This document shows positions 1-64,000 of a DNA stretch of 64,000 bases, in pieces; within the stretch, counting starts at the first letter, position 1; each line of letters starts with the position of its first letter. Below the pieces are notes generated by a model. It was given only the letters and a program-made list of their open reading frames with translations, did no database searches and had not been told where the DNA came from. The position numbers were made by a program, and so were the translations under genes. Location: positions 16,308-80,307 of the forward strand of contig MWCM01000001.1 in the NCBI GenBank assembly GCA_002070055.1, written 5' to 3'. The stretch is from a bacterium ADurb.Bin212 (GTDB taxonomy: Bacteria > Patescibacteriota > UBA1384 > XYA2-FULL-43-10).

Positions 1-327
1 AGTGAAAAGCGTCACATACATGCCATGCTCTGCGCACTGCTGCAGAAACCACATAGTTAGTTCCCGGTTGGCCGGCACGAACGGCTCGCCGGCGCCGGGG
101 ACGCCGATGGAATCGACGCCCATCTCCTTGGCCTCGTCGAGGATCTTCACGTAGTCATCGCGAGTCATCAGATCTTCGACGCGCAGCTTCTCCCCGCCAC
201 AGGCGTAGCAGTAGCTACATGCCAGGTTGCACCAGCCGGGGAATTCAATCCAAAGCGATTGCAAATTGCCGGTGTTCTTACGTTCGAGTCCGTGCTGAAC
301 CGCCTTTGCGCTAACATTCTTTTTCAT
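1..327 (-). CDS. radical SAM protein, N-terminal fragment (3' part outside window)
   Basis: Reverse-strand ORF starts at ATG 327 with an AGGAGA RBS. Translation MKKNVSAKAV...WCNLACSYCYACGG has the CxxxCxxC radical SAM cluster motif, followed by a GAGEP glycine-rich motif. GC-rich relative to the rest of the window. Confidence 0.6.
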   Translation of the reverse strand, partial: MKKNVSAKAVQHGLERKNTGNLQSLWIEFPGWCNLACSYCYACGGEKLRVEDLMTRDDYVKILDEAKEMGVDSIGVPGAGEPFVPANRELTMWFLQQCAEHGMYVTLFT

Positions 328-552
328 TTTGATATCTCCTGGTGCCCCATTTTGGGGCTTATTTTGTTAATGTCCCTCCCGATGATTGGTTTTAAAACCT
401 CTCATCGTGACAGCGCATTGTAACAGAATATTCACAAAATGTCCAGACCATATCACAACAACCAGACCTATTATAATAGCTAATATGAAGCTAATATTGA
501 CAAATTAAGCTAACATCATTACAATATGTGAAGAAAAATTAACAACAAAACT

Positions 553-1737
553 ATGGATAAAATTGTTGAAAAATTGGCGGGAATTGGTATTGAGGAAAAG
601 CCGGCAAGAGTATACTTGGCTACTCTTGAGATCGGTGGCGGCTTAGCCTCTGAGATTGCTCAAAAAGCCGGCATTGAGCGAACGCACACATATCATCTGC
701 TTGAACAGCTTATACGTGAGGGTCTAGTTTATCGTTCAGAAAAGGGCAATAAACTGATATTTATGGCACAAAGCCCTAAAAAGATCGGGCAGCTAATAGA
801 AAGCCGTCTAGAACAGGCCAAGAACCTTATTCCCGAGCTTTTAATGTTGGAAGGGTCAAATACCACCAAACCAAAGATTAAACTCTATGAGGGCATAGAG
901 GGGATAAAACAGCTGTTTGAGGAGACCTTAGACTTGCCGCGTGGCACAGAAACCTTGGCCTACTCTTCGGCAGAGTCAATTCATGATTATTTAAAAGAGT
1001 ATGTGCCACAGTATCTAAAGCGTCGTGTGCGCAAGGGCATCAGTCAGCGTGCAATCGCTGAGAACAGCGAAGAGGCAAGAGAACATCAAAAAATGGACGC
1101 AGAGGAGTCGCGCCAGACTAGGTTAGTTGATAGAAACAAATTTCCTTTCAAAAACGAGATCAATATATTTGGCAATAAGATTATGATCGCGTCATACCGA
1201 GATTTAATGGGCGTGATAATAGAGTCAAAAGAGATTGCTGACACCCAGCGCGCGATCTTTGAATTGGCATGGCTCGGCACTCGTGATGCAGATGGTAAAG
1301 TGCTCAATAAAGAGATAGCAGAAAATGAGCTAAGGAAGGTGGAAAAGATTCGCAAAACTACTCAAAAAGTGATATTCGAACATGATGGTAAAATTCTCAT
1401 GATGAAGGACACCAAAAATCACTGGGAGCTGCCTGGGGGCACGATTGATTTCGCAGAGGACGCTGATGTTGCATTGATGCGTGAATTAAAAGAGGAGATG
1501 GGGCTTGATCCACAGCAATATAATATTGAGAATATAATAGGCAACTTCAAGATTGTTAGAGAATTTCCGGATAAACATTATCATTTTTTAGTTTTGGTTT
1601 ATCGTGGCAAACTTAAAGTGGCTGATTTCCAAATTTCAAGTGAACACACCGAGTTTGGTTGGTTTACAATTCCCGAGATATTAGAGTTAGATATGGTGTC
1701 GGGTTATAAAGAGTTTTTTGCCAATATAACGTTGTGA
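553..1737 (+). CDS. TrmB-family HTH transcriptional regulator fused to a C-terminal Nudix hydrolase domain
   Basis: N-terminus matches TrmB-like wHTH (KPARVYLATLEIGGGLASEIAQKAGIERTHTYHLLEQLIREGLV). C-terminus carries a Nudix box (PGGTIDFAEDADVALMRELKEEMG). The middle segment (FPFKNEINIFGNKI...IIESKEIADTQRAIFELAW) is shared with the paralogs at 9412, 12331 and 25377. Confidence 0.65.
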   Translation: MDKIVEKLAGIGIEEKPARVYLATLEIGGGLASEIAQKAGIERTHTYHLLEQLIREGLVYRSEKGNKLIFMAQSPKKIGQLIESRLEQAKNLIPELLMLEGSNTTKPKIKLYEGIEGIKQLFEETLDLPRGTETLAYSSAESIHDYLKEYVPQYLKRRVRKGISQRAIAENSEEAREHQKMDAEESRQTRLVDRNKFPFKNEINIFGNKIMIASYRDLMGVIIESKEIADTQRAIFELAWLGTRDADGKVLNKEIAENELRKVEKIRKTTQKVIFEHDGKILMMKDTKNHWELPGGTIDFAEDADVALMRELKEEMGLDPQQYNIENIIGNFKIVREFPDKHYHFLVLVYRGKLKVADFQISSEHTEFGWFTIPEILELDMVSGYKEFFANITL

Positions 1738-1785
1738 TATATTAGATAAGGTCGACACCTTTTCAATTATCGCAGAAGGGATTTT

Positions 1786-2139
1786 ATGGATATAAATGAT
1801 CATAATACAACTGAGAATCTGGAAGAGAATACGAATACTCATATAGAGGCCCCTAAAGCTCGAAATGAATATAGTTTAAATGATCAAGTTGCGGAGATTT
1901 TTGCTTCTGAAATTATCAGTAGGTGCGAAGCCTTGCCAATAAATGATTCCATATCATTTACCTCCGGAACACCCATTACCGACAAAGCGGTCGGGATTAT
2001 TGATAAGCATTTTGATATAAATCAAGCTGGAGAGCCGATGGCCAAAGATCCATATATCGAGATTTTTAGAGGCGGCAAAGATATTCAAAAACGACGCCAT
2101 AAAATATTAAAAACCATCTATTATCGTAAGTTTTTATAA
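1786..2139 (+). CDS. hypothetical protein
   Basis: 117-aa ORF with no recognisable motif; host-like composition. Confidence 0.35.
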   Translation: MDINDHNTTENLEENTNTHIEAPKARNEYSLNDQVAEIFASEIISRCEALPINDSISFTSGTPITDKAVGIIDKHFDINQAGEPMAKDPYIEIFRGGKDIQKRRHKILKTIYYRKFL

Positions 2140-2228
2140 TTCTACTGACGAACTTAATTGTTATTTTTTGGAAGACATGGGGCTCTTTAATTTCTATAAA
2201 ATCTGGAATCAGCTGGAGTTAGAGGAAA

Positions 2229-2591
2229 ATGGATAAAACAAAAAACAAGACTACAGGAAGCGTGGGTGAGGATATCGCTACAGATTATTTGATCTCTAAA
2301 GGTTACAAGATCTTGCAGCGGAATTTGAGACTATTCTGTGGTGAAATCGATATTTTAGCGCAAGAGAATAGAACTCTAGTAATAGTGGAGGTAAAGACAG
2401 TGCGGGGTGCGGGATTCGGCTTGGCGCAGGATTTGGTGCGCTATAAGAAACAACAAAAACTGCGAAATTTAGCGAGGGCGATAGAACAGGAATACCCGAA
2501 CAGATCTATTAGAATCGATGTGGTTGGACTAGATTTAAGCAACCCTGAAGAGCCAAAAATAGAGCATTTAATAAATGCGGTTCAGGGATAA
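2229..2591 (+). CDS. YraN/UPF0102-family endonuclease
   Basis: 120 aa; DIATDYLISKGYKIL...EIDILA...LVIVEVKT pattern typical of the UPF0102 (YraN) PD-(D/E)xK-like family. Confidence 0.6.
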   Translation: MDKTKNKTTGSVGEDIATDYLISKGYKILQRNLRLFCGEIDILAQENRTLVIVEVKTVRGAGFGLAQDLVRYKKQQKLRNLARAIEQEYPNRSIRIDVVGLDLSNPEEPKIEHLINAVQG

Positions 2592-2745
2592 AAAAGTAAT
2601 AGTTACAATTAAAAAATTGGATGATTATCGTTTAAACTTTTGGCTTATTGTTTTTGGGTTTTAATTTATATTATGGCGCCAGGCGCCATTTTGTGCTAAT
2701 GTGACGGCTAGAGAGCGAATATCTTGCCGTCTTGGAGGTCGCACC

Positions 2746-3459
2746 ATGAAAGGCGTACTGTATTTTTCGATGCCGAAGTGGTTGGCGAAAGCCTGGCGGG
2801 AGATTTTTCCGCCAGGCGTACTGGACTGTTTCGCCAGGGGATGGAGGCTTGTGATGGCCATCGTTATCGTCATATTCGTGCTGGTGGTGGCTGCCCTCAT
2901 GTCCATCGTGCCGGCAGATGCGGATGAAGCTGCGCCGCTGAGCCTGCCGATGGCCCTCACCGAGATGGTCCGGCTTCACAATGCCGGACTACTGCTCGAC
3001 ATCACCTTGTCGAGTGAACAGTATGTGGGAGAGCTGTTGCCGGATTCGAGCTGGCGTTTTCGGCTCGAGGACGGTTGGCGGCCGTGCGCCGATGGTTTGG
3101 CGCGCTTTGTTAGGCTTGGTGGCAAGCTTCGAGCAGTTGAGCTTGTGCCACCTTCCTCGGTGATGGCAAGAGCCGGAGAGGTTAAGCCCGACACCAAGCT
3201 CTTCAGGCCAAGCAGCCTGGCAGTAGTGTCCCGCCAGTTTGCATCGGCACTGGTGCCGGAATCCCAACCTGAGCAGTGGAGTCTAGGGCTTTGCGTTGGT
3301 GTGCCCGCCGAGGGCAAGGCTACGATTCTGTTGCATAACTCTGGCCAAGGGCGGAGGCTGTTACTAACCTTGGTGGGAGTGTTGCGCGGCGACCAGCGCA
3401 AGATGGAGGTCGCCGGTTTCCGTATTGAGGAGGTGGAGAGCAAGCCCCGGCTGGAGTAA
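2746..3459 (+). CDS. hypothetical single-pass membrane protein (GC-rich island gene)
   Basis: Start chosen at ATG 2746 with a GGAGGT RBS; the track ORF begins at 2701. One TM helix (MAIVIVIFVLVVAALMSIV) then an Ala/Leu/Arg-rich soluble domain. About 60 % GC, far above neighbouring genes, and followed by a stem-loop plus T8 terminator. Confidence 0.45.
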   Translation: MKGVLYFSMPKWLAKAWREIFPPGVLDCFARGWRLVMAIVIVIFVLVVAALMSIVPADADEAAPLSLPMALTEMVRLHNAGLLLDITLSSEQYVGELLPDSSWRFRLEDGWRPCADGLARFVRLGGKLRAVELVPPSSVMARAGEVKPDTKLFRPSSLAVVSRQFASALVPESQPEQWSLGLCVGVPAEGKATILLHNSGQGRRLLLTLVGVLRGDQRKMEVAGFRIEEVESKPRLE

Positions 3460-3480
3460 TTCCGGTCGGGGTGTCGTTTT
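3447..3480 (+). terminator. rho-independent terminator-like hairpin plus T8
   Basis: ccccggctgg...ccggtcgggg stem followed by a tttttttt run, at the GC-rich/AT-rich junction. Confidence 0.4.
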
Positions 3481-3511
3481 TTTTATCAATTCATTGTGTT
3501 ATTATAGAGCT

Positions 3512-4915
3512 ATGATTAGAACCAGATACGCACCCAGTCCGACGGGTGACCCGCACATCGGCAACATCCGGACTGCTCTTTTTGAGTATTTGTTCGCCAG
3601 ATCACAAGGTGGTGAGTTTTTGTTGCGTATAGAAGACACCGATCGCGAACGTTTTGTAGAGGGCGGGGTTGAGCGTATTGTAGAATCTCTCAAATGGCTT
3701 GGCATTACGCCGGATAATATTGGCAATTTTCCCTATCAATCGGAGCGGCTTGAAGTATATAAAAAGCATGCCTTTGATTTGGTGCGTTCTGGCTACGCCT
3801 ACATTTGCACCTGTAGCAAGGAGAAGCTGGCGGCAGACCACGAGCATCAGGCCAAGGAAGGCAAACCGCCGCGTTACGAGGGGCATTGTCGCACCTCTGA
3901 ATTTAATCTCAAAGATCTAAAAGAGGGTTGCTATGTGATACGCATGAAAATGCCAGAGAATCGCAAAATTATTGTTAGCGATTTGATTAAGGGCAAAGTA
4001 GAATTTGATACATCGCTTCTAGACGATCAGATTATTCTTAAAAGCGACGGCTTTCCTACCTATCATTTAGCTGTGGTTGTAGATGATACTGAGATGGGTA
4101 TTACACACGTGATCCGTGGCGACGAATGGCTCTCATCTACCCCTAAACATCTTTTGCTTTATGAATATTTTGGTTGGGAATCACCGCAGTTTGCTCATCT
4201 GCCGGTGATACTTGGACCGGATAAAAAGAAATTGTCCAAACGTCACGGTGCTACGAGCGCGCTAGGCTATAAAGATTTAGGCTATCTGCCCGAGGCAATA
4301 ATTAACTTTATGGCACTTCTTGGCTGGAATCCAAAAGATGAGCGCGAGGAATTTACGCTTTCTGAGCTTGAAAAAGAGTTTAAAATAGAAAATGTTAATA
4401 AGGCGCCAGCGGTATTTGATATAGAAAAGCTAAATAGCATCAACGCTCAAAAGATCAAGGATCAAATATTAAAAATCAAAACGACAGATAATAAATCTAA
4501 ATATCTGGATACTTTCGGAGTCGATGGTCTTAGAGAGGGCGAGTTGGATCTAATTGGTCGCGGAGGTTATAATACTCTAAAAGAGGCGGCGGATTATATC
4601 AAGAAACTTAGAGCCGGATCAGATTATGCACCAGAGATGCTAATCTTCCGTAAGTCAGACAAAGAAAGAACGCTAACGGGGTTGCAAAATGCAAGAAGTA
4701 AAATGCAACAACTAAACAAATGGGAAAATGACGAAATTCAAAATGCCTTATTGCAGGTCGTAACTGAAAATCAGCTATCAAACGGTGATGTTTTTTGGCC
4801 GGTTCGTGTTGCACTCTCCGGTGAAGAAAAATCACCAAGCCCTGTGGAGCTGGCAGTTGCGCTGGGCAAAGAGGAAACGCTTAAACGGGTGGAAGGGGCC
4901 ATAGATAAGCTATAA
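3512..4915 (+). CDS. gltX: glutamyl-tRNA synthetase
   Basis: MIRTRYAPSPTGDPHIGNIRTALF contains the HIGH motif; KLSKR is the KMSKS motif; length fits a class I GluRS. Start moved to ATG 3512; the track ORF extends upstream into the GC-rich gene. Confidence 0.85.
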   Translation: MIRTRYAPSPTGDPHIGNIRTALFEYLFARSQGGEFLLRIEDTDRERFVEGGVERIVESLKWLGITPDNIGNFPYQSERLEVYKKHAFDLVRSGYAYICTCSKEKLAADHEHQAKEGKPPRYEGHCRTSEFNLKDLKEGCYVIRMKMPENRKIIVSDLIKGKVEFDTSLLDDQIILKSDGFPTYHLAVVVDDTEMGITHVIRGDEWLSSTPKHLLLYEYFGWESPQFAHLPVILGPDKKKLSKRHGATSALGYKDLGYLPEAIINFMALLGWNPKDEREEFTLSELEKEFKIENVNKAPAVFDIEKLNSINAQKIKDQILKIKTTDNKSKYLDTFGVDGLREGELDLIGRGGYNTLKEAADYIKKLRAGSDYAPEMLIFRKSDKERTLTGLQNARSKMQQLNKWENDEIQNALLQVVTENQLSNGDVFWPVRVALSGEEKSPSPVELAVALGKEETLKRVEGAIDKL

Positions 4916-4925
4916 GGAGACTGTT

Positions 4926-5924
4926 ATGTCAGAGGAAGAGAAGAAAGAAGGGATCGGCGGGATTCCGACCGAACTATTGCCATATGATGCCGGCAATGAT
5001 GATTTGGTTATGGGCAGGCAGGAAATAATGCTTGGGGAGGAAAGAGCCTGTGTTTTGGACGCATACACCAAAGCCGGCAAGCCAAATAGGCCGAACGAGG
5101 ATGCTTACGCCATAGTTCAAAGTGGAGCCCAAAAAGAGTTGCTGACAGCAGGTGTCTTCGATGGGATCTCCAGCGTAGTAGACCTGCCTGACTTAAAAGG
5201 TGTTAAAGGCGCCAGATTCGCTTCTCATTTTATAAGAATGCGCTTTTTAGAGTTGGCGGGCAACCCCGATATCGGTTTAAAGGATTTAATGATCGAGCTT
5301 AATCGTCTTCTTGGTGAGGCCAATTCCCAGCTTGAGGGGGCAGATTTTGACAAGCCAAGCACAGTTCCATCAACCACCGCTACCATGGTAAGAGTTAATA
5401 CTGTAGAAAACAAGATTGAAATCGCGGACTGTGCCGATTCGATATGCTTGGTATTTTATAAGGACGGGAGTTCGAAAGTGCTTTCTTTTGATACTAACCT
5501 ATTTCATATGGATGGTGGTCTTAAAAAAATTAGACCAGAGGAGTACAAACAAGCCAAAGATGAGGGAAGAAATGTGGCATGGGGTTTTGATAACAAAAAC
5601 AATCCCAAAGATGGTACTTATGGCACAGGAGCATTAAACGGTTCGGAGATGTTTGAGAGATACATTATGTCCGACCAAATAGATTTAGATGGTGTCGAGG
5701 CAATTTTCATGTCGTCTGACGGTATGTTGCCTCCGGATCTATCACAGTATGCCCCGGAAGATCGCAGGCAAATGCTACAAATTTTAAGGGAAGGTGGATG
5801 TGCGGCTTTAAAGGAAAGAGTCAACCAGGCATTTGAGTCTGGAGATCAAAGCAAATGGACGAGGCCATCGAGTCCAGATGATGCAACCGGAGTCTTTATT
5901 GATCTGAAACAAGTAACTGAATAG
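4926..5924 (+). CDS. PP2C-family protein serine/threonine phosphatase-like
   Basis: PNEDAYAI and VFDGISS motifs resemble the PP2C metal-binding motifs; 332 aa. Confidence 0.5.
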   Translation: MSEEEKKEGIGGIPTELLPYDAGNDDLVMGRQEIMLGEERACVLDAYTKAGKPNRPNEDAYAIVQSGAQKELLTAGVFDGISSVVDLPDLKGVKGARFASHFIRMRFLELAGNPDIGLKDLMIELNRLLGEANSQLEGADFDKPSTVPSTTATMVRVNTVENKIEIADCADSICLVFYKDGSSKVLSFDTNLFHMDGGLKKIRPEEYKQAKDEGRNVAWGFDNKNNPKDGTYGTGALNGSEMFERYIMSDQIDLDGVEAIFMSSDGMLPPDLSQYAPEDRRQMLQILREGGCAALKERVNQAFESGDQSKWTRPSSPDDATGVFIDLKQVTE

Positions 5925-5968
5925 AAACAATATTTGTTAAGCATTTTGATACATATAAAATCGGAGGG

Positions 5969-7105
5969 GTGTTGAGCAATCAACAATCAAAAATCAAATT
6001 AGTGCAAATTATTGCTGATTCTGATCTTTCTGGTGGCCCAAGACATGTTTTGGGTCTGCTTTCTAGCATAAACAGATCAAAATTCGAGTGTTTTTTGATA
6101 TGCCCAAACGGAAACTTATCTCGCGAAGCCAAAGAGATCTCTCGCCTTGAGGTAATTAATATCGAGATGAGTTCGAAGTTTGATTTGGTAGCCATGAGTT
6201 CCATAAACAAAATTCTGTCCCAGATACAATCTCAGAACAATCCATTTGGTCCCATGATAGTACATACTCATGGCACCAGAGCCGGCTTTCTGGGGCGGAT
6301 GTCTCTTCCAAAAGGAGTTTTGAGTGTTTACACAGAGCATCGTTGGGACGCTGACTATCATTTGGAAAATCGTATAAACGAGTGGCTACAACTATATTGG
6401 CTTAAGAGGCTAAATCAAAAAACTCATTTAATAATCGCTGTTTCGAACTCGGTTAGAGATTTTTTAATAAACAGAAAACTGGCTCCTGATGCGCGCATTA
6501 GGGTTATACATAATGGAATAGATTTACAAAATGCAAAAAGCAAAATGCAAAAAGCAAAAAATAGCAAAGGGAATCATTTTATTATCGGGAATGTGGGAAA
6601 TTTAAACCACCAAAAAGGTCATGAGTATTTGATAGAGGCAATGCCAGAGATTCTGGAACACTACCCTCATGCCATGCTAGAGATAATTGGTGAGGGCGAG
6701 GAAAGAAAAAATTTAGAATCTAAAATTCAAGATTTAAAATTGGAGAGACATGTAACTCTTTTGGGTAAACAAGTCGACCCGATGTCATTTATGGCCAAAT
6801 GGGATCTTTTTGTTCTGCCCTCTGTCGCCGAAACCTTTGGCATAGTGGTTTTGGAGGCGATGAGCCAAAAACTGCCGGTTGTGGCCACACAAGTCGGTGG
6901 AGTGCCGGATATTATTAAACACAATAAAAACGGTATTTTGGTGTCTCCGCACAGTCCTGAGTCGATTGCCGAAGCAACCATTGAACTTTTGTCTCGTCCG
7001 GCGAAGATGGAACAGCTCGCCCGCAACGCCTCCGACAGAGTAAAAGATTTTGATTGGAAAAAGATTGTGAGCAAAGTGGAAAGGGAATATCTAGAACTAA
7101 TTTAA
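5969..7105 (+). CDS. glycosyltransferase family 4 (GT-B)
   Basis: N-terminal KLVQIIADSDLSGGPRHVLGL and C-terminal EAMSQKLPVVATQVGGVPDIIKHNKNGILV are typical GT4 motifs. Confidence 0.75.
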   Translation: MLSNQQSKIKLVQIIADSDLSGGPRHVLGLLSSINRSKFECFLICPNGNLSREAKEISRLEVINIEMSSKFDLVAMSSINKILSQIQSQNNPFGPMIVHTHGTRAGFLGRMSLPKGVLSVYTEHRWDADYHLENRINEWLQLYWLKRLNQKTHLIIAVSNSVRDFLINRKLAPDARIRVIHNGIDLQNAKSKMQKAKNSKGNHFIIGNVGNLNHQKGHEYLIEAMPEILEHYPHAMLEIIGEGEERKNLESKIQDLKLERHVTLLGKQVDPMSFMAKWDLFVLPSVAETFGIVVLEAMSQKLPVVATQVGGVPDIIKHNKNGILVSPHSPESIAEATIELLSRPAKMEQLARNASDRVKDFDWKKIVSKVEREYLELI

Positions 7106-7564
7106 AATTTTCAATTTAAAATTTAAAATAAATGATAAAAACAAAAAATGGCAAATGATAAAAACAAATATGACTTAGAAGATAGAACGGAGAAGTTTGG
7201 AGAAGATATAATTAAGCTATGCAAAAAAATAAAAATTACTATTTATACTGAGCCACTTATTAAACAGCTTATAAGGTCTGGCACAAGCGTCGGTGCAAAT
7301 TACATGGAAGCAAACGGAGCCTGTTCCAAAAAAGACTTCTGCAATAAAATATACATTTGTAAAAAAGAATCACAGGAGAGCAAACACTGGTTAAAGATGC
7401 TTATATCCGCTACATGTAATCATCACGATGAGATTAGTCAACTATTGGGCGAGGCACAGCAACTATCTATGATTTTTCATAAAATATCTTCATCAAGCAA
7501 AATTAATCATTAAGCATTTTAAATTAGAGATTTATTTTAAATTCTAAATTTTAAATTGAAAATT
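7106..7564. mobile_element. small TIR-flanked cassette carrying a four-helix-bundle gene
   Basis: Left arm 7106-7129 (aattttcaatttaaaatttaaaat) and the reverse complement of right arm 7541-7564 (aattttcaatttaaaatttagaat) match at 23 of 24 positions. The cassette exactly fills the gap between the GT4 stop and the next gene start. Confidence 0.5.
7148..7513 (+). CDS. four-helix-bundle protein (23S rRNA intervening-sequence protein family, TIGR02436-like)
   Basis: 121 aa; LIRSGTSVGANYMEA and downstream KDF...HWLKML resemble the motifs of the S23-ribosomal/four-helix-bundle family. Confidence 0.6.
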   Translation: MANDKNKYDLEDRTEKFGEDIIKLCKKIKITIYTEPLIKQLIRSGTSVGANYMEANGACSKKDFCNKIYICKKESQESKHWLKMLISATCNHHDEISQLLGEAQQLSMIFHKISSSSKINH

Positions 7565-7571
7565 ATTATTT

Positions 7572-8285
7572 ATGCTTTACGTAAATAAATTCAAAAATTC
7601 CGAACTTGTTCACTCTTCCACCCGCACACATCTTAAGGTGGAGGTTTTACGAAGTGTTCATGCCGAGAGGGTTTTGGTGCTCGCGCCTCATCCGGATGAT
7701 GACGTTTTTGGTTGTGGCGCATTGCTTCATCATCTGAGCTTAAACAAAGCTCATATTAAAAGTCTCGTTTTTTGTGGCGGATCCTTAGGCAACAATAATG
7801 GAGTCAGAGATTTGGATTTGGTTGCGACTCGCGAAAAAGAAGCTGTGAGCGCCTTGCGTGAAGTTGGCGCAGGAGAGGCAAATTTTCTGCGATACGGTGA
7901 TTTGAAGTTGGGCGAACATGATAATTTGTGGGAAAAAATTTATCACGAATTTCAAGTGTTCAAACCTGATTTGGTTTTAATGCCCGACGGAAATGATTGG
8001 AACGAAGATCATGTTGCAGTGTATAGTTCTGCTTTATTGGCTCAGCGCAAAATAAAGAAGGGAAAGCCTGCTATATGGGGATATTTTGTCTGGGGAATAA
8101 ACAGGCCTAGCTATTTATTTCCTTATAATGCGGGCACCAAAAACATTAAGATGTCGGCTATGGCCTGCCATAAAAGTCAGCTTAAAGTTAAAAGATACGA
8201 TGAAGCGATAATAGGTATGAACGAATACCTCGGCAAAGGCCTAGGCCTCGAGCATTTGGCGGAGGGATATAGGGAAATTTTCTGA
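7572..8285 (+). CDS. PIG-L/LmbE-family deacetylase
   Basis: LVLAPHPDDDVFGCGALL matches the zinc-binding HPDDE-type motif of PIG-L N-acetylglucosaminyl deacetylases. Confidence 0.7.
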   Translation: MLYVNKFKNSELVHSSTRTHLKVEVLRSVHAERVLVLAPHPDDDVFGCGALLHHLSLNKAHIKSLVFCGGSLGNNNGVRDLDLVATREKEAVSALREVGAGEANFLRYGDLKLGEHDNLWEKIYHEFQVFKPDLVLMPDGNDWNEDHVAVYSSALLAQRKIKKGKPAIWGYFVWGINRPSYLFPYNAGTKNIKMSAMACHKSQLKVKRYDEAIIGMNEYLGKGLGLEHLAEGYREIF

Positions 8286-8385
8286 CGAAAATTTCAATGC
8301 CAAATTTTTAAATCATTCTTTCTAATAAAATAAGCTTTTATCATTTCTAATTAGTAAAAAACTGAAATAAATCTCTTCAGTTATA

Positions 8386-8420
8386 AAAAAGCCCCCTCCT
8401 GAATGTATCAGGCAGGGGGC
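8386..8420 (-). terminator. rho-independent terminator of the GC-rich two-gene module
   Basis: The minus strand reads CCCCCTGCCTGATACATTCAGGAGGGGG then TTTTTT, immediately 3' of the stop at 8431. Confidence 0.7.
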
Positions 8421-8430
8421 GGGTTTTGGT

Positions 8431-8775
8431 TTACCGACCGGTGGCAAACCATGCGCGCACCAGCTCGGCTGCCAGGGCGCAGCCTTCCGGCTCGCAATGG
8501 CAGGTGACAGCCATGCGCTGGTGGGTACGGTCGATGATGACGATCCGATCGGGGTAGATCGCAATCTCATCGAAAGCCACCTCGTTGCCCTCCGGGTACT
8601 CGCGCCACCACGACTTGACTTCGGTCTCATTCAGCCAACCTCCCCAGTCGTCAGGGACACCGATGGCGTCCTGGTATCTCTGACCACCTACCCAGACCTC
8701 GTCGTCCGCGCAAGGGCTGTCACAGAGGTCACTTACGAACCCGCAGAACCGAAGTGCAGCGATCAGATTGAGCAT
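8431..8775 (-). CDS. hypothetical protein (GC-rich island, distal gene of pair)
   Basis: 114 aa, Trp/acidic-rich (DDWGGWLNETEVKSWWREYPEG); GCAGGAGAC RBS; about 62 % GC. Confidence 0.45.
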   Translation of the reverse strand: MLNLIAALRFCGFVSDLCDSPCADDEVWVGGQRYQDAIGVPDDWGGWLNETEVKSWWREYPEGNEVAFDEIAIYPDRIVIIDRTHQRMAVTCHCEPEGCALAAELVRAWFATGR

Positions 8776-8896
8776 ATTAGTCTCCTGCGTTTATGGCTCG
8801 CCAGCCTTAGGTTGTGAATGTTCGAGGCTAAACCTCGGAGGAGGGTGCGATCAGTTACGATCGTACCCGGTCCATCTGAGGTGAGTAGCTTTTTGG

Positions 8897-9160
8897 CTAC
8901 TCGGGTGGGAGGGTGCCGTGTTCGGCGAAGTAAGTGATAAGCTCAATAACCCGTTGGTGATTAAGAGCCGCCTCCTCTTCGCTGTCGGCGATATGTTCGA
9001 GGTTGTTGGTGTAGTCAAGCTCTTCGTTGATCCCTGGTCCGAACGCCATTGTCTCGTAATGGTTGCGATCGGTCGGGAGAACAGTGGAAACGAGGTATTC
9101 GTTTCCGTTGATGAACAGCTTGTTGCGGAAGACGCGAACTGTCTCAGAGCGAAATTTCAT
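8897..9160 (-). CDS. hypothetical protein (GC-rich island, proximal gene of pair)
   Basis: 87 aa with an AGGTGAG RBS; same strand as the 114-aa ORF 120 bp downstream, so probably co-transcribed. Confidence 0.45.
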   Translation of the reverse strand: MKFRSETVRVFRNKLFINGNEYLVSTVLPTDRNHYETMAFGPGINEELDYTNNLEHIADSEEEAALNHQRVIELITYFAEHGTLPPE

Positions 9161-9411
9161 TTATCTCACCTATTTGTTGTCATTGCCTTACGATGTTTCC
9201 GGCGCAAGCCGCTGTTTCATCGTAACGAAGCATTATAACATAACATCATAGAAGTGTCAACGATAACGACACAAATACTAAAAACAATATTAAAAACAAT
9301 CAGGCTTGACAAGAGGCTAGGAAGTGTGGTAAAATAAAGTAAAGTGACGAAGTATACGACACTAATGATAGTTAAAAGTTCATAAAGTTACTAAAGTGAA
9401 AAGTAGGTCGA

Positions 9412-10185
9412 GTGGAAACGAAAGAGCTGTTAGAAAATCTGGGCTTGGACGAGCGGGAGAGTGAGATATATCTGGCTCTGCTTGAGCTTGGGCCACAGTT
9501 ACCGCAATATATTGCGCGCAATACCGGCATTAAGCGCACGACGCTGTATGAGATATTTCCCGAAATGATCAAAAAAGGCCTGATAGTCGAAATTGCGCAA
9601 GGTAAAAGACGACTGTTCCAAGCTGTGAGCCCGGATAAGCTCTTTAATGACTACGAGAGGAAGTATAAGGAGATCAAGGCCAATATCACCGACCTGACTG
9701 CGATTTATCGGCTACAAGGCCTAAGGCCGAAAATAGAGGTATATGAGGGCTTTGACGGTATGAAAAAGTTCTATAATTATACTCTCGAGAGCAAAGAGGT
9801 GTGTAAATGTTTTGTACAACCGGCAAAATACAATCCACGCGTACTAGATTGGCTAGTTAAGGAGTACGTGCCTGCCAGAGTCAAGCGGGGAGTGCTAGTG
9901 AAGGCGATCATGCCCGATGACGATCTAAGTGAATACTATATGGGATTTAGAAAAGAGCATCTAAGAATAGGCAGAAAAGTTCCAATCTCAAAGTTCCATT
10001 TCAAAATTGAGGGTATGATCCAAGGAAATAGAGTCTATTTTGCCAATTACGAAAAGGGAGGGCCCCAGATTGGCATCATTATCGAGTCTAAACAGATTGC
10101 CGATACATTGAGTGCGCTTTGGGACTTAGCGTGGGAGGGGGCGCAAGGTTATGGCAAGAAAGACCAGCAAAATCACTCTTGTTAA
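9412..10185 (+). CDS. TrmB-family transcriptional regulator (paralog 2)
   Basis: N-terminal wHTH (SEIYLALLELGPQLPQYIARNTGIKRTTLYEIFPEMIKKGLI) and a C-terminal IIESKQIADT...LAWEG segment shared with the other paralogs; GTG start. Confidence 0.65.
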   Translation: METKELLENLGLDERESEIYLALLELGPQLPQYIARNTGIKRTTLYEIFPEMIKKGLIVEIAQGKRRLFQAVSPDKLFNDYERKYKEIKANITDLTAIYRLQGLRPKIEVYEGFDGMKKFYNYTLESKEVCKCFVQPAKYNPRVLDWLVKEYVPARVKRGVLVKAIMPDDDLSEYYMGFRKEHLRIGRKVPISKFHFKIEGMIQGNRVYFANYEKGGPQIGIIIESKQIADTLSALWDLAWEGAQGYGKKDQQNHSC

Positions 10186-10247
10186 ATCTCAATTCGAGCT
10201 AATTAATTCAAAAAGCCAGCAAATTTAAGCTGACTTTTTGAATGTGT

Positions 10248-12080
10248 TTATGCGAAGTATCTGGTTAAAAATTCCTGCTGATTGGCCGCACTATTAAAGC
10301 TGTCTAGAATTGTTCTAAACTCCTTAGTAAGTTCGGCCCCTTTGGTCCCAACAATTGTATCTTCAGGCTGATAAGAGATTCTAACTCTGTTTTTATTAGT
10401 CGCTAATTTCCTCCAGAGCAGTAGTAACAAATTTCTAGCATCAGTTTCGGTTGGCATGTATAGTTGTTTGCCCTCTTTTTTCTCGCGTTCTTGCTGTATT
10501 GGGTCAAGATATTGCCAATTTACTATCACCTCGCGCGGTGGATTAGTCTGAGAAAGGGCAAAATCGATAGTATTGAAGGCGGCCATTGTTGCTTCGTCAC
10601 CGTTCATGGGTCTATCTGCAATTCTTCCACCAAACATGGCGTAAGCTAAAGTTGTGATGTGATGTTCTCCTAACCAGTTAAATACTCTGTTCACTGATTG
10701 CTTGTACTCTTGGCTTTTGGGGAATTTCCCTTGACGTTCAATTACTTCCTGATCAATGTACTCCAAAGCTAGTAACACCCTAAGTTCTATCCCTAAATCG
10801 TTTAAGTTCTTAGAAACATCTAGCAATCTTTCTGATATTAACTCTTTATTTGGAGCGGAGGACTCAGGGTCCAGTTCATCCAAACGAACTTCAATTTCCA
10901 CTGCGCCTAAAGCTGATCCTTGTTCTTTTAGCTCTGCTAGTACCTCGGGAAGCTTCTCCCAAAAGTAATCATTTACTTCACATCTTTCGCCGAATTCTGT
11001 GCCATGTAAGATATTACCGGCATTGAATATTTTGACTGTATCGGTCTCGGGGTGTTGGTTTAAATATTTGCGAATCTTCTCTGAAGCAATTATTGATTGC
11101 TCAATGGAAGGAGCAAAATTTTCTGCCTTAATATGTTTCACCGAGCAAAATTCACAATTATTCGGGCAACCTTTGGCGGGCAGATAACAGAACATTGTGT
11201 TTTCGTTGCCGTCAATTGTCATACGTTCTTCAAGCCCTAAAAGCTGTGGTTTGTCTAAGTCAAAACTGAATTCTAACTCTTGATTTTTGTCTGATTCCAC
11301 AATTTCTGTTTTATTCAGCAGAATCTCTACCATAACACCATAGCCGAGGCTGGTCTCATTAATCGGCCAATAATCATTTATTGGTTCACCGATTGTAATC
11401 TGTAAGCCCAGGTTGTTAGCAACTCTTTCGAACAACTTTGTGGCTGGGTTGTAATTATGTTCGAAGTATTGATTAAGTGCCTGCTCTCTTAGCTTGGGCA
11501 ACGATGTGTTGCCGGTGTGGGCTATCTCTTTCAGGGCATCTTCTCTGTGGTTCTCTAAATAGTCTTCAATAAACTCTTTTAGTCCATCACAGGTTACTCC
11601 GCCTAAGAAGCGCCGGTAACCACTTTCTTTTGCCCACTTAAGCCTCTCTTCGACTAATTCGCTGGCATAGCCTTTATTTGAGTATTCTTTTCCCCTGCGC
11701 CGGCTAATGTTGACACCCCACAAAGTATCACTTTCAAGGTTTATTTCGATGTCTCTCATCTGTTCGAATCCTTCGATATTTTCCGGCAGCGTTTTTGGAA
11801 GCATTGTGAATTGAGCCATGGGCTTTAGCATGTTGTCTTGTTCGTCTGTGGAAAAAAGCATAGCAATGCCTTCGGGGAAGCTTAAGAGTCTATGTTCTAG
11901 ATCATCTCTGCTGGCCATTTCTTCTTCTGGCCAACTGGCCGCTTCAAATTCCCATAGTGAATCAATGTTCACTTTGTCGCTTACCGTGCCGTCATAAATA
12001 CATATTTCTTTTGGTTTTGGTTCTAAAACGATGGAATCTTCATTTAATTCCGGGTTTATTTTTCCTTTGTCTTTCAACAT
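10248..12080 (-). CDS. radical SAM domain protein, large multidomain, function unknown
   Basis: 610 aa; CPNNCEFCS is a CxxxCxxC motif in the middle of the protein. The N-terminal roughly 200 aa has a GNAT-like look (GYRRFLGG); this is a weak call. ATG start with a GGAGAG RBS. Confidence 0.5.
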   Translation of the reverse strand: MLKDKGKINPELNEDSIVLEPKPKEICIYDGTVSDKVNIDSLWEFEAASWPEEEMASRDDLEHRLLSFPEGIAMLFSTDEQDNMLKPMAQFTMLPKTLPENIEGFEQMRDIEINLESDTLWGVNISRRRGKEYSNKGYASELVEERLKWAKESGYRRFLGGVTCDGLKEFIEDYLENHREDALKEIAHTGNTSLPKLREQALNQYFEHNYNPATKLFERVANNLGLQITIGEPINDYWPINETSLGYGVMVEILLNKTEIVESDKNQELEFSFDLDKPQLLGLEERMTIDGNENTMFCYLPAKGCPNNCEFCSVKHIKAENFAPSIEQSIIASEKIRKYLNQHPETDTVKIFNAGNILHGTEFGERCEVNDYFWEKLPEVLAELKEQGSALGAVEIEVRLDELDPESSAPNKELISERLLDVSKNLNDLGIELRVLLALEYIDQEVIERQGKFPKSQEYKQSVNRVFNWLGEHHITTLAYAMFGGRIADRPMNGDEATMAAFNTIDFALSQTNPPREVIVNWQYLDPIQQEREKKEGKQLYMPTETDARNLLLLLWRKLATNKNRVRISYQPEDTIVGTKGAELTKEFRTILDSFNSAANQQEFLTRYFA

Positions 12081-12330
12081 AACTCTCCAAATTTACTAAT
12101 TAATGTAACGGAGCATTGTAGCATGAATATTAGTAAATGTCAAGTAGCAAATATACAAATCTACTAAATTACAATTAATAATCAATATTAATATATTGTC
12201 ATCAAAATATGGAATATATTGGCAAAAAAGCCATAAAAGCTCAAAATATCAAAATATATTTAAGCAATAAATATTGACAACATATAGTAAAGGCTATACA
12301 ATTACATTAATTAATAATTTAAAAACTTTT

Positions 12331-13086
12331 ATGGACAGCGCAGAGATACTACAAAAATTAGATCTATCTCCTTCTGAAGCCAAGACTTACTTGGCTGTAC
12401 TTGGTGCTGGAGAAGCAAGGGTTTCTGAGGTCGGCAAATTGACAGGTGTAACCAGAATGGCAGGCTACACAGCGGCTGAGGAGTTAGTGAAGAAGGGCCT
12501 GCTTTCTTACGTTGATAAGCGTGGCAAGAAACGAGTAATGGCCGAGGATCCGGCGCGACTCGAGCTGATGTTACGAGAGAAGGAGCGGAGAGTGCGGGAT
12601 GAAGCAGAATCATTAAATGCAATTATGCCAGAGCTTCAAACCCTGTTTTCATCGAGCGATATTAAACCCAATGTGAGGGTATATTCAGGGACCGAGGGGA
12701 TTAAGACTTTGGCGGAAGATATCCTGAAAACACTCAAAAAAGGTGAGAGCTATGTTGGATATGGGGCGGTGACAAAGGAATTTGAAGAGTTAAGAGAATA
12801 TTTCCACGACTTTGTGCCGAGACGAGTCAAAAAAGAGATCAGCTTTCGTGGAATTGTGCCTGGTGATATAAACGATAATACAACAGAGAAGAACAAAGCT
12901 AAAAGACGCGAATTGCGCTATGTTTCAGTTGCCGAGTTTCCATTTAAAAATGAAATAAATATTTATGGTAATAAAATTTCGATTGAATCATTTAAAGACA
13001 AGATCGGTTTGATTATCGAGTCCAAGCAAATTGCCGATACTCAGAGAATGATATTCGAGTTGGCGTGGAGGGGAGCAGGAGAATAG
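12331..13086 (+). CDS. TrmB-family transcriptional regulator (paralog 3)
   Basis: wHTH (SEAKTYLAVLGAGEARVSEVGKLTGVTR) plus a C-terminal FPFKNEINIYGNKISI...IIESKQIADTQRMIFELAW nearly identical to the paralog-1 middle segment. Start at ATG 12331; the track ORF reads through a TTGACA promoter-like region. Confidence 0.65.
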   Translation: MDSAEILQKLDLSPSEAKTYLAVLGAGEARVSEVGKLTGVTRMAGYTAAEELVKKGLLSYVDKRGKKRVMAEDPARLELMLREKERRVRDEAESLNAIMPELQTLFSSSDIKPNVRVYSGTEGIKTLAEDILKTLKKGESYVGYGAVTKEFEELREYFHDFVPRRVKKEISFRGIVPGDINDNTTEKNKAKRRELRYVSVAEFPFKNEINIYGNKISIESFKDKIGLIIESKQIADTQRMIFELAWRGAGE

Positions 13087-13231
13087 GTGATAGGGATCAG
13101 GTTGAAGGTGACGGATTATAGAGTATCACCTAGCAATCGGCTGGCCATTGTATCAACTATTTTATCCCCAGCTTAATCCTTAATTCTAATTCATAACTCT
13201 ATTTATTAAGTGTTATAATAAATTAGACAAA

Positions 13232-13960
13232 ATGCCTGTACTGGAAATAAAAAAAATTAAGAAATTTTTTGGGAAATTGAAGGCCGTTAACGGTATTAGT
13301 TTCGCTGTGGACGAGAATGAGATATTCGGTTTGCTTGGCCCAAATGGCAGTGGCAAAACTACAACACAACGAATTCTCACTACTTTGTTGGCTCCTACAT
13401 CTGGAGAGATCTATTACGACAACAAGCAGCTATCTGACGAGAATGCTAATGATATCCGCCATCGTATCGGTTATGTGCCACAAGGAGAGTGTCTTTTTGG
13501 TGATTTAACCATTGAAGAGAATTTACGATTCTTTGCTGCTCCTTACAACTTGGATAAAAATCACGAAAAAAATAAGATAAATGAGCTTTTAGAGAGACTA
13601 GAGCTTGGCGACAGAAGAAAACATCTGGTAAAAAATCTCTCCGGAGGGCTAAACAAACGTGCTTCGATTGCGGCGGCGCTTCTTCATGAACCAAAGATAC
13701 TATTCTTAGATGAAGTGACCATGGGATTAGATCCAAATTCTCGTTACCACATTTGGGGACTGATCCGCGAACTTAAAAATACAACTACAATCATCATGAC
13801 CACCCACTATATGGATGAAGCGGAGGATTTGTGCGATAGAATTGCCATACTATCTAAGGGGAAAATTATGGACATAGACAACCCCCATAAAATTATCAAA
13901 AGATATCACGCCAAAGATTTAAATGAAGTTATTGGCAGGGTAATCGAGAGGGAGAAGTGA
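13232..13960 (+). CDS. ABC transporter ATP-binding protein
   Basis: Walker A GPNGSGKTT, signature LSGGLNKR, Walker B ILFLDEVT. Confidence 0.85.
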   Translation: MPVLEIKKIKKFFGKLKAVNGISFAVDENEIFGLLGPNGSGKTTTQRILTTLLAPTSGEIYYDNKQLSDENANDIRHRIGYVPQGECLFGDLTIEENLRFFAAPYNLDKNHEKNKINELLERLELGDRRKHLVKNLSGGLNKRASIAAALLHEPKILFLDEVTMGLDPNSRYHIWGLIRELKNTTTIIMTTHYMDEAEDLCDRIAILSKGKIMDIDNPHKIIKRYHAKDLNEVIGRVIEREK

Positions 13961-15129
13961 AAAATATTGTAGCTGTTGCCAAATATCAACTTGTGCGCAT
14001 GGCCAGAGATTGGCGCTTGATGGTAATGATATTGTCTCAGCCGATAGTAATTGCTGTTGTGGTCGGCTTTATGGCCTATCAGGAACCTGATGGCATGAAA
14101 ATTGCGGTAGCGAATACCATCCAAAGCAAATACTCTCAAAAACTGGTTGACGAGTTGAGAGAGAGCGATGGATTAAATCTCACCGAACTAAAAGAGGGCG
14201 GCAAAGAACTGGTTTTGAAAAATGGCTACAGGGCTGTGGTTATTATTGATGTCTCACCGTTTGAGAATTCGGGAGGTTCGGTTAAAGTTTACTCCGATCC
14301 GGTGGGAGGTATCGCTTCACTGGCGGCCAAAGAGGCAATAAGCAAGGCCGTTTCTACTGTTGCCAGAGATATGGCTAAAGAACAGTTGGAAGTTGATGTC
14401 AATAGTTTTGACGCCAAAATGAGGCAAAACTTACCTTCAAATATCGCGGCCATGCTACCACAGGTAGAGTTAGATGACTTTAAGCAAACAGAGCTTTCCT
14501 TGGGTTTTTATGATGCGACTGATTTTGATTTACAGCACTTTGATTATTATGCATCAGCAATTATGGTTTTATTGGTGTTTTTAGTTGTCTTGAACACTGC
14601 AGGTATATCCATAACCTCCGATCGCGAGAAAGGCACATTTGAGAGGCTATCTGTAACTCCATTCACAAAAACCGATATAATAATGGGCAACGCTCTAAGT
14701 CAGTTTGTGATAGGTCTTTCGGTTATTATTATCGGTATGCTAACCTTAAAGCTGGTTTTTGCCATCTCTATAGGTAGTTTTTGGTTGCTGTCTCTGCTCA
14801 GTGTAATTTGTGTTGCCTGCGCTGTAAATTTGGGTCTGTTAATATCTGCGATAACAAAAACAGTTGTTGAGAGTGTCGAATTGGCAATGTATGCGTTCTT
14901 TATGGCGGTATTAACCTGTGGAATAATTACACCCAGTGAGACGGCTCATGGTGCCTATCTATTCTTAAAAAAATATCTGCCTTTTAGTTACGCGGTTACT
15001 GCCTCAAGAGAGATCAATATGATGAACGCAAACTGGCAGGATATTGCCAGCGATATCTACGTTTTAATAGTGTTTACTGTAATATTTATGATCTCTGCAA
15101 TCTGGGCCTTACGCCGAGGCACCAAATAA
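13957..15129 (+). CDS. ABC-2 family transporter permease
   Basis: Overlaps the ATPase stop by 4 nt (ATGA coupling). N-terminal TM, a large extracytoplasmic loop and a C-terminal cluster of 5-6 TM helices, typical of ABC-2 permeases. Confidence 0.7.
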   Translation: MKNIVAVAKYQLVRMARDWRLMVMILSQPIVIAVVVGFMAYQEPDGMKIAVANTIQSKYSQKLVDELRESDGLNLTELKEGGKELVLKNGYRAVVIIDVSPFENSGGSVKVYSDPVGGIASLAAKEAISKAVSTVARDMAKEQLEVDVNSFDAKMRQNLPSNIAAMLPQVELDDFKQTELSLGFYDATDFDLQHFDYYASAIMVLLVFLVVLNTAGISITSDREKGTFERLSVTPFTKTDIIMGNALSQFVIGLSVIIIGMLTLKLVFAISIGSFWLLSLLSVICVACAVNLGLLISAITKTVVESVELAMYAFFMAVLTCGIITPSETAHGAYLFLKKYLPFSYAVTASREINMMNANWQDIASDIYVLIVFTVIFMISAIWALRRGTK

Positions 15130-15159
15130 GCTTTAACAAACACTAGTGTAAGAAGTCGT

Positions 15160-17760
15160 TTATCTATAGAACCGGTATTTTTTACTGTTTTTGACTATGT
15201 CCAAAACCGCGATTATCACAAACGAAACAACAATTGATATCAGCCAGTTTTGCCAGCCCAGAGGCACAGTTTCGAAGACTTTGTTTAGCGGGGTGTATAA
15301 GATAATTACAGCACCTATAATTGAACCGCTTGAGGCATAAACTAAATAGCGGTTACTTAAAAGATCAGAGCCTGCCACCGGCCATTTGAGAGAGCGGAAA
15401 TTAAAAGCGTTAGCTATTTGTAACATCATCAAAGTTAATAGCCCGGCAGTTCTTGAGAGAGTTATGTCTTCGGTTAATACCAGGTAGCTGTAATAGATGC
15501 TAATTGAGGCTATCATCAACACGAAGCCGGTGAAGAAAATCAAGCCATAAAGCTGAGGGGTAATAAGTTCTGCCCTGCGGCGCGGAGCTACCTTCATAAT
15601 ATCGCGGGAGGCGGGGTTAAACGCTAATGAAATTGCCGGCAGATCGTCGGTAACCAGATTTAAGAAAAGGATCTGGAGTGCTAAAAGCGGAAGAGGGAGA
15701 TTGAGAATTATGGCGACAAATATTATCAACAATTCTGATGCGTTACACGATAGCTGGTAGGTGATAAATTTGCGAATATTGTTGAAGATCATTCTGCCCT
15801 CAGAAATGGCGTTTACTATGGTGGCGAAGTTGTCGTCTTTGAGCGTTAAATCGGCCACATCTCGCGAAACATCAGTGCCGGCTATGCCCATGGCAACTCC
15901 GACATGCGCTTCTTTTAGGGCTGGCGAATCATTCACGCCGTCACCGGTCATGGTTACCACCTCGCCTCTGGCTTTGAGGGCTTTAACAATGCGTAGTTTG
16001 TGTTCCGGGCGGACTCTGGCAAATATGGCAATTTCCGGAACTATTGCTTTAAGTTCTTCATCGCTCATCTCATCAAGTTCGCTGCCGGTTATGGCTTTAC
16101 CGCTCAAGCCTATTTGGTGGGCGATAGAGTTGGCAGTATTAATATTATCGCCGGTAATCATTTTAACCTTAATCTTTGCTTGCTCTGCCATTTTGATTGC
16201 CTCTTTAACCTCCGGTTTAGGGGCATCTTCCATACCAACAATGCCGGCAAAGATTAGTTCATTATCAAGCGAAATGCTTTTACTTTCTCCATGTTTGTAG
16301 GCAAAAGCCACGGTGCGCAAACCTTTGTGGTTATACTGGTTATTCTTATCTAGAATATAATCCCTGTGGCCTTGGTGCAGTTCTACGATACGACCGTGGT
16401 TGTTGAATTTACTGCATCTGTCAAGGATTGTCTCTAATGCCCCTTTAACCAAGACTTCATATTTATTACCCTCTTTAATCATCACCGACATCATTTTGTG
16501 CCCTGAACCAAAAGGAATCTCCTCGACTCTCTGTTGGCTGAAAGACTCTTTATCTGCTCCGGTTTTGAGGGCGGAAACCAAAATGGCTGCTTCGGTGGCA
16601 CTGCCATTTATTTGCAGTTTTTGCTCATTTTCCTCTTTTTCCACGTAGGCATCGTTACAAACTAAAGCTATTTTGGTTAAAATATCCAAATCTTCATGTT
16701 CCCCAAAAACCATTTTTTTACCGTTAAAGTAAACATGTCCGTTTAAGTCATGACCTATGCCATCGACATGGTATTCGTTATCGTTAGTTAGAATCTTTTG
16801 TGCGGTCATTTTACCGGTGGTAATGGTGCCGGTTTTGTCGGAACAGATAACGGTTGTTTCGCCCAGAGTTTCAATAGTGGACATTCTGTTAACGATGGCA
16901 TTTTTCTTTGACATTCTATAGGCACCGGTGGCAAGGGCGGTGGTTAATACCAGCGGAAAACCTTCCGGTATGGCCGAAACAGACATTGCGATAATCACAA
17001 TCAGAATATCGACTATGCTGTGCTCCCCACCACGATCAAAAAAATACATAATAAGACCGGCGATAATTGAGGCTGATATACCGACTGTAGCCATAATTTT
17101 GGCAATTCGATCAACTTTTTTCTGCAGAGGCAGCTCTTTGTCGGTGCCGGATATTAGTTTGGCGATTTTACCGTATTCTGTATTCATGCCGGTGTGTAAG
17201 ACCTTGGCGGTTGCTTTGCCGCTTACAATAAAGGTGCCCATAAAGAGCTTATCTGCGTTTTCGGCTGATTGATTATTAATATCTGTGGATTTATGGACCT
17301 CTTTAGCTTCTCCGGTTAAGATCGACTCGTTAACCAGAAGGTCTTTTTGTTCAATTATCTGACAATCGGCAGGAACTCTTTCGCCATCTTTAAGCACAAT
17401 TATGTCGCCTGGTACAATCTGCTCGGTGGGAAGTCTTTTTAGCTTTCCATCCCGGTAGAGGTTGGTAAAAAGTAGAATGGCTTTTTTAAGTGAAGAGATG
17501 GCTTTCTCGGCTTTGTATTCCTGTATAAAGCCGGTGCCGATGATTACAACAATTACCACCAATATTGTGTAATAGGTTGAATCTTTGCCAACAGACCAAG
17601 ATATGATGGCAGCAGCCAATAGTAAGAATACTAAAAAGTTGCCTTTAATCTGCCGTAGCAAAATCTTTAGAGCTGAAAAACGGCTCGTCTCTTTTATGAG
17701 ATTCGGGCCGTATTTTTTATACTGTTCTTTTGCCTGGTGGCTGGATAAACCTATTTGCAT
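15160..17760 (-). CDS. cation-transporting P-type ATPase (P2-type, Ca2+/Mg2+-like)
   Basis: Phosphorylation motif CSDKTGTIT, plus TGDN and GDGVNDSPALK motifs, and 8-10 TM helices. Start moved to the ATG (MQIGL) 8 nt after a GGAGGG RBS; the track start is an upstream TTG. Confidence 0.85.
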   Translation of the reverse strand: MQIGLSSHQAKEQYKKYGPNLIKETSRFSALKILLRQIKGNFLVFLLLAAAIISWSVGKDSTYYTILVVIVVIIGTGFIQEYKAEKAISSLKKAILLFTNLYRDGKLKRLPTEQIVPGDIIVLKDGERVPADCQIIEQKDLLVNESILTGEAKEVHKSTDINNQSAENADKLFMGTFIVSGKATAKVLHTGMNTEYGKIAKLISGTDKELPLQKKVDRIAKIMATVGISASIIAGLIMYFFDRGGEHSIVDILIVIIAMSVSAIPEGFPLVLTTALATGAYRMSKKNAIVNRMSTIETLGETTVICSDKTGTITTGKMTAQKILTNDNEYHVDGIGHDLNGHVYFNGKKMVFGEHEDLDILTKIALVCNDAYVEKEENEQKLQINGSATEAAILVSALKTGADKESFSQQRVEEIPFGSGHKMMSVMIKEGNKYEVLVKGALETILDRCSKFNNHGRIVELHQGHRDYILDKNNQYNHKGLRTVAFAYKHGESKSISLDNELIFAGIVGMEDAPKPEVKEAIKMAEQAKIKVKMITGDNINTANSIAHQIGLSGKAITGSELDEMSDEELKAIVPEIAIFARVRPEHKLRIVKALKARGEVVTMTGDGVNDSPALKEAHVGVAMGIAGTDVSRDVADLTLKDDNFATIVNAISEGRMIFNNIRKFITYQLSCNASELLIIFVAIILNLPLPLLALQILFLNLVTDDLPAISLAFNPASRDIMKVAPRRRAELITPQLYGLIFFTGFVLMIASISIYYSYLVLTEDITLSRTAGLLTLMMLQIANAFNFRSLKWPVAGSDLLSNRYLVYASSGSIIGAVIILYTPLNKVFETVPLGWQNWLISIVVSFVIIAVLDIVKNSKKYRFYR

Positions 17761-17860
17761 ACAAAAAAATCCCTCCTGCAAAAATTATATCATAGTCGCG
17801 AGCAAATAGAGTGTGAATAAGTTTGTTTATACAAAAAAAGACAACGCGGTTGTCATTTTT

Positions 17861-17886
17861 CATGGTTCCGAGACTAGGAGTCGAAC
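17861..17886 (-). repeat. direct duplicate of the 3' end (T-arm and acceptor) of tRNA-Gln
   Basis: catggttccgagactaggagtcgaac is identical at 17861-17886 and 18015-18040. The 17861 copy has no matching 5' acceptor strand, so it is not an intact tRNA. Confidence 0.7.
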
Positions 17887-17988
17887 TCGCTTCGCTTCTA
17901 ACAACCGACTGTTTTTAGTGTTTTCCTGCAGCGGGAAACTCCCGTTTCCCGACCCCTTCCCAGGTTCGACATCCTGGAACCATAAAAA

Positions 17989-18014
17989 AAGATCATCTTA
18001 CGATGATCCCTTTT
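17989..18014. terminator. bidirectional hairpin terminator
   Basis: aaaaaaaGATCATCttacGATGATCcctttt: a 7-bp stem flanked by an A-run and a T-run. Confidence 0.5.
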
Positions 18015-18016
18015 CA

Positions 18017-18090
18017 TGGTTCCGAGACTAGGAGTCGAACCTAGATTGGCGGTGCCAGAAACCGCTGTCCTGCCATTAGACGATCTCGGA
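18017..18090 (-). tRNA. tRNA-Gln (anticodon CUG)
   Basis: The reverse complement folds as a cloverleaf: acceptor TCCGAGA/TCTCGGA, D-arm GTCT..GGAC, anticodon stem GCGGT/ACCGC with loop TTCTGGC (U33, CUG, G37), T-arm CTAGG-TTCGACT-CCTAG, and an encoded CCA. Confidence 0.75.
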
Positions 18091-18348
18091 ATATTTAATT
18101 TCAATCAGTAAATCTCTAATCTGTTGCCTTAGCAACCTTTTACCCTCGGAAGTTTTCAGAAACCTCTCTCTACGTTGAGCATCCGATTTGCACTTATAAA
18201 CTTCATAATGTACAAGCACGGGTTCTTTTCTCTTAGTAGATATAACCTTATTGGAAGCATGTTGGTTAATTCTCACTTTGAGATTGCTAGTTGAGCCCGT
18301 ATAGAGCTGATTCGTTTTTGTAAGATGAAGAATATAAACATAAAACAT
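18076..18348 (-). CDS. GIY-YIG nuclease family protein (small YhbQ/UPF0213-like)
   Basis: 90 aa; MFYVYILHLTKTNQLYTGSTSNLKVRINQH matches the GIY-YIG motif spacing. The last five codons and the TAA stop overlap the 5' acceptor/D-arm of tRNA-Gln. Confidence 0.65.
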   Translation of the reverse strand: MFYVYILHLTKTNQLYTGSTSNLKVRINQHASNKVISTKRKEPVLVHYEVYKCKSDAQRRERFLKTSEGKRLLRQQIRDLLIEIKYSEIV

Positions 18349-18484
18349 ATTAATTAGACCCTGTCATTCGACAGGGCCATATCGAATGATATGGCGATCT
18401 CGGAACAATAAAGCAATATTATCACTTTTATGGGCTTGATTCAATTGATATTGACAAATGATTATGGAATATATACTATTATGC

Positions 18485-18692
18485 TGTCGTATGTCGCAAG
18501 GGAGACAGGTCGTCCAACGACGTTTGTTGGATGATCCAACAGATGAGGTCCTCCGCAACCGTGGTGGATTATGGTCGCTTAAAGCGACCTCCTGTCTCCT
18601 CAATCTGGGACGCACGTCGCACAACGAGGCGAGTTACGGGTTCTCCCCCGTGATTCGCCTCAAATCATTTTGGGCCTTAAGGCTCTTTTTTT
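18485..18692 (+). ncRNA. candidate structured small RNA (unclassified), about 208 nt with its own promoter and terminator
   Basis: TTGACA at 18451-18456, with -10 TATACT/TACTAT 15-17 nt downstream. The transcribed segment is about 55 % GC in AT-rich context, with nested helices (gggagacagg...cctgtctcc; GGTCGC-UUAAA-GCGACC; gaggcga...tcgcctc; ccaacgacgtttgttgg). It ends in a GCCTTAAGGC hairpin plus T7 at 18672-18692, 35 nt before the RBS of the SIS gene. Confidence 0.5.
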
Positions 18693-18726
18693 GTGTTTTT
18701 GATATACTGTTTGTAAAAGGAGGCAA

Positions 18727-19767
18727 ATGGAACATGCAATGCTAAGAGAAATTAAAGAACAACCGGAGGTGCTTAGGCGCTTGGTTGGGTCTTGTAAACA
18801 TAGTTTTTTTGCTGAGGCAGTAACGCTTATTAGGGAGTCAATTAGTAATGGCGGACAAGTTGTTTTTTTGGGTAATGGCACGTCTTATCACTCTTGTATA
18901 TATGGGCAGTATCTTTTTTCGATCTCTAATCATGTAATTGTTAATATTTTTGATACGGCGGAGTTTGAGCCCTTTATAGAAAATTTAAATCAGAATGCAA
19001 CGGTAGTAATTGTTTCTCAGAGTGGTGAAACGGGGGATGCGTTAGAAATAATTCAAAAACTTGTCCCGAGTAAACCCGAGGGATCAAAAATTATCTCCAT
19101 AACTAATAATCCTAAATCGACTTTGGCCAGGGAATCGGATGTGGCAATAGACTTAATGTTGGGCGAAACCAATGCGATACCAAGCACAAAGGGCTATACC
19201 GCCGAGATGGCAACTTTCGCCTTGCTTTCTGATGGTATTAAAGAGAGCCAAAATTTTGCGGGTAAGGTTGAGACGATCGCAAAGGAGATGAAGAGAGTAA
19301 TCTTCGCAGAACACGAACAAATTAAAGCTCTTTCTGATAAATTAAAAAACCAACAGCTGATGTATGTTCTCGGCCATAGTATCGGTTTGTCAAATGCCTA
19401 CGAAGCGGCTTTGAAGATTAAAGAGTGTGCACACATACAAGCCGAGGGGTATTCTGGCCCAGAGTTCAGGCATGGTCCAAGTTCAATGATTGGCTACAGT
19501 ACTCCGGTTATTGTTTTCGCCCCGGATATCGAAAGTGAAGAGGATCTAAAAAGCGTGGTGGGCGAGGTTAAGCACTCTGGTGGCTATGTAATTGGGGTTG
19601 GATCAGAACATAGTCTCCATTATGATTTGCATTTAAAGACAATTGATGATTATTTGTATTCCCCCTTAACTGCCATTGTGCCTATTCAGTTATTGGCTTT
19701 TGAGTTGGCGATGACCAAGGGTCTTGACCCAGATAAGCCTATTGGAGTTAGGAAAGTGGTAGATTAG
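18727..19767 (+). CDS. SIS-domain phosphosugar isomerase (GlmS C-terminal-like or AgaS-like, two SIS domains)
   Basis: MLREIKEQPEVLRRL resembles the start of the GlmS isomerase half; two SIS motifs (VVFLGNGTSYHS; VIVSQSGETGDALE). No glutaminase domain. AAAGGAGG RBS. Confidence 0.65.
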   Translation: MEHAMLREIKEQPEVLRRLVGSCKHSFFAEAVTLIRESISNGGQVVFLGNGTSYHSCIYGQYLFSISNHVIVNIFDTAEFEPFIENLNQNATVVIVSQSGETGDALEIIQKLVPSKPEGSKIISITNNPKSTLARESDVAIDLMLGETNAIPSTKGYTAEMATFALLSDGIKESQNFAGKVETIAKEMKRVIFAEHEQIKALSDKLKNQQLMYVLGHSIGLSNAYEAALKIKECAHIQAEGYSGPEFRHGPSSMIGYSTPVIVFAPDIESEEDLKSVVGEVKHSGGYVIGVGSEHSLHYDLHLKTIDDYLYSPLTAIVPIQLLAFELAMTKGLDPDKPIGVRKVVD

Positions 19768-19895
19768 AGATCGGCGGATTCTCTCTTGGGCGAATTTTTA
19801 TAATAAGCGGCTTAACAGGTGTCTTTGTTTTGTCGCGGTTTTTATGTTGGGTTGACAATTTTAGTTATTGGGTTATAATAGAATTTCTCAAGGTT

Positions 19896-20012
19896 GGATT
19901 GCGGAAATCTAGGGCGGTCTTGACTTGCTCTGATCGGGCTTAGCCCATCCGCTCTAACCGACCTTGTTCACCTGGTCCCGCCGCCGCCGTTTGCGGCGGG
20001 ACCAATATTTTA
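19896..20012 (+). ncRNA. candidate small RNA B (about 117 nt, unclassified)
   Basis: Near-consensus promoter: TTGACA 19862-19867, 16 nt, TATAAT 19884-19889. GC-rich rod-like hairpin (AAGGUUGG...CCGACCUU enclosing GCGGA...UCCGC). Ends in a 10-bp GGTCCCGCCG/CGGCGGGACC terminator stem at 19974-20002, then a T-run. Confidence 0.45.
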
Positions 20013-20030
20013 TGTGCATATAATACTTTG

Positions 20031-20050
20031 ACGCGTTTGGCGTCTTTTTT
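20031..20050 (+). terminator. second rho-independent terminator (GACGC-GTTTG-GCGTC plus T7)
   Basis: Perfect 5-bp stem with a T7 tract, 20 nt after the first terminator. Confidence 0.55.
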
Positions 20051-20185
20051 TGATTATTTGATAAAATAGATTTTAGACCACAGAAGTTACATTCAGAAAA
20101 TTCAGGAGTATTGAATGAATGGTAGCAGAAAGAGGGTAGTAAGTGCTACGATAGTCTAACACCTAACACCTAACACCTATTATTT

Positions 20186-21610
20186 ATGTGCTTAACAATA
20201 CCGGGAAAAATTAAATCGATTAAAGACGGCGTGGCGACAGTCGAAAATGGTTCCAGAACCGAGCAGATTGAGCTTGGAGTAGTTTTTGATGCCAAAGTAG
20301 GGGATTGGGTGCTTTATGCCACAAATCGCGCCGTGAGACTGATAGATGAGCAGGAGGCGCGTGAGATTATTGAGCTTCTTGAAGATAATTATCAACCGGT
20401 GGATATTGCTTCTCTACCGTTGAGGTATAAAAAGATTGTTTATAAAGTGAGAAACACTGAGAAAAATCAAAATATCAATTTAAAATCAAAAAATATTATT
20501 AATAGCAATTTAACAATCCAGCAATTTAACAATATTCACAAGAGCGATCTCGAATATCTACTACAGTTGAGAGGTAAAAATAATCTTGAAGCCTTTTACA
20601 GTGAGGCTAATGTCTTGCGTAAGAACATAATTAAAGACTTCGTCTGCATACACGGCATTGTAGAATTTTCTAACTATTGCAAGAATTGCTGTCTTTATTG
20701 CGGTATAGGGAGCAAAGCTAAAATACGACGTTATCGTATGACTTCCGACGAAATATTCATGGCAGTCGAACAGGCGGTCGAATTTGATGGTTATAAATTG
20801 GTGGTTTTGCAAAGTGGAGAGGACGATTATTATAGCGATGACGAGCTCGTGTCATTGATAGATAGGATCAAAAAAGATTTAAGAGTTTTTGTCTTCATTT
20901 CGGTGGGAGAGCGGTCTAAAAACTTTTATAAAAGAGCATTCGAAGCGGGGGCAAGCGGCTCACTTTTTCGTTTTGAAACCTCGAATCCGGAGTTATATAG
21001 CCGAATGCATCCGAATCATGATTTACAAAGCAGACTCGAATCTATACAAATGCAAATCGAGATTGGATATTATTTGGCAAGTGGTGGTTTAATCGGCTTA
21101 CCAGGTCAGACTATCTCTGATATGGCAGATGATCTTTTGTTGGTGAAGAAACTTCGGATTCCAATGTTGTCGAGTGGACCCTGGATTCCAAGTTTGACTA
21201 GCCCGCTTGGAATAATAACCAATAACCAAGGCACAAGAAACAAACAAATTCCAAACGGTGTCATTGCGAGGGACGAAGCAATCTTTAACAATTTAGCAAT
21301 AAAACAATTTAGCAATAATGAAAAATTGCGTCTGACTCTTAACTATATCGCGGCGGCGCGCTTTTTAATGCCGGAGATCAAAATTCCTGTGACTACAGCT
21401 TTGGAAACATTAGACCAAGAGAGCGGACGACACAAAGCCTTGTTGGCCGGTGCCAACGCCTTAATGTTTAATATTACTCCGGAAAAATACCGAGGCGATT
21501 ATAATTTATACGATCATAAATATATAGAACGGGAGAAAGTTTGGCAAAAATACGGGCTCTTTAAAGGAGAGGAGAGTTACGAGATGCTAGAAGATAGGTT
21601 AAAGATCTAA
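20186..21610 (+). CDS. HypC/HupF-like N-terminal domain fused to a BioB/HydE/PylB-type radical SAM domain
   Basis: N-terminus MCLTIPGKIKSIKDGVATV...VGDWVL matches the HypC MCLxIP signature. Downstream, NYCKNCCLYCGIG is a CxxxCxxC motif in the C(K/R)NNCxYCG style of BioB/HydE/PylB, and GGLIGLPGQT is a family-like glycine motif. Contains two in-frame repeat-derived inserts (20506-20533; 21224-21318). Confidence 0.55.
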   Translation: MCLTIPGKIKSIKDGVATVENGSRTEQIELGVVFDAKVGDWVLYATNRAVRLIDEQEAREIIELLEDNYQPVDIASLPLRYKKIVYKVRNTEKNQNINLKSKNIINSNLTIQQFNNIHKSDLEYLLQLRGKNNLEAFYSEANVLRKNIIKDFVCIHGIVEFSNYCKNCCLYCGIGSKAKIRRYRMTSDEIFMAVEQAVEFDGYKLVVLQSGEDDYYSDDELVSLIDRIKKDLRVFVFISVGERSKNFYKRAFEAGASGSLFRFETSNPELYSRMHPNHDLQSRLESIQMQIEIGYYLASGGLIGLPGQTISDMADDLLLVKKLRIPMLSSGPWIPSLTSPLGIITNNQGTRNKQIPNGVIARDEAIFNNLAIKQFSNNEKLRLTLNYIAAARFLMPEIKIPVTTALETLDQESGRHKALLAGANALMFNITPEKYRGDYNLYDHKYIEREKVWQKYGLFKGEESYEMLEDRLKI

Positions 21611-21616
21611 ATACGG

Positions 21617-21645
21617 CAAACCCGCCGCGTTCAGCGGCGGGTTTG
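21617..21645. terminator. bidirectional terminator hairpin
   Basis: caaaCCCGCCGCgttcagGCGGCGGGtttg. The stop codon of the minus-strand GC-rich ORF lies in the loop. Confidence 0.65.
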
Positions 21646-22395
21646 TGCTCTTGTGTCTGCTCTCACAACCTCCACCCTTACTTCGCCTACTTTGGCCAGC
21701 GAGTAGGGTAGGGGCGTTACCAGTGTCACGGGCGGCTTTAGGCCCAGCGCGTGACTTGTTAGGTCAAAGCGCTTTACGGACTCGCAGCCCTGCATGTGGC
21801 GCTGAAGAGCTCGGCGTGAGCAGGTTGCCAACTCCTCTTTAAGGTCGAATGACCCTTTTCGTGTCCAGAGGTAGTCGGCAATCTCGGCCAACTCGGTACC
21901 CTTGGGTGGGATGAGGCGTAGCTCCAGCCTGCAGTGCAGGAAGGCTGAACCTCTGGCGATACTACAGCGCAGAGGCAGACTTAACCTAGACGGTAGGCGA
22001 TAGACCTTGCCATAACCCAAGCCCTCCATGATCTGTGCAACCTGCGGGTCCAGGCTGTGGCTTGTGGTTCCACCCGTGTACTCTACTGTGGCGTAGCTTT
22101 CTCTTGCGGTCTGCACCACAATGAAGCGCTTGACCCCGGCGTCACGCAGGGCCAGGTGCTGGCTGCGTCTGGCTACTTCGGCGATCATACCGCCGAGGCT
22201 GGAAACAACTCGCCATAACAGCCAGAATGCGACAACGCCAAACCCCACTCTCTGCCATGTTGCAATCGCCAGCAGTGCCGTGAAGACACCGAAGACGATA
22301 TTATTGCACAGGGTAATAAACCTCACGACGCCCGCAGCCGTCTTGAGGTGATTGAAGGCAGAAACCCTCAGTTCGTCCAAACCGTGATTCTCCAA
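21631..22395 (-). CDS. hypothetical two-TM membrane protein with an Arg-rich cytoplasmic domain (GC-rich island)
   Basis: Start reassigned to TTG 22395, 8 nt after an AAAGGAGG RBS and downstream of a TTTACA-17-TATATT promoter-like sequence. The track ORF extends into AT-rich upstream DNA. Two TM helices, then a roughly 170-aa domain with no motif I recognise. About 60 % GC. Confidence 0.4.
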   Translation of the reverse strand: MENHGLDELRVSAFNHLKTAAGVVRFITLCNNIVFGVFTALLAIATWQRVGFGVVAFWLLWRVVSSLGGMIAEVARRSQHLALRDAGVKRFIVVQTARESYATVEYTGGTTSHSLDPQVAQIMEGLGYGKVYRLPSRLSLPLRCSIARGSAFLHCRLELRLIPPKGTELAEIADYLWTRKGSFDLKEELATCSRRALQRHMQGCESVKRFDLTSHALGLKPPVTLVTPLPYSLAKVGEVRVEVVRADTRAQTRR

Positions 22396-22482
22396 GGCTT
22401 TCGCCTCCTTTGCAGTATTGATCGGACGTATGAATATAACATAAAAGATACAACTTGTAAATAGTCTGATGCTCAATTGCAC

Positions 22483-22521
22483 ACAGCAAAACTCCCGCAA
22501 TAGAATTTTGCGGGAGTTTTG
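22483..22521. terminator. perfect 13-bp hairpin (AAAACTCCCGCAA/TTGCGGGAGTTTT), bidirectional terminator
   Basis: Sits between the methyltransferase stop (22546) and the island gene's promoter region. Confidence 0.6.
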
Positions 22522-22545
22522 AAAATAGTCATTAGTGAACTCTTG

Positions 22546-24516
22546 TTATCTCTTTGGGACAAACAGCCTGTGCCAGAGTATGTGGCCCTGATCCACCATC
22601 TTGCCATCTTTATAGCCCCACTCAACTTTTTCCGGGTTTTCTGGCATATTATCCTCAATCAATTTAACTTTTTTCTGGTTTTTCTTGCGGGTAATAAGGA
22701 TAAGTGTCATATCTATAAGCGGATATTTTGCTGCAAGCTGTTTGGCAAAATCGTTTTCCTGTTCGCGATAAACAATACGATAGAAATCATACATATTCAT
22801 AGGTGGACAAGCCCGGCTGAATCTGATCTCATATTCACCGAGTTTGTCTTTGGGAATTATTTTACCTTTCATTATATCTTCGATAATAAGCGGGTAAGTC
22901 TCGAAGCCACTCTTATTATTATATGCTGGGCTTTTTGTATGAACAGCAATAACTCCGTTGTTGGCTAAATATGGCATCAAGTCCACCAATAGTTCTCGAG
23001 TAACCTTTAGGCCGTCGTGACCTCCGTCACAGTGAAGTGCAATTTCGACGGAATCTGGGCGAGCTTGGTATGGGGGGTTAATATATGCTCCGGCAATTTC
23101 CTGATCTTGATACAGGTGTAATGCGGAGCGCAGAAATCCATGATGGGTCTGATATCGTTCTTTTTTGTTGCCATTGCGTTTGATGTTGGCCAGAGTGGCG
23201 TTGATTGCTCTCTGGTTTGGGTCGACTAGAAGAATCGGATTATCTAATCCTAGATTATCCAAATATTTACCCATTAGTGTAGCTTTAACACCGGTGCCGC
23301 AACCCCCATCGATGAAGATCTTTCCTGGATTAGCTTTGGCTGCGTTCATTAATGCTTGGCGCGAATAATCCCAATCGGGCACATGTTCCCCGGGAGTATA
23401 GACGAACAAAATATCATTTGGTCTGGTGCCGTCTGGATTAAAGGTAAAGTAATTATCTGGCATTTCAATATGAATACCGTCGATATCTACCCATTTCTGT
23501 CTTACATCTCCTAGAAGCGGCTTATTGTTGTAGGTGAATTGTTGGATTTTGTCTGGAAGCTTTACTTCGGCAATTCTGTCGAATGAATCTTTCTCTTTCT
23601 TACTTAGTTTTACTAATTGGCTCATTTTATTCCCTTCTAATTTTATGTCATGGTCGGCTACGGCTTTGTGCGCTAATACCCGATCATGCCAGTTTCTGCC
23701 TTTTAAATCTAAATTATGTTTAATTTCCTTTTTTTCTCCCTTGCCATCACGCCTAATAATTCCATCTGTGAAATAAAGGTATGCATATCTACCGGCTGTT
23801 TTTGAGATAAAGTTTCTGTAACAATTTGGGTACAATTGATTAAGAAAATCTATTGTTTTTATGCGTGGCAAGATGTTAGTCCACTCAATTGAACTATCAG
23901 CGATTATCTCCGGCACGTATTTAAGATAATTTGGCCCATCCTTATCACCGAGGCAGAACATGTTAAAGAAAATTATGCCATTTTCGGCCAGATGATAGTC
24001 TGCTATGGTAAGCTGGTAGATAAACTCTCTTTGGCCTAGGCTACCGCCTCGAGCGTGAAAGGGGATGCTCTGCTCTGAGTCGCGTGGATAGAGGTGGTAG
24101 GGAGGGTAAATTCCAATAACCTTGGCTGATTCTTTAGGAACCGAATCTCTCTGGTAGGTCTCTAGTTTGAATTCAATATTGTTAAGATCATTATTTAAAG
24201 CATTATCTTTTGCGGTTTTGATTGCTCTTGGGTTAAGGTCTATGGCCGTAATTTTTGTTTTAGGGAAGTGTTTGGCGATTAGCAGCGAAAAGATACCACT
24301 ACCGGTGCCAACGTCGAGGAAGTCGATCTCTCCAGCTGACTCGTTTAATACTCTATCGAGTTTCGGCTTAACATACTGCCAAAGAATAGGTTGTTCTTCA
24401 TACATAAAATACATTAAAGCTTCGTTGCCGAGTTTTACATGTTTTGATCCTGCTGGATCGGTTTTGATTTTTACACCGTCGATAACGGCTTGTTTAGTGC
24501 TAATGTTGATGTCCAA
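22546..24516 (-). CDS. tandem class I SAM-dependent methyltransferase (two HemK/PrmC-like (N/Y)PPY modules)
   Basis: 656 aa. Module 1: DFLDVGTGSGIFSL plus IYPPYH. Module 2: IFIDGGCGTGVKAT plus YINPPYQ. TTG start with an AAGGAG RBS. Flanked on both sides by GC-rich islands. Confidence 0.6.
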   Translation of the reverse strand: MDINISTKQAVIDGVKIKTDPAGSKHVKLGNEALMYFMYEEQPILWQYVKPKLDRVLNESAGEIDFLDVGTGSGIFSLLIAKHFPKTKITAIDLNPRAIKTAKDNALNNDLNNIEFKLETYQRDSVPKESAKVIGIYPPYHLYPRDSEQSIPFHARGGSLGQREFIYQLTIADYHLAENGIIFFNMFCLGDKDGPNYLKYVPEIIADSSIEWTNILPRIKTIDFLNQLYPNCYRNFISKTAGRYAYLYFTDGIIRRDGKGEKKEIKHNLDLKGRNWHDRVLAHKAVADHDIKLEGNKMSQLVKLSKKEKDSFDRIAEVKLPDKIQQFTYNNKPLLGDVRQKWVDIDGIHIEMPDNYFTFNPDGTRPNDILFVYTPGEHVPDWDYSRQALMNAAKANPGKIFIDGGCGTGVKATLMGKYLDNLGLDNPILLVDPNQRAINATLANIKRNGNKKERYQTHHGFLRSALHLYQDQEIAGAYINPPYQARPDSVEIALHCDGGHDGLKVTRELLVDLMPYLANNGVIAVHTKSPAYNNKSGFETYPLIIEDIMKGKIIPKDKLGEYEIRFSRACPPMNMYDFYRIVYREQENDFAKQLAAKYPLIDMTLILITRKKNQKKVKLIEDNMPENPEKVEWGYKDGKMVDQGHILWHRLFVPKR

Positions 24517-24586
24517 GGTATCTCCTTAAAAATTAATCATAAGGCGAGGCTCGAGCGGTAAAGCTGCTCGAGCCCGGCTCTTACGA

Positions 24587-25126
24587 TTACCAGCTTAGCT
24601 GGTAGTCAATACCTCCTTCCCAGCTCCCTTCGGAGCGGAAGTTGTGGTGGTACCAGGCGCCGAAGCGCCCGTTGGTGAAGCTTGGTCCCACCCACCATTC
24701 GGGCTTTCCGCCTTCTTTTACGCGGAAGTGACCCGTGAGGGCGAGGCCCTCGGCGAGCGGCACGGCCGGGGTGGACACGTCCACCCATGTTGGTGCGTCT
24801 CCGAGGCCAGCCAGTACCAAGACCTAAGACTTGGTGCTGCCACCACCGAGGCCAAACTGCAGCCCGGGGCGGAGCCAGAGGTTGTCGTCGCGGCGGACTA
24901 CGGCTTTGAGCCCGTCGCCAACTGCGATCTTAGCGATGGTCAGGTCGTAGCCGCTGTGGACGTCACGCTCCTGATAGAGCGTGAGGGCGCCAGTGTTGAC
25001 GCAGACATATGGTGCGACGTAGTCGTCCATGGCGAAGACGCCAGTGGAAACGGTCACGTCGGCGGCGTGGACAGCGGTGAGGCTGGTGAGGATCACGGTG
25101 ATGGCGACGACGATAGTGGTTTTCAT
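24587..25126 (-). pseudogene. outer-membrane beta-barrel (OMP) family gene interrupted by an in-frame TAG
   Basis: AAAGGAGG RBS, then MKTTIVVAITVILTSLTAVHA (signal peptide) followed by an alternating beta-strand pattern. An in-frame TAG sits at 24824-24826 (...GGGSTKS*VLVLAG...). The C-terminus ends ...GIDYQLSW (aromatic terminal residue, as in OMPs). About 60 % GC. A 9-bp perfect hairpin terminator lies at 24553-24579. Confidence 0.5.
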
Positions 25127-25376
25127 TTCGTCGGCCTCCTTTGCGTAAGCCCGCCGGCATGATTTGCCCGAAGCGGGCATTTTGTGAAACTTCAAGGGTT
25201 GTTACACCCTCAGAGATGGAATCTAACGTGCGGATTAGATGCCATCTCTTAAGGTGTATATTGTTAATGTTTGGTCTTGCATGGTGGAACGGCCTAGTGT
25301 ATCATATAAACAAAGAGTGGCAAATAAGACCACAGGGCGGTAAATACCACCATATATTCTAAAACGAGGCTAGAAC

Positions 25377-26126
25377 ATGAAATATTACCAGATTTTTGAG
25401 AAATTTGGACTGGCAAAAAATGAAGCAATTATATACGAAACTCTGCTTAATGAGGGGGAGAGCAATGTGGCGAATATTTCTGTTAAGTCAAAAATACATC
25501 GCAGAAATGTTTACGATTCTTTAAATCGGCTCATTGAGAAAGGTCTAGTGTTCGAGATATTACAGAGCAGAGAAAACATATATAAAGCGGTGGATCCGGA
25601 TAAATTTTCGCAGATGTTGGCGGAAAAACAGAAAGAGTTAGATAAAATTATGCCCCAGCTTAAAAATATTTATCAAAATAAGCCTCATGCTCAGGAGGTT
25701 TATATTTACAAAGGCTTAGAGGGATACAAAAATTACATGAGAGACATTTTGCGACTAGGCCAAGACGATTATATTTTAGGGGGCAAAGGCCTTTGGGCGG
25801 ATCCTAAAATAATCAGTTACACCGAGCAGTTCATGAAAGAAGCTAAAAAGCTTGGCATCAAATTTCATATCATTTATGATGAAGAGGTAAAAAAATCTAA
25901 GCATAAAATTGCCTCTTTTATTGGCGGCAGCTATCGTTTTTTACCGGAGAAATACTTTACCAACTGTTCCATGGAGATATTTGCCGATAGGGTCGTGATT
26001 CTTTCTGATATAGGCAGACACGGCGAGATGGATGAGAATTCTGTCCACACGGTAATTATTAATCGACAGGTAGCGGATGCCATGAGAACTTGGTGGAAGG
26101 CACTGTGGGGCATTGCAAAAGAATAA
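25377..26126 (+). CDS. TrmB-family transcriptional regulator (paralog 4)
   Basis: wHTH (NEAIIYETLLNEGESNVANISVKSKIHRRNVYDSLNRLIEKGLV) and the same overall architecture as the other three paralogs. Confidence 0.6.
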   Translation: MKYYQIFEKFGLAKNEAIIYETLLNEGESNVANISVKSKIHRRNVYDSLNRLIEKGLVFEILQSRENIYKAVDPDKFSQMLAEKQKELDKIMPQLKNIYQNKPHAQEVYIYKGLEGYKNYMRDILRLGQDDYILGGKGLWADPKIISYTEQFMKEAKKLGIKFHIIYDEEVKKSKHKIASFIGGSYRFLPEKYFTNCSMEIFADRVVILSDIGRHGEMDENSVHTVIINRQVADAMRTWWKALWGIAKE

Positions 26127-26147
26127 TTATTAGTAAAAAAGGTTAAT

Positions 26148-26666
26148 ATGGGTACAGATAATAATGCCTTGATAATACTTGCTAACCATGATTTTAGAGA
26201 CGAGGAGTATTTGGAAACGTATCAGGCTTTAAGGGATGCTGGAGTAGAAACAAAAATTGCTGCCAACAGCAATGAGGATTGCCGTGGGGTAACCGGCACA
26301 ACTGTTTCGGTGGATTACACCTTCGATGAGATAGACCCTATCCAATATAGCGCGGTCGTGCTAATTGGGGGCGTTGGAATACAAGGTTACCTACATGATG
26401 AAAGCCTACATAAACTAGTTATAGATTTTTTAGCAAATGGCAAGATAGTTGCTGCGATATGTTGGGCTCCAGCCATACTGGCTAACGCCGGCGTATTAAA
26501 TGGCAAAAAAGCTACCGTATGGGTAGGCGCAAGTGAAGATTTAAGCAAAAGTGGGGCGGAATATACTGCAGAGACAGTAACAGTTGATGGCAATATTATC
26601 ACCGCAAACGGTCCCGACGCCGCTTCTAAATTCGGCGCCACCATTGCAGAAATGATAATAGGATAG
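26148..26666 (+). CDS. DJ-1/PfpI family protein
   Basis: 172 aa with a class-I glutamine amidotransferase-like fold signature (AAICWAPAILANAGVLNGKKAT). Confidence 0.65.
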   Translation: MGTDNNALIILANHDFRDEEYLETYQALRDAGVETKIAANSNEDCRGVTGTTVSVDYTFDEIDPIQYSAVVLIGGVGIQGYLHDESLHKLVIDFLANGKIVAAICWAPAILANAGVLNGKKATVWVGASEDLSKSGAEYTAETVTVDGNIITANGPDAASKFGATIAEMIIG

Positions 26667-26824
26667 GGAGTTTAGTATAATGCATAAGGCAGAAAGCGAT
26701 ATGGGGTAAAGGGGAAATAGGAAAATAAAAAAATCAAGAAACGAAGAATCAAGGAAGCAAGAAATTTAGCTTTGCATGATCCCGTTGTCAAGAGAGTCAT
26801 TTCATGTTAGAATGTTCTGTGTTC

Positions 26825-26899
26825 GGCGCCATCGTCTAGAGGCTAGGACGCCGCCCTCTCACGGCGGTAACAGGGGTTCGATTCCCCTTGGCGCTACCA
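26825..26899 (+). tRNA. tRNA-Glu (anticodon CUC)
   Basis: GGCGCCATCGTCTAGAGGCTAGGACGCCGCCCTCTCACGGCGGTAACAGGGGTTCGATTCCCCTTGGCGCTACCA folds as a cloverleaf (anticodon loop CUCUCAC). The D-arm is near-identical to canonical tRNA-Glu. TTGTCA-17-TAGAAT promoter upstream and a hairpin plus T-run downstream. Confidence 0.85.
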
Positions 26900-26974
26900 T
26901 GAAAAGCGCATCACTTCGGTGGTGCTTTTTTCATGGTAAGGGGGATCGAACGGAGGTGTCTATAAGAGAGTGGA

Positions 26975-27358
26975 TTAGTAGCTGGGATCTATCTCCCCTT
27001 CGCGAAGCAAACGATTTACGGTGGTGGCCAATTTGTCAGGTTCGAATTCCGCTTTAACAAAGTATCCGGCGGCACCAAGCTCGCGGGCTTTGTCTGCAGA
27101 GGCCTCCTTGGGAAGGTTTGAGAGAATCATCACTGGAATTGATGCGGTATCCTTATCACTTTTAAGTTTATCTAGAACATCTAAGCCGTTAAACTTTGGC
27201 ATAATAATATCCAACAATATTAAATCCGGATCTTGCTTTAGGGCCATATCCAGCCCTACTTCGCCATTATTAGCAAACATTACCTCGTGCCCACCGAGTG
27301 CTTCGCCGTACATGTTTAATATCGGCTCTTCGTCATCAATGATTAAAATTTTAGACAT
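26975..27358 (-). CDS. single-domain response regulator (CheY-like receiver)
   Basis: ILIIDDEEPIL...LILLDIIMPKFNGLDVL gives the receiver-domain D/D/K pattern; 127 aa with no output domain. Confidence 0.8.
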   Translation of the reverse strand: MSKILIIDDEEPILNMYGEALGGHEVMFANNGEVGLDMALKQDPDLILLDIIMPKFNGLDVLDKLKSDKDTASIPVMILSNLPKEASADKARELGAAGYFVKAEFEPDKLATTVNRLLREGEIDPSY

Positions 27359-27428
27359 ACATTTCCTTTGTGATTAATATTTTTCTATTATCTAATAAGG
27401 AAAACATTACTTATAATTTCGCTGCTTT

Positions 27429-28739
27429 TTAATCCATGGGTTGCTTTTTGGGAAGAGTTAGAGTAATTTTTGTTCCTTTGTTTACAACGCTGTCAATTTT
27501 AATGTGACCGTGATGTTTTTCAATTACGGTTTTTGCAATGTATATGCCAAGACCGGATCCGTGATTATCAACATCAATTGCGTTTTGCGACCTAAAAAAT
27601 CTGGTACCGATTTTCTCGATTTCTCTCTCCGGAATACCAATTCCTGTGTCAGCAACGGTTACATCAACCACTTCTGGGCGGTCAGTAACAGAAATAGTAA
27701 CACGACCTTTCTGGGTGTACTTTATGGCATTTTCAATTATGTTTGAGAAGGCTTGGCGCAGATGGTCCTGATCGGCCATAATTACAATATCTTTACTTAT
27801 GTCTTTGATAACCAGGCTGATATGCTTTTCTTCTGCTTTGCCTTCAAGTGATTTACTAACAGAGCCAATTATATCAGATAGGTTAACGTCAATAATTTTT
27901 AGTTTAATCTTCTCCTGTTCGATTCTGGATATTGAAAGCATTGAACCAACCAATTCAATCATCTTTTCTGTGGATGACATAATCTCTTTCAAGAAGGTAG
28001 TTTGTTTTGATGCCAGTTTGCCGGCTTTTTCGGCAAGCAACAGAGAGGTGTAGCCTCTAATTATCGAAAGAGGCGTGTTTAGCTGGTGCGATGTAACGGT
28101 AATAAATTCTTTATCTCTTTCTATTAGGGCTTTTTCGTAAGTAATGTCTCTAACAATTGCGAGTGCCATAGCCGAGTTGGATTTGCTGTCTTGAAGCAGA
28201 GTGTGGGAGGCCTCTATATCCACAATTTTACCCTCTTTGGTAATAAGTGAGTTTTCAACATACTTTTCCTTTTGCGTGGTGGCGATAGTGAACATCATAT
28301 CCGGAAGAAGGGAGTAGTTCTTTTCCGCGGAGAATTTCAACAGCTCTTGGGCGTTTCTGCCGATGGCGTCTTTTCTGGTGTAGCCGGTGATTTTCTCCAT
28401 GCCGGGGGAGAATTCTTCAATCGTTTTGTCCTGGTCTAATACCAATATCCCGTCTGTAGAATTATTAAATATCAGGTCTATGGTTTTTTGTCTACTTTTT
28501 AGTTGCTTGTGACTTTCTGTTAGTTTTATTGTTTTTTCTCTGGATTCATTTAGCAAGGTTCTATTTTTAAGGTAAAAATAGACCGAGGCTATAAGTGCCG
28601 CCATGGATAAGTAGCGCAAAATCTGTTCGGCTTGATACCACTGGAAGCGGGATACCACAAAAATGGTAATAAATATCACCAAAATCCAAAAAAGAACTTC
28701 TGCCCATTGCTGAATTTTTTGATTCGAAATTTTTGTCAC
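27429..28739 (-). CDS. sensor histidine kinase (2 TM, PAS, HisKA, HATPase_c)
   Basis: H-box VTSHQLNTPLSIIRGY; N/G-box region GSGLGIYIAKTVIEKHHG; two N-terminal TM helices; PAS-like middle region. Confidence 0.8.
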   Translation of the reverse strand: MTKISNQKIQQWAEVLFWILVIFITIFVVSRFQWYQAEQILRYLSMAALIASVYFYLKNRTLLNESREKTIKLTESHKQLKSRQKTIDLIFNNSTDGILVLDQDKTIEEFSPGMEKITGYTRKDAIGRNAQELLKFSAEKNYSLLPDMMFTIATTQKEKYVENSLITKEGKIVDIEASHTLLQDSKSNSAMALAIVRDITYEKALIERDKEFITVTSHQLNTPLSIIRGYTSLLLAEKAGKLASKQTTFLKEIMSSTEKMIELVGSMLSISRIEQEKIKLKIIDVNLSDIIGSVSKSLEGKAEEKHISLVIKDISKDIVIMADQDHLRQAFSNIIENAIKYTQKGRVTISVTDRPEVVDVTVADTGIGIPEREIEKIGTRFFRSQNAIDVDNHGSGLGIYIAKTVIEKHHGHIKIDSVVNKGTKITLTLPKKQPMD

Positions 28740-28935
28740 TATTCCCCTCGCTTAGCTGACATAATTATAGGCTATTTGCTTGCAATTAGGCAAATGGTAT
28801 AATGCAAATAGGCGCTTAAGCGCCTAATTGCAAATGCAAATTTCTAATTTATAAAAGAATTCCGAATTCAACAATCAATTATTTAGATGTTTTCATTTAG
28901 AGCCTAGAGTTTTAGGATTCGGGGTATAGGGTTAT

Positions 28936-29937
28936 ATGAAGCAGAGGGGATCGGCAATTCTAATAGCGGTATTTTTGGTAGCTGCTGTGGGCAGTGCTTC
29001 TTTTGCTATTGGTCGGCTATTTTTAATGGATGCGGCGATATCGGATAAATACGAGAGCTCAGTAATTGCCTATTATGCGGCAGAGAGTGGTATAGAGGAG
29101 GGCTTATTGCGTTATCGCTACGACAAAAACCAAGAAGTGCTTGCAGGTGGTAGCATGCCAATTATCAACTTAACCGATAATGTTCGGACAAGTGGTGATC
29201 CATCGTCTGATGTTTTTGAGCCACTCAAAAGATACTATGTACCTTCGGTAACTTATCTGCAAGATTACTATGGTGAAGATGTAGATAATAACAATAATTT
29301 AAATGAACAAGATATAACAGATCCAAATTATCCAAAAGAGTATACGATACTAAAAGACGAAACTATAAAGTTGGACTTAAGCCAGATGGTTTTGAGCGAA
29401 GACGGATCAATTCCGCAAGATAATATTGAGCTTTATGTCAAATTCATTGATACCAGCGGCAATGTTGCTTCGTGCAGTCCTGCTTCCCCATTTTTCCTTG
29501 AAGTTTCAATGGTGGGCAGAACCCCTAGTTCAGATCGTCACCAAATTAAGGGTGTGCTGATCGACCAGAGTTGTTCGTATGATGTAAATGACATTGCTTC
29601 TGGTTCATTTATTAGTTCTGACCAACGTTTTTCCAATGGTGTTAACAGGTTCGACAATCTTTACGCTAGGCTCAGAAGCATAAACGATGACCCCATTTTT
29701 GATATAAATGGAAACAGAAGCTATCTAGAAATGGCACTCAAGCCCGTAGGCAAGGAAATCTCTGGTGTAATTATTGGCATGAAACTGTCCGGTTCTACCA
29801 ATCATTTTCCAGCGCCCTATAACACAATCAAGTCAACCGGTCACTATGGGGGTGTTACCAGAACCTTAGAGGCAAAAATTGACCGTCAGGCTGGCACGGT
29901 ATATGATTTATTTGACTTCGTGTTATACAAATATTAA
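28936..29937 (+). CDS. hypothetical pilin-like or secreted protein with an N-terminal hydrophobic anchor
   Basis: MKQRGSAILIAVFLVAAVGSASFAIGRL resembles a prepilin leader followed by a hydrophobic helix, but lacks the canonical G/FTLxE motif. It sits between the two-component system and the type IV pilus operon. Confidence 0.4.
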   Translation: MKQRGSAILIAVFLVAAVGSASFAIGRLFLMDAAISDKYESSVIAYYAAESGIEEGLLRYRYDKNQEVLAGGSMPIINLTDNVRTSGDPSSDVFEPLKRYYVPSVTYLQDYYGEDVDNNNNLNEQDITDPNYPKEYTILKDETIKLDLSQMVLSEDGSIPQDNIELYVKFIDTSGNVASCSPASPFFLEVSMVGRTPSSDRHQIKGVLIDQSCSYDVNDIASGSFISSDQRFSNGVNRFDNLYARLRSINDDPIFDINGNRSYLEMALKPVGKEISGVIIGMKLSGSTNHFPAPYNTIKSTGHYGGVTRTLEAKIDRQAGTVYDLFDFVLYKY

Positions 29938-29966
29938 TTGTTTTAAATAATATTTTGGAGGCGAAT

Positions 29967-30341
29967 ATGGGTGAGAATAAAAAGATTTTAATTGTCGACG
30001 ACGATTTAACTCTAAGAGAGATGTATGAAGAGAGGCTTAAATTTGACGGTTTCGTGGTGATTGGTGCCAGCGATGGAGAGGAAGCGCTAGCCAAGACCCG
30101 CCAAGAGATGCCAGACTTAATACTACTAGATATCATGATGCCTAAAATGAACGGAGTTGATGTTCTTAATCATTTGCGATCAGATGAAGCCACAAAAAAT
30201 ATTCCGGTTATCGTTTTAACCGCTCTTGTTCAGGAGATAGATAAAGTTAAAGCACTAATGACGCCAAAAGACGGCTATTTGATAAAAAGTGAGCAAATGC
30301 CCAAAGAGGTTCTAGCAAAAGTGCACGAAATCATCGGCTAA
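29967..30341 (+). CDS. single-domain response regulator (CheY-like receiver), paralog of 26975-27358
   Basis: KKILIVDDDLTLREMY...LILLDIMMPKMNGVDVL; ATG 5 nt after a GGAGG RBS. Confidence 0.8.
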   Translation: MGENKKILIVDDDLTLREMYEERLKFDGFVVIGASDGEEALAKTRQEMPDLILLDIMMPKMNGVDVLNHLRSDEATKNIPVIVLTALVQEIDKVKALMTPKDGYLIKSEQMPKEVLAKVHEIIG

Positions 30342-30395
30342 AAGATATAAAAAAAGCCCTCTGTTTCACTACAATGGGCTTTTTTATTTGATTGA

Positions 30396-30647
30396 TTATT
30401 TGTAGGGGAGAAACGGATTTTCTCGGCCGTAACCTTGTTCTGGGGTTGCTATAGGTTCATGGGACGAGTCTTGGATGGCTGTAAGTTTAGATTGGTTTAT
30501 CTCTATTTTGTTGCCACTTTTGTCGTTGATTAATTGTGGCCGGGAGATAATCAGCGAATATATCCAGTAACTCATAACTGCACCGGCCAAGAATATAAAG
30601 AAGGTGATAATAATTGAACTGAATTTTAATATATTTTTATCTTCCAT
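30396..30647 (-). CDS. small membrane protein in the pilus operon (PilP-like position)
   Basis: 83 aa, single TM, overlaps the upstream gene by 11 nt. Confidence 0.35.
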   Translation of the reverse strand: MEDKNILKFSSIIITFFIFLAGAVMSYWIYSLIISRPQLINDKSGNKIEINQSKLTAIQDSSHEPIATPEQGYGRENPFLPYK

Positions 30648-31230
30648 AATAGATTTTTCCTTGAACTCTTAAGTTTAGTGTTCCTTCATCGTCGTTGTAT
30701 CCGCCCAAAGAGATAGATTCAATGGTGTTAAAGCGACTCAAGCTTTCCATTTTTTCGAAAAAGACAAGAATATTCTGGTATGGGCTGCTAAATGAGGCGG
30801 TAAAATCCAGATACTTATTGTTTGGTGCGCTTGATTTGGATTCTTTTTTGTCCGTCTTATCTGTTGTATCTGTTGTTTTGCTGGCTTTAGTGGTTTTAGG
30901 CTCTGCAACATTTAGTGAATCGACAATAAGTGGGATGGAGGTAGTGGTTTGTTCAATATTTACAATGAAACTACTGGCCTCTTGCTCCTCTGGCCAGTAA
31001 TTATTAACTAATAGCTTGGTGTCTTCAAGAGATTTTTTATTTTTATCTACTTCTTTAAGTTGTTGCAGTTTTTTATCTGCGTTGCGTAATTCCAAACTAA
31101 TTTTCTCTATGTCGCTTTGGTTCTTTACTAGTTGGTTAATTTTGGAGGTCAGAAATAGAAAATAGAAAGCCCCAATTATTAGCAATGTGGCTACAATTTT
31201 TACAATTATTATAGTGGTGGGCGACTTCAT
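30637..31230 (-). CDS. pilO: type IV pilus assembly protein PilO-like
   Basis: N-terminal TM then a coiled coil (LELRNADKKLQQLKEV) and a C-terminal domain; positioned after pilN. Confidence 0.5.
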   Translation of the reverse strand: MKSPTTIIIVKIVATLLIIGAFYFLFLTSKINQLVKNQSDIEKISLELRNADKKLQQLKEVDKNKKSLEDTKLLVNNYWPEEQEASSFIVNIEQTTTSIPLIVDSLNVAEPKTTKASKTTDTTDKTDKKESKSSAPNNKYLDFTASFSSPYQNILVFFEKMESLSRFNTIESISLGGYNDDEGTLNLRVQGKIYYGR

Positions 31231-31757
31231 TTTTCGATACTCCCATACATAGAAAAAGTAAAGAAACCGTTTTTCTCATCAAAAACCGAGCTTTGAAAGG
31301 ATAGACTCTTAAGCAGTTCCATCTCCTCCAATTTAGCCTGAAGCTTAACTATATCGGCCCTTGTTTCTGCCGCAGCCGAGATCGAAAAGGTCTTTTTGGT
31401 TTTATCTACTTGAATTGAGTTAACAAGGACTTTCTCTGGGATAGAGCTATTGATCTCTTTGAAAAAGGCCGACCACTCGACGCGGTCTTTATCTAGTGTT
31501 TCCAGTTTGCCAAGCTTCTGATTTATGGTATTAACATCATCTTCAATGCTTTTTAATTTGGATATCTCCACTTTGGTTTCGTCTAATTGCTGCTTATTTT
31601 TTGTTAATTGGGCGTCAAGAAAGAAATTGACAAAATATACCGCGCTATAGGTCATTACCACCATAATCAATAAAGTAAGCATAGCTCCGCTTATTTGCAC
31701 AGAGAGCTTCTTAATTTTTTGCTCTTTTTTAATTTTTGGTGGTAATAGATTTATCAT
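31227..31757 (-). CDS. pilN: type IV pilus assembly protein PilN
   Basis: MINLLPPKIKKEQKIKK followed by a TM helix, the hallmark INLLP motif of PilN. Confidence 0.7.
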   Translation of the reverse strand: MINLLPPKIKKEQKIKKLSVQISGAMLTLLIMVVMTYSAVYFVNFFLDAQLTKNKQQLDETKVEISKLKSIEDDVNTINQKLGKLETLDKDRVEWSAFFKEINSSIPEKVLVNSIQVDKTKKTFSISAAAETRADIVKLQAKLEEMELLKSLSFQSSVFDEKNGFFTFSMYGSIEK

Positions 31758-31760
31758 GTT

Positions 31761-32753
31761 CTAAATTTTTCTTAAGGCCAAACCGAGCGCTGGAATGAAT
31801 TGAGGTTCTAGAGTTTTTTTATTGGTGATAAGTGGTGAGGAGACTTTTGACTGGATTTTGGTAGCTTTACTAAAATAGTTGTCTACTCCCTTAATTTTGG
31901 CGGCGGAACCGCAAATTTCGATGTAATCAATTGGGTTGGGTTTGTAGCTACGGTTCTGATAATACCTAATTGCGTCCAAAACTTCGTCAATAATTTCGTT
32001 AAAAACCACGCCAAAAGTTTCTTGGTCACTATTCAGATTAATCTCTGAAATATCTTTGATGCCGGGTTTTATGGAGTAAATTTTTTCTAAAATTTGATTT
32101 TTAGCACTTGAAGCGGTGGTAACAAGACGAATGTTTCCTCTGTCCCAGATGGCGATTCTGGTTAGCTCTGTGCCAATGTGCACAACCGCAATACTTTTAG
32201 TTTTGTCGCGGATAATTGCTCTACCAGTGGCAATGGGTTTTGTTTCTAATGCCGCTAATTCCAGATCTGCCATCTTTGCCATCTCCACATAATCGTCAAC
32301 CAACTTTTTGGGAGATGCGGCTACTAAAACATCCATTAATGATTCTTCGGGATGAGTTGAAAGTATTTGATAATCTATATAGACATCGCTTAGCGGAATA
32401 GGCAGATATTGTGCGGCCTCGTTAGGCACGGCTGTATCTAACTCCCTGGAACTCATCTTGGGGACCTGAATTGTTTTTGAAAATACAAAAGTCTCAGGCA
32501 GAGCCGTTACAATTTTTCGCGCTTTAATGGGGTGAGGGGAGGCTTTGCGACAGGCCTCTTTAATCATGTTGGCCGTTGCGGCCTTGTCTCTAATGCGATC
32601 ACGATCCAAAATCGGCTCGGTTAGAGTGTATTCTGATATACCCCAAAGCTCTACACCGTTAGATGTAGACTTTGACACTTCACAAAGTTTCAGGGTCTCG
32701 AAGCCGATATCAAGCCCAAAAACGCGCTCCGAACCGCCAATGAATGAAAACAA
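31761..32753 (-). CDS. pilM: type IV pilus assembly ATPase-like protein PilM (actin fold)
   Basis: 330 aa with N-terminal VFGLDIGFETLKLCEV (actin-like phosphate-1); size and position fit PilM. Confidence 0.65.
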   Translation of the reverse strand: MFSFIGGSERVFGLDIGFETLKLCEVSKSTSNGVELWGISEYTLTEPILDRDRIRDKAATANMIKEACRKASPHPIKARKIVTALPETFVFSKTIQVPKMSSRELDTAVPNEAAQYLPIPLSDVYIDYQILSTHPEESLMDVLVAASPKKLVDDYVEMAKMADLELAALETKPIATGRAIIRDKTKSIAVVHIGTELTRIAIWDRGNIRLVTTASSAKNQILEKIYSIKPGIKDISEINLNSDQETFGVVFNEIIDEVLDAIRYYQNRSYKPNPIDYIEICGSAAKIKGVDNYFSKATKIQSKVSSPLITNKKTLEPQFIPALGLALRKI

Positions 32754-32810
32754 TGCCCCTCCGAGTTTTTTAGCAATATCTTGTTATTAAAATTATAGTA
32801 TATCTTCAGT

Positions 32811-33968
32811 TTATTGCAATATCCACTCTTTTGATTCCGGATAAATCTTTGACGTGGCCCAGACAAATAATCCGCAAGACCACGCAAAGGGGACTTCGTT
32901 TTTGTATGCAGGCCATCTTTTTATGGGGTGTCCGTAAGGGGTGTATATTTCATAAACCGCCCCAAACTCATTGATACTCTTTGCTATATTTGCCAGTGTT
33001 CTATGAGCCATGGTTAAATCTCCGGTAAGATGCCAAGCGAGAGCACATAAGGCACCTATCCAAATTCTATAACCACCGTAATCGGCCAATCCGGCTAGAA
33101 AGAGCTGTGGTTGAATAATTCTTTTTTTGTAGTAAGGGTAATTCGCTTTGGGAATAAATGTTTTGCCCTGATATTGCTTGATACGTTCGAGTATCATTTT
33201 TGACTTACTTGCGTCTGTTAATCCAAAAATTATTGCCAGTAAGTTGCCAGCCGTATCTAGGTAATGATGTTTTCTGCCATCAACCCAATCTATGTAGTAA
33301 TCTTCGTTCCAGAACAACTCATCAATTTTCATAGCGGTTTTTTCCAAGTTTTGTTGGTAACGGGCGGCGACCTCACAATTTCCAAGCTGGTTGTTTAATT
33401 CAACAAATTGTTTCAACGCGCCGTAATAGAGGACATTGTTAATAAGTGTTTGGCCTTTTTTCTTGGTATGATCCATCCAGTTCGCTAGATAACCCTCTTC
33501 TATGAGGCCATCTTTATTTTTATCTTGTCGTTCTAACCACAAAAATGACAGTTCCAAATGGGGAAATAGCTCGGTAATATATTCTTTCTGATAGTCTGCC
33601 TTTAATAATTCGCAGGCCGATAACGGGAATAAAATATTTTGGTCCACGACCTTGTCGCCGAGATAATTCTTATAGTTGGGAAGTGGCTTTTTGAATCTTT
33701 TTTTAATATGAAGATACTTCAAAAACTGGTCTATCGAAATAATTCGATAGGGCAAGTGTCCGGAGGTTTTTTGATGTTTTAAATAAAGTTTTAAATTAGT
33801 TTTAACTTGAGAGGTATCGCCCAAAGCGATAGATCCCAAAGATGCAAACATGCTATCTCGAGCCCAAAAATCAACAAAATTTCGTTTGCCGGCTAAAATT
33901 CCCTCGGCTGCATAGCAAGACCTTAAGCCTTCTGCGGATATTTTATAAGCTTTGCGGATTTCATTCAT
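32811..33968 (-). CDS. (alpha/alpha)6-barrel glycoside hydrolase-like protein (GH15/GH63/amylo-alpha-1,6-glucosidase-type)
   Basis: FVDFWARDSMFASLG resembles the W(T/A)RDS catalytic-region motif of GH15-type toroid hydrolases; 385 aa. Confidence 0.45.
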   Translation of the reverse strand: MNEIRKAYKISAEGLRSCYAAEGILAGKRNFVDFWARDSMFASLGSIALGDTSQVKTNLKLYLKHQKTSGHLPYRIISIDQFLKYLHIKKRFKKPLPNYKNYLGDKVVDQNILFPLSACELLKADYQKEYITELFPHLELSFLWLERQDKNKDGLIEEGYLANWMDHTKKKGQTLINNVLYYGALKQFVELNNQLGNCEVAARYQQNLEKTAMKIDELFWNEDYYIDWVDGRKHHYLDTAGNLLAIIFGLTDASKSKMILERIKQYQGKTFIPKANYPYYKKRIIQPQLFLAGLADYGGYRIWIGALCALAWHLTGDLTMAHRTLANIAKSINEFGAVYEIYTPYGHPIKRWPAYKNEVPFAWSCGLFVWATSKIYPESKEWILQ

Positions 33969-33975
33969 AAAGGCA

Positions 33976-35172
33976 TTATATCGCGTTCACCAATCCATAG
34001 ATAGGCTGTAACACAGAAACAATTATTAAACCGATTCCCAAACCCATAATAACCATCAGCACAGGCTCTAAAAGTGTTGAGAGATTGTTGGTAACGGCAT
34101 CTACTTCTTTGTCGAAGAAGTTGGCAATGGTGTCAAAAACTTGGTCTAACGAACCCGATTTCTCTCCGACCGATACTAAATTCCCCACCATTTTGGGAAA
34201 GAGTTTGCAATCTTTTAGGGCTTTAGATACCTGCTCACCAACCTCTACTTTTTTGATCATTTTGTCTATCTCGTCTTGGTAAATTACATTGTTGATGACT
34301 TGTTTTGAGGTTCTAAAGATCTCCAAGAGAGGTAAACCGGATTTTGTAAGCCCGGAGAAGGTTCTGGCGAATCTTGCCATATAGGTTTTTTTGAATAAAC
34401 CACCAAAAACGGGTATTTTTAATTTCATTGAGTCAAAGAGATGCCGTCCAGAATTTGTTTTGCCATACATCCTGATTAAAACAAAAAGTATAATGGCGGC
34501 GATGGCGATATAAACCAGATAATCTATCATAAACTGGGATAGGGCAATTACAGCCTTTGTTAAAGGTGGAAGAGGAACGCCCGAATCATCAAAAATTGTT
34601 TTGAGTTGAGGAATAATTACAACCAATATTAAAATCATTACAGCAATCAGGGCAGTCAGCACAAAGATGGGGTAGATCATGGCGCCTCTTAATTTGGAGG
34701 TTATGGCGTAATCTTTCTCTAGTTGGACTGTTAGGCTTTGTAATACATCATCAAGCTTGCCGGATTTCTCGCCGCTACCTATGGTGTTTACATAAACCGG
34801 ATCAAAAACCGTCGGGTGTTTTTGCATCGCAGCAGAGAGAGGCTGCCCACCCTTGACGTCGGAGATTACTTGGCTAATAACTTTGGCAAAGTTTTTGTCG
34901 GAAGTTTCCTCTTTTAGCGCCTCCATGGCTTCAACAATGGATAGGCCCGATTTTATCATTACGCCAAGCTGTTGGGTAAAGATAATTTTGTCTTTTATTG
35001 TAACCTTATTAAAGATTTGTGGCAGAGCTCTGCTTTGGCTTGATGAATTGATATTACTAACGTATAAACCTTGTTCTCGAAGCGCCAAAATAGCGCCTTG
35101 CTCATCGTTGGCTTCAATTTCTCCAGATATTAACTTTCCATCTTTGTTGCGCGCTTTGTAGTTAAAATGCAT
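33976..35172 (-). CDS. pilC: type IV pilus inner-membrane platform protein PilC (GspF family)
   Basis: 398 aa with two repeats of the T2SS-F domain (GLSIVEAMEAL...; SGLPLLEIFRTS...) and 3 TM segments. Confidence 0.8.
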   Translation of the reverse strand: MHFNYKARNKDGKLISGEIEANDEQGAILALREQGLYVSNINSSSQSRALPQIFNKVTIKDKIIFTQQLGVMIKSGLSIVEAMEALKEETSDKNFAKVISQVISDVKGGQPLSAAMQKHPTVFDPVYVNTIGSGEKSGKLDDVLQSLTVQLEKDYAITSKLRGAMIYPIFVLTALIAVMILILVVIIPQLKTIFDDSGVPLPPLTKAVIALSQFMIDYLVYIAIAAIILFVLIRMYGKTNSGRHLFDSMKLKIPVFGGLFKKTYMARFARTFSGLTKSGLPLLEIFRTSKQVINNVIYQDEIDKMIKKVEVGEQVSKALKDCKLFPKMVGNLVSVGEKSGSLDQVFDTIANFFDKEVDAVTNNLSTLLEPVLMVIMGLGIGLIIVSVLQPIYGLVNAI

Positions 35173-35269
35173 ATTTAGCTTCTTAGTAATTAGCTTCTTA
35201 GCTTGTTAGTTGATTAAATCCAAGTCGATTTGACCTAAAAAGCTGATAAGCTAAAGCCTAATTCCTGAT

Positions 35270-37879
35270 TTAATTCTTGGTTGCTCTCCAAACTTCTTCC
35301 ATGCTGGTGATGCCCTCAGAGGCTTTGATAATTCCATCTTGAATCATGGTAACCATACCTTGGCTGATGGCCAGATTGTTAAGCTCGTCGGATGAAACTC
35401 GTTTCAAAATTTGCTGTTGCATCTCCGGTGTTACATCCAACACCTCATATATGCCTAATCTGCCTTTGTAGCCGGAGTTATCACAACTTTTACATCCTTT
35501 GCCCTTGTAGAATTTCAACTCCTGGCTCTGAATCTGATTTTTCTCTGCCGATGGCATTTTATCAATCTCTTTGTTGATCTCGGCAATCTCTTCATCCGGC
35601 AATTGAATCTCCTCTTTGCAATCCTGGCACAGGGTTCTAACTAAACGTTGGCCCACAACCACGTTGATAGAGGAGGTTATAAGGAAGGGTTCGACTCCCA
35701 TGTCGATCATTCTAGGGGCGGCCCCAGCCGCGTCGTTGGTGTGCAGGGTGGACAAAACCACATGCCCCGTTAATGCCGCGTGAACGGCCATCTCAGCGGT
35801 TTCTCTGTCTCTTATTTCTCCTAGCATTATAATGTCTGGATCTTGTCTTAAAATGGATCTTAGACCGGCTGCAAAGGTGTAGCCGATTTCAGAATTAACT
35901 TGGCTTTGGTTAATACCTTTCATCTGATATTCAATCGGATCTTCCAGCGTGATAATATTTACACCTTCGGTATAAACCTTTTGGATCATGGCGTATAGAG
36001 AGGTGCTTTTGCCACTGCCCGTTGGACCTGTTACCAAAACCATGCCGTGGCTTTTAGTCAAGTTTGCCTCAAGCGCCTTCAGGCCGCTACCTCTTATTCC
36101 AAGCTGCTCTATGGTTAAAATGCCACTATCTTTGTCCAAAATTCTCATTACAATCTTTTCGCCAAATGCAACCGGCATGCTTGAAACGCGGAAATCAACA
36201 CGGCGACTATCGACGTGCATGTTGAATCTGCCATCTTGAGGTACTCTTTGCTCATCAATTTTCATGTTGCACAAAATCTTGATTCGGGATATAACAGCTG
36301 CTTGAATCTCCTTAGGCAAAGAAACCTTTTTTCTTAAAACACCGTCTAGACGGAAACGGACTTCAACTTCTTTCTCTGTTGGTTCAATATGAACATCTGA
36401 AGCCTTGTCTCTTATGGCTCTTTTCAAAAGCGATGAAACAATTTTGGCGGCCGGAGCGTCATCGCTGACCGTCTCGACAATCTGTTTGGACTCATTATTT
36501 TCTTCGCTCTTTTCATCCTCCTCTTCGGCAGTGGCTATTGCGCTTGACACCTCGCTCTCCAGATCTTGGTATTGGCTTAGAACAGAGTTAATATCTGATT
36601 CTGTTGCTAAAAAGAGCTTAATCTTCTCGCCTAATAATCTTTTAATCATCTCTCTTGTTTCGACATCTTCAGGATCCACCATGGCGATGCTAATAACGCC
36701 ATCATTCTCTTCAAAGGCTACAGATTTATACGATCTGGCGATATTTTCCGGAATTTTAGAGAGTAATTCTTTCGGCACAATAAAATTATTAAGATCTTTA
36801 TATTCGATTTTGGTTTTGTCGAAATTAAAAGAGCCTTCAGCACCTGAGAATATTGAGGCATGTTGTTCGTTGGGAGTAGGGGGAAGTGAATCCTGGTTTA
36901 CCTCCGTATTTGCGCCTAATGTATCTTGGTTGGGTTGTCCCAGCTCCTCTTTGATATTGTTAATCTTCTCTTCAGCGTTCTGACTAGCTTCTACAGGAAC
37001 GATATTAACCGGCGTTGCTTCTGCTTTAGCGGAGTTTTTGTCAAAGATACCGAATTCTGCCATATTTACTGGAGTTTTGACTTCTTCATTAGAAGCAGGC
37101 TGGTTACTGTTTTCTGGAGCAGCGTCATCCTTAATTTGATCGCCAATTTCCTGATTTTTTTTGCCAAATCCCAGTTTATTCTTAAGAAGGCTCAGGGCAC
37201 TTTGACCTTGACTTTGTTGGTCAGTTGGTTGAGTTTCCTTGTTTTCTTGCTCTGGTTGATGGTTGTGGGCTTTGATACTGCCTTTAACAGTCGAAAACTC
37301 CCTGCTACCATCGCTTAAAATCTCCTCAAAAATGTTAACAGGCTTTTGCCTGCTTTCTGATGTTTGCGAGTGATATTTTTCTATGTCATCTTCGTGGTGT
37401 TTGCTTGGCTTGTTTTCTGATTCTTGACTGTTCGATGGGTGATCAATATTGATGACCTCAATTTCGTCTGCAGGTTTGTTAAATCCCTCTGATATATCGT
37501 TTTCAGTTTTTTTCTTGCTGTTATTAACGTTTATTTTAATCTCCTCTGAAAAGGATTCTTCCGCAGCTTTCTCCTCAAGGTCGTTCTGGTCGCTAATCTC
37601 TTCTCTTCCAGAAACCGCCCTTTTCAAATTGCTGGCGGGCATCCACTTTATTACTCTAGTAGGTAACATAATGAGTTTTTTGCCGTTCTTGGGGTGATTT
37701 ATTGTTTTGGACGGATATTCGATATCATAAAAAGAACCAAAATTTGAATAAACAACTTTTTGGCCGTTGCAAAGTGCCTCTTTAACCACAGCCCCAAAAG
37801 CGATAATGAGGTTCTCTGACTGTCTTTTTGACAGAGAAGTTTTTTTGGCTATGGCCTTAGCTAGATCGCTACGATTCAT
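35270..37879 (-). CDS. pilB: fusion: HU/IHF-like DNA-binding domain, acidic low-complexity linker, then PilB/GspE extension ATPase
   Basis: N-terminal roughly 90 aa, MNRSDLAKAIAKKTSLSKRQSENLIIAFGAVVKEALCNGQKVVYSNFGSFY...NGKKLIMLPTRVIKW, aligns with the bacterial HU fold. About 350 aa of Glu/Ser/Asn-rich linker follow, then a GspE_N domain, Walker A VLVTGPTGSGKST, and a CQDC...CKSC zinc motif. Start at ATG 37879 after a GGAGGGG RBS; the track start is an upstream TTG. Confidence 0.7.
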   Translation of the reverse strand: MNRSDLAKAIAKKTSLSKRQSENLIIAFGAVVKEALCNGQKVVYSNFGSFYDIEYPSKTINHPKNGKKLIMLPTRVIKWMPASNLKRAVSGREEISDQNDLEEKAAEESFSEEIKINVNNSKKKTENDISEGFNKPADEIEVINIDHPSNSQESENKPSKHHEDDIEKYHSQTSESRQKPVNIFEEILSDGSREFSTVKGSIKAHNHQPEQENKETQPTDQQSQGQSALSLLKNKLGFGKKNQEIGDQIKDDAAPENSNQPASNEEVKTPVNMAEFGIFDKNSAKAEATPVNIVPVEASQNAEEKINNIKEELGQPNQDTLGANTEVNQDSLPPTPNEQHASIFSGAEGSFNFDKTKIEYKDLNNFIVPKELLSKIPENIARSYKSVAFEENDGVISIAMVDPEDVETREMIKRLLGEKIKLFLATESDINSVLSQYQDLESEVSSAIATAEEEDEKSEENNESKQIVETVSDDAPAAKIVSSLLKRAIRDKASDVHIEPTEKEVEVRFRLDGVLRKKVSLPKEIQAAVISRIKILCNMKIDEQRVPQDGRFNMHVDSRRVDFRVSSMPVAFGEKIVMRILDKDSGILTIEQLGIRGSGLKALEANLTKSHGMVLVTGPTGSGKSTSLYAMIQKVYTEGVNIITLEDPIEYQMKGINQSQVNSEIGYTFAAGLRSILRQDPDIIMLGEIRDRETAEMAVHAALTGHVVLSTLHTNDAAGAAPRMIDMGVEPFLITSSINVVVGQRLVRTLCQDCKEEIQLPDEEIAEINKEIDKMPSAEKNQIQSQELKFYKGKGCKSCDNSGYKGRLGIYEVLDVTPEMQQQILKRVSSDELNNLAISQGMVTMIQDGIIKASEGITSMEEVWRATKN

Positions 37880-38276
37880 GCCCCTCCGTAATGAGTTAAC
37901 AAGATGTCTGGAAATGAAAAATCCCCTCCAAAAACAGTATAACAACCGCTCTTGGACAAAGCAATATTTATATGGAAAACAGACGATTTTGACTTACCGT
38001 TTAGTTGGACTCGCGCTTAAATTGTCGCTTGCTCTTAATAATATTAGTTAAATATTTTTCCTTGCTAAATTTGTCACTTAAAAAATTATTATGTTCACAT
38101 CTCTTGGGACAAACTGGGGATAAATTCGGGCTATTTCTTGATTAAAATATAGCTATTAGCTTTTGGAGCAACAAAATATACATCTCGACACGAGTTATGT
38201 GCGGCGATGGTAAGTAGAGGATATAATAAGATTGATTTGAAGCGCAACAATATTGAGATTTTTATTTTGATTTTCT

Positions 38277-39962
38277 ATGACGCTATATCGTAAATACAGG
38301 CCACAAAATTTCAAAGATTTATACGGTCAGGATCACATTCGAGATACCTTGCTTCAAGCTGTTAAAGAAGATAGATTGTCTCAGGCCTACCTCTTTGCTG
38401 GTCCGCGTGGTACAGGAAAAACTTCTACCGCCAGATTAATTGCTAGGGTTGCCAATTGTTTAGAAATAGACAAAAACAGGAAAACGGGGGAGATCAAAAG
38501 TGGCGAGCCCTGTGGAAAGTGCCTGAACTGTTTAGATATTTTAGAGGGGAGATCTTTAGACATAATTGAGATCGATGCGGCCTCAAATCGTGGTATAGAC
38601 GAGATCCGCCAGCTTCGAGAACAAGTCAAGTTTGCTCCTGCCAGTGGCAAATATAAGATTTATATAATTGACGAAGTTCATATGTTGACCCGCGAGGCAT
38701 TTAACGCCTTGCTTAAAACTCTAGAGGAACCGCCAACTCATGCTATTTTTATCCTCGCTACCACCGAACCTCAAAAAGTTTTGCCAACCATTATCTCTAG
38801 AACTCAGCGCTTTGATTTTGGCCGAATATCACTTACCAGTCTGACAGATAATTTGGAGCGCGTAGCTAAGGCAGAGAAGTTTAACTACAGCAGAGATGCC
38901 CTAGAGATTATAGCGCATATGGCAGAGGGTGGCGGCAGAGATTCTTTGTCTTTGCTTGAGCAAGTCTCATCTTATTCAAACGATATTTCTGTTGATAATG
39001 TTAAGAAAATTCTCGGTTTGACTGAATCGGGTCAGGTGATTGGGCTTATACGGGCGATTTTTAATTGCGAAGCGGAGGAGGGATTAAAAATCGCCCAGGG
39101 CCTTTACGACAGCGGAAGTAATATTGCCCAACTTAACAACTCCATTTTGGGTGTTTTGCGGAAAATTCTTAATTGGTTGGTTGCTGGTGATTTTTTGATT
39201 GATGATACTGCCGAAAATAAAAAAAATTTGGCTGATCTTTGTTCTGCTGTAAAGAATCGTTACCCCCAAAATTCCACTTCCTCTGTGCTTGCTGTTATTC
39301 GTGAATTTGTCGAGGCAAATAAAAATCTTAAAGAAACAGTCGATCCTCTTATGGCAATTGAGGTGGCCATTGTCAGTTCAACTGAGTCTTTAAAACCATC
39401 TTTGAATATGGGGAGTGAATTCAAGAAAGCTTCTGACCCTGCCAAGGTTTTAACGGTTGCCAGTAAAGAACAAAAAGATCCGGACGCCGCCTTAAACGAC
39501 AAAGAGTTTAAATTAAAGGTCCAAAATGATAAGCTCTCCGACAAAAAAGATTTTTCCAATGATCAAGATTCCTCCAACAAAAAGGTAGACGTGAGCGTAT
39601 CACAAGAGGCTCCATTACCTTCAGATAGTCCGTCTGCACTTCTAAGCGATTTGCCTGATGATATCTGGGGTGAGGTAATAGGTGCTTTAAAAAAAGATAA
39701 CTCTACTTTAGCCGCCTTATTAAAAGATGCCAGGCCAATAACTGTTGAAAGCGGCAAAGTTGTCTTGGGGGTTCGTTTTAAATTTCATAAAGACAAGATC
39801 AGCGAAGCCAAGAATTTAAAGTTGCTTGAGGGTGTTATTTGTTCTGTTACCAAGAGTAACTGTCGTGTGATGTGCGAAATCGCCAACTTTTCCAGCCAGC
39901 CCAAAAAAGCGGCCAGCGACGATGAACTGGCAGAAGAGGCTGAGAAGGTTTTTGGGGAATAA
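38277..39962 (+). CDS. dnaX: DNA polymerase III subunit gamma/tau
   Basis: YRPQNFKDLYGQDHI...AYLFAGPRGTGKTS (Walker A), the zinc module CGKCLNC, and the clamp-loader motif IYIIDEVHMLT. Confidence 0.85.
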   Translation: MTLYRKYRPQNFKDLYGQDHIRDTLLQAVKEDRLSQAYLFAGPRGTGKTSTARLIARVANCLEIDKNRKTGEIKSGEPCGKCLNCLDILEGRSLDIIEIDAASNRGIDEIRQLREQVKFAPASGKYKIYIIDEVHMLTREAFNALLKTLEEPPTHAIFILATTEPQKVLPTIISRTQRFDFGRISLTSLTDNLERVAKAEKFNYSRDALEIIAHMAEGGGRDSLSLLEQVSSYSNDISVDNVKKILGLTESGQVIGLIRAIFNCEAEEGLKIAQGLYDSGSNIAQLNNSILGVLRKILNWLVAGDFLIDDTAENKKNLADLCSAVKNRYPQNSTSSVLAVIREFVEANKNLKETVDPLMAIEVAIVSSTESLKPSLNMGSEFKKASDPAKVLTVASKEQKDPDAALNDKEFKLKVQNDKLSDKKDFSNDQDSSNKKVDVSVSQEAPLPSDSPSALLSDLPDDIWGEVIGALKKDNSTLAALLKDARPITVESGKVVLGVRFKFHKDKISEAKNLKLLEGVICSVTKSNCRVMCEIANFSSQPKKAASDDELAEEAEKVFGE

Positions 39963-40066
39963 TTTAAACTGAGTTTTGAATGTTAAAGTTAAAATGCTTA
40001 AACTATATAAATTGTAAATTGGACATTTATTAAAAATTGCTAAATTGAAAATTCAAAACAATAAAT

Positions 40067-41491
40067 ATGCCCAAAGAACAAGCAAAAAATTTTAAAAAAG
40101 ATGGCAAGCGCAAAGTATCTCTACCTGCCGGTGTTCGGATTCCGCCGCAAAACCTGGATGCTGAGAGGAGTATTCTTGGCGCCTCTCTTCTTGATAAAAA
40201 TGCCTTAATCAAAATTATTGATATTGTTACCGCACAAGATTTTTACGACGAGAATCACGGCTTAATATTTGAGGCAATGCTGACTTTATTCGAGAAGCGT
40301 CGCCCGATTGATATTGTAACCTTAACCGAGCAATTGGAGTCCGAAAAGATTTTAGACCAAGTTGGCGGCGCAAGCTATTTAACAGATTTAGTAAATGGCA
40401 CTCCCAGTGCGGCTAATGTTGTTCATTATGCCAAAATTGTTTCAGATAAGGCGGTTCTTCGGAGATTGATCGAAGCATCATCTAATATCTCCGAGCTTGG
40501 TTTCGACGAAGACGCCGAAATATCTGAAACGCTGGACAAAGCAGAACAATCCCTATTTGCCGTTTCACAAAAATTTATGAAAGATAAATTTGTGGCGGTT
40601 AAAGATATCTTAACCGAGGCATTCGATAGAATCGACAAAATACACAAAGATAAAGATAAGGGCGCGCTTCGTGGTGTACCCTCCGGTTTTAGAGATTTAG
40701 ATGCAATAACGGCGGGTTTTCAAAAATCAGATTTAATTATTCTGGCGGCACGTCCCTCAATGGGTAAAACTTCTATTGTCCTGAATATTGCCGAACATAT
40801 TGCCATAGAAGAAAAGATCCCGGTGGGTATTTTTTCCTTAGAGATGAGTAAAGAGCAGTTGGTGGACCGTCTATTATCTTCTCAGGCGGGGGTAGATTCG
40901 TGGAAATTGCGCACCGGTAATCTTTCTGATGAAGACTTCCCACGCATCGGTTACGCTATGGGTGTGCTCTCTGAAGCTCCGATGTATTTTGATGATACAC
41001 CTGGTCAAAATGTAATGGAGATTCGCGCCAAGGCTCGCCGCTTACAAATGGAACATGGTCTCGGTTTGATAATTATCGACTATCTTCAATTGATGGAGGG
41101 CAGGTCCAAGGGTGGCGACCCGAACCGTGTGCAGGAGATATCCGAGATCTCCCGTTCGCTTAAAGGCTTGGCTCGTGAACTTAATGTGCCGGTTATCGCT
41201 CTGTCACAGCTTTCTCGTGCCGTAGAGCATCGTCCCGATAAGCGCCCTCAGTTATCCGACCTACGTGAATCTGGCTCAATAGAACAAGATGCTGATGTAG
41301 TAATGTTTCTTTATCGCGACGAATATTACGATCCGGAAACGGACAAGAAAGGCATTACCGAGATTTTAATTAAAAAACACAGAAACGGTCCTACCGGTTT
41401 TGTGGAGGTTTATTTTCAACCGGAGCAGATGCGCTTCCGCGATCTGGAGAAAAGACGCGATGGAAGCTCGCCTCCGCCCGACGATTTCTAA
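40067..41491 (+). CDS. dnaB: replicative DNA helicase DnaB
   Basis: LPPQNLDAERSILG (N-terminal domain), Walker A AARPSMGKTS, IIIDYLQLM, and the H4 motif SQLSRAVE. Confidence 0.9.
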   Translation: MPKEQAKNFKKDGKRKVSLPAGVRIPPQNLDAERSILGASLLDKNALIKIIDIVTAQDFYDENHGLIFEAMLTLFEKRRPIDIVTLTEQLESEKILDQVGGASYLTDLVNGTPSAANVVHYAKIVSDKAVLRRLIEASSNISELGFDEDAEISETLDKAEQSLFAVSQKFMKDKFVAVKDILTEAFDRIDKIHKDKDKGALRGVPSGFRDLDAITAGFQKSDLIILAARPSMGKTSIVLNIAEHIAIEEKIPVGIFSLEMSKEQLVDRLLSSQAGVDSWKLRTGNLSDEDFPRIGYAMGVLSEAPMYFDDTPGQNVMEIRAKARRLQMEHGLGLIIIDYLQLMEGRSKGGDPNRVQEISEISRSLKGLARELNVPVIALSQLSRAVEHRPDKRPQLSDLRESGSIEQDADVVMFLYRDEYYDPETDKKGITEILIKKHRNGPTGFVEVYFQPEQMRFRDLEKRRDGSSPPPDDF

Positions 41492-41617
41492 GTCGAATAA
41501 TTAATTACGATTAATTAGACTTTGCGACAAGGATATAATCTTTCAATCACGACTCTTTTATAATCAACCAAAATATCCTAGAATGTAACGAGTTACTTAA
41601 TTTTGAGGGGACAAATA

Positions 41618-43495
41618 ATGAAAAGAACTATTACAATCATTGCATCCTGCATTGTCTTATTAGTTGTGTCGGTCGTGATTATTAGGGCTGTTAACGGTAA
41701 TAAGCCCAAAGCAGACATCACAATGATGAATAATATGTGTAATTCGGCGATTGCCGGCGATTGCGCAATTGATTTAATAGTAGTAAATGTTGATAAGCCA
41801 GGTGGGTCTTCTGGCAGGGACGGCTATATTACCGCCTATAACAAAGATGGCAAAACGGTTGTTTCCAGTGCTGTGAAATTAGCTTCTGATACCTTTCAAC
41901 AAATCGGAGAACCGTCGCAATTCGCGGCTGGGAACGATATACAAATGACACCTTTGGGTGTTTATAGCACCGGTTCGGTCTGGGCTTCCTCGGTTAACGA
42001 TCCGGACGGCTATGTTCAGCATCCAAATATTTCCGACAATTCAGTTTTTGGCTCTTTATTTATTGAGTTATCTGGCATTCCTGTTGATGGAGGGTCACCA
42101 CTGTGTGGCCTTAACGACCCGAGTTCGGCAACCTGCCGACATATTGGGATTCATAGCGGTGCTAATCTTAACACGCCTACTCATGGTTGTATAAAGACAG
42201 AAAACGATGTTGTGAGAAAAATCGCCAAAAATCTGAATGGGGCTAAAGTTGTCGTGACAGATATTGAGTTAGCCGGTGACGCAGCCCCTGTTGATTTCGA
42301 AAGCTATGATCCAAATTTTTCAAGCCCTTTCAAAATTATCAAAAATGATTGGAATCCTTCTTTTTCTGTTTCTGCATTAGATGGCCAACCTCTAGGAAAA
42401 GTTCACGATTTTGGAAGATGGTGGATTGCCGAGGTGGCAAAACCGAGTGGTAGGTATGAAATTAAATCAAGTGCGGCTGGATATCAGACAGGGGAAACAG
42501 TAGCAAATTTTGTTAGAGAAACAGCTGCTGGCGGTACATTGGGTGCTTTTAAGGAGAAACTCGGAGGCACTAGTCTGGTGTTGGGATTGCCACTCATGGA
42601 TGGTAACTACTCGCGCTATTTCGGGTCTTTTTATCATAATGGTTACATTGAGGAGTTAAGGTTTAGTGCTTGGGATATCTCTTATACCAACCAATATTTG
42701 CCGGATGTTAGCACTGCAAAGATCATTCTACCGATTGCCAACTCTTATCCAAAGTGTCCGGCAAAAACTTCTTCCAATCAATACATGATGGGGGATCCGA
42801 ACTGTAATAAATCGTTAGTTAGTAGTTTTGCGATTTATGCAATAACTACACCTTGGCATGATCTGGGGTATGGTTCGAGAAACGGTTTAGAGGGAGGTTC
42901 TGGCAGGGAGATTGCAAGCTTTAGTTATGATTATACTAATCCGCAATCTTCCATAACTGTCACCGCCGACCTTTCTAAACTGACTGAATCTGAAAAGAAA
43001 GCCATGTATACATGGGGTATTGCAATCTCCCAGAAACAGAAAGTCAATCATAGTGTTAATGACTATTTGGTTATGATAGACACTCATCGAAATGATATTC
43101 ATGTCAATCAAGTTGATCCTTTTATTCAGCCTGAGCTTGATGGTGAAGAGGGAAATTCTCCCAACACTCAAATTGCGGCACCAGTCACAACTCCGTCTGC
43201 ACCGGCTCCTATACCAATTGAGGCTGCGCCAAACAATGTTAGCACTCCCGGCTTGTTTTTCGGGCCTGCCGTCACATCGCCATCTGCTTGGGACCCAATA
43301 AATATATTTAACACTGCTCCTATTCCTGTTCCTGTTAGCAATACATCGGCTTGGAATATTAATTATAATGGTGAATCATTTACTATTACCGCTGCGCAAC
43401 CAGTAAAATATCAGAGCCTCGTTGATTATCTTAATCCTGTTAAATGGTTTGCCCCTGAGCCACAGCCTGTTGGTTTATTTCAACCTCCCCTTTAA
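41618..43495 (+). CDS. L,D-transpeptidase (YkuD) domain-containing secreted protein
   Basis: N-terminal TM/signal, then IGIHSGANLNTPTHGCIKTEN matching the YkuD H...(S/T)HGC catalytic motif; long C-terminal extension of unknown function. Confidence 0.55.
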   Translation: MKRTITIIASCIVLLVVSVVIIRAVNGNKPKADITMMNNMCNSAIAGDCAIDLIVVNVDKPGGSSGRDGYITAYNKDGKTVVSSAVKLASDTFQQIGEPSQFAAGNDIQMTPLGVYSTGSVWASSVNDPDGYVQHPNISDNSVFGSLFIELSGIPVDGGSPLCGLNDPSSATCRHIGIHSGANLNTPTHGCIKTENDVVRKIAKNLNGAKVVVTDIELAGDAAPVDFESYDPNFSSPFKIIKNDWNPSFSVSALDGQPLGKVHDFGRWWIAEVAKPSGRYEIKSSAAGYQTGETVANFVRETAAGGTLGAFKEKLGGTSLVLGLPLMDGNYSRYFGSFYHNGYIEELRFSAWDISYTNQYLPDVSTAKIILPIANSYPKCPAKTSSNQYMMGDPNCNKSLVSSFAIYAITTPWHDLGYGSRNGLEGGSGREIASFSYDYTNPQSSITVTADLSKLTESEKKAMYTWGIAISQKQKVNHSVNDYLVMIDTHRNDIHVNQVDPFIQPELDGEEGNSPNTQIAAPVTTPSAPAPIPIEAAPNNVSTPGLFFGPAVTSPSAWDPINIFNTAPIPVPVSNTSAWNINYNGESFTITAAQPVKYQSLVDYLNPVKWFAPEPQPVGLFQPPL

Positions 43496-43803
43496 GAGAT
43501 TTCAATTTGGAATAGATATTATATCAAAGCAAAAAATGGTTCTTTGTATGCCATGACAACCTGTTATTATGGCTAAAATAGTGTATAGAAAATATCTATA
43601 AAAAGTTGGATATATTATGTCTGGTATTTGATAAAGTTTTTGTTAGATTATTATTATCCCACAATATGTCTTGACAAATACCCGGTATAGCAGTACAATG
43701 TTATAATCACTAAAAAAGTGATGGCACACAAAAAATCAAATACAATATTAGGTCTGGAGGGGCCAATAATAACAAGCTACTAGCTATTAGTTACTAGCTG
43801 TTA

Positions 43804-43838
43804 GAAAAAAAGCTTCTCCACACAGAGAAGCTTTTTTT
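43804..43838. terminator. bidirectional terminator hairpin (AAGCTTCTC..GAGAAGCTT flanked by A7 and T7)
   Basis: Perfect 9-bp stem with A and T tracts. Confidence 0.55.
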
Positions 43839-44411
43839 GCATGAGTGAGATGGGGCCAAGAGGCGGCCGCTCCCACCGCTTCTTACAGGAAGACAAAATA
43901 CTAATCGAAAAAATAAGTGATTATAAATTGTCTTCCTCCCAGCTCGTTCCTGCAAAAAAAATACTTAAGAGAAAACTTAAGAAAAAATATCAGTAAATAA
44001 AAAAAACAGTAAAAACAAACAAACTGAAAAAGAAAAAACTGATAAAAACACAGAAAATCAAAGAAATCGAAGAAAAAACCAGAAAAACAAGAAAAAAGCA
44101 CATTAAAAACAAAAAAAGCAGGAAACAAAACAAAAACGAGGGATATAAGTCAAAATATCTTTTGTTACCAAAATGGTAATAAGGGATACCACAAACGACT
44201 TAAAACGCCATTTATGGTACCCCTCATGGGTGTAATTTACGTCACCGGGCAATAATTTAAAATATATTTGTTCCCGATAAGCTGACAAATAAATTGCACC
44301 CAATCAAAAGAGTTCATCTTAGAGATGAGCTTTTTTGTTATATTTGCGGGACCATAAATATGTGATAATATGAAAAGTAAGATAAATCATACTAATATTA
44401 AGGAGTTCATA

Positions 44412-44651
44412 ATGAAAAAAATTGTTACAGAATTTTACGGCACTGGGACAGTTGGGGAGAGGGGGCAGATAGTAATTCCGGCGGAGGCACGTAGCAATAT
44501 GAAAATTAAATCAGGGGACAAGTTTGTCTTTATCGGCCACGGCTCGATACTTCACATTTTACCGGCTGACGCTATGGACAAGATTTTCTGCAAAATTCAT
44601 CAAAGCTTCGAAGAAGCGGTAGGAAAAACCAGAAAGGAACAAAATGATTAA
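44412..44651 (+). CDS. AbrB/MazE/SpoVT-family DNA-binding protein
   Basis: GTVGERGQIVIPAEARSNMKIKSGDKFVF is the swapped-hairpin AbrB-type domain. Start at ATG 44412 after an AAGGAG RBS. Overlaps the start of the downstream MFS gene. Confidence 0.65.
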   Translation: MKKIVTEFYGTGTVGERGQIVIPAEARSNMKIKSGDKFVFIGHGSILHILPADAMDKIFCKIHQSFEEAVGKTRKEQND

Positions 44652-46419
44652 TCAGAACAACCGCAAATGGTGGACACTAGGCACTGTCTGTTTTGCCCTA
44701 TTCATGATTTTACTTGATGGCAATGTAGTGAACTTGGCGATTCCCAAGATTATGCAAGGCTTTGGGGCGACTCTGCCACAAGTGGAGTGGATCAATAATG
44801 CATATTTGCTGTCATTTGCTATACTCCTTATTACTCTTGGTCGTTTGGGTGATACTTTTGGTCGTAAGCGCATGTTTTTGGGTGGGCTAGTGCTATTTAC
44901 TCTCGGTTCGGTTTTATGTGGTGCTGCTACAAGCGTGGATTGGCTGGTAGTTTTCCGCGTTGTCCAAGCAATCGGCGGAGCCGCCATGATGCCGGCCACC
45001 CTCTCTCTAATTTCGGCGAACTTCGCCAAAAAGGAACGAGGGACGGCTATGGGGATATGGGGTGCGGTTTCTGGCTTGGCAATAGTTCTTGGTCCAATTA
45101 TTGGAGGTTACCTTACTGATTCCGGACTTGGTACATATCTAAATAATCTACTGTATATGAACGAATTTTGGCGCTACGTATTCTACATTAATATCCCCGT
45201 TGGTATTATTGCTTTAGTTTTTGGTTTGTTGGTTATTAATGAATCCAAAGATCACGAAAAAAGGCACAGTTTTGATATCTTAGGCATAGTGCTGTCGGCC
45301 TCATCTTTGTTCCTGCTTACATTCGGCTTAATAGAGGGTTCAAAATTCGGCTGGTTTCGGGCCAAAGAGAATTTTTTGCTCGGTGGTTTCAAGTTGGCCA
45401 TTGGAGATATCGGGGCAATCCCGATTATATTTGCTCTCTCGGCAATTTTGATGGTTTGGTTCGTCTGGCATGAATCAAGGGTTAAACATGACCCGCTTAT
45501 GGATCTGAAGTTATTTCGTAGTCGAAACTTCTCGGTTGGCAACATCTCCGGCTCTGTATTAAATTTTGCCATGATGGGCTCATTTTTCTTGCTGCCCTTG
45601 TTTTTGCAGTCAATACTTGGCTACTCTGCAATTAAAACCGGTCAAGTTTTAGTGCCTTTAGCCATAACCATCATGTTTTCAGCGCCGGTTGCTGGCAAAA
45701 TCTCTGATAAATATGGGGCTAAATATATCGTAATGGCCGGAATGATATTAATGTCATTAGGTGGATTCTATCTGGCACATTTTCGTTTAGATACTACCAC
45801 TAAAGAGCTGATTTTGCCCTTTATTGTAATGGGCTTGGGCATGGGATTGTCGCTTTCACCACTTACTAACATTACTTTATACGATGCTCCAGAGGATGAG
45901 GTGGGTGGCGCATCCGGCGTGTTTTCAACCACACGCCAAATCGGCTCGGTTATGGGTATAGCAATTCTTGGAGCCGTATTACAAACAACAATGCTGGCCA
46001 AAACTGATGCTCACATTAATAACTTGAGCTCCTTAAGCCCAAGCAGTAAACAGCTGGTAACAGAAACCATAAACGACAGTGATTTCAGTTTTAGCGATGC
46101 TAAGTCTCAAGAGCTTTTATCGAACAAATTGAGAGAACAGATGATTTCAGAAGCTAAAACATCTGCCTCTGCTGCTGCCGCTGCGGTTACTCCACAACAG
46201 TTAGCTGATCCTGCTTTTGCCGCGGCTTTTACTAAAAAACAAGCTCAAATCCAGCAGTCAATGATTGAGCAGATGAAACAAGCGGGGCAAGATGTCGCTA
46301 CTGCCGGCAAGCAGGGATTTGTTGATAGCGTTAATTATACTTTTAACATTGCCGCCATTATTGCTCTATTCGGGGCTATAACTACTTTATTATTCAGTAA
46401 CAATCGAGCGAAGAACTAG
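44644..46419 (+). CDS. MFS transporter, DHA2 (14-TM) drug-efflux type
   Basis: 591 aa with about 14 TM helices, motif A-like LGRLGDTFGRKRMFL, and motif C-like GPIIGGYL. Confidence 0.75.
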   Translation: MINQNNRKWWTLGTVCFALFMILLDGNVVNLAIPKIMQGFGATLPQVEWINNAYLLSFAILLITLGRLGDTFGRKRMFLGGLVLFTLGSVLCGAATSVDWLVVFRVVQAIGGAAMMPATLSLISANFAKKERGTAMGIWGAVSGLAIVLGPIIGGYLTDSGLGTYLNNLLYMNEFWRYVFYINIPVGIIALVFGLLVINESKDHEKRHSFDILGIVLSASSLFLLTFGLIEGSKFGWFRAKENFLLGGFKLAIGDIGAIPIIFALSAILMVWFVWHESRVKHDPLMDLKLFRSRNFSVGNISGSVLNFAMMGSFFLLPLFLQSILGYSAIKTGQVLVPLAITIMFSAPVAGKISDKYGAKYIVMAGMILMSLGGFYLAHFRLDTTTKELILPFIVMGLGMGLSLSPLTNITLYDAPEDEVGGASGVFSTTRQIGSVMGIAILGAVLQTTMLAKTDAHINNLSSLSPSSKQLVTETINDSDFSFSDAKSQELLSNKLREQMISEAKTSASAAAAAVTPQQLADPAFAAAFTKKQAQIQQSMIEQMKQAGQDVATAGKQGFVDSVNYTFNIAAIIALFGAITTLLFSNNRAKN

Positions 46420-46440
46420 CTTTATTAGAGCTTCTTATTT

Positions 46441-46465
46441 AGCCCTGGCTTTGCCAGGGCTTTTT
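46441..46465 (+). terminator. rho-independent terminator (AGCCCTGGC-TTTG-CCAGGGCT plus T5)
   Basis: Perfect 8-bp GC-rich stem and a T-run after the MFS gene. Confidence 0.65.
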
Positions 46466-46540
46466 GGAATTATTAGGGGTTGACAAGCTTAAATAATGGG
46501 TATATATTCATAATATAAGCATTAAATAATTTGAGAGGAG

Positions 46541-46810
46541 GTGATAAATATGCCAAGATATGATGGAACTGGCCCAATGGGTACTGGTCCAATGACCGGT
46601 CGCGGAATGGGCCCATGCGGCGGTGGCGCTAGCTGGGGCAGAGGTTTCGGTCGAGGCAGAGGATTGGGCATGGGTTACGGCGAACGCTTTGCTGGCAGGT
46701 GCTATCTGACTGCTCGCGAAGAGCTAGATTCTTTAAAGGAAGAAGCAGTTGTAATGGAAGCTGATCTCAAGGCTCTAAAAGAGCAAATTTCCGAAATGGA
46801 AGCTAAATAA
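46541..46810 (+). CDS. small Gly-rich protein with a C-terminal coiled coil (resembles the DUF5320 family)
   Basis: MPRYDGTGPMGTGPMTGRGMGPCGGG then a coiled coil (EELDSLKEEAVVMEADLKALKEQISEMEAK); recalled resemblance only. TTGACA promoter upstream. Confidence 0.45.
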   Translation: MINMPRYDGTGPMGTGPMTGRGMGPCGGGASWGRGFGRGRGLGMGYGERFAGRCYLTAREELDSLKEEAVVMEADLKALKEQISEMEAK

Positions 46811-46894
46811 AAAGCCGTCCTGACGCGTTGGAAATTCCTTCGCGTCGGGACGACCCGCACTTTATTAATATCACAGTTGAGTTAAAATATAAAT

Positions 46895-47185
46895 ATGAAA
46901 TATGGTCATCGCAAGCGTTTTTGTATTGGACACCGCCCATCGGTGAGTTTTTATAAACCCAAGGGTATACCGATGCGAAATTTGGAGGTAGTCGATTTAA
47001 GCCATGAGGAGCTAGAATCCCTAAGGTTAAAAAATGTTTTAAAACTAGACCAGGTTAACTCTGCAAAAATGATGAATACCTCACAGAGCACTTTCCAGAG
47101 AATATTGTCTTCGGCATACAAAAAGGTTTCGTTGGCCTTGGTGGAAGGTAAAGCTTTAAAAATAAATTTACACGAAGACGAGTAG
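46895..47185 (+). CDS. DUF134/UPF0251-family predicted DNA-binding protein
   Basis: FYKPKGIPMRNLEVVDLSHEELESLRLKNVLKLDQVNSAKMMNTSQSTFQRIL matches the DUF134 pattern (FKP.G.....LE.V.L..EE.EALRL.D...L.QEEAA..M.VSR.TF.RIL). Confidence 0.6.
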   Translation: MKYGHRKRFCIGHRPSVSFYKPKGIPMRNLEVVDLSHEELESLRLKNVLKLDQVNSAKMMNTSQSTFQRILSSAYKKVSLALVEGKALKINLHEDE

Positions 47186-47225
47186 GGACATTTGTGCCTG
47201 CGACGCTAACTGATATTATTGAGTT

Positions 47226-47699
47226 TTGAAGAATATTATATATGTTATTGCAGTTATTTTCCTTTTGATAATGGCTGTCGTATTTGTTAGTATCTACTAC
47301 GGCCAAGAAAAGCAAAACACAGAACGCCAACCTGAATCAGATAATCTAGCAGAAAGAGGGGTTAAAGGTGTCTCAACGCAAGATGAAAACCTAATTATTA
47401 AATCGGTAAGCGATAATGAGGCGCTGGAGATAATTCAAAAAAGGCCAGGACTAGTAATTGTTGATGTTAGAACTCCCGAGGAATATGCCGAAGGACATAT
47501 TGATAGTGCCATCAACATAGATTTTTATGATCCAGATTTTAATAACAAATTAAAGTCATTAGACAGAGATTTGCCATATCTGATTTATTGTCGAAGTGGT
47601 AGTCGCAGTAGCATGGCAATTGATTATTTTAGAAATCTGGGCTTTGTGGAGTTGTATGAGTTGGGTGGCGGCTATAATTCTTGGCAAAGTAATATTTAG
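47226..47699 (+). CDS. membrane-anchored rhodanese-domain protein
   Basis: N-terminal TM; VIVDVRTPEEYAEGHIDSAINID and the active-site loop YCRSGSRS. Confidence 0.75.
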   Translation: MKNIIYVIAVIFLLIMAVVFVSIYYGQEKQNTERQPESDNLAERGVKGVSTQDENLIIKSVSDNEALEIIQKRPGLVIVDVRTPEEYAEGHIDSAINIDFYDPDFNNKLKSLDRDLPYLIYCRSGSRSSMAIDYFRNLGFVELYELGGGYNSWQSNI

Positions 47700-47783
47700 T
47701 AATCGTCGTTTTGTTATAATGCTGATAAAATTATAAATGGAAGTAGCGGTGGGTGGATTTACTATTTTAAAGAACAGATTTTA

Positions 47784-48905
47784 TTGAGGAGGAGTATGCC
47801 AGAGAAGCCGGATTTTTTCGCTCATCTGTCAGATAGACATGAGAATCCATGGGGCAAGAGAGCAAAGCCTGAACTTCGATTGTTGGAAGGAGAAGATGTC
47901 GGAGAAAGTCTTAAGCCTGATTCTGTTGTTGACAATATTGAAATCGCTCATGGCGCGGCTAACTCGGAAGACAAACTTCATAATTTAGAAAGAACTGCCG
48001 AGGCTCTGGGTTGCGATAAGAGGCAGGAAATAGATGAGGTGAGGGAAGAGATTTATGGACTAGCCAGCAAACAAGATAAGACTGCTAAACTTGTTGAAGC
48101 TGTAATTGCCGAACAAATGCTAGAGGCCTCTGCAGCTGTAATATCGAAGGAAGATGTATATAGAAGAGATGGTTTTAAATCAGTTAGTCTAATACAACCA
48201 GATAGGATTGCACATAATGATCAGCCACAAATGCAAATGGAAAAATACCGCCAAAAATATCCTGATTTTTACCAAGCAGCAAAGGAATTAAGTGGGGATT
48301 ACCCAGAATATCAAGCCGCAAACAATGAGGGTGTCAGCCAATTCTACGAAAAAATGACAGGAGTTTCTGCTAGTGAGATGAGAAGCGTCACCTCGTTAGC
48401 CGAACATAAAATCAAAAAATTTGTAGAGAATTTAAACGATGTTCCCTTGGAATATGGCAAAAAGTCAGTGCTTAAAGACAAATGCAATGCAATTCATTTA
48501 GAGTTCAATAATTTGTGTGAAACTCCATTTTTCTTAACAATTAATCCGAATATTGTTTTACCGGGAGTCATGGCCCATAACGGTGCTGAGCCTTACGCAG
48601 AATACTATTTTGACGGAGCACCAGAGAGTGCCATAGATGCCAAGGAGTATGTTGCGCAGATGAAACGAATTATTACGGCAGTGTTGGGTTTAGCTGAACA
48701 ACTTAAAACGTCACCAAATAAAGATGAGGCCGGGGAAGTTCCAGATAACAGAGAGATCCAATCATTGCCAGTCTCGAGACCAAATATGCCAAATGAAGCC
48801 CCAACGCCTTCTATTGGTCGTCCTAGAAGACCAAAACGCAACAAGACAAAACCACCACTAAAGCCAAACAAGCCTAGGAGTTTTTTATCTCGTCTTTTTG
48901 GTTAA
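47784..48905 (+). CDS. hypothetical protein
   Basis: 373 aa, acidic with a basic Pro/Lys-rich tail; no motif I recognise. Confidence 0.35.
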   Translation: MRRSMPEKPDFFAHLSDRHENPWGKRAKPELRLLEGEDVGESLKPDSVVDNIEIAHGAANSEDKLHNLERTAEALGCDKRQEIDEVREEIYGLASKQDKTAKLVEAVIAEQMLEASAAVISKEDVYRRDGFKSVSLIQPDRIAHNDQPQMQMEKYRQKYPDFYQAAKELSGDYPEYQAANNEGVSQFYEKMTGVSASEMRSVTSLAEHKIKKFVENLNDVPLEYGKKSVLKDKCNAIHLEFNNLCETPFFLTINPNIVLPGVMAHNGAEPYAEYYFDGAPESAIDAKEYVAQMKRIITAVLGLAEQLKTSPNKDEAGEVPDNREIQSLPVSRPNMPNEAPTPSIGRPRRPKRNKTKPPLKPNKPRSFLSRLFG

Positions 48906-48985
48906 TCGTAATAATTCATTATGAAAATGCGTCCTAACAATTATCAAAATGTGAATTATCGAGTGCGCGGAAATAGGAGAGCCAT

Positions 48986-49459
48986 ATGAAATCTTTAGTT
49001 GTTTATGATTCCTTTTTTGGTAACACGCAAAAAATTGCTGAGATAATCGCGGAGGAGATTGGGGCCGAGTCGAAAAAGGTTCAAGATGTTGTAAAAGAGG
49101 ATTTGCAGGGCTTAGACTTGCTGGTTGTTGGTTCTCCAACACGAGCTTTCAGGCCTTCTCCGGACATTACTTCTTTTTTGTATAATCTGGCAGAGAGTAG
49201 CCTCAGGGGCGTAAAAGTATCAGCCTTTGATACGCGGATAGAAGTAAAGGATATTAAATCTCCGGTAGCCAGGGCTTTCCTTGGTCTTATGATCAAATTT
49301 TTTGGTTATGCAGATAAACCGATTATTAAAACATTAATTAAAAAAGGCGGGGAAGTTTTGGGCGAGACAACCGGTTTTTGCGTGCTTGATTCAAAGGGGC
49401 CACTTCGAGAAGCAGAGGCCGAACGTGCCAAAGAATTTGCCCAGTCTTTAAGGTGTTAA
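48986..49459 (+). CDS. flavodoxin-like protein
   Basis: MKSLVVYDSFFGNTQKIAEIIAEEIG is the flavodoxin FMN-binding N-terminal loop; 157 aa. Confidence 0.6.
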   Translation: MKSLVVYDSFFGNTQKIAEIIAEEIGAESKKVQDVVKEDLQGLDLLVVGSPTRAFRPSPDITSFLYNLAESSLRGVKVSAFDTRIEVKDIKSPVARAFLGLMIKFFGYADKPIIKTLIKKGGEVLGETTGFCVLDSKGPLREAEAERAKEFAQSLRC

Positions 49460-49732
49460 TTTGCCCTATGTTTAAAAATCGTCGAATATTAATTTTTATC
49501 ATTGCTACAGTTATAATATTTTCTACTATTACCATTCTATTTATGCGCAAAGATGAAGATGCTTGGGTTAAAGATTCAAGCGGTAATTGGGTAATGCATG
49601 GTAATCCTGCTATACATGATTTCGACTCATGTGCAAAGAAATATCCGGTTCGCGAAACTTACCCTGAGCAGTGCGCAATGCCAAATGGGCCAACTTTTAC
49701 CAAAGAGTATTAAGAAATTAACGGGAGGAAAG

Positions 49733-50740
49733 ATGCCTGAAGAAACCAACCAAAATATTCAGCCGGATGTGCCAGAGAAGAAACCATCCATTTGGTCGTG
49801 GTTTGTAGTGTTTATCGTCATAATTATCGTCGTAGGATTATACTGTTTAGTTTGGAACAAATCTCAAGTGAATGTAGATAATGAAAATAAGAACGCCGAA
49901 TCTGATACTTTTGACAAAAAGGATGACAAAGGGGCGGATCCCAATATGTATAATTGGTCCAAAATGGACAGAGGTCCTTATCACGACAAAGTGTCTTTCG
50001 CTACTAGCTCCGATCTTGTAAATTGGACCGATTCCGAAGAGATTCTGGTCGAACACGCCTCTGTGCCGGATGTAATAATTAAAGACGGCGTATTGTATGT
50101 GTATTTTGTGGATGTTGAGACTGATGGTAGAAAAGAGCAAATAGGTTTAATTACCTCAAGAGATAATGGCAAAACATGGAGCGAAAGGCAAATTGTAAAC
50201 ATAGAGGGAATAGGAGACAAAACGGCGGTTGACCCAGCACCGTATTTACTGGATGACGGCAGAATTCGCCTTTATTATTTTGATATCTCTACCACGATGA
50301 GAGATCCTGATTTGAGCGAAAACACCATGTACTCGGCGATTTCCGATGACGGTATAAATTTTGTGGAAGAGAGTGGAGTGAGATTTAAACACCAAGCAAT
50401 CTTTGACCCAGATGTTATTAAAACTGACAGCGGCTGGTATATGTATGTCGGTACAGATGATCAAAAAGTTCTTTATGCAACTTCTAAAGATGGTTTAGAT
50501 TTTGAATATGGAGGAGAAGTAATGAGTGGGGGAGCTATTCCGAATGTAATATTTGAATCGGGCAAATATTATCTATACACCGGAGGTATTGATATTGCTA
50601 CCTCTAACTCACCAACTTCATTTACAAAAACTTCAAAGCGATTTGATAGTGGTGGCTTAACCGCTGATCCTGGAATAGTAAAATTGGATGATGGCAGTTA
50701 TTTAATGGTATACAAAACCAGTGATAAAATGCCTAAGTAA
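49733..50740 (+). CDS. BNR/Asp-box repeat protein (sialidase-like beta-propeller), membrane anchored
   Basis: Start at ATG 49733 after a GGGAGG RBS; N-terminal TM; Asp-boxes TSRDNGKTWS and ATSKDGLDFE. Confidence 0.5.
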   Translation: MPEETNQNIQPDVPEKKPSIWSWFVVFIVIIIVVGLYCLVWNKSQVNVDNENKNAESDTFDKKDDKGADPNMYNWSKMDRGPYHDKVSFATSSDLVNWTDSEEILVEHASVPDVIIKDGVLYVYFVDVETDGRKEQIGLITSRDNGKTWSERQIVNIEGIGDKTAVDPAPYLLDDGRIRLYYFDISTTMRDPDLSENTMYSAISDDGINFVEESGVRFKHQAIFDPDVIKTDSGWYMYVGTDDQKVLYATSKDGLDFEYGGEVMSGGAIPNVIFESGKYYLYTGGIDIATSNSPTSFTKTSKRFDSGGLTADPGIVKLDDGSYLMVYKTSDKMPK

Positions 50741-50759
50741 TTGAAATGGATAAAAATAG

Positions 50760-51488
50760 ATGGACAACTTCAATATAATTATTCTGTCTTTTATTGCCGG
50801 TGCTGCTACTTTTTTTGGAGTTTGGTTGGGTTCTAGGCATAACTATGGAGAAAAAACCGCTGCTTTTGGTGCATCTTTTGCCGCTACGATAATGCTTCTA
50901 ATCTCCGGTGTGGAGTTAATACCAGCTTCAATATCAGATGGAGGCCTAATAAAAAGTAGCATTTTTGTGATTATTGGAGTTTCGCTTATTGCCGTGGCAA
51001 ATTATATTGTTCCTCATTTGCACACCTTTCATGATATAAAAAACTGCGATCAAAAGTGCATGCTTAGGGCATCTTATTTGATTGCTATTGGCTTAGTTTT
51101 GCATGATTTTCCAGAGGGATTTGCAATTCCGGCATCTTTTGGTTCATCAACATCCTTGGGAACAGTTGTTATTATTTCATCATTTTTGCACAATATTCCC
51201 GAGGGTTACGCTATGACTGTGGCCTCACGTGGTATAAAAGGCGGCTTTTGTTACAAATCAGCAGCTTTCTCGACCTTAGCCTCGCTATCCGGCGCAATAT
51301 TGGGGATAATACTTATCGGAAATTTTGCTCACATTAATTCGATTTTTCTAGCCGTTGCCGCTGGAGCAATGCTGTATATCTCCTTTCACGAACTTATACC
51401 CATGGCGCTAAAGCACAAAGAAAAAACTGCCATGCTTTGGGGCGCTGCGGTGGCGTTGATACTGTTTTTTCTGCTAGGACTAATTTAA
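50760..51488 (+). CDS. ZIP-family zinc transporter (ZupT-like)
   Basis: HDFPEGFAI and HNIPEGYAM metal-binding motifs in TM helices IV and V; 8 TM. Confidence 0.8.
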   Translation: MDNFNIIILSFIAGAATFFGVWLGSRHNYGEKTAAFGASFAATIMLLISGVELIPASISDGGLIKSSIFVIIGVSLIAVANYIVPHLHTFHDIKNCDQKCMLRASYLIAIGLVLHDFPEGFAIPASFGSSTSLGTVVIISSFLHNIPEGYAMTVASRGIKGGFCYKSAAFSTLASLSGAILGIILIGNFAHINSIFLAVAAGAMLYISFHELIPMALKHKEKTAMLWGAAVALILFFLLGLI

Positions 51489-51539
51489 TCAGCTTAATAA
51501 TCTTTTTTTGCCCCAAACAGAGCAAGGCTTGAAAATGAT

Positions 51540-52655
51540 TTGTTACAAGCTAGAATGAAAGAGATGAAAAAATCTCTATTTATTATTGTAATTCTATCAG
51601 CGGCCATTTGGGGCGCCTATTACTCTTCCCACCAGTATTCACTATCTAAGGATGCGGCATCAAAGAGTGATTCAGAGGAGTCTGGAAATGCGGATATACC
51701 GACTGATCCGCCAAAAGAGCTTGCCGATAGGCCGGCTAAAATTTCATTAACCTTTGCGGGTGATGTAATGCTAGACAGAAATGTCTGGCACAACTACAAA
51801 GATGTCGGCCTAAAAAAGCTACTTAGCGATTTTGATACCTCTCTGTTTAAAGATGTAGACTTATCGGTATTAAATTTAGAGGGCCCGATAAGTAAACAAC
51901 CAATAGATGACGATTGGCAAAGTGGTAGTATGATTTTTAATTTTCCTCCCGAGAGTGTAGATTTTTTAAAATTTGCCGGTATTAAAGCCGTTTCTTTGGC
52001 TAACAATCACACCTATAACGCCGGCAAAAATAATTTTGTATACACACAACAAGTTCTCAAAGAGAATAACATTGGTAATTTTGGTCGGCAGATCGGTTTT
52101 AATGAAACAGAAGATATTTATCGCTTTGACGGGGAGATACCGGTATCGGTAATCGGTCTGGATGTATTGGCAGAGTACATAGATGGCGAAATTATTAGCG
52201 CTATCAAAGCCGAAAAAGCCAACAATCGTTTTGTAATTATGATGCCACATTGGGGAGTTGAGTACAGTCAAAAACATCACTCAAGCCAAGAGAGCGTGGC
52301 GAAAAAATGGATAAATGCCGGTGCCGACATGATTATTGGAGGACACCCGCATGTAATACAGGATTTCGAAGTTATCGATGGAGTGCCGGTTTTTTACTCT
52401 TTGGGCAATTTTATTTTTGATCAATATTTTTCACCGGAAACACAGGAAAGCCTGGTGTTGTCTGCCGAAATTAGTGAAGAGGAGATCGTGGTAAAAATTA
52501 TTCCGGTTTTTCAAACTAAATCTGCTCCAAAGGTGGCGGATGGCGCAAAAAAAGAGTCAATCTTAGAGATGCTTATGACTGCGGAAAGTATCGGTGAGGC
52601 GCAGAAAAAAGGCGATGACACAATAATAATAGACAGAGAAACTACTATCGATTAA
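51540..52655 (+). CDS. CapA/PgsA-family metallophosphatase-like protein
   Basis: LTFAGDVMLDR, SLANNHTYNAG and GGHPHVIQ motifs of the CapA/YwtB family. Confidence 0.7.
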   Translation: MLQARMKEMKKSLFIIVILSAAIWGAYYSSHQYSLSKDAASKSDSEESGNADIPTDPPKELADRPAKISLTFAGDVMLDRNVWHNYKDVGLKKLLSDFDTSLFKDVDLSVLNLEGPISKQPIDDDWQSGSMIFNFPPESVDFLKFAGIKAVSLANNHTYNAGKNNFVYTQQVLKENNIGNFGRQIGFNETEDIYRFDGEIPVSVIGLDVLAEYIDGEIISAIKAEKANNRFVIMMPHWGVEYSQKHHSSQESVAKKWINAGADMIIGGHPHVIQDFEVIDGVPVFYSLGNFIFDQYFSPETQESLVLSAEISEEEIVVKIIPVFQTKSAPKVADGAKKESILEMLMTAESIGEAQKKGDDTIIIDRETTID

Positions 52656-52669
52656 CGGTTTGTTACTAT

Positions 52670-53794
52670 ATGAATAAACTTGTTTTAATAGACGGTAATG
52701 CTATCATTCACAGGGCCTACCACAGCATGCCAAAAACACTAAGCACACGCAAAGGAGAGCAGACAAATGCCATCTATGGCTTTGCCATCACTCTAATAAA
52801 GGTGCTTGAAGATTTAAAGCCGCAATATTTAGCGGCGACTTTTGATTTGGCTGGGCCGACTTTTCGCCATGAGGTTTTTGAGGAGTATAAGGCCACCAGG
52901 GTAAAGGCCGATCAGGAGCTTTATGATCAAATTCCTCGCGTAAAGCAGTTGGTGGAGACAATGGGCATACCGATATATGAGAAAGATGGTTTCGAAGCGG
53001 ATGATGTGATTGGAACGATTGTGGAAATAATTCAAAAATCAAAAATCAAAAATCAAAAGTACAATTCAAAAGTAAAAAATAAAAAATTTATTTCAAGTGA
53101 AACGAAGGAGCCTAATACTTTAGCAATAGAACAATTTAACAATTTAACAATATATATAGTAAGTGGGGACAAAGACATTTTTCAACTCATAAACGGCAAT
53201 GTCAAAGTGTATAATCTTAAAAAAGGATTGAGTCAGACGCAAATTGTTGATACTGAGGTAATCCAAAATGAATATAATTTACAGCCATCAGATTTTATCG
53301 ATTTGAAGGCTTTGGCGGGTGACCCAAGTGATAATATCCCAGGGGTGCCTGGGATTGGACCAAAGACAGCTACAGAATTGATACAAAGATTTGATACTTT
53401 GGAAAAGATTTATGAGAATATCACTAAATTGCTCAATTGCCCAATTGCTGATTTAAACAATTTAACAATACAACAATTTAACAATGAAACGATCGAAGTG
53501 GTTGCCAAGGAGCTTGGCCTTAAGCCTAGGGTTGTGAAACTGTTGATTGACAATAAGGAGCAAGCCTTTCTTTCTCAGCATCTTGCTACAATTCACAAAG
53601 ATGTTCCAATTGATTTTGATCTGGATAAGTGCAAGTGGGGAATGTATGATAAAAGTAAATTGAGCCAGTTGTTTGAAGAATTGGGCTTTCAATCACTCCT
53701 TCGAAGATTTGCCAACAACGCAACGGAAGAACAAAAAAAACAAGAGCAAAGAAGCGAGGCGCAAAAAAAAGATGAGCAATTAAAACTACTATGA
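52670..53794 (+). CDS. polA: DNA polymerase I, 5'-3' exonuclease (FEN-like) part
   Basis: LVLIDGNAIIHRAYHS...GFEADDVIGT...SGDKDIFQL...PGVPGIGPKTA are the 53EXO motifs. Ends at TGA 53792-53794, 1 nt before the ATG of the polymerase ORF, in a different frame. Carries about 35 aa of repeat-derived insert (53040-53151). Confidence 0.8.
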   Translation: MNKLVLIDGNAIIHRAYHSMPKTLSTRKGEQTNAIYGFAITLIKVLEDLKPQYLAATFDLAGPTFRHEVFEEYKATRVKADQELYDQIPRVKQLVETMGIPIYEKDGFEADDVIGTIVEIIQKSKIKNQKYNSKVKNKKFISSETKEPNTLAIEQFNNLTIYIVSGDKDIFQLINGNVKVYNLKKGLSQTQIVDTEVIQNEYNLQPSDFIDLKALAGDPSDNIPGVPGIGPKTATELIQRFDTLEKIYENITKLLNCPIADLNNLTIQQFNNETIEVVAKELGLKPRVVKLLIDNKEQAFLSQHLATIHKDVPIDFDLDKCKWGMYDKSKLSQLFEELGFQSLLRRFANNATEEQKKQEQRSEAQKKDEQLKLL

Positions 53795-53795
53795 T

Positions 53796-55136
53796 ATGTG
53801 GAGCCATCTAAAAGGTAAATCAATAATTGTACCGCAGATCAGCTCGGATGAGATTTCAAAACAGCTTGAGCCGGTTTTGCGTGAAATGGAAAAGGTAGGG
53901 ATTAGGCTGGATGTTCATGAATTCTCTAAGCTGGAGAAAAAGCTAACTGCTGATAGCTTAAATCTGAAAGCTCATGTCCTTGAACTTGCCGGAGAGGACT
54001 TCAATATTGATTCACCTTCACAAATGGCCGCAGTTTTATTTGATAAACTAAAACTTCCTACTGAAGGGTTAAAACGTACCAAAAGCGGGCCATCCACGGC
54101 GGCGAGTGAACTTAATAAAATCAAAGATAAGCATTCAATAATCGCGCCAATCCTTGAATACCGCGAGCTAGCAAAATTGCTATCAACATATCTAACTACC
54201 CTGCCTAAAATGGTGGATAAAAATTCACGACTTCACACTCACTATGCTCAGGATGTAGCTACTGGCCGTATTTCGTCCAATGACCCGAATCTGCAAAATA
54301 TTCCCATAAAAGGCCGATATGGAGAGGAGATCCGTAGATCTTTTGTGGCCTCGCCTGGCAATGTGCTAATCTCTGCCGATTATTCTCAAATAGAGCTACG
54401 TATTGTGGCTTGTTTGGCAGAGGACAAGGAGATGATTAAATCATTTAACTCTGGTCGTGATATCCACAGTGAAACTGCGGCTGACATATTCAAAAAAGAT
54501 TCTTCGCAGGTGACGAGTGACGAGCGTCGATTTGCCAAAACCATCAATTTTGGCGTTCTTTACGGTATGAGCCCATACGGCCTGTCACAAGCATTAAATA
54601 TCGGAGTTGATTCGGCTGCAGAATATATTAGACGATATAACGAGGTTTACTCTGGTATAAGCGCTTATTGCAAGAGAATGATTACTGAGGCGAAAGAAAA
54701 AGGCTATGTGGAGACTCTTTTTGGCTATCGCCGAGTTTTACCCAATATCAACTCCAACAATCGCTACTTAGCTGAGGCCGAAGAGCGCATGGCAATAAAT
54801 ACACCGGTGCAGGGGACTGCAGCGGAGATTTTAAAGCTCTCGATGCTGGATCTAGATCGAGAGTTCAATAACCAAGGTACAAGAAACAAGATACAAACAA
54901 ATTCAAAAATAAATATTCAAAATTCCAAAAAACTATCACCTAACATCTATAACCTAAAACCTGTAAAAGCTCAGCTTTTACTCACTGTCCACGATGAGCT
55001 GGTGGTGGAAGCGCCGGAGGCGGAGGCTGGGGAAGTAGCTAAGGTAGTCAAAGTAACAATGGAAAATGTTATCAAACTATGTGTGCCAATTGAGGTAGAG
55101 GTTGGAATTGGAAAAAACTGGGCTGAGTCAAAATAA
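53796..55136 (+). CDS. polA: DNA polymerase I, polymerase (family A) domain part; no 3'-5' exonuclease domain
   Basis: Family-A motifs RRSFVASPGNVLISADYSQIELRI (motif A), RRFAKTINFGVLYG (motif B) and LLLTVHDELVVE (motif C). Carries a roughly 30-aa in-frame repeat insert (54868-54960). Confidence 0.85.
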   Translation: MWSHLKGKSIIVPQISSDEISKQLEPVLREMEKVGIRLDVHEFSKLEKKLTADSLNLKAHVLELAGEDFNIDSPSQMAAVLFDKLKLPTEGLKRTKSGPSTAASELNKIKDKHSIIAPILEYRELAKLLSTYLTTLPKMVDKNSRLHTHYAQDVATGRISSNDPNLQNIPIKGRYGEEIRRSFVASPGNVLISADYSQIELRIVACLAEDKEMIKSFNSGRDIHSETAADIFKKDSSQVTSDERRFAKTINFGVLYGMSPYGLSQALNIGVDSAAEYIRRYNEVYSGISAYCKRMITEAKEKGYVETLFGYRRVLPNINSNNRYLAEAEERMAINTPVQGTAAEILKLSMLDLDREFNNQGTRNKIQTNSKINIQNSKKLSPNIYNLKPVKAQLLLTVHDELVVEAPEAEAGEVAKVVKVTMENVIKLCVPIEVEVGIGKNWAESK

Positions 55137-55159
55137 CAATTAATTACACTGCTTATAAA

Positions 55160-55192
55160 AAACGACAGCCGCCCGGGTGGGGGCGGCTTTGG
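55160..55192. terminator. bidirectional terminator hairpin (AGCCGCCC-GGGTGG-GGGCGGCT)
   Basis: 8-bp GC stem with an A-run before and a T-run after, between polA and the minus-strand island ORF. Confidence 0.55.
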
Positions 55193-55215
55193 AACTCTTT
55201 GCTCTTCTGGGCGGT

Positions 55216-55482
55216 TTACTTACTTTGACTCGTGATCGTAACACTCGCCGGGGATGTTGCTTCAAGCCTACCGACAAATGCTAGAACCTCCTCCCATGTC
55301 TTGGGCTTAGGTTCTGCTTCTTCAATGGCGGTACGGATTGCTTCAAGGCTATAACTTGCCCCTTCAGCCACATCGTCATTCGTGGCCTCTCTGATCTCGA
55401 CCACAATCCCCAACGCGCCCAATTCATCGACGGCTTGGATGGCCGCCGAATACCGACCCAAGGCAGAGGCTGGCTGTGTCAT
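55216..55482 (-). CDS. hypothetical acidic 88-aa protein (GC-rich island)
   Basis: AAGGGGGAC RBS; about 58 % GC; Ala/Glu-rich; no recognisable motif. Confidence 0.4.
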   Translation of the reverse strand: MTQPASALGRYSAAIQAVDELGALGIVVEIREATNDDVAEGASYSLEAIRTAIEEAEPKPKTWEEVLAFVGRLEATSPASVTITSQSK

Positions 55483-55537
55483 GTGTGTTTGTCCCCCTTG
55501 ATAAACATGATGGAATCAGGTTACCATAAATAGTGCC

Positions 55538-56545
55538 ATGATTCAATTTATTTACGGTGAAAATATGTATCTAATAAAAAAAGATCTTGCCAAAATAGAG
55601 CAGGAGTTCTTGAAGTCCGACCCAAGCGCCATAAATATGGAAAAGCTGGAGGGTGAAGATATAACCTTAGCCAAGTTTACTCAGGCTATTAGCGCCATGC
55701 CGTTTTTGGCAGAAAAGCGTCTGGTTGTCGTGAGAAATCTACAACTGGAGAACAAAGATGCCGAGACCAAACAAAAGATGGCCGAGCTTCTTCAAAGATT
55801 CTCCCTTAAATCCAGTAACGACAAAAAAATTACAAATCAAAAATCTGCCGTAAATGATTCAGTCGACATTGTCTTTATTGAGATGGGTGTGCCAGACAAG
55901 AGGAGCAAAATATTTAAGTTTCTTTTAAAGGAAGCAAAATGCACAGAACGTAAAAATCTCGAAGGCAAAGTTCTTACTAACTGGATTAAAGATGAGTTTG
56001 AGTCTAGGGGTGTGAATGTTTCTCAAACACAACTTCAGGCATTAGCTTATGAATGTTCTGGTGATATGTTAAAAACATTAAATGAAATTGAAAAACTATC
56101 CCTTTATGCCAAGTCGCAGGGACGAAAGACTATCGAGAAAGATGATATCTCTAAGCTGGTTAAAGTTGAATTTAGCCCAGATATCTTTAAATTTACCGAG
56201 GCAATAGCGAAAAAAGATTCCAAACAGGCGCTTAGATTATGGTTTGAGTTTGTGCAGAATAATGAAAGTGCTCACAGAATCTTATCCATGATAACTTATC
56301 AGTTTCGCACCATGATCATGATCAAGGAAGCTATAAACCAAGGTCTTTCGGCAAATCAAATTTCTAAAGAAACCAGGTTACATCCTTTTGTGGTGCAAAA
56401 AACCATGCCTTTGGTCCAAAAATATACTATAAAGAAACTCGTAAGTATGTATGATCAATTAAGGCGCACAGAAGCAGTCATTAAGGGTGGGGTTATGCCC
56501 TCTGAGCTAGCAACAGATATACTGATTACATCTCTGTCAAAATAA
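55538..56545 (+). CDS. holA: DNA polymerase III delta subunit
   Basis: MIQFIYGENMYL... has the N-terminal pattern and length (335 aa) typical of HolA. Confidence 0.6.
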   Translation: MIQFIYGENMYLIKKDLAKIEQEFLKSDPSAINMEKLEGEDITLAKFTQAISAMPFLAEKRLVVVRNLQLENKDAETKQKMAELLQRFSLKSSNDKKITNQKSAVNDSVDIVFIEMGVPDKRSKIFKFLLKEAKCTERKNLEGKVLTNWIKDEFESRGVNVSQTQLQALAYECSGDMLKTLNEIEKLSLYAKSQGRKTIEKDDISKLVKVEFSPDIFKFTEAIAKKDSKQALRLWFEFVQNNESAHRILSMITYQFRTMIMIKEAINQGLSANQISKETRLHPFVVQKTMPLVQKYTIKKLVSMYDQLRRTEAVIKGGVMPSELATDILITSLSK

Positions 56546-56638
56546 TATATTTAATGTGATAAAATATATTTAGCTATCGCTATAATGTGATTAGCCAACA
56601 ACTCTGTTCTTTTGGTATAATTTGATTATCGGAGGGTT

Positions 56639-58126
56639 GTGAACAGAAAAAAATATAAAAAGCCAGCTGTTGTCGGAGTATATCCCAGAAAGCTCTTATT
56701 CTTTTTGGTGGTTTTTAGTCTGTCTTTTGCTGCTTTTAGTTATTTTAATAACAATCGCATTGGTGCCGATCAAATTGGCCAAGACAATATCTATAATGGA
56801 GAAGATGTAAATGTTGAGGTGGAGGTAAAATCTGACGGAAGTATTTTTGTTGACAATAAACAGGGTAACTACAAAGTCAACTTTCTAAACGATGCCGACG
56901 AAATCAGAATAAAAATTCTTGATAATCCAAGCAATTATATAGATAATTTTGCTTTAAACCTTAAGCTCCCTTCACCTGTGGCCACTGAAACCAAACACAA
57001 TATTTTGGCCATACACGGTGTTACCAGATCATATTCTGAGGCGGTAGACTCATCAACCATAGCATACTATGCTTCAGATATTGCACCAACAGCAACAATC
57101 ACCATTGTTGCGGCAATGCCCAAAGGCACAATCAATCCAAGCCTTATAGAAAAGCTAACCAAATCTGTTTCCTCTTTGGAGTTCTCGTTTTGGGTCTATC
57201 TGGTATTAATTTTGCCGGCAATTGCCTTTATCGGTATGCTGGTTTTTATTAAATTTACCTATCGTATTAATAAAGTCGATAATCCAGAGAAGGCAATATC
57301 CTCTCCGCCCATGGCCATTCCTCCAGCCCTAGTTGGGGTTCTTTATCATCAACGTGTAACACCACGTGAAGTTGCCGCCACTTTAGTTGACCTGGCTCTT
57401 AGAAAAGATATTTATATATTAGATAGGGAGCGTGGCTTCGCCTTTGGTAAAGGTAAATTTGACCAGAGGCTATTGGGCTACGAAAAGTTGCTACTTTCAA
57501 AAATTTTTAAAAACAATATGTCGGCCTCGCAGGAGTATCTGCAACAGAAAATTCAGAACCAAGTGTACAGTAAAAAGGTCTCTATGGTCTCGGCAGGTAT
57601 TTACGCTATCGCTACCCGCTTGGGATATTTTAGACAGAATCCACGAAAAATACATGCTAAATATTGGCTATTCGGCACCGTTGCCATGCTCGTCGGTTTA
57701 GCAGGATTCGCAATGAGTTTTATTACTAAAACATTGCCGTCTTTTACAGCTTTCTTCTGGGTTGGCATGATGATATCGGCTTTGGTTATTATTATAATGT
57801 CTGCCTACATACCGATGCGCACGGAATTAGGCAACGAAGCGTTAAGCAACTGGTTGGCTTTTAGAAAGTTCCTCGCTGATCCTAGTCCTATTGAATATTC
57901 ACCAACCGTTTTTCAGTTGTTCGAAGCCTATTTGCCTTATGCTATAGTTCTTGACTGCGAGGCGGCTTGGTCTAGGCGTTTTATGGATCATACCTTTACG
58001 ATTCCAGACTGGTTTATAACCGATAAAAACGGTTTGGGTATTGAGGATTTTTGTTTGGCCTTATTCCCAATTGTTTCTTATGTTGGCAGAAGTTTGGCAG
58101 CCATGAGAGAGCCGGGGTTTGAGTAG
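56639..58126 (+). CDS. hypothetical membrane protein (N-terminal anchor, extracytoplasmic domain, C-terminal multi-TM; DUF2207-like topology)
   Basis: Topology inferred from hydrophobic segments only. Confidence 0.4.
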   Translation: MNRKKYKKPAVVGVYPRKLLFFLVVFSLSFAAFSYFNNNRIGADQIGQDNIYNGEDVNVEVEVKSDGSIFVDNKQGNYKVNFLNDADEIRIKILDNPSNYIDNFALNLKLPSPVATETKHNILAIHGVTRSYSEAVDSSTIAYYASDIAPTATITIVAAMPKGTINPSLIEKLTKSVSSLEFSFWVYLVLILPAIAFIGMLVFIKFTYRINKVDNPEKAISSPPMAIPPALVGVLYHQRVTPREVAATLVDLALRKDIYILDRERGFAFGKGKFDQRLLGYEKLLLSKIFKNNMSASQEYLQQKIQNQVYSKKVSMVSAGIYAIATRLGYFRQNPRKIHAKYWLFGTVAMLVGLAGFAMSFITKTLPSFTAFFWVGMMISALVIIIMSAYIPMRTELGNEALSNWLAFRKFLADPSPIEYSPTVFQLFEAYLPYAIVLDCEAAWSRRFMDHTFTIPDWFITDKNGLGIEDFCLALFPIVSYVGRSLAAMREPGFE

Positions 58127-58162
58127 TTAATCCAATAAGATTGCTACCCATTATTCAATTAA

Positions 58163-58735
58163 ATGAATCAACTAATAGAAAAAATTATATATGGTGGGGG
58201 GCTTGTTTTCGATTTAAGCAAATGGATAATTTTTGTGTTAATCTGTTTGGTTCTGGTCAATAGTTTTTGGTACTCGATATTTATTGTAGACGGTCTATCA
58301 ATGGAGCCTAGTCTACATGATGGTGAAGTAGTTATGATGGATAAATCTTTTGTTAGGCAGAACAAGAAACCACAGCGTGGGGACGCGGTTGTGGTAAAAT
58401 ATCCGGGAGATCCAGACCAAAAAAGGTATGTTAAAAGGGTAATCGGCTTGCCTGGAGAGACGGTGGCGATTAAAAACAATAAAGTTTCAGTTAATAAAAA
58501 AGTAATTCGTGAAAGTTATATCCCGCTTAACGCCGGCACTTTTCCTGATGGTGTGTGGCTTTTAGATGATGAAGAGTATTTTTTGATGGGTGACAATAGG
58601 GAGAATTCAAATGATTCTAGATACTTTGGGCCTGTGGCACAGAGATTTTTTATCGGTCGTGCCACCAATGTAATTTTGCCCAGTTTGCGATCTTTGAATA
58701 TCCCGCAATATGATCTGAATTTAGCTTCAAAATAA
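58163..58735 (+). CDS. lepB: signal peptidase I
   Basis: Box B DGLSMEPSL (catalytic Ser), box D/E GDNRENSNDSRYFGPV, and an N-terminal TM. Confidence 0.85.
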   Translation: MNQLIEKIIYGGGLVFDLSKWIIFVLICLVLVNSFWYSIFIVDGLSMEPSLHDGEVVMMDKSFVRQNKKPQRGDAVVVKYPGDPDQKRYVKRVIGLPGETVAIKNNKVSVNKKVIRESYIPLNAGTFPDGVWLLDDEEYFLMGDNRENSNDSRYFGPVAQRFFIGRATNVILPSLRSLNIPQYDLNLASK

Positions 58736-58777
58736 AAAAATGCCCGAGTTACGCAACGAGGGCATTTTTTCTATTTC

Positions 58778-59071
58778 TTATTTAGCTTTTTTGGCTGGTT
58801 CTTTGGCATCAGTTTTTTTGATGCTTTTTACCAGACGAGATTTTAACCTAGATGCCTTATTCTTGTGAATTACATGTTTTTTAGCTGCGGTGTCTAGTTC
58901 GGAATAGGCCTTGTCCACTAACTCTGATATCTCTTTGTCTTTCTTTCCTTCTCTTATGGCGATTCTGGCGCCCTTAAGGGCACTTTTAACCTTAGATCTG
59001 GTTAAATCATTCTCTATTTTTCTTCTTTTCTCAACTTTGAGAGCTTTTTTAGCTGATTTTGTTAAAGGCAT
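58778..59071 (-). CDS. rpsT: 30S ribosomal protein S20
   Basis: MPLTKSAKKALKVEKRRKIENDLTRSKVKSALK is a typical S20 N-terminus; 97 aa, basic. Confidence 0.8.
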   Translation of the reverse strand: MPLTKSAKKALKVEKRRKIENDLTRSKVKSALKGARIAIREGKKDKEISELVDKAYSELDTAAKKHVIHKNKASRLKSRLVKSIKKTDAKEPAKKAK

Positions 59072-59318
59072 AATTTGTTACACTTAAATTTAAAATTTAA
59101 AATTTAAAATTTAAAAAGCTATTAAATCAAAAATTCTAAATTATAAAAGCCAACTGTAACAGGAATAAAATAGCACATATATTGACAGGCGTCAACAAAG
59201 TGGCTATATTGAAGGGCCTTGACAATAGGTGGTAGGCGTTAGGAATTAGCTTCTTAGGATCAGTTTTGAAATTATTTTGCTAAAAAGCTAACAAGCTAAT
59301 ACCTAAAAGCTGACATAT

Positions 59319-60491
59319 ATGGAACTTTCACCAAAACAACAAGTTGTAGAGAGGGTTCGCGAAGCGGAAAAGATTCTCATTACCACTCATAAAAATCCTG
59401 ATGGTGATGCGATTGGTGCTACTCTGGCTCTTTTGCTATTCCTCAAAAAGATGGGCAAAAAAGTCACGGCTGTTACCGAGGACATGGCTCCGGATGTGTT
59501 TAACTATTTACCTTCTTTTAACGAGGTAAGCCAGAATTTCGCAGGTGCCAGAGATTTTGTGATCTCAGTTGATATTTCTAAAGTAAAAGCTGACAAAATA
59601 ATGTATAAAGTGTTGGACGACAAGCTCAACATAATTATTACACCCAAAAATGGCCAATTTAAGGACTCGATGGTCTCTTATCCGGCCGGTAGTTTTAATT
59701 ACGACCTGATTATTGTGCTGGATTCGCCGGATTTGGAACGGATGGGTGTTATATATGACAAAAATCCCGATGTCTTTTTTGAGACGCCTGTTATTAATAT
59801 TGATCATCATGCCGGCAACGATCATTTCGGCCAAGTGAATTTAGTTGATTTAACTGCTACTTCTACCTCCGAGATTTTAGTTTCAATTTTGGAGGCTCTG
59901 TCACCGGAGAAATCTCCGTTTAACGAGGACATTGCAACCTGTCTGCTCACCGGCATTATCACCGATACTGGTTCTTTCCAAAATGCCAACACTACACCAA
60001 AATCTTTGACTGTTTCAGCGCAAATGGTGGCGGCAGGTGCCAGAAGAGATGAGATTATTAAAAGAGTTTATAAAACCAGATCTCTTTCCACTCTTCGCCT
60101 ATGGGGTAGGGCACTGGTTAATATACACGATGAAAAAGCGGATGGTTTTGTTTGGAGCTCGTTGTCAAAAAACGATTTTGTTCAAGTTAGCGCCAATGAA
60201 AATGAATCTGGTGGGGTAATAGACGAGCTATTAAAAACTGTTTCCGGAGCAGAATTTGTACTACTTTTGTCGGAAAAAGCAGGCGGCGTTTCCGGATCTC
60301 TGCGGGCGGTTGAGAAGGGGATGGATGTATCTAAAATTGCCAAAATTTTTGGCGGAGGCGGACACGCCATGGCGGCAGGTTTTGAGATCAACAATACTAC
60401 GCTCGAGGAATCAAGCCCAATGATTATCCAGCGTATTAAAGAGAATAGACAATTGCCAAACGGACAGTTTATAGTAGAAGAAGGGGAATAG
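59319..60491 (+). CDS. DHH-family phosphoesterase (NrnA-like oligoribonuclease/pAp phosphatase)
   Basis: HKNPDGDAIGATLAL (DHH motif I), NIDHHAGND (motif III), and a DHHA1-like C-terminus with GGGGHAMAAG. Confidence 0.75.
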   Translation: MELSPKQQVVERVREAEKILITTHKNPDGDAIGATLALLLFLKKMGKKVTAVTEDMAPDVFNYLPSFNEVSQNFAGARDFVISVDISKVKADKIMYKVLDDKLNIIITPKNGQFKDSMVSYPAGSFNYDLIIVLDSPDLERMGVIYDKNPDVFFETPVINIDHHAGNDHFGQVNLVDLTATSTSEILVSILEALSPEKSPFNEDIATCLLTGIITDTGSFQNANTTPKSLTVSAQMVAAGARRDEIIKRVYKTRSLSTLRLWGRALVNIHDEKADGFVWSSLSKNDFVQVSANENESGGVIDELLKTVSGAEFVLLLSEKAGGVSGSLRAVEKGMDVSKIAKIFGGGGHAMAAGFEINNTTLEESSPMIIQRIKENRQLPNGQFIVEEGE

Positions 60492-60643
60492 TCACAGAAA
60501 TGGTTCACTGAATACTACAGAAAATGTTTTCAATATCTGTGTAAATCTGTGAACAAAATCTGTGGCAGTGCTCACATAACATATCTCTTGTTTCGTGGGT
60601 TGTACCATCGCACCATACACCAACGAATGCAGGAGGTAGCCAT

Positions 60644-60889
60644 ATGCCTTTGCCGAAAGTCGAAAATGGCCAGAAAGTTAGCCTTGAGGTCTTTGGTTGG
60701 GGGGATAACCGCAAGGTGACGGCCAAGGTCGAGTCGTTCGATGACGACCACATCTATATCAAGGACATCATGTCCAACCCCGCGCCGCCTTCTGATCGGG
60801 CGGTTGTCACCTACAGCTCAAGCCACGCGAGCTGTGTGATGTGCTGGAATAAGCAGGGGGTGGCAAACCAACTCTGCGAGTTCAAGTAA
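60644..60889 (+). CDS. hypothetical 81-aa protein (GC-rich island)
   Basis: GCAGGAGG RBS; about 57 % GC; Cys pair CVMC near the C-terminus; no recognisable family. Confidence 0.4.
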   Translation: MPLPKVENGQKVSLEVFGWGDNRKVTAKVESFDDDHIYIKDIMSNPAPPSDRAVVTYSSSHASCVMCWNKQGVANQLCEFK

Positions 60890-61155
60890 GGTGCAACATC
60901 CCACGGCACTGTGGTCCGCCCATCTTAGGGCGGCCCTTGCCATATGAGCAAAAAAGAGGTAATATACAGAGGCAACAAGAAGCCACGTTTTTGGTTCTTG
61001 TGTTGTCAATTTTATAGTTAATTTTAAATAGGGAGAGACCAGCGCAAGGAAATTGTGGAGAGCACCACCACAGATCTTTTTCACCGATCGACACAGATCC
61101 GTGGAAATCTGTAAAAGTGAACACATTTTTTCTTTGCCTGCTGGCCACAGTTATT

Positions 61156-61440
61156 ATGACAAAAGAAGAGAAAAGCACAAAAAAGCAGGCTAAAACTGAC
61201 CTGATAGAAAAGTACAAGTCGCACAAAGAGGACACCGGCTCAACAGAGGTGCAAATTGCTGTGATGACCAAAAAGATCTCTGATCTAACCAAGCATTTGA
61301 AAGAGCACAAAAAAGACTTTGATTCCCGCAGAGGTCTTTTAATGATGGTTGGCAAAAGAAGAAGATTGTTAAACTACCTAAAAAAGACAGACGAAGCCAA
61401 GTATGCTCAGCTTATTGCTGACCTTGGTTTGAGAAAATAA
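61156..61440 (+). CDS. rpsO: 30S ribosomal protein S15
   Basis: [50 protein letters not shown] is canonical S15. Start moved to ATG 61156. Confidence 0.85.
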
Positions 61441-61461
61441 AATTTTTTCAAAAAAATTACA

Positions 61462-61592
61462 ATAAACAAGAAACAAGATACAAACAAATTCCAAATGTCA
61501 ATTTTCAAGAGTTCAAAAGTAGTGTTATTTGTAATCTGATTGTTGAGTATTGAATATTGTTTGATTATTGTTTCTTGTGTCTTGTTTATTTA
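61462..61592. mobile_element. MITE-like palindromic repeat element (about 130 bp) with imperfect terminal inverted repeats
   Basis: Left arm aataaacaagaaacaagatacaaacaa (61462-61488) versus the reverse complement of the right arm aataaacaagacacaagaaacaa (61570-61592). Partial copies sit inside coding regions at 21224-21262 and 54868-54905. Confidence 0.55.
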
Positions 61593-61782
61593 TTTAAAAT
61601 TGACAGTTTGCAAGTGAGGCCAGGCAAGAAAACGTAATTTTGAGAACACCACCACAGAACCTGCTCGCAGATTAAAACTGATCTGTGAAAATCAGTGAAG
61701 AAAATCTGTGGAAGTGCGCTCACTATTATTACTTCTTGCTTTGCCTTAGAACTCTAAATGCAAATTTGTCAGAAAGGAAAGC

Positions 61783-63945
61783 ATGGCTGTACTTAAAGAG
61801 TACAAAACAACCACTTATGAAGTGGATTATTGTGGTAAAAAATTAACCCTTGAGACGGGTCGTTTGGCTGGTCAGGCGCAAGGTTCTATTACAGCTCGTT
61901 TGGGAGATACTGTTGTTTTAGCAACTGCTGTGGTCTCTGATGAACCAAGAGAGGGTATGGATTATTTCCCACTACTTGTTGACTTCGAGGAGCGTTTTTA
62001 TGCTGCAGGAAAGATATCGGGATCCAGATTTATTAAAAGAGAGGGAAGGCCAAGCGATGAGGCTATTTTGGCTGCCCGAAAGATCGATCGCCCCATTAGG
62101 CCACTTTTTCCTAAGAATTTTCGTAACGACGTTCAGGTTGTAGTAACGGTTTTGTCTTACGATGGCGAGAATGATCCGGATCCAATTGCCATAATTGCCG
62201 CATCTAGTGCGCTAATGCAAACCCATGCCCCATACAAAGGGCCGATTTCTGCTGTAAATATCTCTCTTGTTGACGGTGTAATTAAACTTAACCCTACAAT
62301 GGACGAACTGGAAGCCAGTGACTTACATGTTTGTCTGGCCGCTACAAAAGATCGGGTCATGATGCTGGAAGTCGAGGCCAACGAGGTTAAAGAAGAGGTA
62401 GTAATTGAGGGCATAGAGAAGGCGTTAATAGAGCTTAAGCCAATTATCGAGATTCAACATAAGATCGCCGAAGATCATCGTAAACAGGAAGTAGAAGAGG
62501 GGGAGAAGCCGGTTGATCCAAGTATTGCGGTAAAAGCAGAGGTTCACAACTATGTGGCCGATAAATTAAGAACCGCCTTAGCTGAACTGGACAAAGAGGA
62601 GAGAGATAAGCAGATTAAAATCTTTGAAAAGGAGATCTTAGATCGTTTTGAGGGCACCTATAAGCAGGTTGATTTAAAATCGGCATTTGCTAAGCTGGTA
62701 TTCGAAGAAGTTCGCGCCCAGATTCTCGAAAATGGCATACGCCCCGATGGTCGTGGTATCGAGGAAATTAGGCCTTTGCATGTCGAAACAAGCGTTTTGC
62801 CTAGGACTCATGGTAGTGCATTATTTGCCAGAGGCGAGTCCCAATCGTTAAGTGTTGTAACTCTGGCCAGCCCTGGCATGGAACAGCTCATTGATACAAT
62901 GGGAGAGGAGACCACCAAACGCTTTATGCATCATTACAATTTTCCTCCTTTTTCGACGGGCGAGGTATCGCCGATGCGAGGCACCTCCAGGCGTGAGATT
63001 GGTCATGGCTACTTGGCAGAAAAAGCGCTTAAACCCATGATCCCGGAAAACGGCGGTTTTCCATATACTATTCGTATTGTCTCAGAGATTCTTTCCTCAA
63101 ACGGCTCAACTTCTATGGCGGCAACCTGTGGTTCAACTTTGGCATTAATGGATGCCGGTGTGCCAATTAAAAAGCCTGTTTCCGGTATCGCTATGGGTTT
63201 GGTCGCAAACGCTGATGCAAGTGAATATAAGATATTAAGCGATCTACAAGGCTTGGAAGACTTTGCTGGTGACATGGATTTTAAAGTTGCCGGGACCAAA
63301 GATGGTATAACTGCTGTCCAAATGGATACCAAGATCGAAGGTTTGACAATGGAAATAGTTAAAGAAACTTTCCGAAGAGCTCTAAGCGGCCGCTTAGAGA
63401 TTATGGACGCCATGCTCTCAGTTATTCCTGAGCCCAGAGCCGAGCTATCAAAATATGCTCCTCGCATTGAGGCAGTTCAGATTAATCCGGAGAAGATTGG
63501 CGAAATTATCGGGCCCGGAGGAAAAAATATTCGCAAGATCATCGAAGAGTGCGGCGGTAAGGATGTTTTGGCAATTGACATAGAGGAAGATGGCACAGTT
63601 ATGATATCGGCTATGGATCCGGTAGCCGGAGAAAAAGCAATTGCCATGGTAAAAAGCATGACTCGCGAAATTAAACCGGGTGAGATTATCACAGGCGAAA
63701 TAATTGAGATTAAACGCGACAGAATGAGTGGTAAAGAAATAGGTGCTATTATGGCTATCACTCCGAAATTAGATGGCATGATTCATGTTTCACAAATCGC
63801 CAACCGTCACGTAGAAAAAGTTTCCGATGTGCTCAAAGTCGGACAAACCGTGACTGCAAAAGTTATTGAAGTTGACCCGATGAAGGGTAGAATTTCCCTT
63901 TCAATGAAGGCTGCTGCCGAATCAAGTAATCCGGATAAAGCTTAA
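61783..63945 (+). CDS. pnp: polynucleotide phosphorylase
   Basis: 720 aa with two RNase PH domains (FPLLVDFEERFYAAGKI; ETGEVSPMRGTSRREIGHG), a KH domain (IGEIIGPGGKNIRKI) and a C-terminal S1 domain. Confidence 0.9.
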   Translation: MAVLKEYKTTTYEVDYCGKKLTLETGRLAGQAQGSITARLGDTVVLATAVVSDEPREGMDYFPLLVDFEERFYAAGKISGSRFIKREGRPSDEAILAARKIDRPIRPLFPKNFRNDVQVVVTVLSYDGENDPDPIAIIAASSALMQTHAPYKGPISAVNISLVDGVIKLNPTMDELEASDLHVCLAATKDRVMMLEVEANEVKEEVVIEGIEKALIELKPIIEIQHKIAEDHRKQEVEEGEKPVDPSIAVKAEVHNYVADKLRTALAELDKEERDKQIKIFEKEILDRFEGTYKQVDLKSAFAKLVFEEVRAQILENGIRPDGRGIEEIRPLHVETSVLPRTHGSALFARGESQSLSVVTLASPGMEQLIDTMGEETTKRFMHHYNFPPFSTGEVSPMRGTSRREIGHGYLAEKALKPMIPENGGFPYTIRIVSEILSSNGSTSMAATCGSTLALMDAGVPIKKPVSGIAMGLVANADASEYKILSDLQGLEDFAGDMDFKVAGTKDGITAVQMDTKIEGLTMEIVKETFRRALSGRLEIMDAMLSVIPEPRAELSKYAPRIEAVQINPEKIGEIIGPGGKNIRKIIEECGGKDVLAIDIEEDGTVMISAMDPVAGEKAIAMVKSMTREIKPGEIITGEIIEIKRDRMSGKEIGAIMAITPKLDGMIHVSQIANRHVEKVSDVLKVGQTVTAKVIEVDPMKGRISLSMKAAAESSNPDKA

Positions 63946-64000
63946 GTCGAATACTATTCTAAAATCGGTTACCAATTTTATAAGAATTAGCCCTGTATGT

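Follow-up and report, generated by a model that had tools for sequence, protein, structure and literature searches.

Probable origin of in-frame segments in the split PolA and HydE-like radical SAM genes of a CPR bacterium from short 8-nt repeat arrays

Results

Genes and repeat-derived segments in the window

The window (viz. the whole 64-kb stretch of DNA that was analysed) belongs to a tiny uncultured Berkelbacteria-like CPR bacterium. Repeat-derived segments are present in frame in five of its genes, which encode a 5'-nuclease, a HydE-like radical SAM protein (rSAM), a family-A polymerase domain, GltX and a GT4 glycosyltransferase. The 5'-nuclease, whose ORF is 100% identical to 'DNA polymerase I [bacterium ADurb.Bin212]', carries such segments at two sites (1 and 2), and the rSAM protein at two others (A and B). 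These genes and the related features are as follows.

52670-53794, + strand: 5'-3' exonuclease (FEN-type; PF02739, PF01367), N-terminal half of a split PolA; contains sites 1 and 2
53032-53087, + strand: heptamer array TCAAAAA / AAAAATC, left part of the site-1 insert (TRF period 7, 82% matches)
53124-53151, + strand: site-1 8-nt array CAATAGAA-CAATTTAA-CAATTTAA-CAAT(ATAT), right end of the insert, read AIEQFNNLTIY
53428-53451, + strand: left arm of the site-2 palindrome, ATTGCTCA-ATTGCCCA-ATTGCTGA, reverse complement of CAAT units, read (K)LLNCPIAD
53458-53485, + strand: right arm of the site-2 palindrome, CAATTTAA-CAATACAA-CAATTTAA-CAAT, read NNLTIQQFNN
53796-55136, + strand: separate family-A polymerase ORF, adjoining the exonuclease ORF
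54867-54962, + strand: insert in the family-A polymerase, third hotspot, AATAACCAAGGTACAAGAAACAAGATACAAACAAATTC... read NNQGTRNKIQTNSKINIQNSKKLSPNIYNLKP
20186-21610, + strand: HypC::radical-SAM ORF (HydE-like maturase; PF01455, PF04055); contains sites A and B
20462-20533, + strand: rSAM site A, in the HypC-rSAM linker; a AAAAATCA-type array (20462-20494) and then an 8-nt array, jointly read KNQNINLKSKNIINSNLTIQQFNN
20506-20533, + strand: site-A 8-nt array CAATTTAA-CAATCCAG-CAATTTAA-CAAT
21214-21316, + strand: rSAM site B, a composite of three modules, jointly read NNQGTRNKQIPNGVIARDEAIFNNLAIKQFSNN
21214-21257, + strand: site-B module 1, AATAACC/ACAAGAAACAA..CAAATTCCAAAC array
21260-21283, + strand: site-B module 2, half of a GC hairpin, GTCATTGCGAGGGACGAAGCAATC
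21289-21316, + strand: site-B module 3, 8-nt array CAATTTAG-CAATAAAA-CAATTTAG-CAAT
40036-40047, - strand: single isolated copy of CAATTTAGCAAT, intergenic, in the leader that precedes dnaB (40067-41491)
61445-61599, no strand assigned: intergenic palindrome with 57-nt arms (72% complementary), an arm of which has a ACAAGAAACAAGATACAAACAAATTCCAAA module as in the coding inserts

In comparison with Pol1 of M. smegmatis (6vde), residues 120-157 and 253-285 of the exonuclease are extra, sites 1 and 2 replacing 5 and 3 residues, respectively. The insert-free relatives of the rSAM protein read 'FKVRSGN' at site A and 'PNG' at site B. The fusion of HypC to rSAM is conserved across the family, and its origin by read-through of an intergenic repeat was ruled out, as the repeat-free relatives are fused too. 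The positions of the motif, the translations and the aaaaatc x3 tract that had been reported from the sequence-only reading of this DNA are all correct. The latter tract is part of the heptamer array at 53032-53087, whose three-phase reading is KSKIKNQKYNSKVKNKK, and peptides of the KSKIKNQ type recur at both sites 1 and 2 among the orthologues. The 8-nt array of site 1 adjoins the conserved strand IYIVSGDKD. The AlphaFold model has a pLDDT of >90 for the core of the protein, of about 49-60 for site 1, which is modelled as disordered, and of 71-92 for site 2, which is modelled with short helices.

The repeat unit and its arrays

There are 6 exact matches to CAATTTAACAAT in the window, against 0.03 expected from dinucleotide shuffles. 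All of them are on the + strand (positions 20506, 20522, 53132, 53140, 53458 and 53474) and they are found only within the 5'-3' exonuclease and HypC::radical-SAM ORFs. For CAATTTARCAAT there are 9 matches against 0.07 expected, the additional positions being 21289, 21305 and 40036 (the last on the - strand), and the pattern CAATN4CAATN4CAAT also occurs 9 times against 0.02 expected, a count reached by no shuffle. When 2 mismatches are allowed the excess is weak (29 vs 18 expected), and hence the signal resides in the exact periodic arrays. This small excess is in keeping with an artefact due to chance or to the composition of an A+T-rich genome. However, that reading is refuted by the shuffle controls, and such arrays are also carried by orthologues in independent assemblies, so that its probability is close to nil; the motif is far above chance.

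The true repeat unit is of 8 nt (CAATTTAA or CAATTTAG) and not of 12-13 nt. Arrays of period 8 were detected by TRF at 20506-20533, 21284-21316, 53119-53151, 53427-53449 and 53451-53485 with 3.5-4.2 copies, and the array of period 7 has 8.1 copies. The arrays in the window consist of head-to-tail tandem copies of a short unit, above chance, as do long simple-sequence repeats. The earlier description of the segments as tandem-repeat modules holds for the presence of tandem arrays. However, the unit was given there as a 12-13-mer, and the insert at 53428-53485 is not a simple tandem but an inverted array pair, (ATTGnnnn)3-loop-(nnnnCAAT)4. Its left arm gives a minus-strand CAAT-periodic match at 53428-53447 and a TRF period of 8 (AATTGCTC), and in orthologues this arm reads ATTGCTAA x3. 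Dyad symmetry is seen at site 2, whereas sites 1, A and B are not palindromic. The antisense strand of site 2 has a predicted fold of -18.6 kcal/mol (z = -3.2 vs shuffled), whereas the fold of the sense strand, i.e. an mRNA hairpin, is not significant (-6.1 kcal/mol, z = -0.45).

Searches of the window with Rfam 15 (gathering score) identified 2 tRNAs only, no Rfam match was obtained for 12 loci rich in arrays or hairpins, and a Pfam scan of 47 window ORFs gave no match to a transposase, RAYT or integrase family.

Reading of the unit in three phases

As 8 is not a multiple of 3, each of the three phases is used once within three successive units (24 nt, 8 codons). In the first phase CAA-TTT-AAC-AAT gives QFNN, in the second AAT-TTA-ACA-AT. 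gives NLTI, and in the third ATT-TAA ends in a stop codon. All 5 stop-phase units in the window (viz. CAATCCAG, CAATACAA, CAATAAAA, CAATAGAA and CAATATAT) are non-consensus, with 1-3 substitutions each, and in the site-1 array it is the two stop-phase units, CAATAGAA and CAATATAT, that depart from the consensus. Outside the stop phase, 8 of 11 units have the exact consensus, the 3 exceptions being array-terminal. The antisense arm behaves likewise, AT-TGY-TAA being replaced in it by AT-TGC-CCA or AT-TGC-TCA. Since all of the stop-phase units are mutated, NNLTIQQFNN is a passive read-out of the DNA. The peptide NNL[TA]I[QKE]QF[NS]NN in this sense results from the passive translation of a DNA repeat, patched so that the frame stays open, and what had been called a QQFNN module is not a peptide unit but an 8-nt DNA unit read in three phases. 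The open frames suggest that the inserts are translated; one example of an insert-spanning peptide is LLNCPIADLNNLTIQQFNNETIEVVAK. N-glycosylation sequons (N-L-T, N-E-T) are also present in the peptide, but we infer these to be a by-product of AAT-TTA-ACA in a cytoplasmic enzyme.

Hotspots and turnover among the orthologues

The orthologues of the 5'-nuclease (n=120) are 55-74% identical and 310-428 aa long, the nearest other relative being 69-74% identical, and all large length variation among them is at two sites. The palindromic insert of site 2 is present at the unchanged position in orthologues that are 61-64% identical (P0006, P0008, P0014 and about 10 more), and the site-2 module is retained in about 15 of the 120 orthologues. 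Modules of the NLTI/QFNN type are present at site 1 also in P0029, P0039, P0058, P0081 and P0099, whereas sister orthologues have unrelated modules or none. In some cases (e.g. L125 and L126) the CAAT core is kept despite changes in the residues. Among the window, L001, L003 and L004, columns with identical residues have identical codons in 7 of 12 cases inside the site-2 insert compared to 18 of 169 outside. The amino-acid-stratified expectation is 1.4 (P < 5e-5), for a test comprising 12 columns and 4 non-independent lineages. Nucleotide identity is likewise 76-84% inside this insert vs 62-67% outside.

One example of turnover is provided by P0003 and P0004, which have about 98% nucleotide identity. 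In this case, the site-1 patch (~130 nt) is completely different, and at site 2 a GC hairpin of 42 nt is present in one and absent in the other. The 42-nt indel between L128 and L129, the one event examined, shows no target-site duplication. The rSAM family also has two insertion hotspots, with no inserts in its 44%-identical relatives, and the three modules of site B are found, in the same order, at site 2 of the 5'-nuclease of another genome (L125). At the polymerase hotspot, L127 has (AAAAATC)4, which is read QKSKIKNQKK, and L128 has KFLISNDESNVKFQ. The polymerase insert of the window is 100% identical to that of L129, but horizontal spread was rejected for it, as the identity extends over at least the last 540 nt of the gene, up to the end of the Logan contig, which indicates either a chimeric assembly or the same organism. 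Metagenome contigs may be strain chimeras, and the 3' end of L129 is demonstrably identical to the window. The patchy distribution of the modules is based on an NJ tree without bootstrap, in which the terminal branches are long; another possible history is one ancient insertion, with many later losses or replacements.

The sequence-only reading had taken the repeats to point to active in-frame expansion of proteins in this genome, with length polymorphism between strains and absence from distant homologues as what should then be seen. However, the arrays are short (3-4 units) and interrupted, and over 5,125 bases the second assembly (GCA_022705445.1) shows no difference. As this is the only other assembly, there is no evidence of polymorphism. 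Further, the presence of the palindromic insert in orthologues of about 62% identity, with codons far better conserved than in the rest of the gene, indicates that it is not a recent expansion private to this genome. Inserts in distant homologues are what the sequence-only reading had itself named as refuting it. The turnover is at the level of the clade, as seen from the hotspots, the module swaps and the 42-nt indel, and no expansion is seen within this genome. On the other hand, the claim that one A-rich repeat family gives rise to in-frame peptides in unrelated proteins is borne out by the five hosts in the window and, in other CPR MAGs, by in-frame arrays in TrmD, PrmC, GT2 and GT4. The earlier interpretation is thus partly supported.

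Occurrence in other genomes

A scan of genomes gave at least 120 stretches with arrays, with about 54 from Bacteroidota and about 33 from Patescibacteria among the matches listed, and copies are dispersed across many phyla, viruses and metagenomes. The four arrays of the window itself are all coding. However, 173 of the 184 strict arrays among the matches listed (94%) lie outside ORFs, as judged from crude ORF calls (ATG start, >=100 aa). The orientation of the arrays is biased relative to gene starts and ends. An ATTG array is present upstream in 58 of the 184 arrays, the reverse order in 0, and of the solo arrays in 5' leaders 34 carry CAAT and 9 carry ATTG on the sense strand (both among the matches listed). 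The arms of the inverted pairs are low-complexity arrays of variable length. The combination of the left array of rSAM site B (module 1) with the GC hairpin occurs in 30 metagenome stretches, which are mostly non-coding. Full-text searches of the literature with 12-16-mers and GTCATTGCGAG retrieved unrelated primer matches only, and keyword searches for inserts in CPR or Patescibacteria found nothing specific; the exact 8-nt array family is apparently without an earlier description in the searchable literature.

Discussion

Origin of the inserts

The explanation that we favour, and consider probable, is that what is seen as the caatttaacaat motif belongs to short arrays of an 8-nt unit, which come from a mainly intergenic pool of repeats and have been built into permissive loops. 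The source pool would be the repeats that are widespread in Bacteroidota and Patescibacteria. The 8-nt arrays combine with (AAAAATC)n, with a ACAAGAAACAAG..CAAATTCCAAA array and with half of a GC hairpin (GTCATTGCGAG..GCAATC), and the combined modules make up inserts, about 20-45 aa long, that occupy permissive loops or linkers in housekeeping enzymes. A few loops in the Berkelbacteria-like clade act as hotspots at which modules are gained, lost and exchanged, and selection would retain only versions that are in frame and free of stop codons. The spread may involve slippage and, in addition, recombination or copy-pasting among dispersed copies, with native ATTGC/CAAT microhomology at the borders of the loops as a possible seed. 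The inserts are probably largely neutral for the function of the enzymes. However, the fairly confident short helices of site 2 and its retention in about 15 of 120 orthologues make some role at the protein level possible.

If the tandem motif had instead expanded recently in situ, by slipped-strand events that still go on and actively lengthen the proteins, then true tandem repeats would be expected, and TRF detects such repeats here. Slippage is the classical growth route of simple-sequence repeats and has been proposed for heptamers (Mrazek et al. 2007, as cited in PMC4679880), and the units drift along the long intergenic arrays of other genomes in a manner that fits local duplication and mutation. 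However, this explanation appears distinctly improbable, as the gain or loss of one 8-nt unit is a frameshift in an essential gene, slippage cannot make a three-module composite whose order is kept in unrelated genes, and it is disfavoured where there are 3-4 units of which every third is degenerate. The sharing of the site-2 insert by orthologues of 61-64% identity and the lack of polymorphism between the two available assemblies also argue against it. A different possibility is that the inserts are copies of a discrete non-autonomous element (MITE- or RPE-like) that is mobilised by a transposase encoded elsewhere, e.g. of the IS200/IS605 or RAYT type. The inverted arms with strict polarity (ATTG..CAAT 58 vs reverse 0, among the matches listed), the composite common to unrelated genes and genomes, the dispersal of copies in many phyla, viruses and metagenomes, the clean 42-nt hairpin indel between near-identical strains, and the in-frame insertion that is a hallmark of the Rickettsia palindromic elements (PMC10969869) are all in its favour. 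However, the lengths and combinations of modules vary freely, with no full-length consensus and no defined ends, the one indel examined has no visible target-site duplication, and the 64-kb window is without a transposase. Further, leaders rich in A and trailers rich in T on the transcribed strands could also account for the fixed polarity, and the turnover at site 1 of P0003/P0004 resembles a patch of homologous recombination that includes the flanking conserved codons. We regard a discrete element of this kind as unlikely.

The two remaining explanations place the selection either on the nucleic acid or on the peptide. A role of the arrays at the level of the nucleic acid (viz. a protein binding site, an antisense or mRNA hairpin, or a recombination signal) is in agreement with DNA conservation above coding need, with the antisense strand of site 2 folding better than shuffled sequences, and with intergenic arrays that are placed and oriented relative to start codons (34 CAAT vs 9 ATTG, among the matches listed); binding of the S1, Csp or CsrA type has likewise been proposed for the TAACTGA repeats (PMC4679880). 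However, the sense-strand fold is not significant, there is no known partner and no Rfam family, and the hotspots hold unrelated modules in close relatives, which implies that no particular sequence is required there. We therefore give this explanation a low probability. It is very unlikely that (K)LLNC..NNLTIQQFNN is a selected protein module, e.g. an interaction or regulatory loop, to which the regularity of the DNA is secondary. The retention of the site-2 module in about 15 of 120 orthologues and its short helices, modelled with a pLDDT of 71-92, are in favour of such a module. However, the DNA units are overwhelmingly non-coding elsewhere, the peptide is exactly as dictated by the three phases of the unit, synonymous sites are more conserved than the peptide would demand, the CAAT core persists where residues change (L125, L126), sister orthologues have unrelated modules or none, and site 1 is modelled as disordered.

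A broader reading is that the CAAT arrays of 8 nt, together with the heptamer arrays and the GC hairpins of the GTCATTGCGAG type, constitute one cross-phylum, modular 'protein-colonising' DNA system, which is copy-pasted by a putative sequence- or hairpin-specific mechanism and continuously remodels permissive loops of essential CPR proteins. We consider this reading doubtful. Candidate copy-paste mechanisms for it are an enzyme, templated synthesis and directed gene conversion. If true, the system would be similar to the RPEs but far wider than Rickettsia, with a constraint at the DNA level implying a dedicated partner.

Comparison with known repeat systems

The nearest parallels to the inserts are the Rickettsia palindromic elements (RPEs) and the TAACTGA heptamer repeats. 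The RPEs are, as summarised in a review, MITE-like selfish DNA found in frame in protein-coding genes (Ogata et al. 2000, reviewed in PMC10969869). Both they and the inserts described here are short dyad-symmetric DNA, present in frame in unrelated housekeeping genes and also in non-coding DNA, and both add a peptide segment at positions that the fold tolerates. However, RPEs are of about 100-150 bp with a family consensus and are found in Rickettsia only, whereas the modules here are of 20-70 nt, combine freely and form no such discrete element. The inserts here consist of 7-8-nt units and small hairpins, with turnover at hotspots and a cross-phylum distribution, and a kinship in sequence with the RPEs is not expected. 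MITEs that make in-frame fusions include ERIC, BOX, QMITE1 and the Anabaena MITEs (PMC10969869). Like these, the repeats here are small, non-autonomous and sometimes coding, with inverted arms, but target-site duplications (in one indel), defined terminal inverted repeats and a parent IS (in the 64-kb window) were not found.

The direct repeats of the TAACTGA heptamer are intergenic and are known from Beggiatoaceae, Cyanobacteria and Bacteroidetes (MacGregor 2015, PMC4679880), where long simple-sequence repeats with units of 5-11 nt are also cited (Mrazek et al. 2007). The TAACTGA repeats and the 8-nt arrays alike are tandems whose unit is not a triplet, and both have a patchy distribution across phyla. 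Their placement in ORFs is restricted by stop codons within the unit, and at large both are mostly intergenic, just upstream of start codons, in a fixed orientation. When they are within an ORF, the period of the peptide equals the unit length in both (LSVISYQ for TAACTGA, QFNNLTIx here). However, the 8-nt unit CAATTTAA / CAATTTAG is different in sequence from the TAACTGA heptamer, and the 8-nt arrays, unlike the TAACTGA repeats, are often inverted pairs with the stop-phase unit specifically mutated. Their coding copies also differ in lying within catalytic-domain loops of essential enzymes, at orthologous hotspots, and not at protein termini.

PARCELs share with these repeats their presence in coding sequence, dyad-symmetric DNA and a punctate phylogenetic distribution. 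However, a PARCEL is a 25-residue domain arrayed in variable surface proteins, whereas the segments here are 8-residue read-outs of an 8-nt unit in enzymes, and identity with PARCELs was rejected because of this domain. Contingency loci (phase-variable SSRs) have long, homogeneous tracts, typically in surface or restriction-modification genes, in which changes in the units turn the gene on or off. They do not fit either, the arrays here having 3-4 units, every third of which is degenerate, in essential replication and maturation enzymes. The Asn/Lys-rich low-complexity inserts of Plasmodium falciparum are similarly A-rich, of low complexity and lineage-specific, and are found in loops of conserved enzymes in an A+T-rich genome. 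They are, however, mostly homopolymeric or triplet-based, and have no intergenic palindromic array family.

Significance for CPR bacteria

For lineage-specific inserts, which are numerous in CPR proteins, these results provide a concrete account of origin at the sequence level, viz. intergenic non-triplet arrays and small hairpins that enter surface loops and in which the stop codon is then patched, and they identify orthologous positions at which modules are swapped between close strains. Such inserts inflate the length of proteins, and for CPR marker genes they are a source of confusion in alignments, domain calls and phylogenies. They also give rise to peptides that recur as 'hypothetical' (QFNNLTI, KSKIKNQ, VIASEAKQS, KLKIEN and similar) and are read-outs of DNA repeats. 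In addition, the 8-nt array family, which occurs in Bacteroidota, Patescibacteria, viruses and other groups, may be the sign of a regulatory or mobile system that has gone unrecognised.

The repeat unit and its reading phases

The genes that harbour the nuclease and radical-SAM insertion sites, the neighbouring polymerase gene and the tandem arrays are as follows.

Host genes and tandem arrays in the window (arrays from Tandem Repeats Finder)
52670-53794: 5'-3' exonuclease ORF, 374 aa, host of sites 1 and 2
53796-55136: separate family-A polymerase ORF, downstream of the exonuclease
20186-21610: HypC::radical-SAM (rSAM) fusion ORF, 474 aa, host of sites A and B
20506-20533, 21284-21316, 53119-53151, 53427-53449 and 53451-53485: period-8 arrays
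53032-53087: period-7 array of TCAAAAA, 8.1 copies

The host proteins are 100% identical to entries for 'bacterium ADurb.Bin212', and their closest relatives bear the annotation Candidatus Berkelbacteria or Patescibacteria. When the region 52800-53700 was re-read, it agreed with its description in the sequence-only reading, and the repeat family recognised there is confirmed by the counts. Exact copies of CAATTTAACAAT occur 6 times in the 64 kb, versus 0.03 expected from dinucleotide-preserving shuffles, and all are on the plus strand (20506, 20522, 53132, 53140, 53458 and 53474). If A or G is allowed at position 8 the number rises to 9 (0.07 expected), the additional copies lying at 21289, at 21305 and, between genes on the minus strand, at 40036, and the looser pattern CAATN4CAATN4CAAT has 9 matches (0.02 expected). 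By Tandem Repeats Finder the repeat has a period of 8 and not of 12-13 nt. The period-7 array takes in the tract read earlier as aaaaatc x3.

As the unit is 8 nt long, three successive units (24 nt) run through all three codon phases. In phase a, CAA-TTT-AAC-AAT is read as QFNN; in phase b, AAT-TTA-ACA-AT. is read as NLTI; and in phase c, ATT-TAA leads to a stop. In the codon view of the window, all 5 of the phase-c units are non-consensus (CAATCCAG, CAATACAA, CAATAAAA, CAATAGAA and CAATATAT), whereas of the 11 units read in phase a or b, 8 match CAATTTAA or CAATTTAG exactly, and each of the other 3 is the final unit of its array. Due to this, the shared 'frame' and the 'QQFNN module' are not a peptide motif, as there is no other way to read through an array of this kind; the departures from the DNA consensus are exactly those required for stop removal. 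The heptamer array is likewise read as AAA-AAT-CAA-AAA-TCA-AAA-ATC, giving KNQKSKI.

The site-2 palindrome

At site 2 the CAAT units of the right arm are preceded by their reverse complement (ATTG units).

53428-53451: site-2 left arm, three reverse-complement units ATTGCTCA-ATTGCCCA-ATTGCTGA, read as (K)LLNCPIAD
53458-53485: site-2 right arm

The palindrome is clearly seen in the orthologue on L001, a DNA stretch from another genome, where it runs ATTGCTAA-ATTGCTAA-ATTGCTCA-cttaa-CAATTTGA-CAATGCAA-CAATTTAA-CAAT. The canonical antisense unit would be read as AT-TGY-TAA, and here again the unit in the stop phase is altered, to TGC-TCA or TGC-CCA. Folded as RNA, the sense strand is no more stable than its shuffles (-6.1 kcal/mol, z = -0.45), whereas the antisense strand gives a stable fold (-18.6 kcal/mol, z = -3.2), because the C.A mismatches of the sense strand turn into G.U pairs on the antisense strand.

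Insertion sites in the host proteins

In the nuclease orthologues (28 aligned and 120 inspected; 55-74% identical, 310-428 aa), essentially all of the variation in length is at two places, viz. site 1, flanked by GTIV.K and IYIVSGDKD, and site 2, flanked by LEKLY..I and IKPRI. Relative to the solved structure of M. smegmatis Pol1 (6vde), query residues 120-157 stand for 5 residues at site 1 and residues 253-285 for 3 residues at site 2. An AlphaFold model built on the nuclease alignment has a mean pLDDT of 84.8 with a confident core; site 1 is poorly predicted (10-residue block means of 60 and 49) and site 2 is intermediate, with pLDDT 71-92 and short helices. The orthologues of least length are without insert, whereas the others carry varied repeat read-outs: KSKIKNQ, QETRNKIQTNSK, ISKSEFLISNQ...FIENWKLKIENY, VIASEAKQS...SLAMT, CHPE... 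and SERSEESQ...PQDD. Two hotspots of this type are present in the HydE-like rSAM family, where relatives at 44% identity have no insert at either ('QTSKS', 'PNG'), and one is present in the polymerase domain. The possibility that the repeat created the HypC::rSAM fusion is ruled out, as the fusion is conserved in relatives lacking the repeat.

About 15 of the 120 nuclease orthologues carry the KLLNC...NNLTIQQFNN palindrome at site 2; these are dispersed on a neighbour-joining tree (unbootstrapped, with long terminal branches), their sisters often having another module or none. The insert cannot be read as a recent, genome-private expansion. Inserts are also found in distant homologues, an observation which the sequence-only reading had itself named as refuting it, and active expansion in this genome is not upheld. 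In the four lineages compared at the DNA level (the window, L001, L003 and L004), nucleotide identity is 76-84% inside the site-2 insert versus 62-67% outside, and among the columns with identical residues the codons are also identical in 7 of 12 inside versus 18 of 169 outside; the amino-acid-stratified expectation is 1.4, and 7 was not reached in any of 20,000 resamplings. In two further stretches, L125 and L126, CAAT is retained at 8-nt spacing despite residue changes (e.g. F to S, T to A). These features argue that the insert either has been re-introduced or homogenised from DNA copies, or may be under constraint at the nucleic-acid level.

Composite modules and their turnover

The arrays also occur joined to other modules, one example being the composite at site B.

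21214-21316: rSAM site B composite, ACAAGAAACAA..CAAATTCCAAAC, then GGTGTCATTGCGAGGGACGAAGCAATC, then (TTTAGCAA)n
54867-54962: polymerase insert, which also carries the left module of site B
61445-61599: intergenic palindrome upstream of PNPase, 57-nt arms (72% complementary), 41-nt loop, also with the left module of site B

The three parts of site B recur, with their order kept, in another genome (L125, protein P0073), at site 2 of its 5'-nuclease, where the peptide reads IEETRNKIQETNKTQIPNPMGVIASEAKQSSNLAIQQSNNE. The arm of the intergenic palindrome has the ACAAGAAACAAGATACAAACAAATTCCAAA module in common with the rSAM and polymerase coding inserts. A metagenome scan for CAAATTCCAAA-N(1-12)-GTCATTGCGAG gave 30 stretches, mostly non-coding; the typical layout is a heptamer (AAATTCC)n array followed by a GC hairpin and its inverted partner (GAGATTGC...CTCGCAATGAC), and one copy is in frame within a T9SS C-terminal sorting domain.

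Turnover of the modules is seen in two orthologues, P0003 (on L128) and P0004 (on L129), which share about 98% DNA identity over the nuclease gene except at two places, though both come from metagenome contigs, of which L129 can be shown to be a mosaic in its downstream part. The two differ wholly over about 130 nt at site 1, a stretch that takes in a few flanking conserved codons and whose P0004 version is similar to the alleles of P0007 and P0021, as is characteristic of a recombination patch. One strain has, within the AT-rich palindrome of site 2, a 42-nt GC-rich double hairpin (GCAAAACTTGCCACCGCCTCCGGCGGGGTCCCGCAAAATGCGG), and no obvious target-site duplication surrounds it in this comparison of one indel. 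The last part of L129 (Logan contig DRR381268_13004, about 4960-5570) is, over at least 540 nt, 100% identical to window positions of about 54590-55136, whereas earlier parts of the same gene show 65-85% identity to the window. This tail is probably due to a chimeric assembly or to the window organism being in that sample, and it is a warning for inferences from this contig. However, even with chimeric contigs, co-existing strains of near-identical flanks must have different modules.

Distribution of the repeat family in other genomes

A scan for CAATTTARCAATTTARCAAT, with one genome per species, gave at least 120 stretches, for which the rough chance expectation is from about 4 (50% GC) to about 76 (if all genomes were 35% GC); the matches run well past the seed itself. 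Those listed include about 54 from Bacteroidota, among them the isolates Draconibacterium mangrovi, Chryseobacterium defluvii and Pedobacter anseongensis, about 33 from Patescibacteria, about 15 from MAGs labelled Gammaproteobacteria, and others from Ca. Hatepunaea, Ignavibacteria, Symploca and further groups.

Among the matches listed there are 184 strict arrays (at least three CAAT at 8-nt spacing), 129 of which have at least 4 units, with a maximum of 13, and 173 of which lie outside ORFs of at least 100 aa. An ATTG-phase array is present within 150 nt upstream of 58 of them, giving the hairpin order ATTG..CAAT, and the opposite order was seen in none. For solo arrays in these matches, the mRNA strand carries CAAT in 34 and ATTG in 9 of those in 5' leaders, versus ATTG in 42 and CAAT in 17 of those beside gene ends. 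The unit drifts along these arrays, its commonest forms being CAATTTAA (272 times) and CAATTTAG (116 times), with CAATATAA, CAATGTAA, CAATTCAA and others next.

Coding copies elsewhere are found in TrmD (again as an inverted pair), PrmC, GT2 and a GT4 interdomain linker, the hosts being mostly CPR MAGs. The claim that one repeat family contributes in frame to unrelated proteins is therefore upheld, by these and by the nuclease, rSAM and polymerase of the window. Two other in-frame arrays of the window, likewise of non-triplet units, are in interdomain linkers.

4447-4481: (TCAAAAA)n in GltX, linker of the catalytic and anticodon-binding domains
6527-6568: (CAAAATGCAAAAAG)2.4 in a GT4 glycosyltransferase, linker of its two Rossmann halves

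In a Roizmanbacteria GT4 (L112), QFNNLTIQQF occupies the same interdomain linker. In IMG/VR, 34 stretches have arrays, giant-virus MAGs included. One of the viral contigs (L162, IMGVR_UViG_3300002307_002689; 10.8 kb) opens with about 12 copies of TAAATTGC and has about 12 copies of TTTAGCAA-type units at its other end, about 30 nt from the terminus; these inverted arrays may represent terminal repeats, or the contig may be a circle that was opened within an array hairpin. Peribacteria MAGs (L024, L039, L041, L069, L095, L106, L109 and L111) show inverted 8-nt arrays around a conserved loop of about 30 nt (..GCAAGCGAAACGCACGT..), which suggests a lineage-specific multi-copy hairpin element built on such arrays.

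Other features of the window

7148-7513: 121-aa ORF of the '23S rRNA-intervening sequence protein' family (PF05635, E = 2.4e-15)
7098-7139 and 7531-7572: 42-nt inverted arms of AAATTTA heptamer arrays bordering this ORF, 81% complementary
35270-37945, minus strand: 891-aa protein, an unusual fusion of an N-terminal HU-type DNA-binding domain (PF00216) with MshEN and a T2SSE/PilB ATPase
21611-22545: about 930 nt, the sole ORF being of 289 aa (minus strand, TTG start, odd composition)
43500-44370: about 870 nt, extremely A-rich, without convincing ORF
43958-44096: several overlapping tandem arrays, periods 9-16
553-1737, 9412-10185, 12274-13086 and 25377-26126: four paralogues with an N-terminal TrmB-type HTH, one fused to a NUDIX domain

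The 7098-7572 segment, located between genes for a GT4 and a PIG-L protein and not within rRNA, looks like a small IVS-like or mobile cassette. The HU fusion gene belongs to a type IV pilus cluster and has PilM, PilN, PilO and PilC close by. The 289-aa ORF has no Pfam match, and Rfam gave only sub-threshold matches in its region (Thr_leader, 34 bits versus a gathering score of 55).

Relation to known repeats and a proposed mechanism

No Rfam family was matched by the repeats, and the 64-kb window lacks genes for a transposase, RAYT or integrase. In function, the nearest parallel is the Rickettsia palindromic element (RPE), which also inserts in frame at tolerated positions of unrelated genes (PMC10969869), but size, consensus and taxon all exclude the window repeats from it. 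As DNA, the 8-nt arrays resemble the TAACTGA heptamer repeats of Beggiatoaceae, Cyanobacteria and Bacteroidetes, which are oriented and start-codon-proximal, and whose ORF-embedded copies likewise give peptides with a period of the unit length (PMC4679880); they also resemble the long simple-sequence repeats of 5-11 nt of Mrazek et al. (PMC4679880). However, the TAACTGA repeats, the Mrazek repeats and RPEs differ from the arrays here in unit, in inverted-pair architecture and in hotspot behaviour inside domains. PARCELs (PMC2996958) are also something different. No paper containing the 8-mer array or the GC hairpin sequence was found, which, with incomplete literature coverage, is absence of evidence only.

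We propose that the modules are members of a pool of intergenic simple-sequence arrays and hairpins, which would insert into, or expand within, coding DNA only at positions where extra residues are tolerated by the fold. The loop borders have native codons similar to array cores, such as ATT-GCN for the 'IA' ahead of site 2 and CAA-ATC-TAT ahead of IYIV at site 1; these may act as seeds for slippage or for copying mediated by microhomology. A module would then survive only if its frame is correct and its stop-phase unit is mutated, and modules may later be swapped between alleles through homologous recombination, as well as by whole-module indels.

Follow-up and report, generated by a model that had tools for sequence, protein, structure and literature searches.

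In the 64-kb stretch of DNA analysed here, referred to throughout as the window, the genes rpsO and pnp lie in the same orientation and are separated by a spacer that holds two palindromic features placed end to end. The genes, the features and their coordinates are as follows:

61156 to 61440, plus strand: rpsO, encoding ribosomal protein S15 (Pfam Ribosomal_S15, E 1e-35), directly upstream of the spacer copy
61445 to 61599, no strand assigned: spacer palindrome, a full but decayed copy of the repeat family described below, A-rich in its left arm and T-rich in its right
61453 to 61517, plus strand: A-rich arm of the spacer copy (CAATAAACAAGAAACAAGATACAAACAAATTCCAAATG...), nhmmer E 1.2e-12, lag-7 identity 0.60
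61552 to 61590, minus strand: T-rich arm of the spacer copy, reverse complement AATAAACAAGACACAAGAAACAATAATCAAACAATATTC, nhmmer E 3e-4, lag-7 identity 0.59
61600 to 61775, plus strand: pnp leader hairpin, -64.6 kcal/mol, z -6.26, basal stem GAGGCCAGGCAAGA.../...TCTTGCTTTGCCT
61783 to 63945, plus strand: pnp, encoding polynucleotide phosphorylase (Pfam RNase_PH, PNPase, KH and S1 domains), downstream of the spacer copy

The start codon of rpsO (ATG at 61156) is backed by comparison with relatives, and the imperfect palindrome begins 5 nt past the rpsO stop codon. A sequence-only reading of this DNA had described an element of about 130 bp with inverted repeats of 23-27 bp between the two genes. 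The palindrome is real but larger, measuring about 155 bp (61445-61599), with arms of 57 nt (61445-61501 and 61543-61599) that are 72% complementary in an inverted-repeat search; over the outermost 16 nt, complementarity reaches 88% (61468-61483 against 61575-61590). Tandem repeats were detected by TRF in both arms, as (ACAAGAA)x3.6 at 61459-61483 and (TTGTTTC)x2.9 at 61568-61587. Two computations of RNA folding gave z-scores of -2.35 and -3.4, the former corresponding to a hairpin of moderate stability only, and the palindrome is followed on its 3' side by TTTATTTATTT.

The left, A-rich arm of this palindrome had also been claimed to recur in frame inside the polA gene and inside an ORF that couples HypC to a radical SAM domain. 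This is borne out by blastn, by nhmmer and by the translations, and the corresponding features are:

21211 to 21255, plus strand: in-frame fragment of the A-rich arm (A-arm) in the HypC-HydE ORF (20186-21610), blastn 45 nt at 84%, nhmmer E 2e-4
21212 to 21325, plus strand: whole composite HydE insert (residues 343-380), consisting of the A-arm fragment, then GTCATTGCGAGGGACGAAGCAATC, then AACAATTTAGCAATAA twice
54862 to 54928, plus strand: in-frame A-arm copy in the polA polymerase-domain ORF (53796-55136), nhmmer E 1.3e-11, encoding NNQGTRNKIQTNSKINIQNSK
54930 to 54965, plus strand: older second module of the PolA loop, KLSPNIYNLKPV, built of heptamers CTAnnAn and lying outside the repeat family

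A 27-mer of the spacer left arm, AACAAGAAACAAGATACAAACAAATTC, has a second occurrence with a single mismatch at 54878-54904, and two or more matches to it were found in none of 100 dinucleotide-preserving shuffles. Using sensitive blastn, the spacer arm aligned with the polA copy over 53 nt at 85% identity and with the HydE copy over 45 nt at 84% identity. We additionally scanned the 64 kb with an nhmmer profile made of 78 arms, all of which were taken from other genomes, and this profile recognized exactly four places with E-values ranging from 1e-12 to 3e-4: the A-rich spacer arm (61453-61517, E 1.2e-12), the polA copy (54862-54928, E 1.3e-11), the HydE copy (21220-21255, E 2e-4) and, on the minus strand, the T-rich spacer arm (61590-61552, E 3e-4). 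Within the window the repeat family is confined to three loci, namely the spacer, polA and the HypC-HydE ORF. The similarity that had been noticed from the sequence alone persists under proper statistics, and the shuffles together with the profile E-values rule out chance or low-complexity resemblance between these copies.

In PolA, the A-arm copy encodes residues 358-378 (NNQGTRNKIQTNSKINIQNSK, bases 54867-54929) and is positioned just ahead of motif C. When aligned to Klentaq, residues 2-362 of the window protein correspond to residues 123-483 and residues 387-446 to residues 478-537, and the insert is missing from Taq, Bst and Klenow, as well as from CPR homologues of 414-425 aa. About 30 residues had been thought to be added by the repeat at this loop; the loop is indeed extra relative to canonical PolA, but only about 21 of these residues (358-378) derive from the repeat, the remainder being the older module KLSPNIYNLKPV. 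A KLxxxxYxLK-type segment occurs at the site of this module in many homologues, including one without the A-arm (P0010), and the insert as a whole displays 7- and 14-nt periodicity. In an AlphaFold2 model of PolA (mean pLDDT 87), the sole segment with a pLDDT below 50 comprises residues 360-388 and is placed between a long helix and the strand of motif C; such low pLDDT is what would be expected of a flexible loop. By translation, peptides that span the insert are EFNNQGTR, IQTNSK, INIQNSK and LSPNIYNLKPVK.

The window derives from a metagenome-assembled genome (MAG) of the Patescibacteria (CPR): its PolA matches a protein of bacterium ADurb.Bin212 at 100% identity, followed by relatives among Patescibacteria and Berkelbacteria. 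In a PolA protein with 72% identity to that of the window (L119), the arm is found again, at an identical position and reading frame but shorter by 21 nt than in the window. Across the 26 aligned insert codons, nucleotide identity between the two genes is 0.87 and third-position identity is 0.885, compared to 0.68 and 0.41, respectively, in the rest of polA. The insert is the best 26-codon window of the entire gene in this comparison, and amino-acid identity is no higher there than elsewhere. Conservation of third positions to this extent goes beyond what protein selection would produce, and points to homogenization with other copies, recent re-acquisition or a constraint on the nucleic acid. 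An attempt to date the insert using the closest relative, L111, was uninformative because the contig is mosaic and, over the length of the insert, does not differ from the window at all (100% identity).

The radical SAM part of the second ORF is HydE-like, with residues 123-342 aligning to HydE 20-238 and residues 381-448 to HydE 245-311, and about 32 extra residues are accommodated between HydE positions 238 and 245. HydE homologues of 422-426 aa are without the insert. The A-arm fragment encodes NNQGTRNKQIPN (residues 346-357) and represents a family variant that is shorter by one heptamer. In the remainder of the composite insert, a small palindrome, GTCATTGCGAGGGACGAAGCAATC, is read as VIARDEAI and the 16-nt repeat AACAATTTAGCAATAA, present twice, as NNLAIKQFSNN; TRF placed three rows in the insert (at 21214, 21284 and 21287). 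A common peptide, NQGTRNK(Q/I), had been proposed for the two ORF copies, and both do read NNQGTRNK. Beyond this point their frames part, the HydE copy lacking the heptamer GATACAA and continuing as QIPNG while the PolA copy continues as IQTNSK. Since the frames part after the loss of a single heptamer, the similarity resides in the DNA and not in the peptide. Neither the solved structures nor the shortest CPR homologues contain the inserts, which lie in surface loops. In alignments of 60-80 CPR homologues, each of the two sites is a hot spot for insertion, occupied by anything from 0 to about 100 residues that are of low complexity and unrelated to one another. The HydE-like maturase need not be an essential protein.

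To place these copies in a wider context, we searched species-representative genomes for a 22-29-nt core, defined as ACAAGAAACAA, a gap of 0-7 nt and ACAAATTCMAA, and recovered 110 loci. ADurb.Bin212 is left out of this genome set, and no locus of the scan matches the window itself. Patescibacteria of many classes harbour such loci, as do Omnitrophota, Margulisiibacteriota and Acidobacteriota. Copies in the Acidobacteriota lie on contigs of 0.4-3 Mb, with a GC content of 57-58% at the loci checked and folds of -96 to -105 kcal/mol. Across the 110 loci the gap is 7 nt long in 79 and of some other length in 17, while the zero-gap variant seen in the HydE copy is the second commonest (14 loci); the filler is nearly always NNNNCAA. 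Gap lengths that are so concentrated at 7 nt do not reflect chance, which would spread the matches evenly over lengths. In addition, the exact 33-nt consensus was found at eight further loci in metagenome contigs, which included more perfect hairpins. Thus, the two ORF copies of the window, which had been taken for fragments of the spacer element, are instead members of a large multi-phylum family, and we consider it likely that 61445-61599 is an old and partly decayed member of this AT-rich palindromic family, whose elements are about 150 nt long. A few matches to the pattern in Clostridia, Flavobacteriales and similar taxa have odd gaps and appear chance-like.

Members of the family occur in two forms. 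Palindromic copies account for 43-44 of the 110 loci (about 40%; median length 150 nt), and nearly all of these are found in short spacers, which they often fill. Some are near-perfect hairpins whose centre varies (-96 to -105 kcal/mol), and a second palindrome family (GTCATCCCGG...) is nested with the hairpin copies, with either of the two coming first. Copies inside long ORFs made up 33 of the 110 loci (about 30%) by a simple flank test; 28 of these were inspected further and about 22 are clear by our own count, once chance-like matches from unrelated taxa and questionable open frames in genomes rich in GC are set aside. All 28 inspected ORF copies have the A-rich strand as sense and contain, as a rule, a single arm. 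The arm is read in three frames, as TRNKIQTNSK, (I/K)QETRYKQIPN and YKKQDTNKFQ, yielding polar peptides rich in N, Q, K and T. An A-arm offers on average 1.75 open sense frames out of 3, compared to 0.68 out of 3 in shuffles. The putative hosts, judged by eye from the conserved peptides on either side, include RecG, LeuRS, LigA, GatB, UvrC, TrmD, PheT and the PolA 5'-3' exonuclease. Three membrane proteins retain the whole palindrome, and in these the T-arm is read as a hydrophobic segment, LYLVSCFLYLV.

The arms are composed of degenerate heptamers (CCAAGAT ACAAGAA ACAAGAT ACAAACA AATTCCA ...), and the base identity at a lag of 7 nt is 0.58-0.60 in the family arms, in both spacer arms and in the whole PolA insert, against a background of about 0.35. 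Moreover, no repeat class in the window exceeds expectation as strongly as period-7 tandem arrays (15 rows compared to 1.65 expected). These observations raise the question of whether the copies are related by descent at all, or arose by local growth of heptanucleotide microsatellites through slippage at A-rich tracts or hairpins, the look-alikes then being convergent low-complexity DNA. Such an origin is consistent with the strong periodicity and with the excess of period-7 arrays, with the 7- or 21-nt indels by which copies differ, with the one-armed state of the ORF copies and with the presence of different heptamer arrays in the same loops of different lineages; the lack of a target-site duplication in 17 well-paired copies and of a transposase among the 45 ORFs of the window fits it equally. 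However, the approximately 45 nt that the copies share are a specific, non-repeating order of different heptamers, and exact matches of 29-33 nt occur at more than 80 loci in unrelated genes of several phyla. Copies also reside in genomes of 57% GC, where A/T-rich products of slippage would be unexpected, and the shuffles of the window failed to reproduce its internal match in any of the 100 trials. We therefore regard independent local slippage as an unlikely origin for the family; slippage probably accounts for how individual copies vary, but not for the sequence that they have in common. A further alternative would see in the shared segments either a peptide module conserved by protein selection or an assembly artefact at repeats, and appears highly improbable. 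The common NNQGTRNK reading of the two window ORFs in the same frame and the presence of the segment in the 72%-identical PolA would agree with a peptide module, but the same DNA is read in three frames across genomes, the two window ORFs part in frame after a 7-nt indel, third-position identity is 0.885 in the insert compared to 0.41 in the rest of the gene, and the shortest homologues are without the segment. Taken together, the use of three frames and the conservation of third positions rule out a conserved peptide domain, and an artefact is contradicted by the recovery of the same PolA insert in independent assemblies (P0001, on two contigs, L111 and L119).

It is also conceivable that the spacer palindrome is primarily a functional RNA of the rpsO-pnp operon, acting as the rpsO terminator, as a 3' stabilizer or in pnp autoregulation, and that its resemblance to the ORF segments is secondary. 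In support of this, the palindrome directly follows the rpsO stop codon and is itself followed by TTTATTTATTT, and a significant hairpin is found right after rpsO in all four genomes compared, which have this gene order in common (the window, L113, L116 and L120; z -2.9 to -5.2). No promoter-like site for pnp was found after the palindrome, which fits read-through transcription, and the adjacent pnp leader forms a very stable hairpin. The E. coli pnp leader is likewise a hairpin, which is under RNase III control, and the window leader can be likened to it. On the other hand, the hairpins that follow rpsO are unrelated in sequence between relatives, so that the sequence itself is not what is conserved, and a search for the intrinsic-terminator consensus of a GC-rich stem with a T-run found none at 61441-61610; with TTTATTTATTT behind it, this long and AU-rich hairpin could conceivably serve as an atypical terminator. 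A known RNA family was rejected on the basis of Rfam, which was empty at gathering and relaxed thresholds for both the window and the well-paired copies: only tRNAs reached the gathering score in the window, nothing meaningful appeared at E<=1 over 60400-61900, and among well-paired copies L065, L081 and L094 matched only generic long-hairpin miRNA models far below threshold while L056 matched none. A primary role in the operon would also leave the copies in ORFs and in other genomes unexplained, and we consider it distinctly unlikely as the main explanation. It is nevertheless compatible with membership of the dispersed repeat family if the role was co-opted: given the hairpin at this site in all four genomes, the spacer copy probably also acts as the 3' hairpin of rpsO.

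The pnp leader offers a parallel. Its basal stem is conserved in L113, and in the window another palindromic repeat, CACCACCACAGA...TCTGTGG, makes up its apex (61617-61746). The apex belongs to the CACCACCACAGA family in L120 as well, whereas it is an A/T-type palindrome in L113 and is small, with no repeat element, in L116. This variation between genomes suggests that the hairpins of the operon are places where palindromic repeats settle and turn over. For the family as a whole, we found no indication of a general terminator role, as the orientation of flanking genes matches the background: 30 of the 37 intergenic copies considered lie between co-directional genes, 4 between convergent and 3 between divergent genes, compared to background proportions of 79, 10 and 11%.

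Mobility of the family is suggested by its distribution and by its conservation at the DNA level. In a weak test that drew on filled sites only, we found neither a consistent target-site duplication nor sharp ends in 17 well-paired copies, the ends being ragged; a Pfam search of the 45 window ORFs detected no transposase or RAYT domain. The element had been called MITE-like, and its short length and terminal inverted repeats agree with this description, but with no target-site duplication, ragged ends and no partner transposase seen, the MITE label is unproven. An autonomous parent element was also sought and rejected, as no inverted arm pair encloses a gene or ORF in any of the 110 loci and distant pairs proved to be neighbouring hairpins. 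Viral contigs gave only two chance-like matches with a gap of 5 nt, and a phage vehicle was discarded. Simple insertion of a whole palindrome does not predict that ORF copies should be one-armed and sense-only.

One sequence of events that would accommodate these features is that copies are spread or homogenized by a process acting on the DNA. Candidates are mobilization in trans by an enzyme that recognizes the hairpin and, alone or in addition, ectopic gene conversion between copies, while replication slippage would change the number of heptamers. Selection would then retain only those ORF insertions that are in frame, free of stops and encode hydrophilic loops, a filter which would explain why ORF copies are sense-only and one-armed. 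The T-rich arm would persist in ORFs only at sites that tolerate a hydrophobic segment, for example in membrane proteins. In the rpsO-pnp spacer, the copy would most likely serve as an rpsO 3' hairpin, attenuating a transcript that reads through from rpsO into pnp or protecting a 3' end in it.

Among known systems, the family works like the Rickettsia palindromic elements (RPEs), a likeness of behaviour, and we do not claim membership. In R. conorii, 44 in-frame RPE insertions have been counted (Ogata et al. 2000, as cited in PMC10969869). As far as the account in that source extends, RPEs resemble the window family in being palindromes of about 100-150 bp that occur in spacers as well as in frame in unrelated housekeeping genes, where they are translated as extra surface segments seemingly compatible with the fold. 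In the same account, RPE families are those of Rickettsia genomes, whereas the window family extends over many Patescibacteria classes, Omnitrophota, Margulisiibacteriota and Acidobacteriota; unlike RPEs as described there, its ORF copies usually consist of one arm and in every case have the A-rich strand as sense, and its arms have a 7-nt periodicity. REPINs and REP sequences (PMC3116915) share with the family the formation of hairpins from inverted doublets, a non-autonomous nature, clustering, nesting, the lack of an obvious target duplication and, as regards its hairpin copies, an extragenic location. However, REPs are short, usually GC-rich and extragenic, with every family tied to a RAYT gene that its own genome encodes (PMC3116915), whereas the arms of the window family are 50-60 nt long and AT-rich, about 30% of its copies are intragenic and no RAYT was detected in the 64-kb window. 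MITEs (PMC10969869) are comparable in their small size, terminal inverted repeats, AT-richness, high copy number and absence of coding capacity of their own, but for the window family no target-site duplication, defined termini or related full-length IS with matching ends was found. PARCELs resemble it as coding DNA with dyad symmetry that is patchily distributed across distant taxa and contributes to membrane proteins; they differ in being tandem repeats of 25 residues in ORFs of unknown function, with no intergenic hairpin form and no single loop insertions in conserved enzymes.

We consider it likely that these repeats act like selfish or dispersed DNA, in the manner of RPEs and REPINs. The family differs from RPEs, REPINs and MITEs in its spread across phyla, its one-armed and sense-only ORF copies, its heptamer architecture and its third-position conservation. 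A full-text literature search, which covered a part of the journals, returned no description of the sequence or of MITE or other palindromic repeats in Patescibacteria/CPR. To our knowledge, selfish palindromes translated inside housekeeping genes are textbook material only for Rickettsia, and the window family would extend the same phenomenon to CPR, with a single recognizable sequence family common to several phyla. For the many insertions in CPR proteins that lack an explanation, it would supply a concrete origin in DNA and, more generally, a route by which disordered loops and hydrophobic segments evolve de novo. In annotation, repeat-derived segments inflate 'hypothetical' peptides and confuse homology searches, and repeats of this kind can break or chimerize assemblies, which bears on the quality control of MAGs. 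Specific clues to an undescribed mechanism of propagation or homogenization come from the length changes in steps of 7 nt, from the single arms in sense orientation and from the conservation of third positions. A broader and more tentative proposal, which we find possible but somewhat doubtful, is that one heptamer-periodic hairpin family crossed phyla, from Patescibacteria to Omnitrophota, Margulisiibacteriota and Acidobacteriota, that gene conversion or a mobilizing enzyme specific for the hairpin or the heptamers keeps its DNA uniform, essential genes included, and that it is a main source of lineage-specific loops and of some transmembrane segments in CPR. If true, an RPE-like process would operate across a large part of the bacterial tree, through a one-armed, sense-only, 7-nt-stepping mechanism unlike that of any described transposon.

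Finally, the heptanucleotide repeats of cyanobacteria (STRR) and of Beggiatoaceae (TAACTGA, PMC4679880) resemble the situation in the window in showing an excess of 7-nt arrays genome-wide. Those repeats are mostly perfect, direct and intergenic, whereas the window family has a degenerate arm of about 45 nt in fixed order and is palindromic and often translated. In loci of the family, small repeats nest in the hairpins and adjoin heptamer arrays. A comparable arrangement was reportedly described in Nostoc by Elhai and colleagues in 2008 (work mentioned in PMC3116915), with small dispersed repeats that nest within hairpins and within heptamer arrays.

The 5'-3' exonuclease ORF (52670-53794) contains a translated, imperfect heptamer array, (TCAAAAA)x8, at 53032-53087, which is read as the peptide IQKSKIKNQKYNSK...; at this same site, a Saccharibacteria homologue (locus L074) has an in-frame copy of the flagged repeat family. 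According to Pfam, approximately 30-40 extra residues break up the N-terminal domain of this exonuclease, and likewise its SAM-fold domain. Across the whole window, period-7 tandem arrays accounted for 15 rows compared to 1.65 in order-3 Markov simulations, an approximately 9-fold excess, and included the following:

20156-20179, (CTAACAC)x3.4, closely upstream of the HypC-HydE start
59086-59116, (AAATTTA)x4.4

We additionally observed a third repeat, AACAATTTAGCAATAA, with a period of 8/16 nt, at 20506-20533, 21284-21318, 53119-53151 and 53451-53485. The HypC-HydE ORF and the 5'-3' exonuclease ORF each contain two copies of this repeat, which are read in frame as NNLTIQQFNN or NNLAIKQFSNN. 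The HydE insert also contains a small palindrome, GTCATTGCGAGGGACGAAGCAATC (21257-21283), read as GVIARDEAI. At this insert hot spot, homologues have segments that appear to be related, with VIAKNEAIS or CHSERSDNGVEESY as their translation; judging from these peptides, the segments would correspond to GTCATTGCGAGGGACGAAGCAATC DNA translated in other frames.

The exonuclease ORF is one of two into which polA (52670-55136) is divided in the window, with the exonuclease and polymerase ORFs lying one base apart. The alignment of the polymerase ORF to Klentaq begins only at Klentaq residue 123, so this ORF lacks most of the 3'-5' exonuclease-like domain. In the related loci L112/L113, L115, L116 and L120, the polA halves are separated by one to three unrelated ORFs, which in L120 is a PDDEXK_3 protein. 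The closest related contig (L111; Logan contig DRR381268_13004) is mosaic when compared to window positions 42181-47178 and 53600-55188, with blocks of 98.5-100% identity to the window adjoining others of approximately 80% identity. The switch in identity falls within polA, the 3' 440 nt of which are identical to the window. This mosaic pattern has two candidate explanations, namely that strains have recombined recently or that the contig was assembled chimerically.

A second palindromic repeat family, CACCACCACAGA ... TCTGTGG, is present at 60527-60598, 60988-61115 and 61617-61746, and forms the apex of both the conserved rpsO leader stem and the pnp leader hairpin. Folding predicts that the pnp leader (61600-61775) forms a long and very stable hairpin (-64.6 kcal/mol, z -6.3), for which a search against Rfam models returned no match. 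The basal stem of this hairpin is kept in L113, where the apex is a different palindrome, while the pnp leader of L120 also carries the CACCACCACAGA ... TCTGTGG family and that of L116 has a small apex without a repeat element. In E. coli, the pnp leader is autoregulatory and is cut by RNase III, and the long hairpin of the window pnp leader resembles it.

Elsewhere in the window, the spacer before ORF 44370-44651 contains a long, A-rich, low-complexity tract (43950-44140) with periods of 9-16, for example TAAAAAAAAAAAACAG x4.4. The flagged arm matched this tract weakly by blastn, and the family profile search found no match within it. An N-terminal TrmB-type winged-helix domain is shared by four ORFs (553-1737, 9412-10185, 12274-13086 and 25377-26126), one of which is fused to NUDIX, and ORF 7148-7513 encodes a member of the '23S rRNA-intervening sequence protein' family.
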